A stretch of DNA of 63,697 nt, counting the filler, from Fonticula-like sp. SCN 57-25 (Eukaryota), in the NCBI GenBank assembly GCA_001724245.1. It is 5 parts of 5 records of this genome, joined end to end, with 100 filler letters (N's around TTAATTAATTAA, not from the genome) between each part and the next. Parts side by side here need not be neighbours in the genome. Positions count along the whole stretch, not along the records: positions 26,781 to 39,481 come from MEDX01000688.1; 4 more parts are not named here. One strand, written 5' to 3'. The number at the start of each line of letters is the position of its first letter. Within the stretch, counting starts at the first letter, position 1. This document shows, piece by piece, positions 1 through 63,697 of the stretch. Under the pieces are notes generated by a model, which made no database searches, was not told the DNA's origin, and saw only the letters and a list, made by a program, of their open reading frames with translations. A program made the position numbers and the translations under genes.

Positions 1-189
1 CAGACGGGCCTTGCGCTGTAGCGTGTATTATGTAATATGATTGTTCAACATGTAATAAAAGTAATTGATAGGCATGCAGCATTCATGATAAATCATGAAT
101 TCGTATTGAATTGTATCAGTTTCACTGTGATTTACGGCAATTTCACATTGATTTGTCGCACTTGGGCGTCACTGTACATGATATATGGT

Positions 190-834
190 TCAATTTGAGG
201 CTGCCCAGTCGGACTTTCCCCCCGTTTTGCTTGTCACCTTGACACTCGTTACGCTCGCTGCCCTGTCGACCGCCTTTACCATGTCGTACACGGTCAGCCC
301 CGCAACTGCCGCGGCCGTCATCGCCTCCATCTCAACGCCCGTTCGACCGACGCACTCGACGCGCGCCTCAATGTCAACGCCATCGTCCCCAAGCACGAGG
401 TTTACCGCCACGTGGTCAAGTATGATTGGGTGGCAGAGCGGGATGAGCTCTGACGTGCGCTTGGCTGCCATGATGCCCGCGATGCGCGCGGTGGCGAGCA
501 CGTCGCCCTTGCGCTCGCGGCCGTCCGAGAGGACGAGCGCCCGCGCGAGAGGGTTCAAAAGGACGCGACACGTGGCCGTGGCCGTGCGGTGCGTTTCGGG
601 CTTGGACGAGACGGCGACCATGCGCGCCGACCCGCGCTCGTCGACGTGGGTGAGGGCGGGCGGGGCGGCGGATGTCGAGTACGAGCGGCGGCCCCATCTA
701 TTTGGGCGGGAATGTTGGTCAATAGGGACAGGGGGCATTGCATACCTTGAATGAGTCAGGCTCGTCGGCTTTATATAATTGTACAATGAATCACTTGTCT
801 GAATAATGGGAAAATTGAATGCACATGAGCTCAT
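190..834 (-). CDS. MOCS1B: Cyclic pyranopterin monophosphate synthase (MoaC/MOCS1B); in-frame 48-nt intron at 745-698
   Basis: LTHVD..G.ARMV, KGDVLATARIAGIMAAKRTSELIPLCHP, TGVEMEA, YDMVKAVD, KTGGKS MoaC motifs. Confidence 0.95.
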   Translation of the reverse strand: MSSCAFNFPIIQTSDSLYNYIKPTSLTHSRYAMPPVPIDQHSRPNRWGRRSYSTSAAPPALTHVDERGSARMVAVSSKPETHRTATATCRVLLNPLARALVLSDGRERKGDVLATARIAGIMAAKRTSELIPLCHPIILDHVAVNLVLGDDGVDIEARVECVGRTGVEMEAMTAAAVAGLTVYDMVKAVDRAASVTSVKVTSKTGGKSDWAASN

Positions 835-908
835 GGCTGATAGAAGGGAAGAGGTTTGAAGGAAAATTGATAGAAAAAATTACTTTCCGCACTCCCTTCC
901 CATCCCTC

Positions 909-2042
909 TCAGCCGCCAATTGTGATCATGGGCCGGTTCTTTGTCGCCGCGATAACGTCCATGCCCGCGTGGCGGGCCTTTTTCCTCTGCAGCGCCTGCC
1001 CAATGACATCACAAATGGCTTCATCGCTGTCCCCGCTCCTCAACCGATCGCGGAGCGACACTTCTGCCGCCCCAAACAAACACACCTTCAAGTTGCCGTC
1101 GGCAGTCAGGCGAACGCGGTTGCACGTCCCGCAAAAGTGTGACGTCATCGAAGAGATGAATCCAACGTGGCCGGCATGGTGAGGGATGACATGGCGCTTG
1201 GCGGTCGCGTTCCGGTCGGGGTCGGCGTCCATGTCGGGCCGGATTCCGGGGAAGGACGTGCGAAGAAGGTCGAGCGTCGACGTGTACGGTACCAGCTTGT
1301 CCGACTTCCAGCCGTTCCCGTCAAAGGGCATGTACTCAATAAAGCGCACTTCAAGGGGACGATCACGCGTCATCGCCACGAACGAGGGAGCCTCATCATC
1401 ATTGACGCCTTTCATTAAAACAACATTGAGCTTGACAGACGACATCGACAAGGATAGCGCAGTGTCAATCGAGCGAAGAACGCGATCGTGCCCTATGCAG
1501 CGCGGTAAGGAAAATTTGAAAGATGGTTGCGGTAAAACGAGCAAGGTAAACGAACGTACCTTTCCTCCGCGTGATGCGCTCAAACTTTGCAGGGTCCAAT
1601 GTATCCAAACTGATATTCACTTGGTCGAGACCAGCTCGAACAAGATCCGGAAGCATTCGATGTAGCACGAGGCCGTTGGTCGTCATGCCGATCGTCTCGA
1701 GGCCGGACGCCTTGAGCGAATTAAGATCGCTAACAATATCAACGAGATCCTTGCGGACTGTCGGCTCCCCGCCCGTCAGACGAATCTTGGTGACACCCTG
1801 AGAGACAAAGAGACGCGCGAGGCGACCGATCTCTGCGCGCGACAAGAGGCGCGAGTCGGGCGTCAGCGTCACGCCGTCCGGCGGCATGCAATACTGGCCT
1901 GCTCGCCTCGATGAGCCAAACCAGTGATAAAAAAAAGAAATACAATAAGCGTACAGCGCAAATTGCATCGCTCCGTTAGCGAGATGCGTAGATAATTGTG
2001 AAAACGGCCGAATGAGTCGGTCAATTTCGACCGCCCAGCCAT
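909..2042 (-). CDS. MOCS1A: GTP 3',8-cyclase (MoaA/MOCS1A), radical SAM enzyme, spliced
   Basis: [63 protein letters not shown]-terminal RPMITIGG*. Confidence 0.95.
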
Positions 2043-2265
2043 GGTGATAGCGCGGCCGGTGATAGTCACGCTTTGGCCCAATCCCGATTCGATCGCGATC
2101 AAGTCAATCCACACGCACGAACGACGATTTATGCCGTATTTTTGCTGCATCATTGCATGCGGCACAAAAGCGAGCGCATGACCACACTTTTTTTTGAAGC
2201 GACTGTGTCATATATTCACGCAAAAACAAAAAGCAGAAAAAACGAATAATTTAAATAACCAAAGA

Positions 2266-3505
2266 CTACTGCCCTGACGACTGATGATGTTGCCTTTGCA
2301 ACCGTTCCTGTTGGCCCGAGGCATGGTTAGTCGCTCATCACTGAATTGAAAGCAACGCGTACATTCTCATGCTTGAGCTCCTTGGATTTAAGCAAAAGCG
2401 CCTTTCTCTTGATGCTCTCGTACTTTTGCTGCAGCGCCGCCTTCTCGGTCGTCAAATTCATGAAAGCGTCGAGCAGCTGGCTGCCGTGCGGCGCATACTC
2501 GTCGCCGCCGACCATCCCGAGGCCGCCTCCCAGCATAGGAACCGCCTGCGCAGTCTCGCGACGGCGGCCCGCGGGCATGCCAAACGTCTGCCTGTCCCGC
2601 TGCACCTCTGTCCGGAGCGCCTCGACCTCCTGCTCAAGACGCTCGATTTGCCGGTCCCGGTCCTGGATGAGCGGGTGTGCGAGGGACAGCACGGGGGCGC
2701 CACGTGCGCTGCCACTGGCACCCGCGACAAACGGGCCTGATGAGGGGCCCGCCACGGGGCGCGCGGCGGCGTAGTGTCTCTGCTGGTTGTCGTGGTCCGG
2801 TGCTGGCCGCCGCTGGAGCTCTGTGCGAAGCTTCAGGAGCTCCTGCTCATACGCGTCGCGGAGAGCGAGCTCGCGCTGCTCTGCCTGCCAAATCTGCTCC
2901 TGAAGAGCGCGCTGAAACCGCTCCTGCTCCTGGATCAGCATCAAGTGCGAGCGCTCCTGCTCCTGGATGAGCGCCTGCTGATGCTTTTGCGACTCCTCCC
3001 AAAGCTGGCGAAGAAGATTCTGAACCTGAAGCTGAAGAACTTGCACTGAACGCGCGTCGTAGGCAGCAGAGCCCATATTTGCTCCCCATGTTGAGGGAAT
3101 GCCGGAATTCAAATAAGCATCAGTGCGCGGCGCGGCGGCAGCCTGGGGGGGCACAGCGGAAAAATCGCCCATCTTGCCGCCATTAAAAGCATCGTACGTT
3201 TCCTTCTTTTTCGTCTCCAACCCATGCGACGCCAGCGGTGCTGTGGGCATCGACAAACGAGCGGCGGCGTCGCTCGATGACGGCGGCGTCGCAGGCGCTG
3301 CTGCCGCAGCTGCGGCTGCCGAAGCGGCGGCGGCTTCGCTCTCAAGAACGGATCCGCCGGGAAGATCCAAAAACTGGTTCATTGTAAGCGCAAGCAGTTC
3401 GTCATCTTCCGCGCTGTGAAAGAGTAATTTATTAGACATTTGCTGCATCGCTTTGGGCAGCGCGCACCTTAGCAGATGCCCCGGGGTCTGCGGCGGGGCC
3501 GCCAT
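2266..3505 (-). CDS. Hypothetical coiled-coil protein (Q/E-rich), spliced
   Basis: 426-aa ORF with LIQEQER heptad repeats; GT-AG introns near both ends. Confidence 0.6.
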
Positions 3506-3655
3506 CGTACCGCACCGGTGGTCGTTGTCACCGAAACACCGAAACAGCGAAAAACTGCCGTAACGGCCGATGAAATCGCATGCGACTTTTGTGTATGCAA
3601 ACTGCAAACTGTGTTGGGCAGGAGCTGTAGTGGAGCAGTGGAGCAGTGCGAGCCA

Positions 3656-5450
3656 TGACGGGGGTGGCTCATCGGCTTCAAAAGTCCCCTTTCGTTCAGT
3701 CTATTGCAGTGAGCATCAAGCATGGGCATAGGGTACATTTTGTTTTGCTTTTTTCGTATTGCTAACAATGCTATAGGGGACAATTATTGGGATTCTAATA
3801 TTCTTCGCGCTCGCGCTTCGATGCGGCGTCGCGCTTCACTCGTACAGTGGAGCCGGCAAGCCGCCAATGCATGGTGACTTTGAGGCACAGCGTCATTGGA
3901 TGGAGATCACCTACCACACCCCGCTTGGAGAGTGGTATCGGAATACGACGGACAACAACCTGCAGTACTGGGGGCTCGACTATCCCCCGCTGACGGCCTA
4001 CCACAGCTATGTCATGGGCTACGTGTACGCATCGCTTGTCGCGCAGTGATCCCTCGGGAGCTGACTGGTGTCTTTGTAGAGCGGATCATTTTGTTGATCC
4101 TTCTCTTGTCGCCCTGCACACCTCGCGCGGCCTTGAATCGCCGCCCATGAAGCTCTTTATGCGGGCGACCGTTCTCGTCAGCGACGTCTTGATATACTTT
4201 CCTGCCGTATGCCTGTTTGCGTTCCTCGTCACCCGTGGGAGTTCGTCGGCTGCCTCTGAGGAGCTTCCCTTTATCTTGATCTTTCTCCTTTTGTGCCACC
4301 CGGCGCTGATCCTGATCGACCATGGGCACTTTCAGTACAACAGCGTGATGCTGGGCTTTGCTTTGGCGGCGGCCGCGCTCCTCTTTCGCGACGGCGAATC
4401 CGACTCTGTGCTTGACTGGCGCCGGCTGGCGGGGGCCGTCTGCTTCTGCCTCGCCATTGCGTTCAAGCAAATGGCGCTCTACTACTCGCTGCCCATCTTT
4501 TGCTTTCTTTTGGGCGGTGTCCGGCGAAGCGCCAAACTCACCAGCACGGCAAAGAGGCACGACCCTTGGCTCTGCTTTATTGTTTACTGACATGAAAGTT
4601 TGCAGTTTGCAACGCCTCTTCTTTCTTGGCGGCGCGGTCGTCCTTACCTTTGGTGTCCTTCTGCTCCCCTTTGCGATGTCGTCGTCGCTTTCTGATGTGT
4701 TCACGCGCATCTTCCCCGTGAACCGCGGCCTCTTTGAGGACAAGGTGGCCAACTTTTGGTGCTCGCTCTCTGTGCTTGTAAAGGTGAGGAACCTCTTTGA
4801 CACTGCGACGCTTGTCAAGCTGAGCGGCGTGCTGACGCTGGTCGGCTGCGCGCCGTCCTGCATCAACGTGCTGGGCCGCCCCTCGGGCGACCGCCTTTTG
4901 TTTGCGCTGTTCTCCTGCAGCATGTGCTTTTTCCTCACATCCTTTCAAGTGCACGAGAAAAACATTCTGCTCCCGCTTATGCCGCTGCTGCTGCTCACGC
5001 CGCAGTATGTCGCGTGGGGGATGTGGTGCGCCCAGATCATGACGTTTAGCCTGTTTCCCCTGCTCGAAAAGGACGGGCTCGTCATCGCGTACATTGCCAC
5101 GTCCGCGATTTGGCTCGCGCTCAGGGCGACCTTTTCGGTCAAGGACGCGAGGCCCACGTGGGTCGTCATCATGATGCGGGTACGCGCCGCCGTTTCTCGT
5201 GACTTTTGACTCTAAATCGCTTGTCTCTGTTTAGGGGTCGTACCTGTTCATTCTACTGTGGCATTTGCTCCAAGCGACTGTTCCTCCTCCGGAGCGCTAT
5301 CCTGACATTTACGTCGTCGTGAATTGCGTGTTTTGCTACGTGTGCTTTTCGTTGACATATTTGTACTTTTTGCATGCCCAGATGTGGTACACGGGCGACC
5401 TCGACATTGCTCCGACGCCCGGGGACGCCGACTCTAAAAAGCAGCGGTAA
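3656..5450 (+). CDS. ALG6: Dol-P-Glc alpha-1,3-glucosyltransferase; multi-exon, start approximate
   Basis: [63 protein letters not shown]-terminal KKxx. Confidence 0.95.
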
Positions 5451-5542
5451 TTATAATGATATTAATAAATACAGTTTGATAGCGAATGATCGTGCGCTCA
5501 GCGCTTTAACTACACCCGTACAGCGGGCCCACGCAAAAGGGT

Positions 5543-5885
5543 CTACTTTTCCTTGGGGCCCGCAGCGAGAAGTTTCTCTAGCTTCTCGTACGTTGTTCTA
5601 TGCCTAAATATCTCATTGTCGTTCAAGTGAACAACGGGAATATCATAAAAGTACTTTTGGCGCCACTCCTTGTTCTCCTCGAGATCAATGTTGACCTCGC
5701 GCAAGGCAAGCGGGATCTACCACACCTTAGCAGACGAAATGCGTTTCTCCCACCAGTACCTTTTTTCCAACTTCAAAAATTACTTCTTTNTTTCCAACTT
5801 CAAAAATTACTTCTTTGGCCTCGTCGCAGAGCGTGCACCCTGGCTTGGTGAACATTACCAGCATCCTGCGTGCGGCGGCCGCCAT
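5543..5885 (-). CDS. Glutaredoxin-like DUF836 protein, 2 exons (missed by the ORF track)
   Basis: Reverse strand reads MAAAARRMLVMFTKPGCTLCDEAKE...|...EVNIDLEENKEWRQKYFYDIPVVHLN; CxxC plus YxYDIPV. Confidence 0.85.
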
Positions 5886-6088
5886 CCTTGGCCCAACTCG
5901 AGACGAGTGTCAGCAACAAGTGCAAACTCGAGTCAGATTGCATCGAGTGACGTCTGCTTTGCAGCTCGCTGGTTCGGGTGAAGAGAGTAGTTGGTGACAC
6001 GCGGAGATCTGTGACACACGTTGGCTGCAGCAATTCGTAGAGCGTTGCTGGTTGAATTGAACGTTTGTAAAGACTACGGAACAAGACA

Positions 6089-6813
6089 ATGTCGGCGCCC
6101 AATCCCGTTTACGTCCGGCGGTTGCAAAAGGAGCTCACCGACATGACGGTGTCTCCGATGGAGAACGTGAGGGTTGAAGACGCTGCGGATCTCTCCTGGT
6201 ACGCGCGCGCCACCTTTGACAATGCCGCTAATAGTGTTGACGTATATAGCTGGAACATTTCTATCAATGGTGCTGAAGGGACTCTGTATGAGGGCGAGAC
6301 CTTTCACCTGCGCGTACGTTCGATACTGTGTGCCCCTCGCTGTTGGCTGACTGCTTGTGCGCAGTTTCGGTTTCCAAACTCGTACCCAATGGAGAGCCCC
6401 GAGGTGCGTGCTTTATTCCCTCTGTTGCTTGTGTATTGAGCACTGTTTTGCGGTAGGTTGTATTTTTGAACCGCCCGCCAGTTCATCCCCACGTTTACAC
6501 TAATGGCCACATCTGCCTATCGATTTTGTATGACGCATGGTCGCCTGCGCTGACGACGCAGAGCGTCTGCTTGAGCATCCTCTCCATGCTCTCGAGCGCG
6601 ACGGTCAAAGTACGTTGTTACCGCGATAGCGATGGCAGTGCGCTGAGCAATGTTTACAGGAACTACCAGAGGGCAACGACGGGTACGTGCGCTCGATGGG
6701 CAACCGGTCGCCAAAGGCAGCGCAGTGGAACTTTCACGGTACGCGATACGAATATTTGACTATTGAGCGGGCGCATGGCTAATATCAGTGCGGCTGCAGA
6801 TGACAAATGCTGA
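6089..6813 (+). CDS. UBE2W: Ubiquitin-conjugating enzyme E2 W, multi-exon
   Basis: [43 protein letters not shown], ending W.FH|DDKC*. Confidence 0.9.
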
Positions 6814-6974
6814 ATAGATGGTATTTCTCCTGCATATCTAAACTTATCACCAGTAGCTGTATTTGTGTTGAATGTATCCATGTACCAGAATACTCTTTAG
6901 TCCTTTCAGCGTTTCGGAGACTGTGCACACTCATCATCATTACAGGATCATTTCAAGTGTCCAAACCTATGATA

Positions 6975-9305
6975 CATATGGTCCCCCCTCCTTGGTCGGG
7001 ACACCTCCGAGATCGGGACACCTATTAGTGTGAGACGTTTTCTGCAATGAGACGAGGTTTGATTTTATGATGAGATTGTATCACAGTCCAAATGAAAAGA
7101 TTTACTTTAGTGAGACGTATTGTCGTTTAAAGAAAAGGGTCTTTATTTTGGCGGGCAAATTACGTTCGCGCGCACTTTGCTGATGCACATGCTAATGCTT
7201 TTCGCTTTCAGATCTGACACGTGGACACTATGACTCGCCTTGATCCTTCTGTGCTGGAGTTCCTCCGCAGCATGCAGCTGGGCGCTAACTCGCCTGTAGC
7301 CAAGTCGCTGATCGCAGACGACATTTGCTCCATGGAGCAGCTGTTAGTGTGCCGCGAAGCTGAGCTCCTCCTCTATGGCTTCACCAAGGGCCAGGTTCTG
7401 ACCCTTCGACAGCGCAAGCAGGAAATGATTGCGTCATCCCCGCCACCGCCGATGCGTGCAAGCAGCGATGGGGCGATTGTGCTGCGCCCTCGCACGCCTG
7501 AACGAAGCCCCGCCCCGTCGCCTGCTCGCCCTGTCGCCCAGCCCCTTCTCCGTCTATCTCAGGTTAAGTTGGTCCCCGCTTACACCACTAGCCAGACGCA
7601 GAAGCAAGTCTTCGCAAGGCCGCTCTGGACACGGGCGTTGCGCTGAGCACTCTGCAAGCACACGCTTCGGGTACCAGCAAGGTCGTGGGCCGTGGAGCCC
7701 CGAGCGCACTGTCTGCTGACCAGGAAGAACTTGTTGTGTCTTGGGCTGACACCGCTTCGGTCATGGGGTGGGAAGTCACCCGTTCCATCCTCTCTCAGCG
7801 CGTCATTGAACTCAAGCCCACACTGAAGTGCAGCGAGCGCTGGTGGTCTGCCTTTTTGCGCCGCAACCCGAACCTTCAGCGCAAGAAGAACGTTGGCATG
7901 GAAGGGCCGCGCGCCAGTGCTCTGAATGCGCCCAACATTACCCGCTGGACGACGCTTCTCGCCGAGACTATCGACCGCCTCAAGATATCTGCGAGCCAGA
8001 TATTTAACATGGACGAAACTGGTTTCTCGTTTGACCTTGTACGTTACATATTTAATTTGATATATGGTTTATTGCGTGATATTTTCGAGAAATTTGTATC
8101 ATTCATCCATAAAATGTTCATCAATAAACTCACAGAATCGACTCCATATAGACCGGTGGCTACACTTACTGCGGAAAGCAAACCAAGCCGGTTGCGCTTG
8201 TGTCCAAGGAGCGCGAGCACCTCTCCTTGGCATGCTTTATCCGTGCCGACGGAGTCGCTCTGCCGCCGTTCCTCGTCTTCTCCGCGACGGGAAACAAGGC
8301 GAGGGACGAGTGGCTGTCGCGGGTCGACAAAGCGGTGAGCGCGAGCGCCACGTCGACGAGCGCATCTTTGGCCAGGTGATCGACCACTTTATCGCTTGGC
8401 TGAAGGCGCAGAACGTCCCGCCGCCGTACCTGCTCATCCTCGACGGCTGCAGCTCGCACGTCAGCAGCGTCGCGACCCTGCGCAAGCTTATCGACGCGCA
8501 GGTGCACGCGCTCACCATGCCCGCGCATACGTCAAGCGTGCTGCAGCCGCTGGATGTGGGCGTCTTTGCGCCGTTCAAGGCGTTCTTGCGCAAGGCGACG
8601 GCCGACATTCGGCTGGAGGGAACTCGCTCCCAGTTCCTCCCGAAGGCCGACATGGCGGAGGTCGCCTGCAAGGCCTGGGAAACCGCCGCGTCCCCGTCCA
8701 ACGTGGTTGCAGCATTTCGCAGCGCTGGAGCGTGGCCTGTCAACCGCGAACTCGCCGATAAGCTGGCGAAGAACGGCGTCCTTGCTGCGAGCGAGCGCTT
8801 CCGCCGTCCCACGCAGGGAAGCTTTCACCGCACGCCGGGCATGATCCGGTTCGGCGAGGACGCCACCAAGGAGCTCAACAAGAGTCCTCACCTTGCCGCG
8901 CTCAACCTCTCGCCGGTGAAGAAGCGCATGCGCGAGCCGGTGCCGGATTCCTTCAAGCTCGCCCCGCTGCCGCCGGCGACGAAGAAGGCGCGCCTCATCA
9001 ACGGCGAGAACCCGTCCATCCCGAAGATGTTGACTGACGGCGCGCGCCTGGCTGCTCTTTCGGAGCTTCAGGACCGGCGCGAGGTGGAGAAGGACAAGAA
9101 GACGAACGTCGCCAAGGCGGAGTCGGTGCTGCGCTCCCACCTTGTTGAAAAGGGTTTCATGGAGGAGGATGACCGCCTGACGAAGGCCATCCTCCATGAG
9201 TTCCTCAAGATGCAAGGGTGCGGAGTGCCGATCACGGTGAGTCGTGAGTCCATGTTCAATGACGCCGACAAGCTCGTGAGGACTGGCCGCCAGCTCGTCC
9301 ACAAG
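6975..9305 (+). mobile_element. pogo/Fot1-like (Tc1/mariner superfamily) DNA transposon, truncated by the contig end
   Basis: TA followed by a candidate TIR with direct repeats TCGGGACACCT (6996-7006, 7013-7023), then a transposase. Confidence 0.8.
7230..9305 (+). pseudogene. DDE_1 transposase (HTH, CENP-B-type HTH, DDE) with an intron and an apparent frameshift near 8350
   Basis: SLRKAALDTGVALSTL, SERWWSAFLRRNP, IFNMDETG, LLILDGCSSH, PAHTSSVLQPLDVGVFAPFK; frame changes between ...VSASATS and VDERIF. Confidence 0.8.
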
Positions 9306-9405
9306 NNNNNNNNNNNNNNNNNNNNNNNNNNNNNNNNNNNNNNNNNNNNTTAATTAATTAANNNNNNNNNNNNNNNNNNNNNNNNNNNNNNNNNNNNNNN
9401 NNNNN
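9306..9405. other. Artificial contig linker
   Basis: N-run/TTAATTAATTAA/N-run. Confidence 0.98.
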
Positions 9406-9502
9406 TGCTTCCCGTGATTGGCGGATCGTTTCAGCCACGCGTCGTTCCCACAGCTTTTTTTTTAGCTTTGTGTGCGTTTGTGTCCGTCGGCAGTCGGGGC
9501 AG

Positions 9503-11100
9503 ATGGAGGACGAAAAGAACGAGAGTACGGCTTGACAAAGAGAGATCTGGTCGGAATGCTCATTGTTAAACTAGTTCAATCGTCGGATGTGGCTGCGGCC
9601 CGTGCCGGTGAGGATGATAACCGCTCGATGCTTACGATGCGTGACAAGCTCGCCTATGGTATCGGCACGCTTGGAAACTGGTACGGTTTCGCGCCCGCGC
9701 AATGTTCAATGCGCTGACGCGCCCTTTTCAGCGCGACCTTCATCATTGGTTTCTTCTGGAATACCTACCTGTTCCACATTGGCATGGATCCCCGCCAGGC
9801 GTCCACTGCTCAGCTGATCCCCAAGGTGTGGGATGCGCTGATTGACCCCGTTATTGGTTATCTGTCCGATAAGACGCGTTCTCGTTTTGGCCGTCGCCGC
9901 CCTTGGCTGCTTGGTGCTGCCGTTCCCGCTGGTATTTTCTTCTTCATGGTTTGGTGGTTCCCTGCGGAGAATCCCGACTCGTGGCTCGCGTACTTCCTGG
10001 TCATCTACTGCCTTCAGCGCACGTCGTATACGTCGTACATGGTTCCTTATGCCGCTCTTACGATGGAGCTGAGTCCTAAGGAATCCGACCGTAACACTTT
10101 GACGTCCTACCGCTTCTTCTTTGGCGGTGTTGGTAACCTTATTTGCGTTGCTCTCTTTGGCGCTATTCCCAACCGCGTTCTCGGCGGAAGCCAGACCGGC
10201 ACGCCCGAGGAATTCCGCCAGGCGTATATGAGCGCGGCTCTTTTTGTTGCCATCATTGTGACGGTGTCCATTCTTGCGTGCTTCTTCCTTGCCAAGGAGA
10301 AGGACTTTAAGATGATTGCCAAGGACAACCAGTCCCTCCCCTTCAAGCAGGGCTTCATTACGATGATCACCAACCGCTCGTTCATGATCCTGACCGGCAT
10401 GACTGCCCTCATGTTCCTGTCGCTGCAGATGGTGCAGAGTAACATGCTGCAGTTCTTTGTTTACACGATGGGCCTGACCAAGGTGGACGCGAGCAACTGC
10501 ATCCTCGTCACGCTCGCCATGCTCATTGTGTTTGTGCCGTTGATCCGTCTTGCCCTCAACCGCGTGACCAAGAAGCTCATGTGGTTCATCGGCTGCGTCG
10601 TGTTTGGTGGCTTCTGCCTCGCTGCGTGGCTCGCGCCCGGCGCTGTGTTCATCAGCCCCACCCTGCCGCCGCTGTATGATCTCGGCTACGCCTACTTCCT
10701 CGCCGCCTTCTTTGGCCTCGTCCTTTCCATCATGTTCTACCTTCCCTGGACCATGATCCCCGACTGCATCGACACGGACGAGCTTAACACCGGCGTCCGC
10801 CGCGAGGGTCTCCACTACGCCGTCTACATCTTCTTTGAGAAGGTCGCAAGCGGCATTGGACTCTCGCTCGCCGGCTACATCCTCGACCAGAAGGGTTACA
10901 ACCCCGCCAACCCCGCGTCCAATTTCGTCCTCGCCGACACGTACCGCCAGATCATCTCGCTCGTTGCGTTCTGCATCATGATCTTCTCGTGCGTGCTCCT
11001 GCTCTTCTACCCCATCACCAGCCAGAGGCGCTTCGAGATCCAGGCCGAGCTCCTCGAGCGCCGCAAGACTGGAAACGGAGAGCGCGACAGCATGCTGTAG
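9503..11100 (+). CDS. MFS glycoside-pentoside-hexuronide (MelB/MFSD2-like) symporter
   Basis: KLAYGIG, WDALIDPVIGYLSDKTRSRFGRRRPW, VPYAALTMEL, PWTMIPDCID, RREGLHY, YPIT. Confidence 0.9.
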
Positions 11101-11438
11101 GGTCCTACCGACAGAATGTGAGTTCTTCATTTGTACTCGCCGACGAGGATGGCCGCACGTCTCCCTTTTGGCAAATGTTCCGTTTTTGCTCGTTTGCGTG
11201 TGTTTCCTTGACGTTTTCTTTTGCGCCGCGACTGCCCGCAAAAGCTGTTCTTTCTCTAGACTTTCTTCCTTATTGAATTGTCGTCTTCTGCCCATTCAAT
11301 AAAACATAGACTTTGGACTCGTTTGATCAGAAAGAAGCGGCTTTATCTTCAAAAAATACACAAAATCACTCAGATGCATGGCGCACTCGCGCGTCCTCAT
11401 CCGTTTTCACGACAGTCTACAAAATAATTTCGAACATC

Positions 11439-12350
11439 TTACCTGTCCTCGAGTCGAAGCATGAGCTCCATGACCTGGTCGTCTTGCGCCCAATCGATGC
11501 CGCTTCCTAGAATCAAGTTCTGACGCGCGCAGAGTCGGTGAGCACATGGCTATAAAGAGGAGCAAAACATACTTGAAGGACATTTCTCACAATGACGTTG
11601 CGAACGCGCGACTTTTCCAAATCCTCCTGAGCCCTCGTCGACTGCGACAACGGCTGCGACGCGGCGGCCGCTGCGGCCGCTTCGGACATTTCCTTTAGTA
11701 CTTGCCGGTTGTCCAATTTAAAAGCTGAAAGTTTCACAAAACGCGTTCAATAAAAAGTAACGAGTAAGCTAATGCGTACTTTGTGCTTCTTGTTCCGCAA
11801 CTGCCAATTCTTCCTGCAGCCGTTGCAGCGTTTGCAGTTCTTTGATCAACTGAACAGATAGCGCGTCGCGCTCCTGCACCATTTCTCTCAACGCACTGCT
11901 CTCTACAGTATCCACATCGGGCCCAAAAAAAGATTCTCCTATCACCGGCGACGTCCTCAACCGCTCAATTACTCTCCGCCCAACCCATGCCTTGACATTG
12001 GCCCGCTGGACACGCTCCTTGAGCGAGTCAACACGCTCTTCCAGTTCCCTCAAATCGTCTGCAGGGCTAAAGCCCGCCGCTTCCACTATCGCAAAAGTGT
12101 TAGGCTCTTCATTAATATCAAAAGGCAAGCGTATAAGCGCACCGGCAGCATGATGAAACGCTTCGCGATCGTTCTTTAGATACTGAAGCGCGTCATGGCG
12201 CCGACGGGCGTCCAGGACTTCCTGCTCAGCAAACGAAAGCCGCGAATGCCCATGGAGATGCATCTGGCGGAGGTCAACTGCGCCTACCGGAATGCCCAAA
12301 ACCACGCGCAGAAGCTCGTTAGGAGCGTCCCACTTGCCCGTAGCCGACAT
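11439..12350 (-). CDS. CENPH: Centromere protein H (CENP-H/Fta3)-like, 3 exons
   Basis: Coiled coil with ERDALS; spliced C-terminus RNVLQ|NLILGSGIDWAQDDQVMELML matches the CENP-H signature. Confidence 0.75.
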
Positions 12351-12492
12351 TGCTTGCTGAATCCTACGGCCCTGCTGCCACCGCTGTCTTCGAACCAAAC
12401 CGCCCAGAAACCGCCAAAATCGATACGATTTGCAGTTTGCAATTTGCAGTTTGCAGGAGGCATCTCCACTTTGGCGGCGGAGGCCAATGAGC

Positions 12493-15400
12493 ATGACGGT
12501 GCCGACGTCTGCCGCCCCGCCTGAGGGTGCGTTATCGTAGACTGGCCTGCGAATTTATGTTAACGCGAGCGCGCTTGGTAGGTGAACAGCAACGGACGCT
12601 ACCTCCGGGGACGGTGCGTTTGAGTGAAGTTATTCACCGGGCCATCAACGCCGCCAACAATGATCTTCAGAGCATGGCTGAAACGTACGAAGGGACAGAG
12701 CTGGGATTATATAGGCAAGCTCAATTCTATTTATAATATATTAGACTGCCTTCTATGAACAACGTGGATCGCAAGAAGCAGTTGCTGGACCACCTTGTCG
12801 CCTCGCGCCAAATGTTCATTAAGCTCCTGGTTCTCGTTAAATGGGGATCGCAAGCGCTCGAGATGCAGCGTTGTTATAGCATCGTAGATGTTTTGCGGGA
12901 GCAGAATGACGTTTTTAGGCGTGCAGCCGACTCTCTTTACGACATGCACACAAGTCTCTCAGCCGGAAAGTGCGTTTTTTCATCAAGTATTTTGCCTTGA
13001 AGCTCATGCATCGCAGAGCCCCTCGCTACGATGTTGTTTCTGCCGTGGACGTTCTCATGACGGGATCATACAATCGCCTTCCTTCTATTATCAAGGTACT
13101 CGGCATATACGCTGTTGCTGTATTAACCCTTTCTTGGTAGGAGCTCAACGGGCCGCTCCCGCCGACGCCGGCCGAGCTCGACGAGGGCGTCCAGCGCATC
13201 AACAGCTTTCTTGCCCTGCGCATAGCCGACTGCACACTGCCCGATACCCTGAAGCAGGTGTCTATAGGTGCGTCTGCGACGCGTTAGAATTGTTTTCTGA
13301 CGACGCCGTGCGATAGTGGACGGCGTGGCCACCTTTTTGTGCGCGAATGAGTACGAGGTCGGGGTGTCGCTGTCGGCCGACTTGCCTTCGCTGCCATGGC
13401 GAGTGACACATGTCAAGATGCTTGTCAAGGCATCTTCGGAAGGTGGAAGTACGAAACACCTTCCTTTTGCGCCCGAACGGCGATTTTAACATGCTCGCAC
13501 AGCCGGAAGTTTCCGAGTGAACGCCGCAGAGACGCAGCGACTTGTCGCCATCGCTACGCAGAGGATGCAAAATGCCACGCAGCAAAGGAACGCGTTTGTT
13601 GAGCTGCATCACTGCTTGCGTACGATATTTTCATTTGCCGGTTTTTGGCTAGTGCGGCTGCTTAGAGGCGTATGTAGATTTTTTTACTCTTTCTCTGGTG
13701 CTCGAGGTGCTCTCCATGCAGGTGCGCTGCTTTACATCTTTGTACTTTCAGCCAACGTTTATATTAGGTTTTGGATTTGGTTGCTGGCGGACGGTTTATC
13801 CAGTCCGAGCCGCGCAAGAATGAGCTGCTAGTTCATTATTGGCTGTGCGTTCTGCAACCCTCTTTGCAGCAAGCGAATCCTAACTTTTTGCCGTTTTCAG
13901 CCAATCTCGGCGCCCGTCTGCTCCGCGAAGTGGTCCTGGAACCCCGACGACAGCTACATCTGGCGCGAGCTTTGCTGTATCGATTCGCCTTGTGGACGAG
14001 TGGCTTTCACGTACGCACTTCTACTTTTATCTGTTAAAGTCTCACGGGAGACGCAGCGGAGGAGCGCTCGATTCGGCTTGTTGTGGACAGCCTGTCTGGA
14101 ACACCCGAGAGCCCGCTGACGCAGCGCTTGGTCGGCTCGCAATACGACATTGTTCCTTCGCGGATCAGCTTTGAGCGCATCCTTGTGGCCGTCATCGAGC
14201 AGCAGAGCGCTCAGCTGGTCACGCGCCTTCGCAAGATGCTCATTGCGCCCGGTCCGTCCAAGTTTGCCGAGAGCGACGTGTCCCTGTCTGAGCGCCGCGG
14301 CTCGGCTGGCACCCAGACGTCGCTGCGCGTGTGCTTCTTTTCAAACTGTTTTTTGGACATTTCCGTCAACGCACGGACGGGGCTCCTGGACCTCGTCCTG
14401 GCTGGCGCCGACCAAAGCCGCACGGCGCTCATGAAGGAGTACCGCGAGGTCGAGGCAAGGATCAATACGAGCGGCTCAAACCCCGCCGACCTCTTGATGC
14501 GGCTGCGCCACAGGGTGCGTGACCCGCACTGCGAGCTGGGCGGCGGCGACTTACCTTTTCATCTGTAGGCGCTTCACGATCACTGCGAATCTGCGGGTGT
14601 GAGCATTGGTCTCGAGCCCTTTGCCAAGCTCGCCCTAGGGTCAAGCGAAGGCACGCTCCTATCCCGCCATTCCCCGACGTGTGCGCTAACCGTCCGAACA
14701 GCAGCGAAGCAGTTCAGCGCGGCGCTCTTTTTCCGCTTCCCGAGCCACCCGCACTTTTTCCTGGCGGTGCGGGATGTGGAGACGCCATCCGACGCGTACC
14801 ATCTTCTCCACGTGGCGTGCGGCTCATTACCCAGAGCGGCATTTTGTGCTTGTTCTCTGACTCTTTCTTTTCTCCGATGCAGCCCGCAGGCCAACATGGC
14901 GAGCTACACGCTTGTCAACCAGTACGTGTTGGACGTGGCCATCTTGTCGCAAGATCGGCAGAACAGCGCCAAGCGGCGGAGAGTTGATGGGATCAGCGAG
15001 CGCCTGTCTACTATGGCGGCGTACTGCCGCGAGCGCATCCCCCGCCAGCAGGTGGCCGTGCTGCTCAGCGAGCACCGCATGGACGCCCGCCTCGCCAACG
15101 GTGAGTTTGTGGTCCAGCCAATTGTTCGCGATGGCGCGAGGTCGGGGCTCGCCGGCCCGACGCAGGTGTCGTTCAGCGGCGCGGACGGCGGTGTGGTCAC
15201 GGTGACGCACAGGGTAGATCCCCGGGTGAGCCGCCTGCCCATTAAGGCGGACTTTGACGGTACGCACTCTGATTTTGCGCGCGCAGTCCTGACGCGTCCG
15301 TGTGCAGTGAATTCATCGATTGATCCAGAAAGCGGTGTTTTGCGGACGACGTACCCCACGCGGATGCAGGGCCTGCAGCGTGCGGTGCGCGACGTCGCAG

Positions 15401-16931
15401 CGGTGGACCATCTGCTCTCCATCATGGATGTCGCCGAGGAGACCTGGGTGGGAGACGAGGTGACGATCGGCGAGGCTCAATTTTCCATCACGTCTCACTG
15501 GACGCGTTTGGAGATTGCGAGCAGCGAGGCGCACTCGCCGCGTTGGCGCGTCGAATGGCTGCCTGCGGGTGCGGGGTCTGCAGCTGGTTCGTTCCGCCTC
15601 GCCTTGACGAGCCGCGAGCCGCTGCGGCCGTTCCGCGTAATGCTCCCTCACTTTGAGCAGCTGCTCCAAAAGACCCACTCGCTGCGTGCGCTGCTGCAAG
15701 CGATGCACGCGTGGCACAACGTTCTCCTCGAGGTGGACGACATTGCGAATCTGACGTGGATCCCGCGGTCGGCGCGCCTCGTGCGCCTGCGGGTGAGCAG
15801 CGAGTACAGCATCGACTGCTGCGTCTTCCTCCCCAATGTCGTCCTGGTGTCGGACGCGTCGTCAAACCCGCTCGACCTCTCTGACCGCCCCGACAAGGTC
15901 GACAAGGCCGACACGATGAACCTGAAGCGGATCCCGAGCTTCCGCGAGCTGGTCAACTATGTACACCACGAAGAGTCGCGTTACCCGGTGCCGACCAAAC
16001 TGACGCGCGCCGACTACCCCGTGCTAGCGCGGTTTCCGCTCCACATCAAGCAGCTCATCCCGCTCCTCAGGGGAATCGACAAGATGCTTGACCATGTCAT
16101 GCCGCGCTACCAATGGATCGAGGCGGCGCTGAAAGAGGCCGGCCCGGACGTGGTCGTCCTTTCGTCAAACGACCTCCGCATCCGCTTCGTCATCCGCAGG
16201 ATGATGCAGTACACGCTGCTGCAGCACCGCGCGTTCGATTGGGTGTTAAAGTCCGCCGCGCCTTCGCAGCAGGACGGCCACCACGACCCCCTGGACGAAA
16301 TCAAGCAGAGCCAGCAGTTCATACTGGACGTGTCCGCATTCGTCGGCCGCAAGTTCCTCCAGCTGGAGAGCCAGTTCGCGGCGAAGATGCTCGTGCAGAT
16401 GCTGCTCTTGCCCCTGCGGGTCCAGGAGGAAGTGATGCGCTCTGCGCACGTCGGCGCCCGCAATGTACCGCCACTGGTGGAGCTGCACATCACAGTGCCT
16501 CAGGATACATCAGGGATGGAGCAGCTGCCGAAACACGGCGAGTCGGCCGTCATCTTCAAGCCCGCCGAGCAGCTCATCTACCTCTTGGTACGTGCACGCG
16601 AGCGCGCAATCTGAGTCGCTGGGGACTAACGCGCGGACCGTTGCAGTACACTCTGCATGTGGAAGGGAGCCCGGTGCTTGTGCCGCTTTGCTATCATTAT
16701 GCCACGGGGATTACGACCAGCTGGGAAAAGGACCGGCGCCAGACGTCGAACGAGGAGGAAATGGACACCTTGACCGTGCTGCGCCTCGCGCAGATGCACC
16801 CCGAGGAGCCGCAGTCTGCGCTGAGCACGCACCTGCAGCGGCTGATGAACTCCCCCACCGGGCCGCCGTCGCTGGCCGGCTGCATCGAGGCGCTCCTCAC
16901 CCTATCGCGCAGCGCCCTGATGCTTGGCTAG
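12493..16931 (+). CDS. MED14: Mediator subunit 14, multi-exon
   Basis: DRKKQLL..RQMFIKLLVLVKW, F..AADSL, AP.YDV.SAVDVL.TGSY.RLP; long downstream exons. Confidence 0.88.
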
Positions 16932-17103
16932 CAATCACCTTTGTATTATAAACCAATCAATGATTTTCACAACTATTTTCCACCAATGGCGAGCGTCGAA
17001 AGGGGGATATCCCAGGAGTACATCACCCGTGTGGCACCTGTACAAAAAGAGTCACTGTGTTTTCCCGCCCTGCAGCCACGCTTGAACGAGCCACCTCAAA
17101 ATA

Positions 17104-17770
17104 ATGAGCGGATATCCCCAAGTCAACTACCAGGCGTCCCCGCCGCCGTACACCGGGTATGGCGCACCGCCGCCGGCTGGCACCGTCGTGTACCAAACGA
17201 TCCAGCCGACGACCGTGCACTATTCGACGTCGGCGCCGCTGGTCCAGCCGCCACCTGCGCAGGTGACCGTCATGTCGACGCAGTTCTCGTCGTTCAAGGG
17301 GCCGTGCTCGGGTTTCCTCAACTTTTTGTGGATCGTCTTTGGCGGCGGCTTCTTCATGATGCTCATGTGGGCCATCATGGGCCTCGTCATGTGCGCGACC
17401 ATCATCGGCATCCCCGTCGGCATCCAGGTACGATCCAATACCATTTGCATGCAAGGCGGCGTGAATTGACACATTTCTTTGCGCGCAGTTTTTCAAGCTT
17501 GCCAACCTTTCTCTTCTTCCGTTTGGACGCCGTATTGACCGCTCCGACTCTGGCTGCGGCTCACTCTTCCTCAACATCCTCTGGTTCCCCTTTGGTCTCT
17601 GCGTCGCAATGATGCACGTCATGTTTGGCGTCATGCTCTGCTGCACATTGATTGGCATTCCGTTTGGTATCCAGCATTTCAAGCTGTCCTTCCTTGCTTT
17701 TGCACCGTGCGGCGCAGAGGTCAGCGACGGAGAGGTCACCACGAATGTCACGACCGTCCGCCATGTCTAG
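17104..17770 (+). CDS. YccF (DUF307) tandem-domain membrane protein with a Pro-rich N-terminus, 1 intron
   Basis: LNFLWIVFGGG..TIIGIPVGIQ|FFKLA.LSLLPFG and second copy LNILWFPFG..TLIGIPFGIQHFKL..LAFAPCG. Confidence 0.88.
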
Positions 17771-17890
17771 CCGCTTGCCGTTTGGTCGCTGCCGCCGCTT
17801 GTAGTATAATAGAGCCATTTTTACATGTAGTGAAGTGTTACACGCTGAACTCTCACACGTTCCATTCAATGTTTGGATTCCACACTATCG

Positions 17891-18847
17891 TTACAAATCA
17901 CCCATGGTCAACAAAAAGTCCTTCTCCTCCTCGCCATCGTCCGAGTCCTCCGCGCCCTTCACGCGCGGCGTAACCTTGAGCGTGGACGCCGCCCCGAACG
18001 GCATGTCAGACCGAGGCGCGTCCACGCTTCCACGCTTGAGCGCATACACAAAATACTGGCCGAAATCACCAAAGGCCCAGTGCCGGCAGTCCCAGTCGTA
18101 GTTGGCGCGCATCATGAACGGCTTACGAAAGTGCGGCTGCCCAAAGGTAAGCGAGATAAACATGCCGTCGGGCTTGAGAACGCGGTGAATCTCACTGAAA
18201 ACTCTGCAGGGGGGCACCGTGTGAGTGATAATGCATTTTGGTACTGCGAGCGCACTTGTCCATGCGGGCGCGGAGATCCGCGGGGGGGTTCCACGGGTCA
18301 TACTTTTGAGCCGCAAGTAGAGCGTCGATTGTCCCTATCGTCATATTTAGTACGAGCGCAGTGCTAGAAAGGCGGCAACGCACCCTTTTCAAGGACAATG
18401 TCAAAGGTGCCATCCGAAAGCTCGTGCATGTCGAGCATGTCCATGCAGCGCCACGAAACGCTCTCGAGAGCCGCATATTTCTATTCGAAGCCACGTGTGA
18501 GACGGTCACCGCCGTTTGCAATGAGCAACCGCGCCCGCACCTCCTTCATCTTTTCAACAACAACACTTGAATAGTCTACATTTGTAATGTTTTTGTACCC
18601 GTCATGGTAAAGATCTTCCGCTAGGCTCGAGTTGCCGGAACCTACTTGCAGGATGCTGTCGGTGGGCCGCAACTACAAACCACAATCAGGATCAACGCGT
18701 TCGTCCCGGAATCGAGCGCACCAAAGGTGCCAAAAGGTCCCTAAAGGAGGAGTACTTTCGAAACCAGTCATACTCGTCCTCCTGCCCAAAACGTTCGTCC
18801 CAGTACTCGCGCCGGCCGTACTGCGTATTGTCCTCGGGGATGTCCAT
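17891..18847 (-). CDS. Class I SAM methyltransferase, EEF1AKMT4/METTL13 family
   Basis: YGRREYWDERF..EYDWF, ILQVGSGNSSL, NVDYS, HRVLKPDG.FIS.TFGQPHFR. Confidence 0.9.
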
Positions 18848-18920
18848 TTCTTGAGGGGCAATGTCGAGGTACTGCTCTCTGATTGGCTGTTGTTTTGGCG
18901 CCAAACAACCTCTGCACACC

Positions 18921-20679
18921 ATGGCGGCGGCCGACGTAGTCAGGGTACTACACGTTGATCTAGGTAGCAATACCGTCGAGGTGTTGTTGAAGGACAACAA
19001 GCGCGTTTCCCGCTCATTCGAAGATGTTGTCAAGGCATCGTGGAGGCATATTGAATTATTTCAGGTGTTTGAGCACATGAGAAAGACTCGCCGGCAGGCC
19101 TTTGGGGACGCTCCGCTCGTTTCGGCGGACAAGTTGGCGTTTCGATACGAGTCGCACATGCACAACGTCCTTGAGGAGCATGGCCGTGCGTTCTTATATT
19201 CATTCCTGCCTATGATTAATGGGCTCTTAGACGCTATATTTGCTTGGGAGTTGGCGGAGCGTTTCGCGACACCTCGCGTGTACATTGGTCCCGAAGTGAT
19301 GACGCAGATGCTTCAGCGGACATTCATGCAGTGCGACCTGCTGTCAGACGACGATGTATACCAAGCATTTACTGTTTTGCGGCGTCTCCAGCAGGTGCAA
19401 CACGGTTGCAAAACGAATCATTTTGTTCCCGCCGTACGCCATCGTCAGCATGCCCGCATTTGCTGATCCTTGCGTTAGGTAAAGGCGCTCTTTGAAAAGC
19501 AGGGGTGGTGCACTCTGGCCGAGATCCTCGAAGCGTCACTGGTTGACATTACGCTGAACCCGTCGCCTCGCAAGAACGTGGATGAGCGGACGACAATGTC
19601 CATGCGGCCGTCGGTGCCGCGCAGCCGCCGCCAGCTCGCCAAGCGGCTCCTTCTCCGCTTCCTCGTGAGCCTTTTCGAAGACGACATGTGCGACAACTCA
19701 TGTGCGCACATCCGCTTCTCTCTTGCCGGTGAGCGGATGCCTGACGCACTATCGCCATAGCACGGCTGAGTGAATCGCTTTTGGCGAGCATCCTCGTATC
19801 GCGGGGCGACGATATGACGGCCATCTCGGACCTCGTTCCCCGACTTTTGCAGAGCATGGTTCTGGAGAACGAGACGCACTACGTGGAAGCGGCAGGCCAG
19901 TTGCTATGTCTTGTACGGACGTTGCTGCAATGTGTCCGTGCTGCTAACTGCGTCCTTTGCAGATGTGGCACCTTCAGTGCGCCAGCGCCATCAGCGCATC
20001 GCGGTCGCTATCAGAAACAATACACAACAATTTCCGCATCTTTAAATGGGAAAACCCGCAGCGAATTTGCGTTATTTCCGTGCGTTTTATCGTTTGCCTT
20101 TATGCACTTCTCACAGTATTCCTCCAGTCGTTTTCGTCGCCGTCGCTCCGCTTTGCCGTTGCCGAGCGCTGCATCCGCTTTGACGCCGTGCAGCCGCCCG
20201 GCCGCCCGACGGCATCGCCCCTGCCCTCGCTTGACAACTTTGTTCGCTACTACCTGCTCACCACGCCGTCCTCAAAATCATTTTCCGCCGCCGTCGACCA
20301 CATTGAGCTCGTCAATGTCGCGCTAGAGGCGTACGTCAACACGCGCGTGCTACTCCCGCTGCCGGACCCGCGCGACCGCGAGCTGCTCGACCAGCTTGGG
20401 AGCGCCGTGACGCGGGCGTCGGAGGACGCGGCCAAGGCGGCGGCCGACCGAGGTAGCCAGTCCGACAAGGACCGCCTGGCAGTTATCGTCGAGTCGATTA
20501 TTAAGTTTACGCGCGAGTTCATACGGGGGTCCCCGCAGGTGCAGCGTGTCGGCAAGAGCCACCATCGCGCTGCTGAGCCTGCGCCCAAGCGGGCGGCCGC
20601 CCCGAGCACCAGCAGCAGCGCGCCGAAAAAGGCAAGGGCGTCGGCGAACCCAATGGAGGTGATTAACCTCGACGACTGA
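18921..20679 (+). CDS. Helical protein resembling the SIMC1/SLF1 Nse5-like domain, with a terminal SUMO-interacting motif
   Basis: AFTVLRRLQQ...LLLRFLVSLFEDD recalls SIMC1 (from memory); ends MEVINLDD*. Confidence 0.45.
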
Positions 20680-20809
20680 CTGTTTTGCTTTGTCAATGTA
20701 CATTAGACTGTATACCAGTACAATAAAATATCCGTGTATTAATGGGTGAAATGCTAATAATTACAGGCCTAAAGTGTCATATAAATGCGAATGACGCCGG
20801 CTACAGCGG

Positions 20810-23474
20810 CTACTTTACCGGCGCGACGCGAAAGTACTTTGAAAGCGCGGGCAAGAAGTCCTTCTTGCGCGAAACTTTGTTTCCGACGTCGTAAAGGTGC
20901 TGCTCGACGACCTTTGTCTTGAACGCGCCGACGATGACGGTCTCCTCCGCGTCGGAAAGGCCGACAATGTACGACTTCATGTGGTGCACGTCGACAATGA
21001 TGAAGAACATGAGGTCCAGCTTGTGCTCTTCCTTGACGCCAAACGACGCCTGCCGCAGCTCGTCCTTTCTCTTGATGAGCAAGTCGGGCTTGAGCGTCTC
21101 CGCGACTCCGATGCCGATCCGCTGGTCGCCGAGCGCAAACTCTTTAAAGTCGGTCAGGACGACGGTGCGCGCCGGCAGCCCATTCGTGTCCGACTTGGCC
21201 TCAAACATGCCCATGACAAGCTCCTCCACGTCAGCAATCTCCGCAGCCTTCACCAGGTACTCTACAGCAACGCGGTCCGCTTCCGTCGTCGTCGGCCCGC
21301 GAAGATTGCTGAACCAATTCGTGAGATGCAGAAAGCAATGCACGAGGCAAGCTACAAACACAGGTGCAACAATACAGCAACTAATACACACGCCACGCAC
21401 TACACAAACATATGCATATGTTTTACACCACAATCACGTACACAGTGTCTGAGAGGATTCCACCGAGTAGACAGCCCGCGACGTGTTTCGGGATCGCGCG
21501 CGATGCCTGAAAGTACTTGTACGTCAGTATAGTGCATGTTGACCCCACCGGCTGAATGTCGACCATCCTTGGCTCCTCGACCTCGACTGCGTTTGACATG
21601 AGCTGATGGTGGTCGATGACGCACAGCAGCTGGTTGACGTCGACGCCCTCTGGCACCTTGTCCTGCTGATTAAAGTCGAGCAGGCACCAGTGCTTGCCCT
21701 TGAGGCTCGGGTCCGTGCTGAAAAGCGGCGGCTCCAGCTCAAACCGCGACAGCAGGTACGCCGTCTCGGGGTTCACCGCGTCCGCCATGGCCGCCACGCC
21801 GTTCCACAGGTCAGCAGCCGCAATTGCGCTGCACACCGAGTCTGCGTCGTTCTTCAAGTGGCCAACAAATACAGCGTTCTCAAATGACGGCAGCGGCACG
21901 ACGGGGAATGGCACGCCCGCCGCGCCCTTGCCATCTCCGCCGGACGCTGCGGACGACGCGTCCGGCGACCCCGACACGCCCAGGGACCGCCTCCAGTGCG
22001 GCGACGATATTAAAAAGAGGAGCGTAAGCGTGCACCCGACCATGAGCGCAATGTGGCGCATGTGGCGCGCCGACAGCGTGCTCGTCAGCGAGCCGACAAG
22101 CGCGCGGACGTTGATCGACTTTAGCTGCGTCCCGGCACCCTTGGACGCGTACGCGGAGGCGATGCGCGCCGAAGACGCAGACGCCTCAAGCGCCGGCGAC
22201 GGGCGCGGCTGCGCACCGCTGCTGCCTGACGGCGGCGACAGCACGCTCTGCAGCTCGGCCTCACCGGTGGCACCTAGTGTCTGAAAGAGCGCATCGCGTC
22301 AGCATCGACATGGCAGTGGGGCGCGGGCGAAAAGGCGCACCCTAAACATAAACGAATCAGAGCGCGTGAGCTCGTGCTGCGGCTGCGGCTTTTGTGTCTG
22401 CGGCCGAAAGTGGACCTGCACGAACTGGTCCAGGATGTTGTCCACGCGGTAGTTTGCCGGGTCGAGCGCGTCAAACTTCTTCTCGCAAACAGGGCAGCTA
22501 GAGCTCTTGCGCGGGCCGCACACGTCCGACAGGCACTGGCGGCAAAACTTGTGCGTGCACGACAGGACAACGGGGTCTTGGAGAATATTTTTACTGCGGA
22601 TGACGTCAGCGGATGCGCGCGGCAACGGAGGCAACGTACCAAATGGGGCAGGTAAAGTCCTGCGCAGATGGCGCTACTTTGTTTGTGTGCCAAATGAGCT
22701 GGGCGCACAGGCATTGTACTTCGGTAAATAATGTCGCGAGTATCGTCGAGGTATAAAAGGGCTGCTGCGCGAGGACGGCCTGGAAGGTCCGCTTGTAGTC
22801 CGCTTCCGTCTTCTTGTCGTACTTTTTGCAGATCTTTACAACACCAATGTAATTAAGCACAGTAAAGTTTCGAAGGTCGTCGAGCTGCTGGCAAAAGTCA
22901 AAGAACGGCCGCAGCTCGGATAGCTCCGTCGAAAGTCGCTCGGGGTGCGCGAGCTGATTCGAATAAAAGGGCCACGTCAGCGATGGAATGCTGCCTCAAA
23001 AGATCGTACCAGGTCTGTTACCAGCGGCTCAAACGTGCGCGAAAACGTAATCTTAAACTCGTTCTCTTTTAGCAAGTAAAAGCTGTTGATCTTTTCCACG
23101 TCCGCCATCAGTTCCCTGGAACGACCACCGGGTGAGCGTTCCCTGATGAGCGGTCGGCAAAGAGACATACCGTTCAAACCGCGCGCGCTCATCCTCAACG
23201 GTGCCAATAGGGGGATCATACGACGCTAACAAGGCCTTGGCTTCCTGCGAAGACGCGCCGAGGAGCGCAATCTTTTGAGCACTGACCACCCTTTTGATAA
23301 CGCCTACGTGACAAGGGAAATCCGTCAGGCATTGCTCAACGAAACAAGGGGAAAGGGTAAAGAGAAAAGACATATACAATAAAACAGTGTCATACCTTTC
23401 AAGCTCTTGTATGCCAAGTAGTGTTGCGTCCACTCTGGGACGCACTGGTCCAGCAGGCGCTTGCCAAACTTCAT
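20810..23474 (-). CDS. Predicted SPX-RING(C3HC4)-TM-family II (DHH/DHHA2) pyrophosphatase fusion, multi-exon
   Basis: MKFGK..W..HYLAYKSLK and LNYIGVVKICKKYDK (SPX); CPIC..LSCTHKFC..C..CPVC (RING); IALMVGCTLTLLFLI (TM); GHLKNDADS, IDHH, GSTCTI, ILSDT, DFKEF, VSRKKDFLP (PpaC); 60-nt intron 22340-22281 joins the two halves in frame. Confidence 0.8.
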
Positions 23475-23753
23475 GGCTGGCGGGCGCCCGCGCTACGCAC
23501 GCTTCGAGTATTGCCTTTTATGGGAATTGGTGACACATACCACCGCCTATATATTCCCTCTTATGGTAATTCGTGACACACCATATTATTTTGCCAAGGA
23601 GCGGCCAAGGAGTTCGCTGCGGCTCACCCACACCGCCCCAGCAGTGCGCCCCGGGTGACCGTTTCGACGCGCAGGTGCCGAGCATAGCGCCCGTGCAGTG
23701 TGCTTCTGCGTTGAATTTGATTTTTTGTTCTCAGGGCAAGGAGTACTATCATA

Positions 23754-24542
23754 ATGCGGGGTGCCCTATTGGGAATCGCCGTGGTACTGCTGGTGGCCAC
23801 GAGCGGCAACTTTGCCGCCGCCCAGCGCCCGCCGGTCCAGCCCGGAAGCGCGGGCATCAAGGCGGGGGAGGGAACGTTGGAGGATCTGCGAGAGTCGAAC
23901 CCTCAGGTGGCGACATTAGCGGGAAAGGCGCAGGTGCGCTACCGCTATTCCTTTGAACGAACCGGCACTCACACCGTGCCCGCAACGTAGGCCATCTTTT
24001 CGATGCTCCAGACGATCAGGGTCGTGTCTCCAAAGCACAAGCTCACAGGAGTGTTTACCGGAATTGACGCCATTGAGGTTCGCCTTTTCTCTTCATTTGA
24101 TTGTTTCCCACCTGTTTCTTGCTTGGCATCTGCTTACCCCGCTCTCTCGCTCAATAGGCGGACGCACCCGCGAAGGCAGAGGTGATTTTCATTTCGTACG
24201 CGGAGCCTACGAGCAAGACGAAAGAGCATCTCCGCGTGTTGGCATCGTTTGGCCAGAATCCCACCATTCACCGGTACGTGCACTTGCCGGGAAAGGCCGC
24301 GTCGACTCACTCTTTGTCACAGGGTCTGGTCGTCCGACGATCAAGGGGTTAAGCAAAAGGAGATTATCCTCGCCGGCGCCAAGACGGCAGCAGCCCCTTT
24401 CCTCACAAAGGCAAAGGTTCTTACCTTTTTCCACTACTTTGGATACGTGGCCATCTTTGGCGGGTTTGTTTTAATCCTTGTCGGCCTGCTTATAAAGTAC
24501 AACGAAGGGCCTGTGGTGCAGCCCGCAAAGAAGAGCTCGTAA
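23754..24542 (+). CDS. Hypothetical type I membrane protein, spliced
   Basis: Signal peptide MRGALLGIAVVLLVA; C-terminal TM YVAIFGGFVLILVGLLI; ends AKKSS (KKxx). Confidence 0.65.
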
Positions 24543-24809
24543 GAATCCTTATCCGTATACCTTATTGCTCCCAACAGTGTTTTTTTATTTATATCCCTAT
24601 GACCTTTGCTCCCAATAGTGTACCAGCATAATATACATACTTTCTTTGCGCGGCCACCCACTCATTTCCTCGTGCAATGCGCGATCGACCGGTGGTCACG
24701 CTGAAACCGATCGAGGCCATCGAGATAAAGCGTCGGTTTTTATGAACGAAAAGAGATACGAAAAATGCTCTATTAATACACAGATATATCACATTCACGC
24801 CTTTGGCGA

Positions 24810-26231
24810 TCAGTCTAATGCCTCGCTGGCCTTTCCGTCCTGGCGCTGCCCATCTGATCCTGCCTCCGCCTCCTCCGCCTCCTTTTCCTCGCGTCTGCGC
24901 TTTTTCCTGCTCTTCTGCAGCTCACGCTTCTCGTCAAACTTTGACTCTAGCACGTGCTATGCGCGACGTGTCAGCCCCCAAACTTCGCGGCTGCTTCGTG
25001 CGTACCATGACCGCCGCCTTGTGTGCCGCCGAGACCTGGTTGAGCATCTTGAGCACCTGGTCCTCCTCGATGGGCAGCTCCGTCAACTGCTTTCCAATCT
25101 TTTCCTCGACAGCGTGGACGAGCGAAATGTCACGCTCGGTGACGATCGTGACGGCCTGACCGCCGCGCCCCGCGCGCGCCGTACGGCCGACGCGGTGAAC
25201 ATAGTCCCTCGGTGCGGACGGGACGTCAAAGTTGAGCACGACCTCCACCTGCGGGATGTCGAGGCCGCGGCTGCCCACGTCGGTGGCAATGAGCGTCTTG
25301 ATGTAGCCGGAGCGGAAGCGCGAAAGGGAAGCAATGCGGTCGCTTTGCGTCATGCCAGAGTGCAGCGCGGTGACTTGAATGTCGAGCTCGCGCAGCATCA
25401 GGTAGAGAATTTCGGCGGTGCGGCAACGGCCGACAAAGACAACTGCCGACTTGCCCTGAAACAGCGTTTGCAGCAGGTATACAAGATACACTTCCTTGAC
25501 CTTTTGCGGGATAAAGACGTACTGCTGCAGCAGCTTGTCGACCGTGTCATACTTTGTTGACGCGTGGAACACAAAGGGATCGTTCATTGAGAGGGCCTGC
25601 AGCTTCTCAAGGTTGCGCGACATCGTGGCGCTAAAGAGAAGCGTCTGGCGCTGCTTGGGCATCGCACCGAGAACGGTCGCGAGGTCGTCCGCAAACGTCG
25701 GCTCGAGCATGCGATCAGCCTCGTCGAGGACAAGGAACTTTACGCGCTTGAGGTACACGGCGTCCGAGCAGCTCACAAGCGCGTCGGCGAGGCGGCCGGG
25801 CGTTGCAACGATAATGTGAGGGCGGGAGGAAAGCTCCTGCATCTGCACCATCATGTCGACGCCGCCAACCACCACAGACACACGAAGCTTGATACTGCGA
25901 CCGTACACCTTGAACTGATCGGCGATCTGGTATGCCAACTCGCTAATTTGATCGGTCAGTGAAACGTGAAAAGAATAGCCGGAAAGGCGCCCCGCGTCGG
26001 CGTCAGGATGACCGCGTAGACGCCATACGGATCCTCAGAGAACTTTTGGAGGATCGGGAGCGCGAATGCAGCAGTTTTGCCGCTACCCGTCTGCGCGCTG
26101 CCAATAATGTCGCGGCCCTTCAAAATGGGAGTGATGCAGTTTGCTTGAATGTCGGTAGGCTCGCGAATATTCACGCCTCCAAGGGCCTGAAGTAGCCAGG
26201 GCGACAGGCCGAGCTCCTTGAACGACGGCAT
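24810..26231 (-). CDS. DBP8: DEAD-box RNA helicase DBP8/DDX49
   Basis: [47 protein letters not shown]. Confidence 0.92.
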
Positions 26232-26680
26232 GGCCTGGGCGGTCAGCACCTGCCACGTGGGGTATGATCACGTGAGATTTAGTCGAAGATCATCGACGTG
26301 CACGAACACGGACCACATACTGTAGCATGGCAAATAACATTTTCAGCCACAGTACTGATACAGACGTACAAAGCGATACTTTCTGCCGCTCTTTCACTCT
26401 ATGCTGCATTACTTCGGTGTATTGAACAATGATACTTTGCACTAGATTCGAAATGCGGACCCTCAAACTGTGTACAGTATGCCGCCGTTCTTCCAATGTA
26501 AATGTAATACCAAGCCGTCATACTCTCACCACAATTGCCTTAAAGCTGACCTAAACAGCAAGTGTGCCGTGCTCATTCGTTCGTCAGGCTATGCTGCACG
26601 TCCCCGAAAACACCGCCTTGCACGATCATCGGCAAGCCTGCCACAGGCTTGTAGATTGTATTGCGTCTGTCACCGTCGAC

Positions 26681-26780
26681 NNNNNNNNNNNNNNNNNNNN
26701 NNNNNNNNNNNNNNNNNNNNNNNNTTAATTAATTAANNNNNNNNNNNNNNNNNNNNNNNNNNNNNNNNNNNNNNNNNNNN
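26681..26780. other. Artificial contig linker
   Basis: N-run/TTAATTAATTAA/N-run. Confidence 0.98.
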
Positions 26781-27296
26781 AAATTCGTCGCTCAATAAAA
26801 ACTTGGAGGTGTAGATCGAGCAAAAGTCGGCTTCTTTCCAAGCGCACTTGTTTTCGGCGCATTCTGGTATGTCCATGGGGATGCTTTCCAATTGTCTGCA
26901 CTCTTCTATGAGGTCGCGTGCGGCCAACAAGAATCCCACGTTCTCGCACATCTTCCTGGCGTTGTAATCGTTCACGGCACTCCCTCTGGTCGTCATGCGT
27001 GCACACGATGGCAGGGTTTTTTCGTTGGGTCGCCCGTAGTGTATTATGGCAGAAGTCTGGGTTAGTTTGTTTTTAAACTCATCCCATGTGTTAGTCTTGT
27101 TTGTATTGATCACTGCCAATCGCATGGCCTTTTGTTCCTTGTTGTAAGGTTTGCAATTAGGGTTGGGGTCATCGGGTTGCATGCATAGATAATCGTAAAC
27201 TATGGCCTTTATGTCGTCGCCGGCAAAATAAATCAGCGAATTGCTGGTGATTGCAATGATGAGCACGGAGAGTACGATTCCGGTGATTACTCTCAT
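26781..27296 (-). CDS. Hypothetical N-anchored Cys-rich protein (3' truncated)
   Basis: Hydrophobic N-terminus; several Cys. Confidence 0.7.
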
Positions 27297-27421
27297 TCCT
27301 TAAATGGCTTTTTTGTGCTGACGTCGTTGTACTTTTGTTTTTGCCTTGTGTTTTTGTTTTCTAAAAAAAAACTTTTTTTTTCCACTTTAGTTTACCAACC
27401 AACTGAAACAAAGCACCACAC

Positions 27422-27907
27422 ATGCAAAGATTTTTACGAGCCGTCTTTGGGGAAGAGAAAATGGAGCAAACCCAGCCTACCTTACCAACACTCGTGTGTA
27501 AAAAAGACGAAAAAGAAGATGATCGCACGGAAACGTGGGATCCATGGGATCTCGAATTCGATGTCCGTGGCGACTTTTGGATTAAAGGAGTTAACATGCA
27601 CCACGGAGAGAGTTTGACGGCGCCCTATTATTTCAATCTGACCTTCAACGTAGAAAAACAAGAAGCCTACGATAGGCTGATCAAACTGGGTATGCTCGAC
27701 ATGCCCAAGATTGACAAATTCCGTGGCGATGGATTCATGGTCGCCCACGACGGTGACGTGCGTCGTCTGGCAAATTATCTTGCACAAGCAACCACTTTCC
27801 AAGACAAAAAATACGAGGAAACTCTGGGAGTGTTCACGAGGACCGGCCAGTGCCCGCCTGGATATACGAGAAGTTCTTGCGGTTGCGACTGCAACGAGAA
27901 AAAATGA
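27422..27907 (+). CDS. Hypothetical protein, LAGLIDADG-like repeated-domain family member
   Basis: FDVRGDFWI...GFMVAHDGDVRRLANYLAQATTFQDKKY. Confidence 0.6.
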   Translation: MQRFLRAVFGEEKMEQTQPTLPTLVCKKDEKEDDRTETWDPWDLEFDVRGDFWIKGVNMHHGESLTAPYYFNLTFNVEKQEAYDRLIKLGMLDMPKIDKFRGDGFMVAHDGDVRRLANYLAQATTFQDKKYEETLGVFTRTGQCPPGYTRSSCGCDCNEKK

Positions 27908-27997
27908 AGTTCATATTTTGGCTCGAGTTTTTGAAAAATAAAACCAAATTTGTTCCCAATCATTCTATTATTTACTGCCATTTGTACAAAGCGCACC

Positions 27998-28336
27998 ATG
28001 GAAGGCGACAACGACACGAATATACAAGAGCTCATAAAATCCATAAGAGCATTCAAGCTCATGTTAAAAGAGGAAGCGAATTTATGGGACCATACAAACA
28101 GGTCCAAAACGTCCGAAGAGATTCTCAAGTACGACGTGGGGATGTACGTCTTGCAGATGCACGTCGAGGACAGGAAATTCAAGGCTTGTCTTTCTGCTAT
28201 AGAGCGGTTACAATTGACGGCCAAGGGTATCAACAAATGCTTTCGAAGAAAGGATTCCTTCCAAAAGCGCGACGAGGCCGTCACGTTGTTTAATAGGATA
28301 TGCGATATGATCGAAAGGGCTTGTGATAACGAATAA
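27998..28336 (+). CDS. Hypothetical helical protein
   Basis: ATG in CACCATG context; stop overlaps AATAAA. Confidence 0.6.
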   Translation: MEGDNDTNIQELIKSIRAFKLMLKEEANLWDHTNRSKTSEEILKYDVGMYVLQMHVEDRKFKACLSAIERLQLTAKGINKCFRRKDSFQKRDEAVTLFNRICDMIERACDNE

Positions 28337-28399
28337 ATTGGGTTTTCTATTATATAAATGATCTTGTTTATTTATAAAACACTAGCAAATAAAGGGCGA

Positions 28400-29167
28400 T
28401 TACAATATTTTATAAGCACGAAGTGTGACGCTCACGCGAGGTGCACACTTGGTAGGGTCGGCTGAGTACTTTGGGATTCCGTGGCGGAACTCTTCTTGCG
28501 TCTTGCCTCCCATGCGAATGATTTGACCGTGATAGGTTGGAAGCGCTAGATTGTCAAAGTATCTCAAACTCAATTTCTTTGACGTGTCGCTAGCCGCGCG
28601 ATCGGGTCTGGCAAAACGACCATCGCTAACACCTTCCGTGGTTCCATCACCGTGAAGAATGTGCTCGTCCTTGGAACGTACGAGGAATTGTCGAAGGTTG
28701 CCTTGTTCCATGCTACCTTCGGGACAAAACGTGACGATTACTATGGGGAGAGATTCGACCATTCCTTCCATGTAATCGGCATGCTGTGCAGTGTAGTTAT
28801 TACCGTCTTCGTACCAGTTCAAGGTCACTTCGTTATAATGGCCCCCAGAGGTATGGTTGTTAAAGTGGTCGACTAATTCCTTGAGCAGGTTGGGTATGGG
28901 ATGGGTGCTGCCTTTCGCACAGATTCCATCCGAACCAGAGAACATGTAACTAGGTTCGGTGCCTTTGTAACTCGGGACGACTCCGAAGCTTGCGTGAATG
29001 CGAGGAGATTCTCTAGTAATTCCACCGGTAATGACTTTGGAACCTTTCCATTCGTTTCTTAAGTTCCATAATTCAACCCAACGTTCATCGTATTGCTGAA
29101 GCAATTCTTTCGGGAGAGTCGCTACACTGATCCAAGACAATTCGCTAAGGTTAATGACCGATTCCAT
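28400..29167 (-). CDS. 2OG-Fe(II) dioxygenase, AlkB (ALKBH2/3-like)
   Basis: YN..TLNWY.DG..YTAQHAD, FRHGIPK, RVSVTLR. Confidence 0.9.
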   Translation of the reverse strand: MESVINLSELSWISVATLPKELLQQYDERWVELWNLRNEWKGSKVITGGITRESPRIHASFGVVPSYKGTEPSYMFSGSDGICAKGSTHPIPNLLKELVDHFNNHTSGGHYNEVTLNWYEDGNNYTAQHADYMEGMVESLPIVIVTFCPEGSMEQGNLRQFLVRSKDEHILHGDGTTEGVSDGRFARPDRAASDTSKKLSLRYFDNLALPTYHGQIIRMGGKTQEEFRHGIPKYSADPTKCAPRVSVTLRAYKIL

Positions 29168-29325
29168 GGTTGGTTGATGCGTTGTTTGGTGGTTTGTTTT
29201 GTGAAATAAAACGAACGGGCCGTTTGTTTTTATGGTGTAAGAAAAATAAAATTGATAAATTCTTCCAACCTCTTTTTTTTTCGCGCGTGTGAAAAAAAAA
29301 TAAGTGGTTTATTTACATTGCAATC

Positions 29326-29793
29326 ATGTCAAGACAACCACTCATCGTACCCCAATTCAATCGCTCGAAACTCCTCAAACTTGCCCACACCAACTGGGAT
29401 GACATGGCCAAGGATAGCGAAGGTAACATGATCGACCAGAAGGCGGAGTTTATCACCTACGAAGTTCCCACCCAGACGACGTGGCTCAAAGGTTTCACCT
29501 TGTTTAGACACGGCCATCGTGGTTACCTCAGTATCTACGTAGAAATCAAAGATTGTATCCCTGGTTCCATCGTCAAGCGCAGTTTGAAAATATGGAACGT
29601 CGACGTTAATTTCGAAGACGGTAGCCCCGGATTCTCGGTGTTCTTCAGGAAGGACGTCGGCAACATGGCACGCTTCATCTACGACACGTCCCAATTTACC
29701 GAGACCAAATACAAGAGCCTCTTGGAGAACTTTATCATTTGGGGATCTAGTCCGCAGGAGGTGGACTATACCCCTACACTCACGTGGGTTTGA
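29326..29793 (+). CDS. Hypothetical protein, same repeated-domain family as 27422
   Basis: GFSVFFRKDVGNMARFIYDTSQFTETKYKSLLENF. Confidence 0.6.
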   Translation: MSRQPLIVPQFNRSKLLKLAHTNWDDMAKDSEGNMIDQKAEFITYEVPTQTTWLKGFTLFRHGHRGYLSIYVEIKDCIPGSIVKRSLKIWNVDVNFEDGSPGFSVFFRKDVGNMARFIYDTSQFTETKYKSLLENFIIWGSSPQEVDYTPTLTWV

Positions 29794-29877
29794 AAGGACA
29801 AATAAACCGATTTTTCGATATTCCAAACTTCTTTCAAATTCTTATTCTTCTACCAACTGCTGAACAGTAAACCACAA

Positions 29878-30636
29878 ATGACAGATAACCAAGAGCCAGC
29901 GAACAACGTGGACACCTTCCAAGTATCTCATATACCCAACGAGATATGGTCGTTAGTATTTGACGGCTCTACCACGAGCGAAGAAATGCACCTTGTTTTG
30001 GCCATGACATCCATGGTTTGCAAGGAGTTCAACCAAATCGTCCGTGATTACAAATCCCATTCGACGTTTGTCCCCTACAAATTTGGGTTAAGGGGTGCCG
30101 TAATAAGCTACGGTCATTTGGGATTGTTGTCAATGTGGACAAGTTTGAAAGTTCTTATAACGAGCAAAGATGTAGAATTGGCGATTAGGAGTGGATATTT
30201 GGATTGTCTTCAACATGTTTGGTCCAAGTGGAACTTCTTCCACGAGTGTAGCGCCGTGGAAGGGTTGCTTCTCGAACATAGTTTGGCACGGCTCTCGATT
30301 TTGAGGAATCGCAAAGAGATTTACGAGTTTATCGTCGAACAAGTTGGTTTTAGCGCAAATTACCTTTATTACGCTATAAGTCTTGGACATATAGAATGTA
30401 CAACTTGGATGTTCGAAAAAGCTTTTAAAACATCTACGAAGATAGAATTAAATCGCGTCATGTTAGCTTGTGGCACCAATCGTGAAATAAAACAAGTGTT
30501 CGAGGAATTACACAAAGAACATTTGAAGAGATTACACACGTTTGGGGACAGATCGATGGAACAGGTGCAGAAGTTACGAAGCATGATGTCAGAACACGCG
30601 TTTAATCAAGAGATGCAATCTTTGTCGCAAAAATAA
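29878..30636 (+). CDS. F-box-like plus degenerate ankyrin repeat protein (paralog 1)
   Basis: IPNEIWSLVF..SMVCKEFNQI; AIRSGYLDCLQH; AISLGHIEC. Confidence 0.75.
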   Translation: MTDNQEPANNVDTFQVSHIPNEIWSLVFDGSTTSEEMHLVLAMTSMVCKEFNQIVRDYKSHSTFVPYKFGLRGAVISYGHLGLLSMWTSLKVLITSKDVELAIRSGYLDCLQHVWSKWNFFHECSAVEGLLLEHSLARLSILRNRKEIYEFIVEQVGFSANYLYYAISLGHIECTTWMFEKAFKTSTKIELNRVMLACGTNREIKQVFEELHKEHLKRLHTFGDRSMEQVQKLRSMMSEHAFNQEMQSLSQK

Positions 30637-30723
30637 AGATTTTTCGATTTTCTGGAAATGCTCCACTGTTCGATTTCGCGATATTCTCATTTCGTAAAAA
30701 AGATTCAGAACAGTGAACCACAC

Positions 30724-31467
30724 ATGGAAAACAAACAAGAACTACAGGATACCACAAATACGCTCCAAGCTACCAATGTTCCCGTCGAGATATGGTATAT
30801 GGTATTGGAATCATCAACCAAGGGCTCAAGAATGCACGTCCTTCTGGCCATGATGTCCATGGTCTGTAAGGAATTCAACCAACTCGTTCGATATTACAAA
30901 GCGTGCTCAAAGTTCTTCCCCCACGAGTATGGACTACGTGGCGCCATACTATCGTCCGGCCATTTGGAATTGTTGTCGACGTGGATGAACTTGGGCGTCG
31001 GCATCACGAAAAAAGACGTACGGACGGCAGTTCAAGGCGGATATTTGGACTGTTTTCAATACGTTTGGTCCAAGTGGAAAAATTCGGAAGAGAATAGTAA
31101 CTCGGTAGAAAGAAAATTACAAGAAGTCAGTTTGATGCAATCTTCTATCGTACTAAAGCGCAAAGAGATTTGCGAGTTTTTGGCCCGGAACATCGACTTT
31201 ATCGAGGAATACGTTTATTGCGCTACAGCATTTGGAAGTGTCGAGTGCATGGCCTTTATGTTCGACATGGCTTTGGAAAAGTTGATACCGTTGGATTTCG
31301 AGCGCATTAGATTTAGCTATGGTGCCGATAGCGCAAGAGGGGAAGCCGTCCAGAAATTGCAAGAAGAATACTTGAAAAAATTCAACACACCCGAGCATCA
31401 AGCGAGAATAATGATGCTCCATATACAAAACTATGAAAAGGCGTTGCAAAAGACTGCACAAAAATAA
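30724..31467 (+). CDS. F-box-like plus degenerate ankyrin repeat protein (paralog 2)
   Basis: VPVEIWYMVL..SMVCKEFNQL; AVQGGYLDCFQY; colinear with paralog 1. Confidence 0.75.
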   Translation: MENKQELQDTTNTLQATNVPVEIWYMVLESSTKGSRMHVLLAMMSMVCKEFNQLVRYYKACSKFFPHEYGLRGAILSSGHLELLSTWMNLGVGITKKDVRTAVQGGYLDCFQYVWSKWKNSEENSNSVERKLQEVSLMQSSIVLKRKEICEFLARNIDFIEEYVYCATAFGSVECMAFMFDMALEKLIPLDFERIRFSYGADSARGEAVQKLQEEYLKKFNTPEHQARIMMLHIQNYEKALQKTAQK

Positions 31468-31613
31468 ACGTTTGAATTTTCTGTTTAAGCACGAGCGTCA
31501 TTTTTTATTTTCAGGAAACGCATTTCCAGAAAACGCACCATAAAATAAAATTTTCTTGGTCTATTATTTCATTCATAATCGAACAAAGCAACAACAACAC
31601 AACAGAAACAACA

Positions 31614-32669
31614 ATGGCCGAACCTCAGAAATACACCGATCCCATGGAGCGCGTCTTGTTGACGCTCGATAGCGACACCAGCGGACGCGAAGACTGGATC
31701 ACCCATATAAGTTTTAAACCCTTGACCCCTGGATGGATAAGAGAGTTCACCATCTCACACCGCCAAGGCTACGAAACGAAGATATCCCTGGGAGTAAAAA
31801 AGTATTTGTTCGGACTCGTGAAAGAACGATTAAAATCCGCCAAAATCGTCGCACATGGTCGCGACAATTGGTTCATTACACGCACGGCCAGCCAATCGAA
31901 AAAATTTGCACGATTTTTGCTTCCTTTCTTGGCCTTTGACGACCCAAAGCACCTCGAAATACTCAAGGAGTTTTCGGACTCGTGGAACGAAGAAGAATAT
32001 AACAAGGAAAGCGGGAAGCCCGTATTCATGAACAAAAACTGCGATTGGGACACGGAGGTCATCCACTACGATTCATCCTTGAGGAGAAAAGCGTGTTTCG
32101 AATGCCTCGACAAGTCGTTCTACATCAAAACTATCGACTTTTTATATTACGACGATGACAGAATGGTCATTAATTCCATCGTGAGAAATCAATACAAATT
32201 CCAAGCCGTGGATGTGTTAAAGGCTCTCAATATCGCAGTGAAAATCGAGGGTGGTCCCAAACCCGAAATTAGAGTCGAGAGCATTGAACACGTGAAAAGC
32301 ATGGCAAAATATCTCTCGGAGACGATCATGTTCGAAGAGAAGAAGCACGACACGATACTACACCAGTTTGAAAATTACGAGCCCATCAAGGCGACAAAGA
32401 TACACGAGGTGAAACGCTCGCGCGGTTATGTAGCATCCCCTCCCCCCATTTCCCCTTCTTTATCCTTTCCACAACGTCCTTTCCCCGGACAAGAACCTGG
32501 TTATGCCATAGACAATATTGTTTTGGAATTGATGAAGCAAAAGCTCTTTACGGATATTTTAGAGAGTATGGGCGACATCAAGTTAGACCCCAAGCCAGCC
32601 TCAAAGCCAGATTCAGACTCAGAACCAGATTTGGACTCGGATTCGGATTCGATGGAAGAAGTTGACTAA
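31614..32669 (+). CDS. Two-repeat member of the LAGLIDADG-like family with an acidic DS tail
   Basis: ..KKFARFLLPFLAFDDPKHLEIL and ..HVKSMAKYLSETIMFEEKKHDTIL. Confidence 0.6.
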   Translation: MAEPQKYTDPMERVLLTLDSDTSGREDWITHISFKPLTPGWIREFTISHRQGYETKISLGVKKYLFGLVKERLKSAKIVAHGRDNWFITRTASQSKKFARFLLPFLAFDDPKHLEILKEFSDSWNEEEYNKESGKPVFMNKNCDWDTEVIHYDSSLRRKACFECLDKSFYIKTIDFLYYDDDRMVINSIVRNQYKFQAVDVLKALNIAVKIEGGPKPEIRVESIEHVKSMAKYLSETIMFEEKKHDTILHQFENYEPIKATKIHEVKRSRGYVASPPPISPSLSFPQRPFPGQEPGYAIDNIVLELMKQKLFTDILESMGDIKLDPKPASKPDSDSEPDLDSDSDSMEEVD

Positions 32670-32808
32670 AAAAAATGTGTAACCAGAACTTAACAATAAA
32701 TCCTTTTGCCAATTTTGTAAAGTTTTTTTTTATTTTTTAAGGCTCGAATTTCTCGGTTTTGAAAGAAACCCAAGAATTACACACCGATTGCCTGGATACT
32801 TTTCTTAC

Positions 32809-34728
32809 ATGGCGCGATCGTTCGAAAGCGGTAGCAAATTGTACCGCGGTGGATTATTTATTTTTTTATTGTGCGTGGCGACAGCGACGGCCACCGGATC
32901 TCAACAAGCCCGAGTCGTTCATTGTGATGATATCATCGCAGGTTCCGGTGCAACGGGCGCTTATTTAGCCAGCATGGCCGCAGATTTTCCTCATGCTCGT
33001 ATTTGCGTCATCGAACAAGGCAAAGCCGTCAAGGATTTGACTCTCGTCGCCCCAGTTCCATGGCCTTATAGCGCTCCCGATGCCGTTCGAATGATGCTCG
33101 GCATGTACTTGGTCACCGGAAACTTGCTCAATCAAGTCAAAGAATACCAGACCGTACCGCAATACAACCTCCTCGAAATGGTTCCTTCCACCGATCCCAA
33201 TAACCCTTACCCTACCTTGGTCCCCGGTCGCAGAGTCACCACAGCTTACGCAGAAGGCGCCGTGGGTGGAGGACCCAACGCCAATGCCGCAGGCGACCGT
33301 GTTCCCGCGCGATCGGTCATCGACGACGAGTTCGACATGCCCAACTTTAAATGGCACGAGTGGAAACCGGACTTTGACGCCTTGGTCACCGAGGTCGGTG
33401 TCGCAAAGGTGCCCCTCATCGCTCAATTGGAACCCGAATTGAAGCACAAGGCTCGCGAAGGTTTCATATCCGCCGGCTACTACGCCAACCCCAACATGCG
33501 ACAAGGCAACCTTTTGGGCTCCGACGGAACTTCGTTCTGCGTTAAACCCAAAGACCCCACCAACCCCGTCTTGCTCAACCGTACCAGTTCTGCATTCAGC
33601 TTCGTGGAGAATTACGAGGGTAAATCACCTTTCCCCAACCTTCACGTGTTTACTCGCATGCGCGTGGATCGTGTCCACCTCGAGGGATGGTTCAACCGCG
33701 CCAAGGGTGTGTGGGCTACCGATCTCAACACTGGCGAGCGTGTGTACTTTAAGACTCGCAACGAAGTGTTCCTCTCGACTGGTACTCGCAGTGATGCCAA
33801 GATTTTGGCTGCCAGTGGTATCTACAACCGCACCGTTCTCCAAAAATGGGGCATTCCCGTGCGCGTTAACAACGCCAACGTAGGTCAAAACGTGTGGAGT
33901 CACTTCAACCTCAGAGCCATCATGAAGGTCAACGAATCGATGGTTGCTCAACCCAAGATCCCCGACGTGGAAGTTGGTGCCGCCATCTTCGGTTACGGCC
34001 CCGTCGCCGGTGTCAGCCCGAGCGCCCCCAACCGCTGGGGTATCGGTCTCAGTCAGCTCACCGCTCCAATTTTGCCTCCCTACGAAACAGTAGGTCTCTT
34101 GGAAATGCAAGCTTACGACACAAAATCACGCGGCAGTATCACGTTCACCAACGTGACCGCCCAAGGTGAGACGCTCATCGACTATCGCATGCTGGAGGAT
34201 CCTCGCGACGTGGCCTTGGTTCGTGACTTGGTTATGGAAGCTCAACGAATCCTAAACCAACCCTCCATCAAACAAGCGTACCCCGAAATGCTCCTTCCTA
34301 GCCCACAACAATTCGATCTTTCCAACCCACAACAAGCCGAACTGTTCGCTCGTTTGAGCTTGGGAGCTGCATACCACGACGGTGGATCAGTTCGTATGGG
34401 TCGCATCACCGATAGAAAGCGTGTGGTGGACACTCGAGCCCGCGTCGTCGGAACTTTGGGTCTCCGTGTTGTGAGCAGCGCAGTTTTCCCCGTTCCTTTG
34501 CGCGTCAACATGGCCAGTCCTTGCATGGCCCTCGGTCGCCGTGTTAAACGACTCGTCGTCGAAGAACGCACAGGTCGCCGCTGGAGAAATAGATCCACCG
34601 ATACCGACGGTGACGATGATGCTTATTCCGAATCGACTGAGGAAACCTTCCAACGCTTGTTGGAACTCGACAATGTCGAGACTATGCCCATTCCCGAAAA
34701 TGACTACAATGAACCCTTGGACAATTAG
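32809..34728 (+). CDS. Secreted/anchored GMC-family FAD oxidoreductase
   Basis: N-terminal hydrophobic segment, IIAGSGATG, VGGGPNANA, L.ASGI, VGQNVWSH, YHDGGSVRMG, VVD.RARV.G..GLRVV. Confidence 0.9.
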   Translation: MARSFESGSKLYRGGLFIFLLCVATATATGSQQARVVHCDDIIAGSGATGAYLASMAADFPHARICVIEQGKAVKDLTLVAPVPWPYSAPDAVRMMLGMYLVTGNLLNQVKEYQTVPQYNLLEMVPSTDPNNPYPTLVPGRRVTTAYAEGAVGGGPNANAAGDRVPARSVIDDEFDMPNFKWHEWKPDFDALVTEVGVAKVPLIAQLEPELKHKAREGFISAGYYANPNMRQGNLLGSDGTSFCVKPKDPTNPVLLNRTSSAFSFVENYEGKSPFPNLHVFTRMRVDRVHLEGWFNRAKGVWATDLNTGERVYFKTRNEVFLSTGTRSDAKILAASGIYNRTVLQKWGIPVRVNNANVGQNVWSHFNLRAIMKVNESMVAQPKIPDVEVGAAIFGYGPVAGVSPSAPNRWGIGLSQLTAPILPPYETVGLLEMQAYDTKSRGSITFTNVTAQGETLIDYRMLEDPRDVALVRDLVMEAQRILNQPSIKQAYPEMLLPSPQQFDLSNPQQAELFARLSLGAAYHDGGSVRMGRITDRKRVVDTRARVVGTLGLRVVSSAVFPVPLRVNMASPCMALGRRVKRLVVEERTGRRWRNRSTDTDGDDDAYSESTEETFQRLLELDNVETMPIPENDYNEPLDN

Positions 34729-34794
34729 GCGATTTAATTTAATTGTGGTGTATGTGAAATAGCCCTTTATTTCCAATAAAAATACAGTTCCAAC

Positions 34795-35667
34795 TCAAGT
34801 GTAAAGTCTTTCCACTTCTTTGATCGGTTGTTTACACTCGGGACAGTTGTTGCTTTTCTTCATGTAGTCCACGGAACAGGTAGTGCAAAAGAACGCATGC
34901 CCACAGGGTTTGCACGTCGTTCGCAATCTATCTTGACAGCGACCACAGACCAAGCTTTCGAGCATCTTTTGAGTGGCTTTCTTTTCTTCGGGTTCCTTTT
35001 CCTCCGTCTTTTTCTCTTCTTTCGCGTCCTTGCGTCCTGTAGCCTTGGGCTTTTTTGACGAGGAACTCACCAACTTGCCGTCGACAAACACGTTGTATTG
35101 TGTCTTCTTCTCTTTCTTGCCGTCTTCGTCGTCGTCATCACCATCGTCGTCATCGGGGACAGTGTGCACAACCTTGCTCTTGACGGTCGTCGTTTTGCGC
35201 TTCTTTGGGGGTCTTTCTTCATCGTCATCACTGTCACCGAATACAACAGACCCAGTGTTGACCACGACGCTGCTACGGGATCGTTTCTTGGGAGGAGAGT
35301 CGCCACCACCGCCAAAGTTCATGGTCATGGTGCCTCTGTTGACACCCGTGCCGTTCATAACCACTACGCCAGTGTTTACACCGACGGAATTTTTAGCATT
35401 GATAAAGTGTTGTTGAACGACGCCGCCGGTTACTTGGCCTATGGATCCAGGGCCTACAGCAAAATTGTTGTATATACCTCCACGTACGTATGCGGCGCCC
35501 CCTGGTGCATGGTTCACGTTCACCATGGATACAGACCCCACAGAACCGTTGCCCAATGCGCCAATGGTGCAATTTGATCCTTGAAAGTTGATGGTGGAAC
35601 CAACGTTGTTGAAAACGTTCGTGCTGCTGCTTTTTAGCTTGGTTTTGGATTTTTGGTAGTTGGACAT
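34795..35667 (-). CDS. C-terminal RING finger protein with a G/N/V-rich N-terminus and NLS-like motifs
   Basis: CGRC..PCGHAFFCTTC..CPECKQPI; PPKKRS and PPKKRK. Confidence 0.85.
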   Translation of the reverse strand: MSNYQKSKTKLKSSSTNVFNNVGSTINFQGSNCTIGALGNGSVGSVSMVNVNHAPGGAAYVRGGIYNNFAVGPGSIGQVTGGVVQQHFINAKNSVGVNTGVVVMNGTGVNRGTMTMNFGGGGDSPPKKRSRSSVVVNTGSVVFGDSDDDEERPPKKRKTTTVKSKVVHTVPDDDDGDDDDEDGKKEKKTQYNVFVDGKLVSSSSKKPKATGRKDAKEEKKTEEKEPEEKKATQKMLESLVCGRCQDRLRTTCKPCGHAFFCTTCSVDYMKKSNNCPECKQPIKEVERLYT

Positions 35668-35784
35668 GATGATGATGCGCCTGTTGTGGTATACGTCTCG
35701 TTGTGTTATTCAAATTAACGAAAAAATATACGAGTCTTTGAACAAAAAAACAAATTCTGGAATTACGACAATACGATGGAAGAT

Positions 35785-36584
35785 CTAACAATCTTCTTCC
35801 ATAGTGTCGTATTTATTTTCCAAATATTCGTCTCTAATTTCGGACAAATATTGGCCATCGCAGGTCTTTATGGTAGTCCAGCCATTCGGTTTCTTTCCTC
35901 GTAATTCATTCTGGAACTGCGTAGCGGTCAGCCAAATTATAAACGAATAAAATTTGCGTTTAATACCTCGAAAGTAACCCATGCGGTCGGGTGGATGCTA
36001 TACCCTTTTGTCCCCTCCGTTCCTATGCATCCATTGGCATCTATCTTTGTCTCTATGGTCCTCCCGTAATATCGAGATCTCAGGATGTCTCCAGTATTGA
36101 GTAAACCGTTCTGCACTAATGTTCGTATTGTTATGCCTCTATACATTGCATCCGTTCGATTCCTTTTTTCCATATTGTAGGGTCTCCTAAAAGTGGACAT
36201 ATGTGTTTGGACTTCTCCGGTGTGTTTGTGATCGTGGTCGCTTGACGTTTCCATAATTTCGGATCCGTCATCGCCGTGGTTTGGTATTTCGGTTTCATCG
36301 TCGTTACTGTTATCCGCTTTATATTCGTCACTATAGTGATTTGATATTTCCGGTGACGGGGGTGGTGAATATTCCAATAAAATAGGCTCGGTATTATGAT
36401 GTCTTGCCTCTGATTCCAATTGCTCTACGTACCTGACCAAGCGGTCGTATTTTTGGACTTTTTCTTTTTTATCCCAGGATGATGCTAGAATTTTTAAGTG
36501 GAGGGCCTTTAACGCTTTACATAACTCATGCACGCCTTCTGTGTAAACACGGGTGGCCACTTCATCGCTCGGGTCGATTGACAT
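35785..36584 (-). CDS. RAMA-domain protein, 2 exons (intron 35966-35917)
   Basis: ITIRTLVQNGLL.TGD.L...YYG......I...G.I...PTAW|...PNGWTTI....G..LSEIR. Confidence 0.75.
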
Positions 36585-36766
36585 GATTTGTGGTGTGCGT
36601 CTAAATGTTTTATTTGTAAATAGCACAATTTCAGGTATTCTGTCTCGACCAATTTCCGGTAAGAATTGAAGTTCAAAAAAATTCTGAACGTCAGAATATC
36701 TGAAGTTCGAACATAAAACAACTATTTTTGGTCATTGTTATTCACCAATTTAAACAAACACCACCC

Positions 36767-37021
36767 ATGAGCGCCAAAATGTTTTGCACGACCTGCAACA
36801 GGGTCAAGAAGCACGTCAAATGCTGCGAGTCCATGTGCTTGGACTGGATGTGCACTACGTGCTACATTTACACCAAGTGCACCACCTGCGACCACATTGC
36901 CTGCGAGGTGTGCACGGGATTCATGCGCGCCGACTCCGAAGACGAAGAAGAAGGCATATACGAACCCTTATGCGAAGAATGTTACAGATCTTTCAAAACC
37001 AAAAATAAATACACACGTTAA
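36767..37021 (+). CDS. Small Cys-rich zinc-binding protein
   Basis: Multiple CxxC pairs in 84 aa. Confidence 0.7.
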   Translation: MSAKMFCTTCNRVKKHVKCCESMCLDWMCTTCYIYTKCTTCDHIACEVCTGFMRADSEDEEEGIYEPLCEECYRSFKTKNKYTR

Positions 37022-37043
37022 ATTGAATCCCACCTACATTTTT

Positions 37044-39481
37044 TTATTTACGCATGACAATGACGGTCTCTTTCTTTCCAAAGATTGGGTAAATTTGTTG
37101 GTGGTAAATGTCAATGCTGCTAAATTTACCACTCGCCATCATTTTAGACAGGTACCTGAACAAACCCCTCGTTCCCTCACGCGACAAGTAGTCGTCACAA
37201 ACGTAGAGCGCCTTGTTGTCCGACACTTTTCGTTCGAGAGGTGAAGTTGAGCTCTTGTTCTTCCCGCTAGCATTATTCAACAATTCCAGCGCATTCTTCG
37301 CAGTCGCTTCGTCCACTTTGTCTTCGCGCTTGAGTTTCTCGATCCATTCGTTAGGTTGCAATTTGACTGCCTTTGGTACTTCCGTAGTGTTGCACAAAGT
37401 GATGGGTGGTAAAACGTCTTCCAAGCTTGCCATATTGTTCCAGATGGTCTGTTTGACGTTCGAATCGATTCTGTGGTGAGTGCATAATAATCCGGGTCTG
37501 CTGGAGGTGTCCATCATCACCTCTGTAAGCGAGGGACCCCAGCGTTTCGCTTTGACGTCGACCCAAGTGAGTACACCCAAATTTTTGTCCAATTCGTACA
37601 ACTTTCTGGTGAAAGAGTAAGCGCACTGTCTATAAAATGTGGACAAGTGTCTGTTCTTGTCTTCTCCCGGAATCCAACTCAAAGCAGAAACTCTATAGTT
37701 GGCGCACGATTCCTCGGAGAGTGGTTTTGCAATGTCGGTGTCCACGGTGTTGATCACGTAGTCGAAGAATCTGTCTTCTATTTCTCTTTCCACCACCGAT
37801 TGATCCACGGTCGATTCTGACATGTTGTAATCATAAGTCTTGCTAACCAACATGGGTCTGACGCGTGCGGTACTTTCCACGCACAAGATGGGCAAGTAGC
37901 GATCGAAACGTTTCGATTGAATGTTGGCATGAATAGATCCTATCAGCTCGATCGTCTTGATGTTTTCCTGGCTGCGTTTGGAAGAAGCGACGTTCTCCGT
38001 GTCGAATACGCGCTTAATGTACTCGACCGTCTTATGCCACGGCAAAAAGAGCGAGAACATGTGACAACCGTAGTTGCCCTGTAGATCGGGTTTGCTGTTC
38101 AAAACGTACTCTTCTGCGACGACGGGTCTCTTTTCTTTCATGACCAACTCCCCCTGGTGGAAGTCACCGGCGTCGTACGTTCCGGCAACGATGAGCGTCG
38201 AAAAGTCCACGTAATGAAGGGCGATTGTTTGCAAGCACTGGACCAAGGGATCTTCCCATCCGTAGATGACCTTCTTGCCCTTGAGGGCCTTGTTGTAAAT
38301 AGCGTCCAGCATGGGGAACTCGGCCAGATCCGTTCTCTTGGTGTTCTTGGACACTATGCCGCATTCTATAATGTGCACCACTTCCGAGGTGAGTCTGTCC
38401 ATCCCCTCGCAATCATCGCAACCGGAAAAGTTTAGAATAATGTCCCAATCGATGCTCTCCGTGTAAATGGCTTGTTCCTTGTTCTTGTCAGGGTTCATTT
38501 TGCCTCTCTTCTGGTCGTTCTTGCCTTCTCGGTACTTGTTCTGTGTACCCGAGTCGCGAACGCGCAATCTGAAATCGGGTCTGTACTTGAGGTTGTTTGC
38601 CATCTCGGTGGTGATTTCAGTGTAGACTTCCAACATGGTCAAAAACTTTTGCTTGTCGCGTTGGTCGGACTTCATCTTGAACCAATCTTCCACGGTCGTC
38701 ACGAAGGCTTCTCGCGTTATTCCGTAACGTTCCAATATGATGGAAGCCAACGACTTGATAAAGTTGCTGTGATTCTGGTTGACTTGGGTGGGTCTGGTGC
38801 AGTGCAAGTAGTAGCAAAGGGTAGGCAATTTACCCATGTCCGTCTTGAAGAACGGTAAATGATTCGACAGAAGCGTATAGTGAGCACACCTCAATCTATT
38901 TGCATTCTTGAGGGGCATGTCGTATGCAAACCCCGTCGCGGGGCCACCGTTGGAACTTCCATCCACACTGGGAAACACTCGCATAAACTGTTCCACGTAG
39001 GCGTCCGTGTCCCTTTCCACTTTACGCGAAAAGGATTCGTCGAACGTGTCCTTGACTGGAGTGTAACGAAACGACGAGAACACCTTCTTTTGAGTATTTC
39101 TTTGAGACGCATTCTTCAACGTTGCTTCCAGAGCGTCCAGGGTGATTTCGTCGGAGAGAGAGATTTTGATCGACACTTTGCCTCTGTTGGATGTTTCTTG
39201 GGCTCTTCTCTCTCCCGTGTGTTCAAATTCGTAAAGTTTCTTGTCCAAAATGTCCCTTCCGAACACTGCGACGCCTTCCTTTCGAAGTTGATTTATCACA
39301 TCGAGTAGAGTGACAGAAACGTCACAAAGGTGCGTCTGGTAGAACAATCTATTGTCCTTATCCGCGTCGGTACCCGGTGTGTAGTGTTCCAGCACGTTGA
39401 CGGTAGGGTAAGAGTTTACTTCTCCAGAGAATAAGGTTGATTCGTAGACGGAGAACCAGATCCTGTCTTCGATCGACGGCG
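37044..39481 (-). CDS. Large hypothetical protein, possible transglutaminase/papain-like core (5' truncated)
   Basis: ORF open to the contig end; YRPD...DDCEG...CHMF...CVEST. Confidence 0.6.
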
Positions 39482-39581
39482 NNNNNNNNNNNNNNNNNNN
39501 NNNNNNNNNNNNNNNNNNNNNNNNNTTAATTAATTAANNNNNNNNNNNNNNNNNNNNNNNNNNNNNNNNNNNNNNNNNNNN
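39482..39581. other. Artificial contig linker
   Basis: N-run/TTAATTAATTAA/N-run. Confidence 0.98.
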
Positions 39582-41341
39582 CGCACTTCTGCCGCAGTGG
39601 ACCGGCTTTCGGCGGTGCCCCGCTGCACGCGCTCCTCGTCGAGCAGCGCCTCCAGCGCGCGCGTGTTCTTCAGCTCCTTTTGGAACAGCGCGTTAATCTC
39701 GGCCTTTTGCGTGGCAAAGCTCTTTCGCTCAATCTCAAAGTCGTCCTTGAGCGCCTGCAGCTGCCGCGCCGTCTTTTCCTTGAGCGCCTTCATCTCCGTT
39801 TCGGCAGTCTGGCGAGCCGCCTCGGCACGACGCAGCTGCTCCTGCATGTTGCCCACCTGTAGCTGCATCTCCTCTTCCTTTCGAATGCGCTCATTAAGCT
39901 GCTCGCGCGTCGTCGCAATCTTGTTCTGAAGGTCCTTGTTCGTCTCTTCAACATACGTTTTTTGCTCGGCCAAAAGTGTAAACTGGCGCATCATGCTCTG
40001 CTGGTCGTCGACGGCGGCGGCCTTGGCGGGCGCGATAACAGACGCAGGTGCGGGAACAGACGCAGGCGCAGCGGGAACGGTCGGCGACGGCGCTTCCGGC
40101 TCGACAGTGGCCTCGGGGACGGCGGCGGGCTCTTCTTCCGGTTCCAGAAGCGTTTCCGGTTGGTTCACATGAATAAGTGGCGCGTCGGGGACGGCGGCGG
40201 CGGAAATAGGAGCGGGCGCAGAATAAGAGGACGGCTCGGGCTCTTGCGTGGGCAGCGACCCCACAGTCCTATTGGTCCATTTAGCAAAAGCAACCAATGA
40301 GAGTGCGAATATGATACGCACATTTCCTTTTCGGTCGGGGCGTCGGGGACGGCGTCCACGTTCCGCACGTCGAGGTACACGTCAAAGGTGTTGAGGCTGA
40401 GGAGGAGGCCGAGAAGGACGTTTGACTGGTCGGCGCGAAGGAACGCGTGCGGTTCATACGCAAGGCTAAGCAATACGAGTTAGTTTGACAATTGGCGCAA
40501 AGGGTAGCGCACTTCATGAGCTCAGTGTCCTCAACGAGCGCCTTTGTAAACGCCGCCAGTTGCTACCGAAAAGTGTTAAAATACGTCAATTAAGGGCTTC
40601 AAACACGCACCTTCTCCATCAACGTCATCTTAATCCACGCAATTCCCTTTTGCTGCGAACTGAAATTTGTCATTTCGCGGATAGAAAGGATCGCAGAGTT
40701 GGCCTCGGGCAGCATCTTTGGCAGGTACTCGGCGATCCAGTCCCAGTACGAGCGCTTGCCAAACCCAAACCGCTTGCCTATTCCGAAAGAGTTGGTACCT
40801 TCCGCTTAGCATGGGCAATGCGCACCTTTCAGCCCGTGCTGCATGATCTGATTCATGAGGCCGATGACGTGCACGAGCGGCGGAAAGTCATCGCCGATCG
40901 GCCCCGCCGCCAGGGTCGATTTGCCGTACGACTCGCTGATCAGCGTCTTGATCGACGTGCTCATATCAGACAGCATCTGTGCGCGCCACGCTTCCTGCTC
41001 GCGCAAGAAGCGCTTAGTCTTTTCGGCGCTGCTCTCCGTGGACAGCTTCAGTGCCGCTGCGCAACCACAGTGAGCATACACACAACAGGAAGAGCGGGAC
41101 GCGTACAGATGTCGAGGCTTTTCAGCAGTGACGACTCGGACGACTCGGCAGAGGCAACCTGCCCCTCGCTGCCTGCCAGCGACACTTCACGCTTGCCATT
41201 CGCGCTGGCAGTGATCGGGATGGGCGCCGCTGAGGTGGCTGCAACAGCCGAGGTGGCGGTTACGGCAGAGGACTTTGCCTCGACCGGCTCCGATACGGAC
41301 GCCTTGCCTCGAAGGATCGAAAACTCTGGCAGAAACGACAT
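39582..41341 (-). CDS. RUN-domain plus coiled-coil protein (3' truncated)
   Basis: IMQHGLK, SYWDWI, YEPHAFLR..LLGLLLSLNTFDV, long heptad region. Confidence 0.8.
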
Positions 41342-41576
41342 GCGCTAGCTGGTTGACGACCACAACGCGACTCGACGATCCTTTCAAATCAGTGCCACGC
41401 CTTGTTGTCTCCCGGTGAACGGTGTTTGGGGTTCGGCAAATCTAGTTATCGTCTCTAACGCGCGGCGGGTGAAATAGGCATCAAAGATGGTTCACGACTA
41501 AAATCTACTTAGGCGTGAGACGATTTCGTTTTCGTGACACACAGTTTCGAACGCGAGCGTCACGGAGCGTCACGTC

Positions 41577-42048
41577 ATGGCCGAGGCAGTCCCGTTCGTC
41601 GAAAAGACGGAGCAGATTCTTCGAGACGAAGTCAAGGCGGAGCACGTCGTATGTCTCCATTGCTTTTGTGCATAGTGTCTAATGACGGCATAGAGCATCA
41701 AAAGTGCTGTCGACGAGGGATGCGGTGTCAAGCTCTGGGTGCGTTGTGCAATGTTCCTGCAAGTTGTACTCAACGTGGCGCTGTAGGTGACCATTGTTTC
41801 GCCTCTGTTTGAGGGCAAGCCTCTCTTCCAACGCCACCGGTACGCGCTTTTCTTGTGTACTTTCTTCTAACAGTGGATTAGGCTGGTGTATGGTGCTCTG
41901 GACAGCATCGTCAAGCAGATTCACGCGTTCTCCATGGTGCGCACTTTGCCCGCACAAATGGCCCCTTCTAACGTCATCGTGCTCTTTGCAGAAAACCTAC
42001 ACGCCTGCCGAGTGGGAAAAGATCAAGGACACCCCCCAGGCCGAGTAA
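41577..42048 (+). CDS. BolA-family protein (BOLA2-like), about 5 small exons
   Basis: GCG.K, IVSPLFEGKPLFQRHR|LVY..L...IHAFSM|KTYTPAEW. Confidence 0.9.
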
Positions 42049-42138
42049 CTCGTTTGTACACTTGCACACGTTTAGAGCATCATATTCAGGCTGCAGACAT
42101 TGCCGCGGTAATAATACAACATTTTGTGCCACTCAGTT

Positions 42139-42959
42139 TCATTCCGACTTTACTGTTTGGCGTTCCGATTCGCGCCGCGCCTCCACCAGTGCCGCCGACG
42201 CAGCGCCCATCTCGGATCCCAATCGCCTAATCACACAATTAGCACCAGCATCTGTAATGGTCCCTGCCGTACCTAAAGTGTGCCACGTAGCCTTCCGGGC
42301 CGGTGCTCTTTAAAAGCACCATCAAAAGAAGTCCAATGGTTCCCAGCGTGCCCACGACAAAGAGCAGGCGCGTGGCAAGCACGGGGTCGAGCGGCTCCTG
42401 CAGCTCCCACGTGTAGACCAGGGCCAGGCGAGCGGGCGACTCGGCATCCACCTCGCCATCTTTCCAACGCACGTAAGATTATAGTCAAAAGAGTTTGCGC
42501 CGTACATTGAGGGAAGGAATGAAGAGCGAGGATGTCGTTTTCGCTGTGAGTAAAGTCAAAGCGGACGGCGATCAGCGGGCGGCCCTTTTGAAACAGCGGG
42601 ATCCAGGGCGCAGCAAACCGGTCGTGCGCAAAGGAAAACTTGCTAATAAAGCGAACAAGAATGTGAGAGGGGAGATATTAACAAGAAAGTGACGCACATT
42701 TTGTCCGATGCCGTGCTGGACGCCTCAAAGGACACGTACACGATGCGAGCAGCGCCGAATCGTGGGCTCGATGTCGGCGTCGCTTCCACCCACCCATGCT
42801 ACCAATCACTCTTAGAACAAACGACAAGTGTAAACAAAAACCTACCTGAAAGCTACTGTGCTTGTACGCAAGCCCAACAACATCGCCCTGCCTAAACTGC
42901 GCCGACACAGCCAGGCACAGACAGGCGAGCACCGCCAGAACCGCTGGCCTTCCCGCCAT
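42139..42959 (-). CDS. Hypothetical type I membrane protein, spliced
   Basis: Signal peptide then FRQGDVV; YTWE...D..LLFVVGTLGTIGLLLMVLL TM. Confidence 0.65.
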
Positions 42960-43232
42960 ACCGTCTGATTGATCTGATTTGTGCCTGATCCTTCTGATCT
43001 TACGGTTTGATATAAGGAAGGTGAAGAGCCGAGTGGCGCAGAAAGAAGGTCTACGGTGACCGTTTGGTATAGTAGCTGTCGGTGTATTCAATAGGGGATG
43101 TATTCTTATGCTCAAAAGTGCGTCCCTTTCGTTATATTCCATACTTTTTACATTTCGACAAGTTTGTAAATTTGCAATCGACCAATCACAACACCTTTAC
43201 AGATTTTGGCCATTCGACTCTTTCGGCCCGCC

Positions 43233-44456
43233 ATGAAGCCAACAGTCAAGATTGTGGACAGCACGGCGGAACATGTCCACTTTATTTTGTCACACTGCGA
43301 CCTCAGGTACGCTTCTTTACATCATATACATTCTTGTTTTTCATTTGGGCTTACCGCTGGCAAATAGCATGGCCAATGCGTTGCGGCGCCTAATGATCGC
43401 CGAGGTGCCGACGCTCGGTGCGTGATCCCTCCGTTGTGGAGGAAGCTTGTCGTCTAACCCTTTGCTCAGCCATCGAGCTTGTTGAGATCGAGTCGAACAC
43501 TTCAATTTTGTTTGACCCCTTCCTGACGCACCGCCTCGGCCTGATCCCGCTGAAGAGCAATCGCGCCGACAAATACAACTACAGATGGGTACGCTCAGCG
43601 GCGCGGCATCCTCGCTCGCAAACTGCTCCCTTTTCTGAAATATCTCGGCATCCTCTAACACGTGCTGCGTTTTCAGGAGTGCCCTTGCGACTCTACCGAT
43701 TTTTGCGACAAGTGCTCTGTCGTTTTCACGCTCAACGTGTCTTGCACCAGCGACGACACGCTGTCGGTCACGACGAATGATCTCCACAGCAACAACCCCG
43801 ACGTCGTCCCTGTCCGTACGTGTTTCAATGTTGTTTGCACGTGGCTCGATGCTCACGATCGCGCGCGCGCAAACAGACTTGTCTTCGGCTGATGTCGAGC
43901 CCATCCTGATCACCAAGCTGCGCAAGGGCCAGGAGCTCAAGGTCCGCTGCATCGCGTTCAAGGGTATTGGCAAGCTGCACGCAAAGCACCAGCCGGCATC
44001 GCAGGTGTCCATGGAGTACGACGTTGCCAACCTGCTGCGGCACACGACCCTCTGGAGCGAGGAGGATCCCATGAAGGAGTGGTACGTGCACGCATCTGTT
44101 GGGCGCTCGATCTGACTGGAGTGTGTAGGCCGTACGACCAAATGCACCCATTGATTCAATTGACAAAGATTACGCCCGAGATGGGGGGTACGCTATTTTG
44201 TTTATGTTCGCGCGGTACTGATCATGTTGTCTTTTAGCTACGATGCCGTTCGATCCGGCTGCCGAGGCGGAACACTTTTTCTTCCGCGTCGAGGTATGTT
44301 ACTTTTCGCGTTTTATTCGCTGGTCTAATGAGCATGTAATAGTCGGCAGGAGCGTTGCCGCCGCAGGCCATCGTGCTCAATGCGCTCGATGCGCTCAAAA
44401 ATAAGCTCGAGACGTTCAAGATGGACCTGGCTCAGGCTTCCGCCTACGAAAACTAA
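43233..44456 (+). CDS. RPB3: RNA polymerase II subunit RPB3
   Basis: ANALRRLMIAEVPTL, FLTHRLGLIPL, C.C..FCDKCSV, ITKLRKGQELK..C.AFKGIGK.HAK. Confidence 0.95.
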
Positions 44457-44660
44457 AAATATTGTAACTGTATTTCATAAACTACATTTCTAAACGACTT
44501 TAGTCCTCTTTTGTTTGAATTTCTTTTAGTTATGGATCATTTCGTCGCCATTATGCCCGCTGATGTCGCTGAATGCCGCTATCGGATTCCACCCCAAAAT
44601 CGAGGGTTGATTCCACCCCTGATTGTTTGCCCCATTCCCAGTTCAGATCTCCCCGTCGAG

Positions 44661-45714
44661 ATGCTGCGGCGACCTGCTGTCCTGCTGGTGCTCGCCGCCC
44701 TTGTGGCGTACTGCCACGGCGTGCATATCTACCTTGAAAAGGACACGCCCCGCTGCATTATCGAGGATCTTCCGTCGCACACTGTTGTTGTCGGTGCGCC
44801 ATCTCGCTGCTCCCTTTCGCTTTCTTGTTCCATTTCTTAACGGCAGGTGCGGTCGACAGGGCAATTCTCGGCGTGGATCCTTGAGGGCGCCAACTATGTG
44901 TCGAACCCGAGCGTCGGCATTGCCGTCCATGTGACCGTACGCGCTCTTTTTCTCTTTTATCGTGTTTCTTTTTGCCAACATTGCCGGCCGCGTGAATAGG
45001 AGAAGAACACGGCCAACACTGTGATTTCGGTGCTCGGTGGGCATGAGGGCCGCTTTGCGTTCACGACGGTCGAGTCGGGTGATCACCAGATCTGCTACCG
45101 CAGCAACTACACCGCGTGGATGCGCAGCAACATGCAGACGGTACGATCTTTACCAAATCTTTCGTGCGCCGAATGGCTCACAGACTGCGTTCTAGAAATT
45201 GCACTTGACCTTGACTGTCGGCGAGAGCAACAACAACGACGGCGTTCTCAATAAGGAGAAGCTCAGCGGTACGTTTTCATTTATTTTTGAACCACTTTCC
45301 TTTTGTTTCTTTGATTGTTTCTTTGAGCCCTCGAGCCATGCCGCTGCCCTTTTGTCGTTGTTCATGCCACCGCCTTTCCTTTGCCATATTCTTATCGAAA
45401 ATGTCTCTGCCGGTTTTCCATACTTTATATTAACGTAATGTCTTTAGATATTGCTCTTCAGGTTCGCGGACTCAACAACCGCGTCACCGACATCCGCCGC
45501 GAGCAGCAGTACCAAAAGGTCCGCCATCGTTTCTCCTCCTTTTATGTTCTGACACGCGCCGTAGGAGCAAGAGGAAAAGTTCCGCGACACGAGCGAGAGC
45601 GTCAACGCGCGCGTCGCTTGGTTCCTCATCCTGCAGACGATCGTCTTCATGCTCGCTTCGGCATGGCAGCTGACGCACCTGCGCACCTTCTTCAAGGCGA
45701 AAAAGGTCGTATAA
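44661..45714 (+). CDS. p24/emp24 GOLD-domain cargo receptor (TMED4/9-like)
   Basis: Signal peptide, RCIIEDLP, EGRFAFT..GDHQIC, FRDTSESVNARV.W, HLRTFFKAKKVV*. Confidence 0.92.
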
Positions 45715-45953
45715 TTGCAAATCTTTGCGTCTCTTTCAAAAGTGTATTGCTCTTGTCTCGTGCTTGTAGGACACGATAAATGAACCCATTCCTGTAATAC
45801 TTTTTTTTTATTGCAACACATTTTCGCCACAAAGATGCCATCGCGTTTCATTGCGCAGTCAATCTGAATTGACCAATCGGGACGCGGCATTCTGAGTATT
45901 GACCAATCAGCGACCGAATTGAGAACATTCGCCGCGCGAACACCACCAACACC

Positions 45954-47052
45954 ATGCGCGTCGGGATTGTGGCGCTCGCTCTCGCTGTTCTGGCGGTCGG
46001 CTCGCATGCGACGACTATCCGCGTTTCGACCTTCAACGTCCTTTGCCAGGCTTGCGCGATGACCGATGAGAGTGCGCCACGCTTATCATTTGGCAAACAT
46101 GCTCATGGTGTTTAGGGTTTGAGCGCTGGTCGACGCGCCTGACGTACTTTGAGGATCTCTTTGCGCGCCAGCCGTGCGACATTTACGGCATTCAGGAGCT
46201 CATTCACCGCTACAACGTCCAGGAGATCCTTGATGTCCTCCCCAAGGACACCTATGCGGCTCTCTACTTTAACGAGGTTCGTTTGATCATGCGCGCCGTG
46301 CAACCCCACTGACGATGCTGTAGACTGGCTGGGAGGTGATTGATCCCTACTACCCCGACTCGGCGATCTTTTACGACACTGAGGTCTTCTCCGTCGTGTC
46401 GCAGGGCCAGTACTGGCTCAGCGAGACTCCCGAGCGCCCGTCGATGGGCTGGACGCTGTCGCTCCCGCGCCTCGTCGCGTGGGCCGTCTTCAAGCACATC
46501 GAGGACGGCACCGAGTTTTACTTTAGCTCGACCCACTTTGACAACAACGGCCCCAACAAGGTATTGTGCTGCATTGTTATTTTGTGTGTTCTAATATGTA
46601 CATTTTTCAAGATCCCGTCGGCGACGCTCCATCTTGAGCGCGGTGGCGCGATGGCCGCCCAGGGCCTCCCCGTGATCGCCGTCGGCGACTACAACAGCGA
46701 CTTTACCTCTGATAGCTACGCGCTCCTCACTACCGGCGTCGACGACTCTTTCGTGTACGCCCCCTTTTTTCGTGCTTTTCGCACTCGCTAACTTTGCGCC
46801 AGGTACGTCAACTCATTCGATCTTGCCTCGGACCCGCACTTTGAGGGCCCCGAGGATCCGATCGGCTACGGCTGCCACAACACGCTCCCCGACCACGACT
46901 ACCCCAACTGCCTCATCGACCACGTCTTCTTTGGCGTCGGCCCGTCGCCGGCGTCGCGCTACAACGTCACCGAGTGGGTCGTCGACACGACGCTCTACGA
47001 GGGCAAGCTCCCGTCGGACCACCGCCTCCACGCGGTCACCGTCACTTTTTAG
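45954..47052 (+). CDS. Secreted endonuclease/exonuclease/phosphatase (EEP) family hydrolase
   Basis: STFNV, GIQE, YWLSETP, THFDN, GDYN, IDHVF, PSDH. Confidence 0.9.
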
Positions 47053-47243
47053 TTTGCAGATTGCATAGCGTGTACGTGCGCGACGGCATCAATAATAGAG
47101 CTGCGGTATGACATTGTTATTCGTAGTAGTAGTAGTACTGGTAAGTTTCAATAAAAAGATGGTACAGTCATGCAATCATGCAATCATCATTCACTCGCAA
47201 TCACTCTCTCGCCCGCGCGCAGCATGACTCGCGCGCGGCTAAT

Positions 47244-48896
47244 TTAAATCAACTTGACCTCGTCCTTGGTGGCAAGGTCCTTTAGGCGCGTCCAGTAGTG
47301 GCCAACAGTGCGCGCGCGCTTGCGGCTCGGCGTCGTGTCAATCAGCGGCGACGTCGTCCCGGCGGCCGTCGTCGGCGCCGTGTCGTCCAGCAAAAGAACT
47401 TCCTCGTCGGCGTCGTCAAACAGCTGCTTGGCGGCGGCAACCTTGCTGACATCGCTGGGAAGCTTGCGGTCCGTGACAATGGACTGCGGCGTCAAAAAGG
47501 CGGTCGATGACGGCTGAAAAAAAAAGTCAGACACGTGCGGACCATATAAAAGGTACGTACGCGGTACTTTGGAAGGTGAAGCAGGATGACCGGCGACGTG
47601 TCGGGTGTCCGGCGGAGCAGCTCGTCAAATACCGCGTCAATCTCGCGGTAGTTTGCGTCGTTGAGCGCGAAAGCGCGGTGGCGCCGCGACGTCAAATGCT
47701 ACAAAAAAGGTTTAGAAAAAAAGTCCCATAAAGAATACGCACGTACGTCATCGAGGGAATTGAACTTTGCCATGCATCCCTCGCAGTAGCCGCTGTGCGG
47801 CCCGCGCCTGCGCGCCTTCTTTGCCTTTTCTTGGTCGCTGAGCTGCAAAAAGTCCTGCTTCCTCCTCTCGTTCGACTCGTCGCGCTTGCGCTTGGTGCTC
47901 GACGATGTCGAGCGGCTGCGGCGCGGGTCGCTGTCGGCGTAAAAGGGGCTCACGCCTGTCTCGGCGTCATAGTCGAGCACAGGCGGGCCGTGCTTGCCGA
48001 ACGGGAACTCGTGGAAAAATGGCTTGCCGTGTCCGGTCGTGTCCTCGACCATGAGGTAGGGCGCCTTGAGCGTGCGCAGCGTCGAGGCGGGCGCGCCGCG
48101 AAGCCGCTCAGACTCGAGCAGCGCAGCGAGCGGGCGCTGTTCGTTCGGCTGCTCAGAGGCGCAGTACCGCTGAACGTAGCCGCGCAGCTTGTCGAGCGTC
48201 CACACGCGCATGTTGTAGAGCTGCGCGTCCTCGAGGAGCTTCTTGCGGTCGGGCGCGGCGGCGAGCTGCTGCGCGTGCGTCTGCGGGAGGCCGACGGCAC
48301 GGCGAACGTAGCGCGATGGCGGCTCCTTGAACTCGACGGGCGTCATTGAAAAGTTGGGCGTCGACGGCGTCGCGCCAAAGGGGGTCGAGTGGGGGGTCGG
48401 GTAGAGGGGGGATGCCGGCGGGGGGAGACGCGCATTCGAGGCGCTCTGGCCAAAGCCGGCAACAGACTCGATAGAGGGGGTCGGGCTCAGCATCCCGCCG
48501 GCGACGCTCACGCTCACAGATCCCTTGGGAGCATAGCTGCTGATGAGATGCGTCACATCCTTGGAGAAGAAAATCTCGACAACCTACAAAAAAATACTGT
48601 TAGCAACAGTGAAGCAAAAAGAAGAAAGGGCGTACTCCGCCAAGCTTGACGAGATCTTCCTTGAGCTGAGCAGGCACCGGCTCATCGACGTCAAAGAAGA
48701 ACCGGAAATTGTTGAACCGCTTCTGGGACTCGGGTAGCGCAACCACGGCATTGTCGCGACGCGCGGCAAAGGCCGCCGAGGCATGCTCGTGCGGGGAGTT
48801 GGCGGGGCGGAGCATGGGGCCAAGGCGCCCATTCGCGCCAATGATGGCGACCATCCCCTTGCTCACAAATTTTGACACAACGCCGGGCTTGGACAT
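47244..48896 (-). CDS. DBF4: Cdc7 regulatory subunit Dbf4
   Basis: Motif N (FFFD..LGG|..FFSKDVTHLIS), motif M (PYLMVED..GKP), motif C zinc finger GYCEGC..F..LDD|HL.SRRHR.FA. Confidence 0.88.
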
Positions 48897-49087
48897 TGTT
48901 CACGAAAAAGTTGCTCGACACGGCGCAGCAGACACAACGAAACAAAGAGAGAAAACACAAACTTTTTGTCTATACACAAACACGCACACCACACGTCACC
49001 TCGCGGCGCCTCCCACACACCGGGACCTCAACCAAAAGGGATCGAGGCACGAACGTCGGCCTTCAAGCTGTCCCGCGGGGGTGCGCC

Positions 49088-49178
49088 ACCGCCAAATTCA
49101 ACTGTGAGCGAATTTCCGTTTTTCGCGCCCATTATCGTGTGACGTCACGGCGATCTGTGACGTCACCCATCGACGTCA
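49088..49178. promoter_or_regulatory. Divergent DBF4/eIF3c promoter with E2F-like and CRE sites
   Basis: TTTCGCGC at 49121; TGACGTCA at 49140 and 49158; CGACGTCA at 49171. Confidence 0.5.
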
Positions 49179-49325
49179 TCAAATAATTTCCTTTTTCGGA
49201 TACCTTTTTCTTTCAAGCCCACGCTGTAGCGCCCGCTCTTGCTCTCTCTTTGCCGCGAGGGATCGAGAAACGTAGGTCGGCCTTGGAGCAGCGGAAAGAG
49301 TGACTTTGCTCTTCCTTGCCTAACC

Positions 49326-52139
49326 ATGTCGCGCTTTTGGGGAGCCCTTTCGGACTCGTCCGACGATGACGAGGAGGATTACACCTCGGAGGAGGAGGAG
49401 GAGCAGCAGGAGAAGGCTGCCCCCAAGAAGAAGAACATCCTCGACAGCGATGACGACGACAGCGACGACGACGATGATTCGGAGTTTGGCAGCGACGACG
49501 ACAGCGAGGGTGACTCGGACGACGTACGATGATGCGCCGCGGAAGCGAGCGTTCGTTATTAACCGCAATGTTACAGGAGGGGAAGGCGGCGAAACGCGAC
49601 ATTTTTGATCAATTTGACAGCGATGAGGAGGAAGACGACACAGAAAAGCGCGTCGTGCGCAGCGTGCGCGAGAAGCGCTTTGAGGCGTTTTACAACTCTG
49701 CAAAGTCGATTCAGAACAACTCCAAGATCGCCGAGTGGACCGACGTCTCTGATGGTGCGTGCTAATGTCGTGCAATGCATCGCGACTTACATCTAGCGCA
49801 GAGTGGGAAAAGTTCCTCAAGCTCATCAACAAGGCGGCTCCCATGATCGAGCGCGAGGGCTTCCCGAAGGTGTTCATCAAGACGTACGTCGCCGCCCTTT
49901 CTTTTGCTTAAATCCGCTCATGCAATGTCTCAGTTTTGCCGAACTCGATGCCAACGTCGAGGCCGCGTGGGCCAACAAGGATGCCGTTGCCAAGCTTACC
50001 GCCAATAACAAGCGCAACCTTTCGACGCTCCGCCAGAAGCTCCGCCGCTCCAAGGCTCTTTACGAGAAGGACCTGAAGGCGTACGCCGAGAACCCTGCCT
50101 CGTACGATGTTCCGTTTGTCCCCGGCTCTGGCCAGTTTGAGGGCTCTGATGAGGAGGACGCCGACGACGACGGCTTTGTTGAGAAGAAGCGCAAGGGCAA
50201 GAAGGAGGGCGAGGAGGCCGTTGAGGAGACGATCAAGCCCGAGCAGGTTGAGGGCAAGCTCGCTGAAGTGCTCGCCGAGCGCGGTCGCAAGAACGTTGAC
50301 CGCAAGAAGCAGATCGCCACGCTCCGCAAGCTCTTTGACATTGCCGAGCAGCCCGCCCTGCGCGCGAGCATCTCGCTCGCCATTGTGACGTCGTACCTTG
50401 ACTTTTCGACCTCGATCTCCAACGCGCTCCCTATGGAGCTGTTCAAGAACGCCATCGAGGAGTTCCGCTCGCTCTTTGCTCTTTTGGACGCCAACACCAA
50501 GCTCGTTGTGCGCCAGGAGGTGCCCGACACTGTCGAGGAGGAGGAGATGCCCGAGGGCGTTGAGGCGCGCGACTCGGCGCCGATCACGCTGCCGACGGGC
50601 CCCAAGGCCAAGGCGCTGCTCGCTGCCGCTGCCGCCGCCGCCGCCGAGCCGACGGAGAATATCGTGACTGGCTCGATTGTCGCCGTCATTGAGCGCCTGG
50701 ACGACGAGTTCACCAAGATCATGCAGAATGCCGACCAGCACACGAATGAGTATGCCGAGCGCCTTCGCGAGGAGTCGTCGCTGTACGAGATGATTGTGCG
50801 CGCGCAGCGCTACTATGAGCGCGTTCCGCAGCCCGACTCGATGTGCCGCACGATGCTCCGCCGCGTCGAGCACATTTACTTTAAGAACCAGGTGGTGAAT
50901 GACAAGGTTGAGGAGATTGTGCTGAAGCGCCTTAATGAGCCCGTTACGTCGACAGATTCCGCCGCCTTGTTGCACACGCTGTGCACGCACCTGTACAAGA
51001 ATGCCAATGACCGCGTGCGCACGCGCGCGCTCCTCTGCGAAATGTACCACCACGCGCTCCACGGCCGCTATTTCAAGGCGCGCGACCTGCTTTTGATGTC
51101 TCACCTCCAGGAGACGATCCACCAGGCGCCCATCTCGGCGCAGGTGCTGTACAACCGCGCGATGGTCCAGCTCGGCCTCTGCGCGTTCCGCCACGGCTAC
51201 CTCCGCGAGGCGCAGCAGGCGCTCAACGAGCTCGAGGCGAGCTCGCGCATCAAGGAGCTGCTCGCGCAGGGCGTTATTGCGCAGCGCTTTTCCGAAAAGA
51301 ACCCCGAGCAGGAGAAGCTTGAGCGCCTCCGCCAGATCCCGTTCCACATGCACATCAACCAGGAGCTGATCGAGTGCGTGTACCTTGTGAGCTCAATGTG
51401 CCTCGAGGTGCCGCAGTACGCCGCGAGCACGTTTGACCCGCGCAAGCGCAACATGGTGAGCAAGCCGTTCCGCCGCGTCTTTGACATGATTGAGCGCCAG
51501 CACTTTAGCGGCCCGCCCGAGAACACGCGCGAGCACATTGTGCAGGCGTCCAAGGCGCTGCTGCAGGGCGACTGGAAGCGGTGCCAGGACCTGATCCTCT
51601 CGATCAAGATTTGGAACCTGATGCCCGAGAAGGCGTCGGTGCTCGAGATGCTCTCCAAGCGCATCCAGGAGGAGGCGCTGCGCACGTACCTCTTCACCTA
51701 CTCCAACTATTACGAGTCGCTGAGCCTCGCGCACCTCTCGAGCATGTCGGGGATGAGCGTCGCGAGCGTGCACGGCATCATTAGCAAGATGATTTTCAGC
51801 GAGGAGCTGCACGCGTCGCTCGACCAGGTCACGGGCGTGCTCCTGCTGCACCGCTCCGAGCCGAGCCGCCTGCAGAGCCTCGCGCTCCAGTACACGGACA
51901 AGCTCGGCCAGCTCGTCGACAGCAACGAGCGCACGTTTGACCTGCGCGCGGGGCCGCAAAAGGACGACCGCAGGGCAGGCGACAAGCGCGGCCAGGGGGC
52001 GGCGGGGCGCACGGGGGGGCAGCGCCAGCAGTACTCGGGGGCCGGAAAGGACTATGGGCGCCGCGACAACAGGAGCGGGTACCAGGACAGGTCAGCCGGC
52101 GGGCAGAACAGGCGCACGACGATGGCGGGGCGCAAGTAA
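49326..52139 (+). CDS. EIF3C: Translation initiation factor 3 subunit C
   Basis: MSRFW, KRVVRS.REKRF, ERLDDEF, ARDLLLMSHLQE, PFHMHIN.EL, GPPENTREH, PCI domain. Confidence 0.97.
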
Positions 52140-52239
52140 NNNNNNNNNNNNNNNNNNNNNNNNNNNNNNNNNNNNNNNNNNNNTTAATTAATTAANNNNN
52201 NNNNNNNNNNNNNNNNNNNNNNNNNNNNNNNNNNNNNNN
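52140..52239. other. Artificial contig linker
   Basis: N-run/TTAATTAATTAA/N-run. Confidence 0.98.
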
Positions 52240-53157
52240 CGGATCAAAAAAGTTGTGTCGCGGGATCAAAATCTGAATAGGCGGTGATTAGCCATTGGAT
52301 CTTATTGGAAATCATACAAGGCCGGACTCTACCCTTAAATTCTGGGCTGTGTCCTGGCTGATGTCCGATGCATCTGCAGCTCGGCGCTCGCCGCCGGCGA
52401 GTCGCTCACCAGTTTGACAACTGACCACGTGGTTCATTTCCAAAGTGAACTGATCCCATCGAGGCAGTTTGCACCGTCGGCGGCGAGCTGCTGTCGATGC
52501 CCGCCGCCAATGCAGATGCCCATTTGCGCCTCTGGTGCATTCGATAGCGCCCGGCATTCTTTTTGTGTCTGGAAGTCTTTTGTGACCGTCCAAGATTTGG
52601 ATGTGGTTCTTTCAGTTTGAATCGGTCCATTGTGGTGAATGGTTCGTGGTGTTTTTCGTGTACCAACATCAGGAGCCTGCTCGAATCATTGGAAGACTAC
52701 TCTTCTTGTTCAATGTGCTCTGTGACTGCAGTAGCATACTTAGCTATACCACACGAGCTTTATTAAACATTGCGATTTCGTGGTCATCGGTGAGCGCCGG
52801 CGCAGAATCGCTTGCTTGGTCTGAGTTGTTCCATGTTCATGCTCGAACGCGCTGCGCCCGCTCGCGCAGCCAGCTCACGAAGCCTGGCAAACAGAGCAGG
52901 CGCCTTGTCGTCCCATGGCTGTTGAAACATAGCCGTTTTGCTTTTCTAACTTGCCACAACGTGGAGATGACTGCGCTGCGCCTGTAGAGCCTTGCATACT
53001 TGCGGTGAATGTACACGATTGGAATGCTCGGGAAATGTTTTTTTGTGATTTTGTATTGCTCATACTGTATATCAGTGCGAAACAGATTCGTGACCGTTCA
53101 TTTTATACAAATACAATTATTTTGTAATGTACGTTTGTGCTGCACCGCATATACGCA

Positions 53158-54881
53158 CTATATCCAAGGAGCCCGCCATTTTGGGCACTGATTCAGAGAT
53201 CGCCCATTCACTTCACCCAACCTTGCAGGACATTTGTGGTTCTCGAACCACTGATGAGAGAGCATGTGTTGTGCAGTAAAACAGCGCACATCCAAAAACT
53301 GACGTCTGAAAATAAACGGAGGATATGTCCCTGTATGGACAGATACGTTGATCCCGCGGCCCGGGTGCATGGCGCTTGTGCCGTGGTTCCGTACATACGA
53401 GACATCACCGACGAGACGATTCAGAAAATGCAAACCCAAATCAGTGCGCATTATGAGGGAAGCCTCACCAGTCCCTATTGGCGGCAGATCAGCAAGCGCC
53501 GCAATTTGCTTTGACCCTTTATTGAAAGAATCGTTTTCGCTTTCCTGCAGACCGTGCATCTTGATCATCGCTCGCATCACGGGACATGTGGAAAAATTGC
53601 AGGGGACGATGAAAGGAATGTCCAATTTGGCGTCAAAAGAAAAGGCTTCACTGGGCAGCAACGAGCCTTGATAAGGTTCTGTTGATTAGGGGTGAGGACC
53701 GATTCGAATGCCGTCAAACGAGCGATCGGAGCGAACCTTCGATTGATACCTGACCCGGCATTGCAAAGGTGATTCTCACCTGTAGATTGAAACCAGCCTC
53801 TATGGTATCACTATAGGTTACCTCCTTTCCTTTGTGCAAAAGCTAGGACCAGCGCGATGACCAACAATTATGCAGAAAAATGTCAGCTCGGTTACGATTC
53901 CGGCCAGGGAGTAGAGCGTACGCTGATGCGCATCGTGCCGGGACGGTCATTCGCTCCAAAGCTGTTGTCGTTGATGTACTTCCAAACGTCAAACCATTTT
54001 GAGTTTGAAGGAAATCGGCCACGGTCGTCACGTCCTTTTATTTCCCAGCTAACGGAAACGCTCGCCATGCTGGGCAGCAGCGCTGTCGAGTATTGCTGAC
54101 TACATGGTGACTGATTGAAAATCAACCCCAAATCTTACCCCTGATTATTGCAATTCTTTCCAGGCGCGGCGCCGGCTACAGCCGACAGTGTGGGCTCTAT
54201 GCACGATTTCCCCCTTGGCGTATTTGCCGTAGGTGTTGCGATGCAGCGATTGTGAATATTGTGGATCTTGCGCCGAGCACGCGATCTAATGGCCACACTG
54301 TACTTTTTCGCATCTAGCAAGTTTCAACTCGTCACGACTCATCAAGGCTGCTTCGAGCTACCAGCACTACGGAATGTAAATTTTGCAGCAATAGTATAAT
54401 ACACAGCCGACCGTTTGACCTCTGTTCGAACGAAACCAATTATGAAAATAACCGGTACAGGTTGCTCGCTCGTCATCGCGATGTTAGCACGGCCAGTATG
54501 AAAACGCGATTGCAATCGGCGTGCTTGGCGATGTTCAACTGTGAGTGTGACCGTGTGAATCATCAGTAGGCTGGGAAGCGAAAGAACAACGCCACCTAAT
54601 AATGCAGCCCCTCTTTCAACCAATGCAAAGGCGAGACTCACAGTGGGCTTTCGAGCATTCAGACTGTCTATATTTGACTCGCTCGCCAGCGAGATCCCGG
54701 ATCGAGCTGCCGCATCTGAGCGACATGAGCGCGCTGTGGACGGGCTCAAAAAATCGACGATCATGGGTTCAAAAACAATTCCATGAATTACCGGACTCAT
54801 GATCGGTGGCATTAGCGCCATATGTGCTAAAAATTGGGGTACGTAAATTGAAAAAAAGCAGACGAGAGCCCACTGCTGCAC
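53158..54881 (-). CDS. Possible multi-exon hypothetical gene; structure unresolved
   Basis: Series of co-oriented minus-strand ORFs (167, 79, 61 and 179 aa); no family recognised. Confidence 0.3.
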
Positions 54882-55334
54882 TGCTTAGGTCTGGTAGTTT
54901 GCGCGCGCTGTGCGCGGTGCCGCAGCCTGATTGGCCCCCTGTCTGCCAGCTCTCTGCCAGCGCTGTTTAGGAGCGAGTAGCAATCGTGGTAGTCCAATTC
55001 ATTGGCTGCGATCTGCAAAGTTGCGTTAAGGGGGCAATCGAAAGAAGATTAGGAAACACAAAGTTACCAATTTTATTTCGCGTTCTCTTTACACCTGGCA
55101 TTCTTTCGTCAAACTAAACAGCCGATTCGCATTCAGTCCTGCCTTCTTGAGACTGTTGCAGTTGTACCTGCATTTTAGCGCCACGACTACACATGAAATT
55201 TCCTCTTTAGGAGCTGTTTATTTTTGTCGAATGCCACGAGGAATTGCTGAAGCCCTTTCCATCCAAAACCTTTGAACACTTTTCTTCGTCCCTGTATTGC
55301 AGCGCGAAAGCGATACCCGAGCTGGCATCTGGCG

Positions 55335-56533
55335 ATGTATGCCCCGCAGCAAGCGCCCGCAGCGGGAAATCCGCAAAAGACTGCACGGATGATTCGCAAG
55401 CTGGATGATTTGCGCCAATCGCTGGCCGGGTTGGATTTGCAGCTCAAGGAAGAGGCTGGGAGCCAGTTTGATCGTCTCGCCGAAGCCCAAGCGTTTACGG
55501 AAAAAATCAAGACCAAGGTGCGCGCAGTGATTCATCCCGCACTCGGCGCATGGAAGGTATGAATTTTGGGTACAGTAGTGGGGTAACTGATCCGCTCACG
55601 AATGTTTTTATTGTGCAGGAAATCACGGTCGAGCTGAACCTCAGCTCCGACATCAACCCACGCGATATTCAGGTGGCCTTGACTTTATGCTGCGACACTC
55701 TTAATTCGACTCTTCAAAGCATCCACCAATTCAGAATCAACTACATGAGTGACGACGGTTCTTCCGATGACGATGACGAAGGAGGCCAATGCGATAAGCC
55801 CTTTGGCGTCACGCAGGGTTTGTGCGGTGAGGCCAAGAAGGATCACCCTGGTTGTTTGCAATGTTGTTGCTGCCTGCCGTACGCCTGCGAGCATCTATTG
55901 TAAATAACGTAACTGACAGCTGAACAGTTGGCTGGCGACAGTGCTAGTGGTGTCTTTCATCGAGTCAATTGTCTATTGCGTGCGCCATGGCAACAGCGAA
56001 AGCAGCGTTGACCCCGAGCCCAACAAGCAGCTCACCATTGTGACTGGTGATGTGCGTAAAATTGCGCGCATGTTTTGGGTGCAACTCACACGTTTGATCT
56101 TGCGATCTAGATTGCCGCGCTTCTGAACGAAATGATCAAGCTAACAGGCAGCATCCGGGGTCTGGATATGAGCAAGTTTGTCATTTCTATTGACCAAACC
56201 TTTTCTGGAACGCTCAACCTCTCAGGACAAGCCCACACGACTATGGACAATGAGCAGAGCGGCGTTGTGAACCGTCAGCCCGTTGCAGGGACAGCGCCTT
56301 CTTTCGCACCTGCGCCCACGAACAAGACACCCCTGCTGGCCCAGCAACCGGAACAGTACGCCGCAGGACCCTACGGACCGTACCCTGGAGGTGTGCCTGG
56401 CTATGGAGGTATGCCTGTAGGATACCCGGGCAACTACGGCCAGCAGCAGCCGATTGGCCAGCAGCCAATGGGCGAGCAGCCGATGGGACAACAACCTCAG
56501 GTCTACTACGATCCCGCTCCGCCAAAGTACTAG
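55335..56533 (+). CDS. Hypothetical protein with a Cys cluster and a P/G/Y/Q-rich tail, spliced
   Basis: Successive ORFs linked by GT-AG introns; CLQCCCCLP; AATAAA after the stop. Confidence 0.6.
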
Positions 56534-56803
56534 CGAGTCAGTGACGCCAAAAGGCTCTGTCGAACAATAAATCTAGTACTATACATAATCAATGAATGAG
56601 AAAATTTATCGGTATTTTGCCGATGCGATCATGCGAAATGCGTGCAAGCCGACTGTGATGATCACGTGACTTCGGGCTAGCAAGATGTCATACAGGTAGA
56701 TTACGTGTGAAAAAAGCTACGGGTACATTGAGAGAGTAAGAACAGCAGCATATTATTAATAAAGTATATGGTATATCATTTCAAAGCATGAGCTTTGGTC
56801 ATA

Positions 56804-59014
56804 TTAGAATGGGAACAAGGCCGGTGCAAGACCGAGCGTAAGTAAAAACATAAACACATAGAGCGGGGTGCCAGCCTTGACATAGTCCATCACCTGGTAG
56901 GCACCCGGATTGTACACCATGAGCACGACGGGCGAACCAATGGGGGTCATAAAGGAAGAAGCCGCCGCGATACTGATAGCAATCATGAACGCCTGCGGGT
57001 TCACGTTGCTGGCCTGCGCCACCGAGATGCCGACAGGGGCAAAGAGCACCGTGCAGGCAGTATTCGACATGAGCTGGCCCACCACAGAGACAATGACAAA
57101 GAGCAGCGCGAGAGTCGCGTGCGGCCCGGCAGAGCCAACGCTGGCGATAACTTGGCTGGCGGAATCAATAATGCCCGTCTTGTCGAGGGCCTGGACGACG
57201 CCGAGCATGGCGGCGGTCAGCACAATCGACTCCCAGTTGATAGCGCGGTATGATTCCTCGGCGCCGAGCACGCGCAAGAGAATGAGCGCGAGGGCGGCGA
57301 GCAGAACCGCGAACGAGTTGGGCAGCCACGCGCCCGTCATGATGACCAGCATGCCGATAATAACAAGCACGGTGGCAGCAAAGCGCCAGCGATCCTTCAC
57401 GCGACGCAGAATGCCGCGGCGACTCTTGCGGCCCAAAAGCCCAGTGTCGGGAATGGCGGACACATAGATGAGGTCCTGCGTCTGGTCGTGCGTCCTGTCG
57501 TAGAGCGACTTTAGCGTGCGCAGATGGCCGGTCATAAGAATAATATCACCGGAAGCAAGAACAGTCGAGCCAATGTCCTGACCAAGCGTCTGCGTGCGGC
57601 CGCGACGGACCGAGAGCACAGTCACACTGTAGCGCGTCTCGATACCGGCCTCCTTGATCGTGCTGCCGAGGTACACCGACGTCGGCGAGATCATAAACTC
57701 GGCGAGCACGAGCGGTGCGGGGAGCATGACCGTCGAGCTGCCGGGCTCGCCTTCGGCCGCAGGAGCCTCAACGCTAAGCTCGCGCGGGTAGTCGGCCACA
57801 AATGCAGCAACAGCTGGAGCGGGGCCAAAGACAAAGACCGTGTTGCCAGCGTGCAGCACAGTGTCGACGTACACCGGGCGCACACTCTCGGCGCCATTCG
57901 ACGTGCGCTTGGCAATGGCGAGCAGAGAGATACCGTAGCGGTTACGCAGCTTCAGCTCGGCCACCGCCTTGCCGTCAAAGGTGGGGCTGGGCGTGCGGAG
58001 CTTGACCTGCACAAGGGCCTCCAGAGGGGCGCCGTCCGCGTCGGCCAGAACCGTCTCGCCAGCCTGCTCGTCTGTGTCAACAAGAGCGTCATCGGTATGC
58101 GCCGGTTCGGCCTTTTCAAGGTCGTGCTCGGTCGCAGTGGGCGCAGGCGTGGGCATGAGGGGGTCATTCGCGGCGTCGTTGGGACCGGCCGGCGTCGGCT
58201 TGAGCGATTTGCTCGGCGAAGACTCGATAGACTCTTTGGCGGGATAGAGGCGATTGCGAATCCACGCGGGAAGGTAGCGGGAATACCAGGGCAGCGACTT
58301 CTTGGAAGGGCGGCCAACGCCGGGCATGTCAGCGAGGGTGCCGTCCGCTGCGTTGGCCACAATCGTCGCAGCAGCATTGTTCTTGATCGGGACGACAGCA
58401 ACGCGCTCAGGGATCACCTTGACGCCGACCCACGCGGTGAAAATAGTACCAACGATCAGCGCGATGACACCAAAGGGGGTAAAGGCAAAGAAGCCGAGGG
58501 CCGGGTAGCCGTTTGCAACGAGCGCGTCGCTGACGATCATGTTGGGCGGGGTCGCGATGAGCGTGAGCCATGCACCAAGAAGAGCCGCATATGCTGTTGG
58601 GAGGAGAACCTTGGACGGAGAGACATTGAGCGCAGCCGCAGAGCTGATGGCGACGGGCATCATAACGGCGACGGTACCCGTGGACGACATGAACGCCGAC
58701 ACGAGGCCCGTGCTCGCCATGACGACCATAATAAGACGGTTCATGTTGCCGCCGGCAGTCTTGGAGATTAGCTCAGCAAGCATGTCTGCAATACCTGACT
58801 TGACAACAGCCAGACCGACAATAAAGGTCGCCGCAATCATGAGGACGATCGGGTCGGCGAAGCCCGCGTAAATCTCGGTCATCGTCAGGATGCCCGCGAG
58901 GTACAGCGCAAACAAACCGCATAGCGCAACAATGTCTAGACGAAACTTGCCAGTGGCAGAGATCACAACAACAAGGCAGAGGACAACCGTGGCGACAATC
59001 GCGTCGGTCTCCAT
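56804..59014 (-). CDS. SLC13/CitMHS permease with TrkA-C domains, intronless
   Basis: RLDIVAL, SAFMSSTG.VA.M.P, TLIATPPN, two TrkA-C-like segments, SFMTPIG.P...VY.PG.Y..DY.KAG. Confidence 0.9.
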   Translation of the reverse strand: METDAIVATVVLCLVVVISATGKFRLDIVALCGLFALYLAGILTMTEIYAGFADPIVLMIAATFIVGLAVVKSGIADMLAELISKTAGGNMNRLIMVVMASTGLVSAFMSSTGTVAVMMPVAISSAAALNVSPSKVLLPTAYAALLGAWLTLIATPPNMIVSDALVANGYPALGFFAFTPFGVIALIVGTIFTAWVGVKVIPERVAVVPIKNNAAATIVANAADGTLADMPGVGRPSKKSLPWYSRYLPAWIRNRLYPAKESIESSPSKSLKPTPAGPNDAANDPLMPTPAPTATEHDLEKAEPAHTDDALVDTDEQAGETVLADADGAPLEALVQVKLRTPSPTFDGKAVAELKLRNRYGISLLAIAKRTSNGAESVRPVYVDTVLHAGNTVFVFGPAPAVAAFVADYPRELSVEAPAAEGEPGSSTVMLPAPLVLAEFMISPTSVYLGSTIKEAGIETRYSVTVLSVRRGRTQTLGQDIGSTVLASGDIILMTGHLRTLKSLYDRTHDQTQDLIYVSAIPDTGLLGRKSRRGILRRVKDRWRFAATVLVIIGMLVIMTGAWLPNSFAVLLAALALILLRVLGAEESYRAINWESIVLTAAMLGVVQALDKTGIIDSASQVIASVGSAGPHATLALLFVIVSVVGQLMSNTACTVLFAPVGISVAQASNVNPQAFMIAISIAAASSFMTPIGSPVVLMVYNPGAYQVMDYVKAGTPLYVFMFLLTLGLAPALFPF

Positions 59015-59387
59015 GGTCCACGTCACCCGCCACTCGGCGCCCACCTGGCGGAATGAACTCTGGCCCGAAAACCTGTTGAGGAGATTGTTATCAGATCAGG
59101 CCTAGAATCGGGGGTGAGATGCCGATCGGGCCCCGATCCGTCAAAGCTTCCGCATTCGAGACCGTCCAGTGAAAACCTGCCTGCGCATGTGGAAATTAAC
59201 CTGCGCTGCGGCTATTCAACGTGCTTTTGGTCAAGAAAATAAACACTATATCGAAATGAGAGCTGGCGAGGGCGCAGCCTTCCAATAACGTTTGGTCAAC
59301 TTTTTTCATGACAGTAACAAGAACGGTATGTATTGGCATTAAGCACTTGTGCATGTGCACCATCTAGACACATTGTAATGTTTCTAC

Positions 59388-60839
59388 TTACGGGCGAGCA
59401 AGGCAAGAGAGGAAGCCTTCGTAGAAAGCGCCCTCATTCCACTCGTACTCGGCGACAAGCGGCGGCATCGCCAGACGGACCACCACAAGCTCCTGATCCG
59501 GGAAAATGTACACGCGCTGGTTACGGAAACCAAGAGCAATGAACAGCTTCGGATCAATGTTGGAGTTGCGCCAAAAATGAGCAGCGTATCCTTCATGGGT
59601 GTGCGTAGCGGTGCTCGAGTAGTCGACCCAGCCCTCCGGGAGAATCCGCTTACCGTCCACCCACACGCCGTCGCGCTGGAACAGAAGACCAAAGCGCGCC
59701 CAGTCGCGCGCCGTGGCGTAGCCGTACGCGCCGCCAAGGAAGTTGCCGTTCGGCTGGTACTCGATGTACATTGAGTGGGCGCCAATGGGGTAGAACAGGC
59801 GCTGCTTGGGCCACTCGTAGTTGGTCCACTGCGGGTCGCCGCGAGTCGACATCACCATGCGCGACAGCAAATACGACGAACCCGAGTTGTAATTCCAAAG
59901 CGTATCAGGCTCCGCTTCGAGGGGCTTGAGACCGCACACGCGGCCGCAGTTGTTGTTGCTAAAGAAGAGACACTCGGTCGTGGGAATAATGTCGCCAACC
60001 CACGTAGTGCCAGAGCTCATGCGAAGCATCATGTCTACCGTAATATTCTGGCGCGGGTCGTTCTCCTCTTCGTACCACTCGGGCACCGGCGCGGGCTCGT
60101 AAATGTCGAGCAGGCCGTCACCGACAACGAGACTGAGCAGCGCCTGCGTGATGCTCTTGGTCGCGCTCCAGCCAATCAGGCGGGTATCCTTGGTGATGCC
60201 AGGCGCATACTCTTCAAACACCAGCTGGCCCTTGTACACGACGGCAATCGCGCGCGCGTTCGGAATCTTTTGCGAAAACTGCACAGCCGAAACGTTGGCC
60301 AAGCAGTCGAGGTCGATGCCCACCGGCGCGTCCTCCGGGAAGAATCCCTCGCCGACCGGCCACGCAACAGTGGGGTCGAGCGGCTCGGGCGGCGTCATGT
60401 CACCAAGATCCTGCGCGCGGACCTCCTCCTCGGTCAGCTCCTCGACGAGCGTGCAGCCAATGCCGTCGCGGAAGATGGAAACGTACGACTGGTTGAGCGG
60501 GTTCTTGTACTTGCACCAAACCTCGACACGGCGGTTATCATAGTCAACTTCATACGTCACGAGGGCGCGCGGCATATACCCGACATCCTCATTCCATGCG
60601 GTCTCCTCCGAAAGCCCGCTTCCAAAGATTGTCGAGCACAACTCCTGCGCGGACCAGCCGCTGCACACCTTGACAAGGTTGTCATCAGGCTCAATGGCGC
60701 CTTCGTCGGCCTGCTTGAGCAAGCGGAAAAGGGGTTCCCACTCGGCGCGCTCCACTGCCTCGGCATCGTTAAATTGAGGCGCTGCCAGCGCGCAGGCCGC
60801 CAGGCCTAGCACCAGCAGGACCAGCCCTCCCCGCATCAT
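59388..60839 (-). CDS. Secreted beta-lactamase-fold serine hydrolase (AmpC/NylB-like), copy 1
   Basis: Signal peptide; WSATKS (SxxK), LRMSSG, WNYNSG, TARDWARFG.L. Confidence 0.9.
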   Translation of the reverse strand: MMRGGLVLLVLGLAACALAAPQFNDAEAVERAEWEPLFRLLKQADEGAIEPDDNLVKVCSGWSAQELCSTIFGSGLSEETAWNEDVGYMPRALVTYEVDYDNRRVEVWCKYKNPLNQSYVSIFRDGIGCTLVEELTEEEVRAQDLGDMTPPEPLDPTVAWPVGEGFFPEDAPVGIDLDCLANVSAVQFSQKIPNARAIAVVYKGQLVFEEYAPGITKDTRLIGWSATKSITQALLSLVVGDGLLDIYEPAPVPEWYEEENDPRQNITVDMMLRMSSGTTWVGDIIPTTECLFFSNNNCGRVCGLKPLEAEPDTLWNYNSGSSYLLSRMVMSTRGDPQWTNYEWPKQRLFYPIGAHSMYIEYQPNGNFLGGAYGYATARDWARFGLLFQRDGVWVDGKRILPEGWVDYSSTATHTHEGYAAHFWRNSNIDPKLFIALGFRNQRVYIFPDQELVVVRLAMPPLVAEYEWNEGAFYEGFLSCLARP

Positions 60840-61187
60840 GTTTGTTTGAGCGCGGATGGGATGCTCGCCTCTGATTGGTCAGATCACTTGAATACCATGA
60901 GACGGTCATGTGTGCATTCACGAATCACGCAGAATGCCCATTCCGGGCGTTCATACCACTCCATATGATACTGGTACAAGTGAATGGCTCCAAGCCGTAT
61001 GTATAGTGCACAAAGGCACCGGGTGATTGTTGACGCTGTACAAACGCAAAAATTGCCCCAAAATAAAGATGTAGAGGCTCATACTGGCATACACAAACTG
61101 GGTCGATGTATTGAAACCTGTCAACTAGAAATAAAATTCACTCTACAAATTACAAAAACTGGGGTCGAAAACACATGCGGCATTCAC

Positions 61188-62633
61188 TCAGCCGCTGAGG
61201 CAGCCGAGCATGCTCTCGAGGAACGGTTCCTCGCGCCAAACGGGGTGGCCGGCGAGCGGCGGCATAGAGAGGCGCACAACGACGAGGTCCTGGTTCGGGA
61301 ACACGTACACCTTTTGGTTGCGGAAACCAGACGCGTAAAAGAGACGATCATCGACGCTCGGCTTGCGCCAGAAATGAGCAGCGTATCCGTCATTGGTGTG
61401 CGTAGCGGTGCTCGAATAGTCGACCCAGCCCTCGGGGAGAATACGGTTGCCGTCAACCCAAACGCCGTCGCGCAGGAAAAGCAGACCAAAGCGAGCCCAG
61501 TCGCGCGCCTTGGCATAGCCATAAGCACCGCCAAGGTAGTTGCCGTTCGGCTGGTACTCGATGTACATCGAGTGGGCGCCGATGGGGTAGAACAGGCGCT
61601 GCTTGGGCCACTCGTAGTTGGTCCACTGAGGGTCGCCGCGGAAGGAATTGGTCATGCGCGAAAGAAGGTACGACGAGCCAGAGTTGTAGTTCCACAGTGT
61701 GTCGGGCTCGGCGACCAGCGGCTTGTTGCCGCACGCGCGGCCGCAGTTGTTGTTGCTGAAAAAGATGCACTCGGTGGTAGGAACAATGTCGCCAACCCAC
61801 TTGGTACCAGAGCTCATGCGCAGCATCATGTCAATTGTGATATTCTGACGCGGGTCGTTCTCTGTCTCATACCACTCGGGCACCGGCGCGGGTTGGTAAA
61901 TGTCGAGCAGACCGTCACCAACGACAAGACTGAGCAGCGCCTGCGTGATGCTCTTGGTCGCGCTCCAGCCGATCAAGCGGTTGTCCTTGGTAATACCCGG
62001 CGCGTACTCTTCAAACACAAGCTGGCCCTTGTAAACGACAAGGATAGCACGCGGGTTCGGGATCCTCTGCGTAAACTGCTCGGCGGAAACGTTGGCGACG
62101 CAGGCAAGGTCGATGCCGGCGGGCGCATCTTCCGGGAAGAATCCCTCGCCGACCGGCCACGGGACCGTCGGATCCAGCGGCTCCGGCGGGGTCATGTCAC
62201 CGAGATCCTGTGCGCGGATCTCTTCCTCGGTCAGCACCTCGACGAGCGTGCAGCCAATGCCGTCACGGAAGATGGAAACATACGACTGGTTGAGCGGGTT
62301 CTGGAAGGCGCACCAGACCTCAACGCGGCGGTTGTCATAGTCAATGTCGTACGTCACCAAGGCGCGAGGAAAATATCCAACGTCCTCCTCCCACGCGAGC
62401 TCCTCCGAGAGCCCGCTTCCAAAGACAGTCGAGCACAACTCCTGGGCGGTCCAGCCGCTGCACACCTTGAGAAGGTCATCGTCCGGCTCCAGCTTTCCTT
62501 CAGCGACAAGTTGCAGCTTCTCCACATAGCCGGCCCATTCCTCATACTCGGCCTCGTCCGACGTCGGAAAGCTCTGCTGCGCGAACGCCGCTGTCGCCAG
62601 CAGCAAAATCGCCGCCACCCCCGCAAACCGCAT
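61188..62633 (-). CDS. Secreted beta-lactamase-fold serine hydrolase, copy 2
   Basis: Same motifs; colinear tandem paralog. Confidence 0.9.
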   Translation of the reverse strand: MRFAGVAAILLLATAAFAQQSFPTSDEAEYEEWAGYVEKLQLVAEGKLEPDDDLLKVCSGWTAQELCSTVFGSGLSEELAWEEDVGYFPRALVTYDIDYDNRRVEVWCAFQNPLNQSYVSIFRDGIGCTLVEVLTEEEIRAQDLGDMTPPEPLDPTVPWPVGEGFFPEDAPAGIDLACVANVSAEQFTQRIPNPRAILVVYKGQLVFEEYAPGITKDNRLIGWSATKSITQALLSLVVGDGLLDIYQPAPVPEWYETENDPRQNITIDMMLRMSSGTKWVGDIVPTTECIFFSNNNCGRACGNKPLVAEPDTLWNYNSGSSYLLSRMTNSFRGDPQWTNYEWPKQRLFYPIGAHSMYIEYQPNGNYLGGAYGYAKARDWARFGLLFLRDGVWVDGNRILPEGWVDYSSTATHTNDGYAAHFWRKPSVDDRLFYASGFRNQKVYVFPNQDLVVVRLSMPPLAGHPVWREEPFLESMLGCLSG

Positions 62634-62759
62634 CTCCGCCGGGGCTCAAAACAAAGTGAACCAGAAGTGAACGCAAAAGATCTACAACTATGTACAATGA
62701 TGTGGCAGTGTTGTGATTCAAGCGATGCGATATCCATATGACAGTGTGCTATTTTGCAG

Positions 62760-63697
62760 CGAATATGAAAGGGAAATGTACAACAATGCATGCTAAAAAT
62801 GCAGACTAATATACCCACCCGTGGTCGTCCTTGGGCGCCTGCTCGTACGACTCCTCCTCTAGGAGCTGCTCCTGGAGCGGCGATGCCGGCAGGGGCGATC
62901 CCGGCATGGACCCCGGCATGGGCGATGTCTGAGGGGATCCGACGGGCGAGCCATACTCTGAGCCCGGCATTGGCGAGCCGACCGGACTGTTGTAAGAGTT
63001 GGAGCGCCGGCGAGCGCCGTTCGGCTCCACGACGAACCCAGGATAGAGCGCATTGGCATTGGACGGGATCTGGAGCCGCGGCGGAGGGACGTAGCCCTGC
63101 GACTCGGGCGCCGGCGACACAATGATGGCGGGTTGCGTCTGCTCGCCCATCGACGCGCGCCGCTGCTGGTCAAAGAGGTACACAAAGTCTTGCGGGTCGA
63201 ATGCGCGCGGAAAGCCCGCTGGCAGGAGAGCCTGCTGGCGCAGAATACCATCGACCAGCCGCCGCGTTACCTGCTGGTTGTCGTAAATCTGCCTCCGCAG
63301 TTCGGTGTTTTCGCGATATAGCCCGTCCACATTATCCCGCAGCTCTGTGCGGCGCGTCAGCAACCGTCGTAAATCTGCCTCCGCAGTTCGGTGTTTTCGC
63401 GATATAGCCCGTCCACATTATCCCGCAGCTCTGTGCGGCGCGTCAGCAACCGTTGTTACCCACTAAAGATGCTGCGTACCGTTGACCCGTCTTGTGAGGT
63501 CCGCCTGCAGGGCGTGCAGCGACGCTATTAATTCTGTATCGCCCTCGTGCTGGCGCTTCATGCTCAGTGACCCACCCAGCGATCCAACAATGGGGCCGCC
63601 CATGCCCGGGTACGCGCTGCCGTGCATGCTGCCCATGCCGACGTTGGCGCCCGGGCTGCTCGGGAGCGTAAGGCCGGCCACAGGGCTGCCCACCATC
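62760..63697 (-). CDS. C-terminal part of a coiled-coil protein, possibly an HSF-type transcription factor (start outside window, end approximate)
   Basis: Heptads ..LYRENTELRRQ..QQV.RRLV..IL resemble HSF HR-A/B; SP-rich tail. Confidence 0.45.
63282..63453. repeat. Perfect 86-bp tandem duplication
   Basis: 63282-63367 is identical to 63368-63453. Confidence 0.95.

What the first reader, a model, noticed from the sequence alone, without database searches (positions are those of the whole stretch)
20810..23474. Predicted SPX-RING-TM-family II pyrophosphatase: phosphate sensor, E3 ligase and phosphatase in one protein
Seen: the RING exon ends TTT AGG|GTGCGC (22340). A 60-nt intron with a GCTGAC branch site and TTTCAG acceptor (22281) continues in frame (TLGATGEAELQSVLSPP) into a single TM helix and a complete DHH/DHHA2 PpaC-like domain. 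The PPase ORF has no obvious independent promoter space. Known: SPX domains bind inositol pyrophosphates, SPX-RING is the plant NLA architecture, and family II Mn-dependent PPases are mostly prokaryotic. Inference: cytosolic SPX-RING is coupled across a membrane to a lumenal or extracellular PPi/polyP hydrolase, giving a phosphate-homeostasis device. I do not know this architecture from any characterised protein.
Basis: partly seen in the sequence, partly recalled or inferred. Interest (0 to 1): 0.88.

Follow-up and report, generated by a model that had tools for sequence, protein, structure and literature searches.

The report
SPX-RING ligase fused to membrane pyrophosphatase
A single seven-exon gene of an unidentified microbial eukaryote joins a phosphate-sensing SPX domain and a RING ubiquitin-ligase domain, through one membrane helix, to a bacterial-type (family II) pyrophosphatase; the same rare, unstudied design occurs in a few distant protists.

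Summary
On the minus strand, 23474-20810 reads as one 7-exon, 740-aa ORF. All six introns are GT..AG, and the 60-nt one at 22340-22281 is as described. Exon pieces hit SPX, C3HC4 RING, DHH and DHHA2.

No RNA data exist for this organism, so the fusion rests on comparison:
- Full-length colinear orthologues occur in transcriptomes of Lentomonas (43% identity, one HSP) and Stygamoeba.
- A Fonticula alba protein has the same order.
- In a metagenome locus (L001), RING, linker, membrane helix and DHH lie in one uninterrupted exon.
- The linker has coding-type GC3 of 0.84.

The pyrophosphatase keeps the metal ligands and the SRKK motif. The SPX keeps its lysine cluster. The RING has all eight zinc ligands. 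Nearest pyrophosphatase-only relatives are eukaryotic, and several carry N-terminal signal anchors or a signal-peptide-like start. This fits a cytosolic SPX-RING and an exoplasmic enzyme.

Function and topology are inferred, not shown. Seven literature searches found no paper on this architecture. Verdict: real fused gene, a new variant of known kinds, moderately high interest.

The parts
23396..23474 (-). Exon 1: ATG and SPX N-terminal helix (MKFGK...; Y22, K26 present)
   Evidence: Pfam SPX 2.7e-9, profile positions 1-26
23304..23395 (-). Intron 1, 92 nt, GTATGA..CTGAC..GTAG
   Evidence: the alignment to P0005 is continuous across the junction
23171..23303 (-). Exon 2 (SPX, variable loop)
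23116..23170 (-). Intron 2, 55 nt
23010..23115 (-). Exon 3 (SPX helix)
22954..23009 (-). Intron 3, 56 nt
22640..22953 (-). Exon 4: second half of SPX with the lysine cluster K-I-C-K-K-Y-D-K-K, and the first C-x-x-C of the RING. It ends inside the second Cys codon.
   Evidence: Pfam SPX 1.4e-8; rice SPX1/SPX2 structures 9.3e-11 and 5.7e-10
22594..22639 (-). Intron 4, 46 nt, phase 2 in the RING Cys codon. Locus L001 has an intron at the same position and phase.
22341..22593 (-). Exon 5: remainder of the C3HC4 RING (all 8 zinc ligands, model residues 208-247) and a short tail
   Evidence: Pfam zf-C3HC4; pattern match
22281..22340 (-). Intron 5, 60 nt, GTGCGC..GCTGAC..TTTCAG, with one in-frame TGA. 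This is the junction in question.
   Evidence: No RNA evidence; supported through orthologues.
22053..22280 (-). Exon 6, first part: low-complexity linker (model residues 296-371). GC3 is 0.84. No stop in this frame; 3 and 2 stops in the other two frames.
   Evidence: the corresponding stretch of P0005 is modelled as disordered (pLDDT below 50)
22002..22052 (-). Predicted membrane helix (model residues 372-388, 17 residues, Kyte-Doolittle mean 2.22)
   Evidence: same position in 5 of 5 orthologues; helix 340-383 in the P0005 model
21456..21872 (-). DHH domain with the H, D, D / D / DHH / D metal-binding motifs
   Evidence: Pfam DHH 3.7e-13; alignment to B. subtilis pyrophosphatase 1K23
21442..22280 (-). 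Exon 6 as a whole (linker, membrane helix, spacer, DHH). A prokaryote-style gene call of this ORF is in the protein collection as P0263.
21309..21441 (-). Intron 6, 133 nt, inside the conserved ...SDTVNLR... motif
   Evidence: the junction restores the SDTVNLR(G/S)PTTT stretch shared with P0005
20810..21308 (-). Exon 7: DHHA2 domain with the AKS and SRKK substrate-binding motifs, then the TAG stop
   Evidence: Pfam DHHA2 1e-21; alignment to pyrophosphatase 6LL7

Best explanation
Positions 23474-20810 (minus strand) are one gene for a 740-aa single-pass membrane protein. Its N-terminal half is an inositol-pyrophosphate/phosphate-sensing SPX domain followed by a C3HC4 RING E3-ligase domain, and it faces the cytosol. 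A disordered linker and one membrane helix follow. The C-terminal half is a catalytically competent family II (Mn/Co-type, DHH-DHHA2) inorganic pyrophosphatase that faces the exoplasmic side, either the lumen of a secretory or vacuolar/acidocalcisome-like compartment or the cell surface.

Proposed working (inferred): the enzyme frees Pi from PPi, and perhaps from short polyphosphates, outside the cytosol. The SPX domain reports cellular P status to the RING. As in the soluble SPX-RING ligases NLA and Pqr1, which ubiquitinate phosphate transporters, the RING then ubiquitinates the protein itself or neighbouring membrane proteins and so sets how much of the hydrolase stays in the membrane.

Shown here: gene structure, domain content, conservation of the fusion and of key residues.
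Inferred: splice junction to the base, topology, substrate, and any regulation.
For: Gene model:
- 2223-nt ORF with no internal stop and six GT..AG introns.

Fusion conserved:
- The model aligns to P0005 in one HSP, 43% identity over 746 columns.
- P0005 and P0125 are transcript ORFs with SPX, RING, DHH and DHHA2 in that order.
- P0126 and P0348 are single ORFs running from RING through the helix into DHH.
- L001 shows SPX exons upstream of P0348 and an intron at the same RING Cys codon as in the window.
- Linker GC3 is 0.84, against 0.28-0.60 at the third position of the introns.

Enzyme:
- All 11 PDB sequence hits of the DHH exon and all 10 of the DHHA2 exon are Mn-dependent pyrophosphatases.
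- H-x3-D-x-D, D, DHH and SD align to 1K23. SRKK aligns to the SRKKQ motif. Arg295 and Lys296 of that motif bind substrate (PMC11210485, passages).
- NCBIfam PRK05427 is matched end to end in P0005 (positions 4-307 of 308).

SPX and RING:
- Lysine cluster aligned to rice SPX1/2 structures.
- Eight zinc ligands present.

Topology:
- A hydrophobic helix lies 24-55 residues before DHH in 6 of 6 fusion proteins.
- The AF2 model of P0005 has a confident SPX bundle, RING and pyrophosphatase, separated by a disordered 285-337 stretch and a long helix 340-383.
- In the tree, the 4 fusion rows sit in a 7-row clade (SH-aLRT 98). The other 3 rows have an N-terminal anchor (P0253, P0274) or a signal-peptide-like start (P0292).
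- Stand-alone anchored relatives follow the positive-inside rule (K+R N-side/C-side of 3/0, 4/0 and 4/1 for P0244, P0252 and P0264).

Precedent for SPX-RING ligases acting on phosphate transporters: Pqr1 (PMC8294586, abstract) and NLA (PMC13153306, passages).
Against: - No RNA run was listed for this sequence, so splicing of intron 5 is unobserved here.
- The intron 5 donor GTGCG differs from the other five donors (GTATG/GTACG).
- 26 alternative in-frame GT..AG pairs exist in the stretch.
- The first in-frame ATG of exon 6 (M369) lies just before the helix, so a stand-alone anchored pyrophosphatase from an internal start cannot be excluded.
- The window's hydrophobic stretch is short. Its 19-residue Kyte-Doolittle mean is 1.74, below the 1.9 threshold I used, so the scan scored it 'none'. 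Only the 15-17-residue windows reach 2.2-2.6.
- Flank charges of the fusion proteins do not decide orientation: K+R N/C of 2/2, 2/2, 1/0, 2/2, 3/1 and 2/3.
- The pyrophosphatase part has no N-glycosylation sequon.
- NCBIfam scores of the orthologues (265 and 252 bits) are below the curated cut-off of 283.
- The window has Phe where relatives have His after the third Asp (LLDFNQ against DHNQ).
- The Fonticula orthologue has degenerate catalytic motifs and no Pfam DHH hit, so catalysis is not kept everywhere.
- Nothing tested links SPX or RING to the enzyme's fate.
Confidence: 0.6

Rival explanations
1. It is a fused gene, but the RING works in trans only, on phosphate transporters or other membrane proteins as NLA and Pqr1 do. 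The helix plus pyrophosphatase serves as a membrane anchor and an independent, constitutive exoplasmic enzyme, and the enzyme's abundance is not under SPX control.
For: Known SPX-RING ligases act on separate transporter substrates (PMC8294586 abstract; PMC13153306 passages). SPX-RING also occurs fused to unrelated modules: a kinase in P0192, NIF plus Put_Phosphatase in P0242, and DUF2608 in P0238. This suggests a general-purpose N-terminal cassette. The Fonticula orthologue keeps SPX-RING and the helix while its catalytic motifs have decayed.
Against: The pyrophosphatase catalytic residues are kept in the window, P0005, P0125, P0126 and L001. This indicates selection on the enzyme within the fusion. 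Nothing here separates cis from trans action.
Confidence: 0.22
2. It is a fused gene, but the hydrophobic stretch does not cross the membrane (monotopic, hairpin or dimerisation helix). All domains are then cytosolic, and the DHH enzyme removes cytosolic PPi, polyP, or even inositol pyrophosphates next to their SPX sensor.
For: The window's hydrophobic stretch is short (17 residues; 19-residue mean 1.74) and its flank charges are balanced. Other eukaryotic relatives are C-terminally anchored (14 of 157 scanned; P0128-P0130), which would leave the enzyme in the cytosol. Family II pyrophosphatases are described as cytoplasmic enzymes (PMC11210485, passages).
Against: The orthologues' helices are 19 or more residues long with means of 2.15-2.91. 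The closest pyrophosphatase-only rows carry N-terminal anchors or a signal-peptide-like start. The P0005 model gives one long straight helix (340-383), not a hairpin.
Confidence: 0.1
3. These are two adjacent genes: a soluble NLA/Pqr1-like SPX-RING gene ending at the TGA in 'intron 5', and a separate gene for an N-terminally anchored pyrophosphatase starting at M369.
For: There is an in-frame TGA 13 codons after the RING exon. M369 sits directly before the helix, like the N-terminal anchors of P0244, P0245 and P0252. 279 nt lie between the two, similar to the 279-nt divergent promoter region upstream. No RNA data are available. Both isoforms could also coexist with the fused one through intron retention or an internal start.
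Against: - GC3 is 0.84, with an open frame only in the fused phase across the 73 codons upstream of M369.
- Intron 5 matches the gene's other introns in length, branch and acceptor.
- Fused transcripts exist in two species.
- L001 has a single exon spanning RING to DHH.
- The pyrophosphatase domains of the fusions cluster together.
Confidence: 0.05

Closest known systems
Arabidopsis NLA and fission-yeast Pqr1 (SPX-RING E3 ubiquitin ligases)
   Same: An N-terminal SPX domain is followed by a C3HC4 RING. The lysine cluster and all eight zinc ligands are present. These ligases control phosphate transporters by ubiquitination (PMC8294586 abstract; PMC13153306 passages).
   Different: The section listing of PMC8294586 has GFP-Pqr1 localised to the cytoplasm. 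NLA and Pqr1 end after the RING. The window protein continues for about 445 residues with a linker, a membrane helix and a complete pyrophosphatase.
Bacterial family II inorganic pyrophosphatase (PpaC; B. subtilis 1K23, NCBIfam PRK05427)
   Same: Both have the DHH plus DHHA2 two-domain enzyme. The metal-ligand motifs and the SRKK motif are conserved. P0005 matches the profile end to end.
   Different: The bacterial enzymes are about 310 aa, cytoplasmic and stand-alone (PMC11210485, passages). Here the enzyme is the C-terminal half of a membrane protein. It belongs to a mostly eukaryotic clade and scores below the equivalog cut-off. It has no CBS/DRTGG insert.
Uncharacterised orthologues: Fonticula alba H696_02803 (P0127), Stygamoeba regulata MMETSP0447 ORF (P0125), Lentomonas sp. 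LEN2 ORF (P0005)
   Same: They share the domain order SPX, RING, linker, helix, DHH(-DHHA2). Identity to the window model is 87-106 residues over the 193-198 aligned SPX positions and 47-85 of 145 over DHH.
   Different: The Fonticula protein has a linker about 400 residues longer, degenerate catalytic motifs, and ends before DHHA2. None of the three has a described function.
Yeast vacuolar/acidocalcisome phosphate buffering (VTC, lumenal polyphosphatases, SPX-bearing Pho91)
   Same: The logic is the same: cytosolic SPX domains govern hydrolysis and export of phosphate stored on the far side of a membrane (PMC12668673, search listing and start of abstract only; the component names are recalled).
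   Different: In yeast the sensor and the lumenal hydrolases are separate proteins from unrelated hydrolase families. Here they would be one polypeptide. This is a functional analogy only and was not tested.

Membership tests
Family II inorganic pyrophosphatase (DHH-DHHA2, PpaC type) | DHH domain followed by DHHA2 domain | tested here: met
   Pfam DHH 3.7e-13 and DHHA2 1e-21 on exons 6 and 7
Family II inorganic pyrophosphatase (DHH-DHHA2, PpaC type) | Metal-binding and catalytic residues (B. subtilis H9, D13, D15, D75, H97, H98, D149; the residue list is recalled, the positions were read from the alignment) | tested here: met
   Alignment of exon 6 to 1K23: GH-x3-D-x-D, LLD, DHH and SD are all identical
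Family II inorganic pyrophosphatase (DHH-DHHA2, PpaC type) | C-terminal SRKKQ signature (Arg295 and Lys296 bind substrate; PMC11210485 passages) | tested here: met
   SRKKD aligned to SRKKQ of 6LL7. The motif is kept in P0005 and P0125 and in L001.
Family II inorganic pyrophosphatase (DHH-DHHA2, PpaC type) | Score above the curated cut-off of the NCBIfam equivalog PRK05427 (283 bits) | tested here: inconclusive
   The orthologues score 265.4 and 251.7 bits, end to end but below the cut-off. The window could only be scored as two exon pieces (117.7 and 118.1 bits).
Family II inorganic pyrophosphatase (DHH-DHHA2, PpaC type) | Mn2+/Co2+-dependent hydrolysis of PPi | not testable with these tools
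   Needs an enzyme assay
CBS-domain family II pyrophosphatase | CBS pair (with or without DRTGG) inserted in the DHH domain | tested here: not met
   No CBS or DRTGG hit in the window pieces or in P0005/P0125. By contrast, 119 of the 120 listed long relatives carry them.
PPX1 / h-prune type DHH exopolyphosphatase | Closest sequence relatives are exopolyphosphatases | tested here: not met
   All PDB hits at E up to 0.01 are inorganic pyrophosphatases (11 of 11; 10 of 10). No PPX1 or prune chain is listed.
SPX domain | Pfam SPX match covering the N-terminal helix and the C-terminal helices | tested here: met
   Profile positions 1-26 (exon 1) and 296-336 (exon 4). Rice SPX1/2, Vtc4 and XPR1 structures are hit.
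SPX domain | Basic ligand-binding surface (Tyr22, Lys26 and the helix-4 lysine cluster; numbering recalled from the Vtc4 literature) | tested here: met
   Y22 and K26 are in the model's N-terminus, and K-x2-KK-x-DKK starts at residue 146. The cluster aligns to KILKKYDKRT of rice SPX1.
SPX domain | Binding of InsP6 or inositol pyrophosphates | not testable with these tools
   Needs a binding assay
SPX-RING E3 ligases (NLA/Pqr1 type) | SPX directly followed by a complete C3HC4 RING | tested here: met
   The RING pattern with 8 ligands lies at residues 208-247, straight after the SPX domain
SPX-RING E3 ligases (NLA/Pqr1 type) | Two-domain soluble protein that ends after the RING | tested here: not met
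   A further 445 residues follow, with a membrane helix and DHH-DHHA2
SPX-RING E3 ligases (NLA/Pqr1 type) | E2-dependent ubiquitin-ligase activity | not testable with these tools
   Needs an in vitro ubiquitination assay

The most novel reading that the evidence does not exclude
The protein is a self-contained phosphate-status switch for phosphate scavenging or mobilisation. Inositol pyrophosphate binding to the cytosolic SPX domain gates the adjacent RING. The RING ubiquitinates its own cytosolic linker or tail and sends the whole protein, with its exoplasmic pyrophosphatase, to degradation when the cell is P-replete. The enzyme is stable at the surface or in an acidocalcisome-like lumen when P is scarce. 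In this reading an E3 ligase is fused to its own cargo, and the design dates back to early Amorphea (apusomonads, Amoebozoa and the Fonticula lineage all have it).
Probability: 0.3. Interest if true: 0.8.

Novelty: new variant of a known kind. Interest (0 to 1): 0.62.

Why it matters
How SPX-RING ligases (NLA, Pqr1) choose targets and read inositol pyrophosphates is still being worked out. A natural protein that ties this sensor-ligase cassette covalently to a phosphate-releasing enzyme on the other side of a membrane would be a compact model for that coupling. It would also be a hint that exoplasmic PPi or polyP hydrolysis is under SPX control in some protists.

The finding also draws attention to a largely undescribed eukaryotic clade of membrane-anchored family II pyrophosphatases, a family usually treated as cytoplasmic and prokaryotic.

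The scattered occurrence (apusomonad, amoebozoan, Fonticula and three unnamed environmental eukaryotes) suggests either an old Amorphea gene lost many times or repeated spread.

Tried and rejected
- RNA evidence: the look-up of sequencing runs listed no RNA holder for 20700-23600.
- Whole genome: none is held for this window.
- Organism: the neighbouring DDX49-type helicase exon gives its own ORF at 100% and one unnamed 81% relative. The best named hits are chytrid and other early-diverging fungi at only 51-57%. The organism stays unassigned (an unsampled lineage, possibly near Holomycota/Obazoa).
- Positive-inside rule on the six fusion proteins: undecided.
- N-glycosylation sequons in the pyrophosphatase part: none found, which is uninformative.
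- CBS-type pyrophosphatase: rejected, no CBS or DRTGG.
- PPX1/prune-type exopolyphosphatase: not supported by sequence.
- Stop-codon read-through of the TGA instead of splicing: considered. It would add 20 residues and needs no intron, but the stretch has all the intron signals of this gene and its position-wise GC (0.75/0.60/0.60) lacks the coding pattern.
- Literature: seven searches combined SPX with DHH/DHHA2, RING, pyrophosphatase, family II plus eukaryotes plus transmembrane, SPX-RING plus domain architecture, Fonticula, and protists. None returned a paper describing an SPX-RING-DHH protein. Supplementary tables, for example of SPX surveys or of the transcriptome papers behind P0005 and P0125, were not seen and could list it.
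- Not run because they would not change the verdict: complex prediction, fold search, the protein-atlas search.
Full report
**1. What is in the sequence**

Read on the minus strand, 23474-20810 holds an ATG followed by MKFGK..., the usual start of an SPX domain. Seven exons can be joined through six GT..AG introns into a 2223-nt ORF of 740 codons with no internal stop:
- 23474-23396
- 23303-23171
- 23115-23010
- 22953-22640
- 22593-22341
- 22280-21442
- 21308-20810

The unspliced exon pieces already identify the domains: SPX (exon 1, 2.7e-9; exon 4, 1.4e-8), C3HC4 RING (exon 5; 27.4 bits against a cut-off of 21), DHH (exon 6, 3.7e-13) and DHHA2 (exon 7, 1e-21).

**2. Is the 60-nt intron real?**

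The intron length is a multiple of three and it contains a single in-frame TGA. Without splicing the protein would therefore end 13 codons after the RING exon.

- Points for the intron: its length (60 nt, against 46-133 for the others), its branch motif CTGAC 18 nt from the 3' end (12-23 nt in the others) and its acceptor all match the five other introns. Those five are each confirmed by a continuous alignment to an orthologue.
- Points against: the donor GTGCG differs from the GTATG/GTACG of the others. In addition, 26 different GT..AG pairs in this stretch would keep the frame open, so an open splice alone proves little.

No RNA run was listed for this sequence, and no genome is held. The case therefore rests on coding signal and comparison.

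**3. Coding signal**

The 73 codons between the acceptor and the first in-frame ATG of exon 6 (M369) have GC3 of 0.84. The whole CDS has 0.77, and the third position of the introns has 0.28-0.60. This stretch has no stop in the fused frame and 3 and 2 stops in the other frames. That is the behaviour of translated sequence, not of a promoter or 5' UTR.

This stretch plus the intron is 279 nt, as long as the 279-nt region between this gene's ATG and the divergent ORF starting near 23754.

**4. Comparative evidence for the fusion**

- A search among longer proteins with exon 6 found one protein out of 120 listed that carries SPX, RING, DHH and DHHA2 together. This is P0005 (705 aa). The other 119 are CBS/DRTGG-type bacterial and archaeal pyrophosphatases.
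- P0005 is a transcriptome ORF of the apusomonad Lentomonas sp. LEN2. The window model aligns to it in one HSP, 318 of 746 columns identical.
- Searching with P0005 added three more: P0125, a Stygamoeba regulata transcript ORF (705 aa, same four domains); P0127, Fonticula alba H696_02803 (1024 aa); and P0126, a 424-aa fragment.
- A scan of 1.84 billion representatives gave 4565 hits at E up to 0.001. Among the best 150, only P0005, P0125, P0126, P0127 and the fragment P0348 join the two halves.
- P0263 in that list is the window's own exon 6 as called by a prokaryote-style gene finder.
- P0126 and P0348 are single ORFs that run from the RING through the linker and helix into DHH.
- P0348 lies in three metagenome loci. 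In L001, SPX exons beginning MKFGKRLLDQCVPEW lie upstream on the same strand, and the RING-to-DHH stretch is one 384-codon open frame. The DHH and DHHA2 exons follow.
- L001 has an intron in the second RING Cys codon (tg|gt...ag|t), at exactly the position and phase of the window's intron 4. It has none where the window has intron 5.

So the fusion is seen as mRNA in two species and as uninterrupted DNA in a third. I put the fused gene at about 0.93 and the exact junction at about 0.8.

**5. State of the modules**

*Pyrophosphatase*
- All PDB sequence hits of both halves are Mn-dependent inorganic pyrophosphatases (11 of 11; 10 of 10).
- The alignment to B. subtilis 1K23 shows the His and two Asp of motif I, the Asp of LLD, the DHH motif and the Asp of SD.
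- SRKKD aligns with the SRKKQ signature, whose Arg295 and Lys296 bind substrate (PMC11210485, passages).
- NCBIfam PRK05427 is matched end to end in P0005 and P0125, but at 265 and 252 bits against a cut-off of 283.
- One oddity: the window has Phe where relatives have His in D-H-N.

*SPX*
- Y22 and K26 are present, and K-x2-KK-x-DKK starts at residue 146.
- The best structural relatives by sequence are rice SPX1 and SPX2 (9.3e-11 and 5.7e-10).

*RING*
- The full C-x2-C...C-x-H-x2-C-x2-C...C-x2-C pattern lies at residues 208-247.

*Model*
- An AlphaFold2 model of P0005, built from a 42-row alignment, has mean pLDDT 85.3.
- It shows a confident SPX bundle, RING and pyrophosphatase, a disordered stretch at 285-337 and a long helix at 340-383.

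**6. Membrane helix and orientation**

A hydrophobic stretch lies 24-55 residues before the DHH motif in all six fusion proteins.
- In the window it is short: 17 residues with a mean of 2.22. The 19-residue mean is 1.74, below my 1.9 threshold, so the scan scored it 'none'.
- In the orthologues the mean is 2.15-2.91.
- Flank charges in the fusions do not decide the orientation.

The argument for a cytosolic N-terminus and an exoplasmic enzyme is indirect.
- SPX and RING act with cytosolic partners (established knowledge).
- Of 157 proteins scanned, 26 have a helix before DHH and 14 have one at the C-terminus.
- In a quick maximum-likelihood tree the 4 fusion rows fall in a 7-row clade (SH-aLRT 98). 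The tree has 92 rows: the window model, P0005, P0125 and P0126, plus those of P0244-P0329 and P0128-P0131, P0133 and P0134 that had the motif and at least 220 residues. P0263, P0291, P0127 and P0348 were left out.
- The other 3 rows of that clade have an N-terminal anchor (P0253, P0274) or a signal-peptide-like start (P0292).
- That clade sits in a 59-row clade (SH-aLRT 95) that includes the rows named as eukaryotic: Chromosphaera, Jenningsia and MMETSP transcripts.
- Branching inside the 7-row clade is unresolved, so a single origin of the fusion is not shown.

**7. How it probably works**

*Shown:* one gene; the domain order SPX, RING, linker, helix, DHH-DHHA2; conservation of the functional residues.

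*Inferred:*
- The enzyme hydrolyses PPi, and possibly short polyphosphates, on the exoplasmic side. That could be the cell surface or a Golgi, vacuole or acidocalcisome-like lumen.
- The SPX domain reads cytosolic inositol pyrophosphate, that is, P status.
- The RING ubiquitinates the protein itself or its neighbours, setting the amount of hydrolase.

The precedents are Pqr1, which restricts phosphate uptake by ubiquitinating plasma-membrane transporters (PMC8294586, abstract), and NLA (PMC13153306, passages). Which direction the switch works, and whether it acts in cis or in trans, is open.

The Fonticula orthologue keeps SPX-RING and the helix but has decayed catalytic motifs. The enzyme activity is therefore not indispensable everywhere.

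**8. Comparison with what is known, and novelty**

The protein works like NLA or Pqr1 at its N-terminus and like PpaC at its C-terminus, but it is a member of neither as defined. It fails the 'soluble two-domain' feature of SPX-RING ligases. It also lies below the equivalog cut-off for bacterial PpaC.

[quoted passage not shown] The review of microbial pyrophosphatases mentions family II enzymes in microbial eukaryotes, but no membrane-anchored or SPX-linked form appears in the passages I saw (PMC11210485).

Seven full-text searches found no description of the architecture. Supplements were not seen. The architecture does exist in databases as unnamed or 'hypothetical' entries.

Verdict: a real feature and a new variant of known kinds. 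Interest 0.62.

Noticed in passing
P0127 (Fonticula alba H696_02803), seen: The Fonticula orthologue keeps SPX, RING and the membrane helix, but its pyrophosphatase motifs are degenerate (GR for GH, DHR for DHH, EQT for SDT). There is no Pfam DHH hit, the linker is about 400 residues longer, and the protein ends before DHHA2. It is either a pseudo-enzyme or an incomplete gene model.
   Followed up: partly
P0242, P0192, P0238, P0236: The SPX-RING cassette also occurs fused to other modules in unnamed eukaryotic proteins: NIF phosphatase plus Put_Phosphatase/HAD (P0242, 1000 aa), a protein kinase (P0192), DUF2608 (P0238) and a Meth_synt_2 fragment (P0236). SPX-RING looks like a portable N-terminal regulatory unit. 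Some of these may be gene-model artefacts.
   Followed up: partly
P0128-P0130, P0255, P0260, P0261, P0271: A second group of eukaryotic (MMETSP) family II pyrophosphatase relatives carries a C-terminal hydrophobic tail, like tail-anchored proteins. This would leave the enzyme on the cytosolic face. 14 of the 157 scanned proteins show it.
   Followed up: partly
L001 4970-5035 against window 22594-22639: The intron that splits the second Cys codon of the RING (phase 2) is at the same position in the window and in metagenome locus L001. The window's introns 5 and 6 are absent there, and L001 has its own intron after LLDHNQL.
   Followed up: yes
window 23754-23990 (+): A divergently oriented ORF starts about 279 nt upstream of the gene. 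It has a hydrophobic, signal-peptide-like N-terminus (MRGALLGIAVVLLVATSG...). It was not identified.
   Followed up: no
window 24934-26034 (-): This exon belongs to a DDX49/Dbp8-type DEAD-box helicase. The best named relatives are chytrids and other early-diverging fungi at only 51-57% identity, and one unnamed relative is 81% identical. The window's organism is an unsampled eukaryote. Its ORFs appear in the protein collection only as prokaryote-style calls (P0263, P0392).
   Followed up: partly
window model residues 515 and 565 (exon 6): Two cysteines, one two residues before DHH and one in AGCLL, are conserved in the fusion proteins but are Glu and Leu in the B. subtilis enzyme. Whether they could form an exoplasmic disulfide was not examined.
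   Followed up: no
window 19948-20679 (+): A convergent ORF ends about 130 nt from this gene's stop codon. Intergenic spacers here are very short (130-280 nt), which indicates a compact genome.
   Followed up: no

Follow-up and report, generated by a model that had tools for sequence, protein, structure and literature searches.

A candidate 50-nt spliceosomal intron in a RAMA-domain gene on a virus-like contig co-binned with a eukaryote

The RAMA-domain gene and its setting

The RAMA-domain gene considered here lies on the minus strand of the window (the whole 63,697-nt stretch of DNA that was analysed), where two coding segments in different frames are separated by a short candidate intron. 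The window is composed of five separate contigs, and between one part and the next stands a 100-nt linker (44 N, TTAATTAATTAA, 44 N), of which there are four. The features on which the analysis turns are as follows.

9306–9405, 26681–26780, 39482–39581 and 52140–52239, no strand: artificial linkers (44 N-TTAATTAATTAA-44 N), signifying no biological adjacency
26781–39481, no strand: virus-like contig carrying the RAMA gene; 12,701 nt, GC 0.46, 13 tightly packed ORFs
34795–35667, minus: RING neighbour downstream of the RAMA gene; 290 aa, C-terminal zf-C3HC4_3 (32 bits)
35785–35916, minus: exon 2; 43 codons plus TAG, last third of the RAMA domain with its NGW motif
35917–35966, minus: candidate spliceosomal intron, 50 nt, phase 0; GTATTA...CTGAC...GCAG, with two stops in the exon-1 frame
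35927–35931, minus: branch-site-like CTGAC; A at 35928, 12 nt before exon 2
35967–36584, minus: exon 1 of the RAMA-domain gene; 206 codons, ATG at 36584, Pfam RAMA match of 26.1 bits

The other four contigs have a GC content of 0.56–0.57 and carry eukaryotic genes, identified ORF by ORF with Pfam, including those for eIF3c (470 bits), a DEAD-box helicase and transporters. The virus-like contig is 10 GC points below them (0.46 against 0.56–0.57), its proteins gave no tblastn match in any of the four, and it is tied to them solely by a shared bin. A preliminary description of this DNA had likened the intron to host introns and proposed transcription in the nucleus of this or a similar host; because the window is made of separate contigs joined by linkers, the ‘host’ of that description can only be the co-binned contigs and not flanking DNA, and physical continuity with it falls away. 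Rfam and tRNA scans across the window returned no match.

Read along the minus strand, the gene runs ...CCGACCGCATGGGTTACTTTCGAG|GTATTAAACG...TTTGGCTGACCGCTACGCAG|TTCCAGAATGAA..., with TTCGAG| and |TTCCAG as the junction context. The product of exon 1 starts with a conserved helical N-terminus, continues through an acidic linker and covers the RAMA domain for its first two thirds; as this exon comprises 206 whole codons (36584 to 35967), the candidate intron is in phase 0. Left unspliced, the first ORF runs nine codons past exon 1 to a TAA at 35939–35937 and encodes 215 residues, and the frame of exon 2 runs without a stop from 35997 as far as the TAG at 35787–35785. The acceptor GCAG is the first AG downstream of CTGAC (GTATTA...CTGACCGCTACGCAG), and the donor GTATTA is without the usual G at +5. 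The interval has a GC content of 0.36 (exons, 0.43), and the codon-usage score of exon 2 is best in the proposed frame (+10.8, against −8.6 and −16.3 in the other two). Judged from the DNA, positions 35966–35917 bear all the sequence marks of a short U2-type spliceosomal intron that would be spliced out, and we think it highly probable that an intron is genuinely present here, whichever junction it uses and whatever the nature of the surrounding DNA.

Domain completion, chance and conservation

In searches with the Pfam RAMA profile (PF18755), residues 141–202 of exon 1 aligned with profile positions 9–70 of 107 (26.1 bits) and residues 7–35 of exon 2, in a different frame, with positions 77–105 (15.2 bits); scored separately, both pieces fall below the Pfam gathering cut-off of 35.2 bits. 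The unspliced 215-residue ORF scored 26.2 bits, no gain over exon 1 alone, and it is for this unspliced call (P0001) that the protein database lists PF18755. In the product of the 50-nt splice, the loop between the two pieces is about four residues longer than in the Pfam profile.

A local RAMA HMM, built from the 10 RAMA repeats of P0004 and P0005, gave 3.4 bits for the unspliced ORF and 20.2 bits for the 50-nt-spliced product, which it recognised as a single domain spanning the junction. Since alternative in-frame junctions scored from 16.4 to 27.2 bits (the highest for 35978 to 35911), this model backs splicing as such rather than any one junction. When exon 2 alone (43 aa) was searched against 1.84 billion representative sequences, five matches were found; the top two (44.3 and 43.8 bits), which supplied the ten repeats of the local HMM, are bacterial and carry five tandem RAMA domains apiece (Pfam, 272 and 317 bits), and the rest are P0006 (4,114 aa), one SH3-repeat protein and one protein with no family above the Pfam cut-off, the last two probably matching by chance.

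The frame break is no assembly indel. Contigs from runs X1, X2, X7 and X11, representing four studies, span the intron with zero listed differences, and the differences that are listed between these contigs and the window lie outside the RAMA gene, at 26814–27308, 37039 and 38490–39372. Of these, X1 does not count as independent, since it may be the source sample. The 800-nt gene is also letter-for-letter identical in the metagenome contigs L001 and L002, both of which differ from the window elsewhere. On the gene itself, the preliminary description thus stands: its coordinates and account of a 50-nt phase-0 intron are correct on the minus strand, removal of the intron joins the two ORFs and completes the RAMA pattern (profile 9–70, then 77–105 of 107), the comparison of HMM scores that it proposed comes out in favour of the spliced product (20.2 versus 3.4 bits, local HMM), and the sequencing indel that it had named as the opposing outcome is not seen in the four runs from four studies, L001 or L002, in all of which the gene is identical.

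How readily might such signals arise by chance? On paper, 64 GT/GC..AG pairs separated by 20–300 nt could join the two frames. We therefore used a stricter test, which required a frame-correcting GT..CTRAY..AG with the branch A 8–22 nt from the acceptor and was applied to 80-nt windows. Among the 12,621 such windows per strand of the virus-like contig, 0.88% (plus) and 0.71% (minus) contained this arrangement; with CTGAC specifically, the proportions were 0.13% (plus) and 0.58% (minus). Six distinct GT..CTRAY..YAG 3′ sites occur contig-wide, two of them within a gene on the same strand, and the site in the RAMA gene is the only one within a same-strand gene that also contains in-frame stops.

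A search of exon 1 against 5.8 billion proteins recovered only P0001 (self, on 7 contigs) and P0002, a 188-aa protein from 3 contigs with 48% identity to exon 1 (E 2e-50). The 70-aa ORF that contains exon 2, compared with the same collection, yielded no candidate with enough words in common. From the start codon to ...FE, exon 1 and P0002 are collinear, at 48–54% identity. P0002 ends ...HPTGWILFEVG-stop, as compared with ...HPTAWVTFE|VLNANFIRL-stop in the RAMA gene, so that its ORF, from which alone this is read, breaks two codons past the same FE and has a V (GTN) codon at the boundary. P0002 has no Pfam family at E ≤ 0.01, and searches for the DNA that encodes it gave no match in viral or genome contig collections and only L001 and L002 among metagenome contigs. 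The end of the P0002 ORF is how a conserved intron position would appear to a prokaryote-style gene caller. We prefer the 50-nt junction because its acceptor obeys the first-AG rule and P0002 keeps both the FE and the GTN; an alternative donor immediately after W (35978) is not conserved, as Ile follows W in P0002.

The virus-like contig and the introns of its bin

The 13 ORFs of the virus-like contig lie on both strands of its 12.7 kb, leaving 1,210 nt of intergenic DNA, at about one gene per kb. Only four of them have a Pfam family above the cut-off—an AlkB-type 2OG-Fe(II) oxygenase, a GMC oxidoreductase, the RING protein and, weakly, an F-box/DUF3447-like protein—and the rest are without a family and mostly orphans. 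A G-alpha match fell below the Pfam gathering score. Two copies of the F-box-like gene stand in tandem (44% identity, E 1e-67), and the Atlas clusters nearest to this pair consist of ankyrin-repeat proteins from Chlorophyta and Nucleocytoviricota, which we take as a lead only. An 811-aa protein has a single relative, P0003 (45% identity), among 5.8 billion sequences, so that the two proteins searched at that scale have one relative each. The 811-aa protein had no Pfam family, no PDB sequence match (E ≤ 1) and no usable Atlas match, and its AlphaFold model (mean pLDDT 32.9) was too poor for fold comparison. The GMC oxidoreductase is uninformative about lineage, its best PDB matches being bacterial choline oxidases (69.5 bits, against 27.7 bits for mimivirus R135).

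Runs containing the contig come from bioreactor and wastewater metagenomes, none of the 14 runs listed is an RNA run, and the element is near-identical across samples from four studies dated 2015–2025. In run X2 it lies within a 36,415-nt contig that reaches beyond it by 23.3 kb at one end and by 0.45 kb at the opposite end. A Pfam scan for viral hallmark genes (capsid, packaging ATPase, polymerase/primase and transcription factors) found none in the 13 ORFs, and covered 12.7 kb of an element of at least 36.4 kb. Scans of IMG/VR found no relatives of the queried proteins, among them the GMC oxidoreductase, the AlkB-like protein and the protein of 811 aa. Within the 12.7-kb contig there is neither a host–virus junction, its flanks in the window being artificial linkers, nor a step in GC content. 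We infer a virus-like character from the gene density, the orphan content, the duplicated F-box/ankyrin-like genes and the distinct composition.

AATAAA occurs between −18 and +51 of the stop codon in 11 of the 12 assessable genes, and of its 29 copies 14 are intergenic, in a total of 1,210 nt. The one assessable gene that departs from this pattern is the RAMA gene. The NLS-like motifs PPKKRS and PPKKRK belong to the RING protein encoded next to it.

Introns of the co-binned eukaryote were sought in its four contigs (50.6 kb) by chaining coding ORFs under the sole requirement of GT..AG and a branch motif. The resulting introns measured 45–60 nt, and in seven of the seven best cases the donor was GTACGC, GTGCGC, GTACGT or GTTCGT. 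The pattern GT[AGT]CG[CT]..CTRAY..AG occurs 36 times in these contigs, against about 16 expected from Markov shuffles, and is absent from the virus-like contig. Downstream of 209 GTRCGY sites, CTRAY is enriched only at 25–39 nt (30 observed, about 7.6 expected). Counted back from CTRAY..YAG, GTNCGN donors make up the entire excess (37, against 5.75 at control offsets); donors outside this class number 55 against 59.5 in the control, with GTATTA appearing 0 times. When the lengths of GT..CTRAY..AG intervals in these contigs were simply plotted, the peak was weak; it became clear only once the donor class had been found.

Set beside the 36 eukaryotic matches, the RAMA intron agrees in length (50 nt, against a median of 50.5 nt), in the distance of the branch A from the acceptor (12 nt, within their 9–21 nt), in branch motif (CTGAC, found in 14 of the 36) and in acceptor (CAG, in 17 of the 36), and departs from them in its donor (GTATTA, not GTNCGN). 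Short introns that have CTRAY branch sites are common in protists and fungi; for this reason the fit on four counts is compatible with this eukaryote as host and does not amount to proof. With agreement in size, branch motif and acceptor set against a mismatched donor, the bin should be treated with caution, and the link from the RAMA intron to this ‘host’ is weak.

The wider claims of the preliminary description consequently fare less evenly than its account of the gene. Its ‘host-style’ intron is borne out in length, branch motif, branch distance and acceptor, and fails at the donor. The AATAAA signals and NLS-like motifs that it cited are real, with the qualification that the RAMA gene is the one assessable gene with no AATAAA near its stop and that the NLS-like motifs belong to the RING neighbour. 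Its virus identity finds no viral hallmark gene among the 13 ORFs to lean on, and its alternative of an endogenised element no host–virus junction in the contig.

Interpretation and comparison with known systems

Our preferred reading, which we hold at a rough probability of 0.65, is that a U2-type intron interrupts the RAMA gene of a large-DNA-virus-like or virus-derived element and is removed by nuclear splicing. The gene at 35785–36584 (minus strand) would encode a protein of about 249 residues, in which an acidic linker connects a conserved helical N-terminus to a C-terminal RAMA domain, its coding sequence being interrupted by one 50-nt phase-0 GT-AG intron of U2 type (35966–35917). The host spliceosome would remove this intron from the primary transcript, and the RAMA domain would be complete only after splicing; otherwise the product would end nine codons later, minus the last third of the domain. 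As a spliceosomal intron requires a eukaryotic spliceosome, the pre-mRNA would be processed in the nucleus, and the predicted splicing, the AATAAA motifs and the NLS-like neighbour point to nuclear expression. The contig would be part of a large DNA virus or virus-derived element of at least 36 kb. We infer its viral nature, a nuclear phase and actual splicing, as well as a 6mA-related function for the protein.

It is unlikely that the intron is real and the contig non-viral, that is, a gene-dense, intron-poor cellular stretch of another eukaryote or a non-viral mobile element. Such an origin would sit well with 13 ORFs devoid of capsid, polymerase, packaging or other hallmark genes, with the lack of IMG/VR relatives, and with AATAAA signals and an NLS-bearing RING protein that are ordinary eukaryotic features, and a donor unlike those of the co-binned eukaryote may mean that the contig comes from another organism. 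It is harder to square with about one gene per kb and one intron in 12.7 kb (the eukaryotic contigs have 36 intron-like sites or more in their 50.6 kb), with mostly family-less ORFs and two searched proteins that have a single relative each among 5.8 billion, with tandem F-box/ankyrin-like duplicates and weak paralogue families typical of giant viruses, or with near-identity of the element in the samples of four studies from 2015 to 2025. Still less probable is that the element is a decaying (endogenised) one and the gene a frameshifted pseudogene, with GT..CTGAC..AG there by coincidence: two ORFs in different frames are indeed what a 1- or 2-nt indel mutation would produce, and the donor GTATTA is weak, but signals of this kind fall at the break by chance in only about 1% of cases, the interval is AT-richer than the exons, exon 2 has an open frame with the best codon score and a conserved RAMA end, the P0002 ORF has its break at the same residue, no other ORF of the contig is disrupted, and six assemblies carry the gene unchanged.

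Two further readings keep the gene functional and join its frames elsewhere or by other means. A real intron with another junction—56 nt long, to the CCAG at 35911, or 62 or 68 nt long from a donor at 35978—strikes us as slightly less probable again than a pseudogene. These versions are all in frame and use the same branch site, the local RAMA HMM scores them at 21.9, 23.3 and 27.2 bits (20.2 for the 50-nt junction), and the 62-nt version fits the Pfam loop length; against them, the AG at 35917 is the first after the branch site, the Ile codon after W in P0002 leaves a donor after W unconserved where FE plus GTN is kept, and protein-level conservation extends to the xxFE residues. Hardly credible is a −1 programmed ribosomal frameshift at A AAT TTT (35955–35949), which would fuse the frames and add 17 residues to the RAMA loop. 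The heptamer does conform to X XXY YYZ in the correct phase, and a −1 slip leads into the frame of exon 2, which has no stop from 35997 onwards until its TAG. The 89 nt downstream, however, have a minimum free energy of −11.8 kcal/mol (z +0.81), which 160 of 200 shuffles equal or better; the P0002 ORF ends two codons past FE and so offers hardly any overlap; the residues read through show no conservation; and the 17-residue hydrophobic insert is absent from the RAMA profile.

Returning to the preferred reading of a spliced intron in a virus-like element, a bolder version of it seems doubtful to us: that the contig represents an undescribed lineage of nucleus-dependent large DNA viruses of wastewater protists, which would have kept the codon position of the intron among relatives that differ by about 50% and whose intron length, branch site and acceptor would be tuned to the co-binned eukaryote. 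Were that true, intron architecture would serve as a host-assignment marker, and the odd donor would show the virus departing from its host’s GTNCGN rule. Short of this, if the intron is spliced, the element would depend on the nucleus for at least part of its expression and would belong not with the purely cytoplasmic giant viruses but with pandoraviruses, mirusviruses, endogenous giant viruses and some of the chloroviruses. Comparing introns with those of a co-binned eukaryote also makes a cheap test of virus–host pairing, although the answer here is mixed. Prokaryote-style gene calling truncates such genes, as the database entry for this one, the unspliced 215-residue ORF, illustrates; P0002 would be cut alike.

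The RAMA domain was defined as a domain associated with adenine-methylase restriction systems and was predicted to discriminate N6-methyladenine in DNA; the defining paper places it both in certain nucleocytoplasmic large DNA viruses and in those eukaryotes for which m6A is predicted (PMC4738411). Like known RAMA-domain proteins, the product of our gene has a C-terminal RAMA module; unlike them, it is small and stand-alone, with no JAB peptidase, methylase or nuclease fusion, and has a novel N-terminal region common only to itself and P0002. By analogy, its likeliest function would be a DNA-binding role, possibly as a 6mA reader.

Among viruses, the intron would be one more case of a known kind, in a lineage without described relatives, and the mechanism is not new. 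In pandoraviruses, spliceosomal introns have been validated in 7.5–13% of genes, and chloroviruses are mentioned too (PMC5995976). The RAMA contig resembles both in having a short GT-AG intron in a minority of genes, at a density far below that of host genes (PMC5995976). It differs from pandoraviruses in that their introns were validated by RNA-seq in isolates with known hosts and this one is read from DNA sequence (PMC5995976), as well as in its lack of a hallmark gene, its GC content of 0.46 and its single intron in 13 ORFs.

For mirusviruses, 37,703 introns are predicted, with a length peak near 80 bp and a concentration in virion-module genes; a CTGAC branch consensus is predicted there for the order Styxvirales (18.1% of introns), and nuclear reproduction was inferred from introns together with missing machinery (PMC12768974). 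Environmental DNA, a canonical GT-AG intron and a CTGAC branch motif are common to both, whereas the RAMA intron is 50 nt long rather than about 80 bp and Pfam finds no HK97 capsid module in the 12.7 kb (PMC12768974). The endogenous giant viruses (GEVEs) of Chlamydomonas carry 25–72 predicted spliceosomal introns, which may be viral or may have been acquired after endogenisation (PMC9693826). They share with the virus-like contig gene-dense, virus-derived-looking DNA with few spliceosomal introns and, unlike it, have host flanks and a host-like GC content (PMC9693826).

Contig junctions and splice sites

Four linkers of 100 nt, each consisting of 44 N, TTAATTAATTAA and a further 44 N, interrupt the window, which is therefore a concatenation of five contigs from a metagenome bin; adjacency across these linkers is void and supports no inference.

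9306-9405: linker
26681-26780: linker
39482-39581: linker
52140-52239: linker

Introns in the four eukaryotic contigs sharing the bin with the virus-like contig (1-26680 and 39582-63697) are very short (median 50.5 nt) and follow an unusual, near-invariant donor consensus, GTNCGN (37 against 5.75 at control offsets), including GTACGC (13), GTGCGC (7) and GTACGT (5). Such a consensus implies that the organism from which these contigs come follows an atypical rule at its 5′ splice sites. An intron-like interval in the DEAD-box helicase gene has CACTGAC as its branch and TTAG as its acceptor. Recovery of the conserved PTRELA motif needs a donor that reads GGGCGCC, with GG in place of GT, so that either the donor is non-canonical or the assembly is wrong here. 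Other genes were annotated on contigs 1 and 5.

25992-25943, minus strand: intron-like interval of 50 nt in the DEAD-box helicase gene
8061-9305, plus strand: DDE_1 transposase-like ORF that runs off contig 1 at its end
59391-60878 and 61191-62645, minus strand: two beta-lactamase-family (serine hydrolase) genes in tandem on contig 5

Variation of the element among metagenome runs

When the virus-like contig (the element, 26781-39481) was compared with the 36.4-kb contig matching it in metagenome run X2, all 26 base differences fell at the contig ends (26814-27308 and 38490-39372), and the central ~11 kb was the same in both, bar a 1-nt deletion at 37039. Depth in run X1, which may be the source sample, was 18.1 over the central piece against 2.4-8 at the ends. 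Together, the end-clustered differences and higher central depth suggest co-existing strains with an identical core in common.

The loose ends of many unrelated contigs also stack on 35119-35155, where the RING protein gene encodes an acidic stretch rich in GAT and GAC codons; a junction here was rejected, the pile-up being low-complexity cross-matching.

Genes and intergenic motifs of the element

The element carries a tandem pair of paralogues with 44% identity over 222 aa, and a weak C-terminal motif is common to three more ORFs (27422-27907, 29326-29793 and 31614-32669; E 0.002-0.01).

29878-30636 and 30658-31467, plus strand: paralogues with a weak F-box and a DUF3447/ankyrin-like region
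29794-29877, 30637-30657, 31468-31613, 35668-35784 and 36585-36763: intergenic regions with half-palindromes and long A or T runs
32809-34728, plus strand: gene for a GMC oxidoreductase whose N-terminus resembles a signal peptide

Half-palindromes of TTC/GAA type, spotted by eye only, recur between genes (TTCCAGAA, TTCTGGAA, TTCAGAA and TTTCGAT). AAAAAAA or TTTTTTT occurs 17 times in intergenic and once in coding sequence. Half-palindromes and A/T runs may serve the element as promoter or terminator signals.

The GC content of the GMC oxidoreductase gene is 0.54-0.56, against 0.41-0.46 in the surrounding contig, a compositional contrast that may reflect recent acquisition by the element. Its product has its closest PDB relatives in bacterial choline oxidases, not in mimivirus R135.
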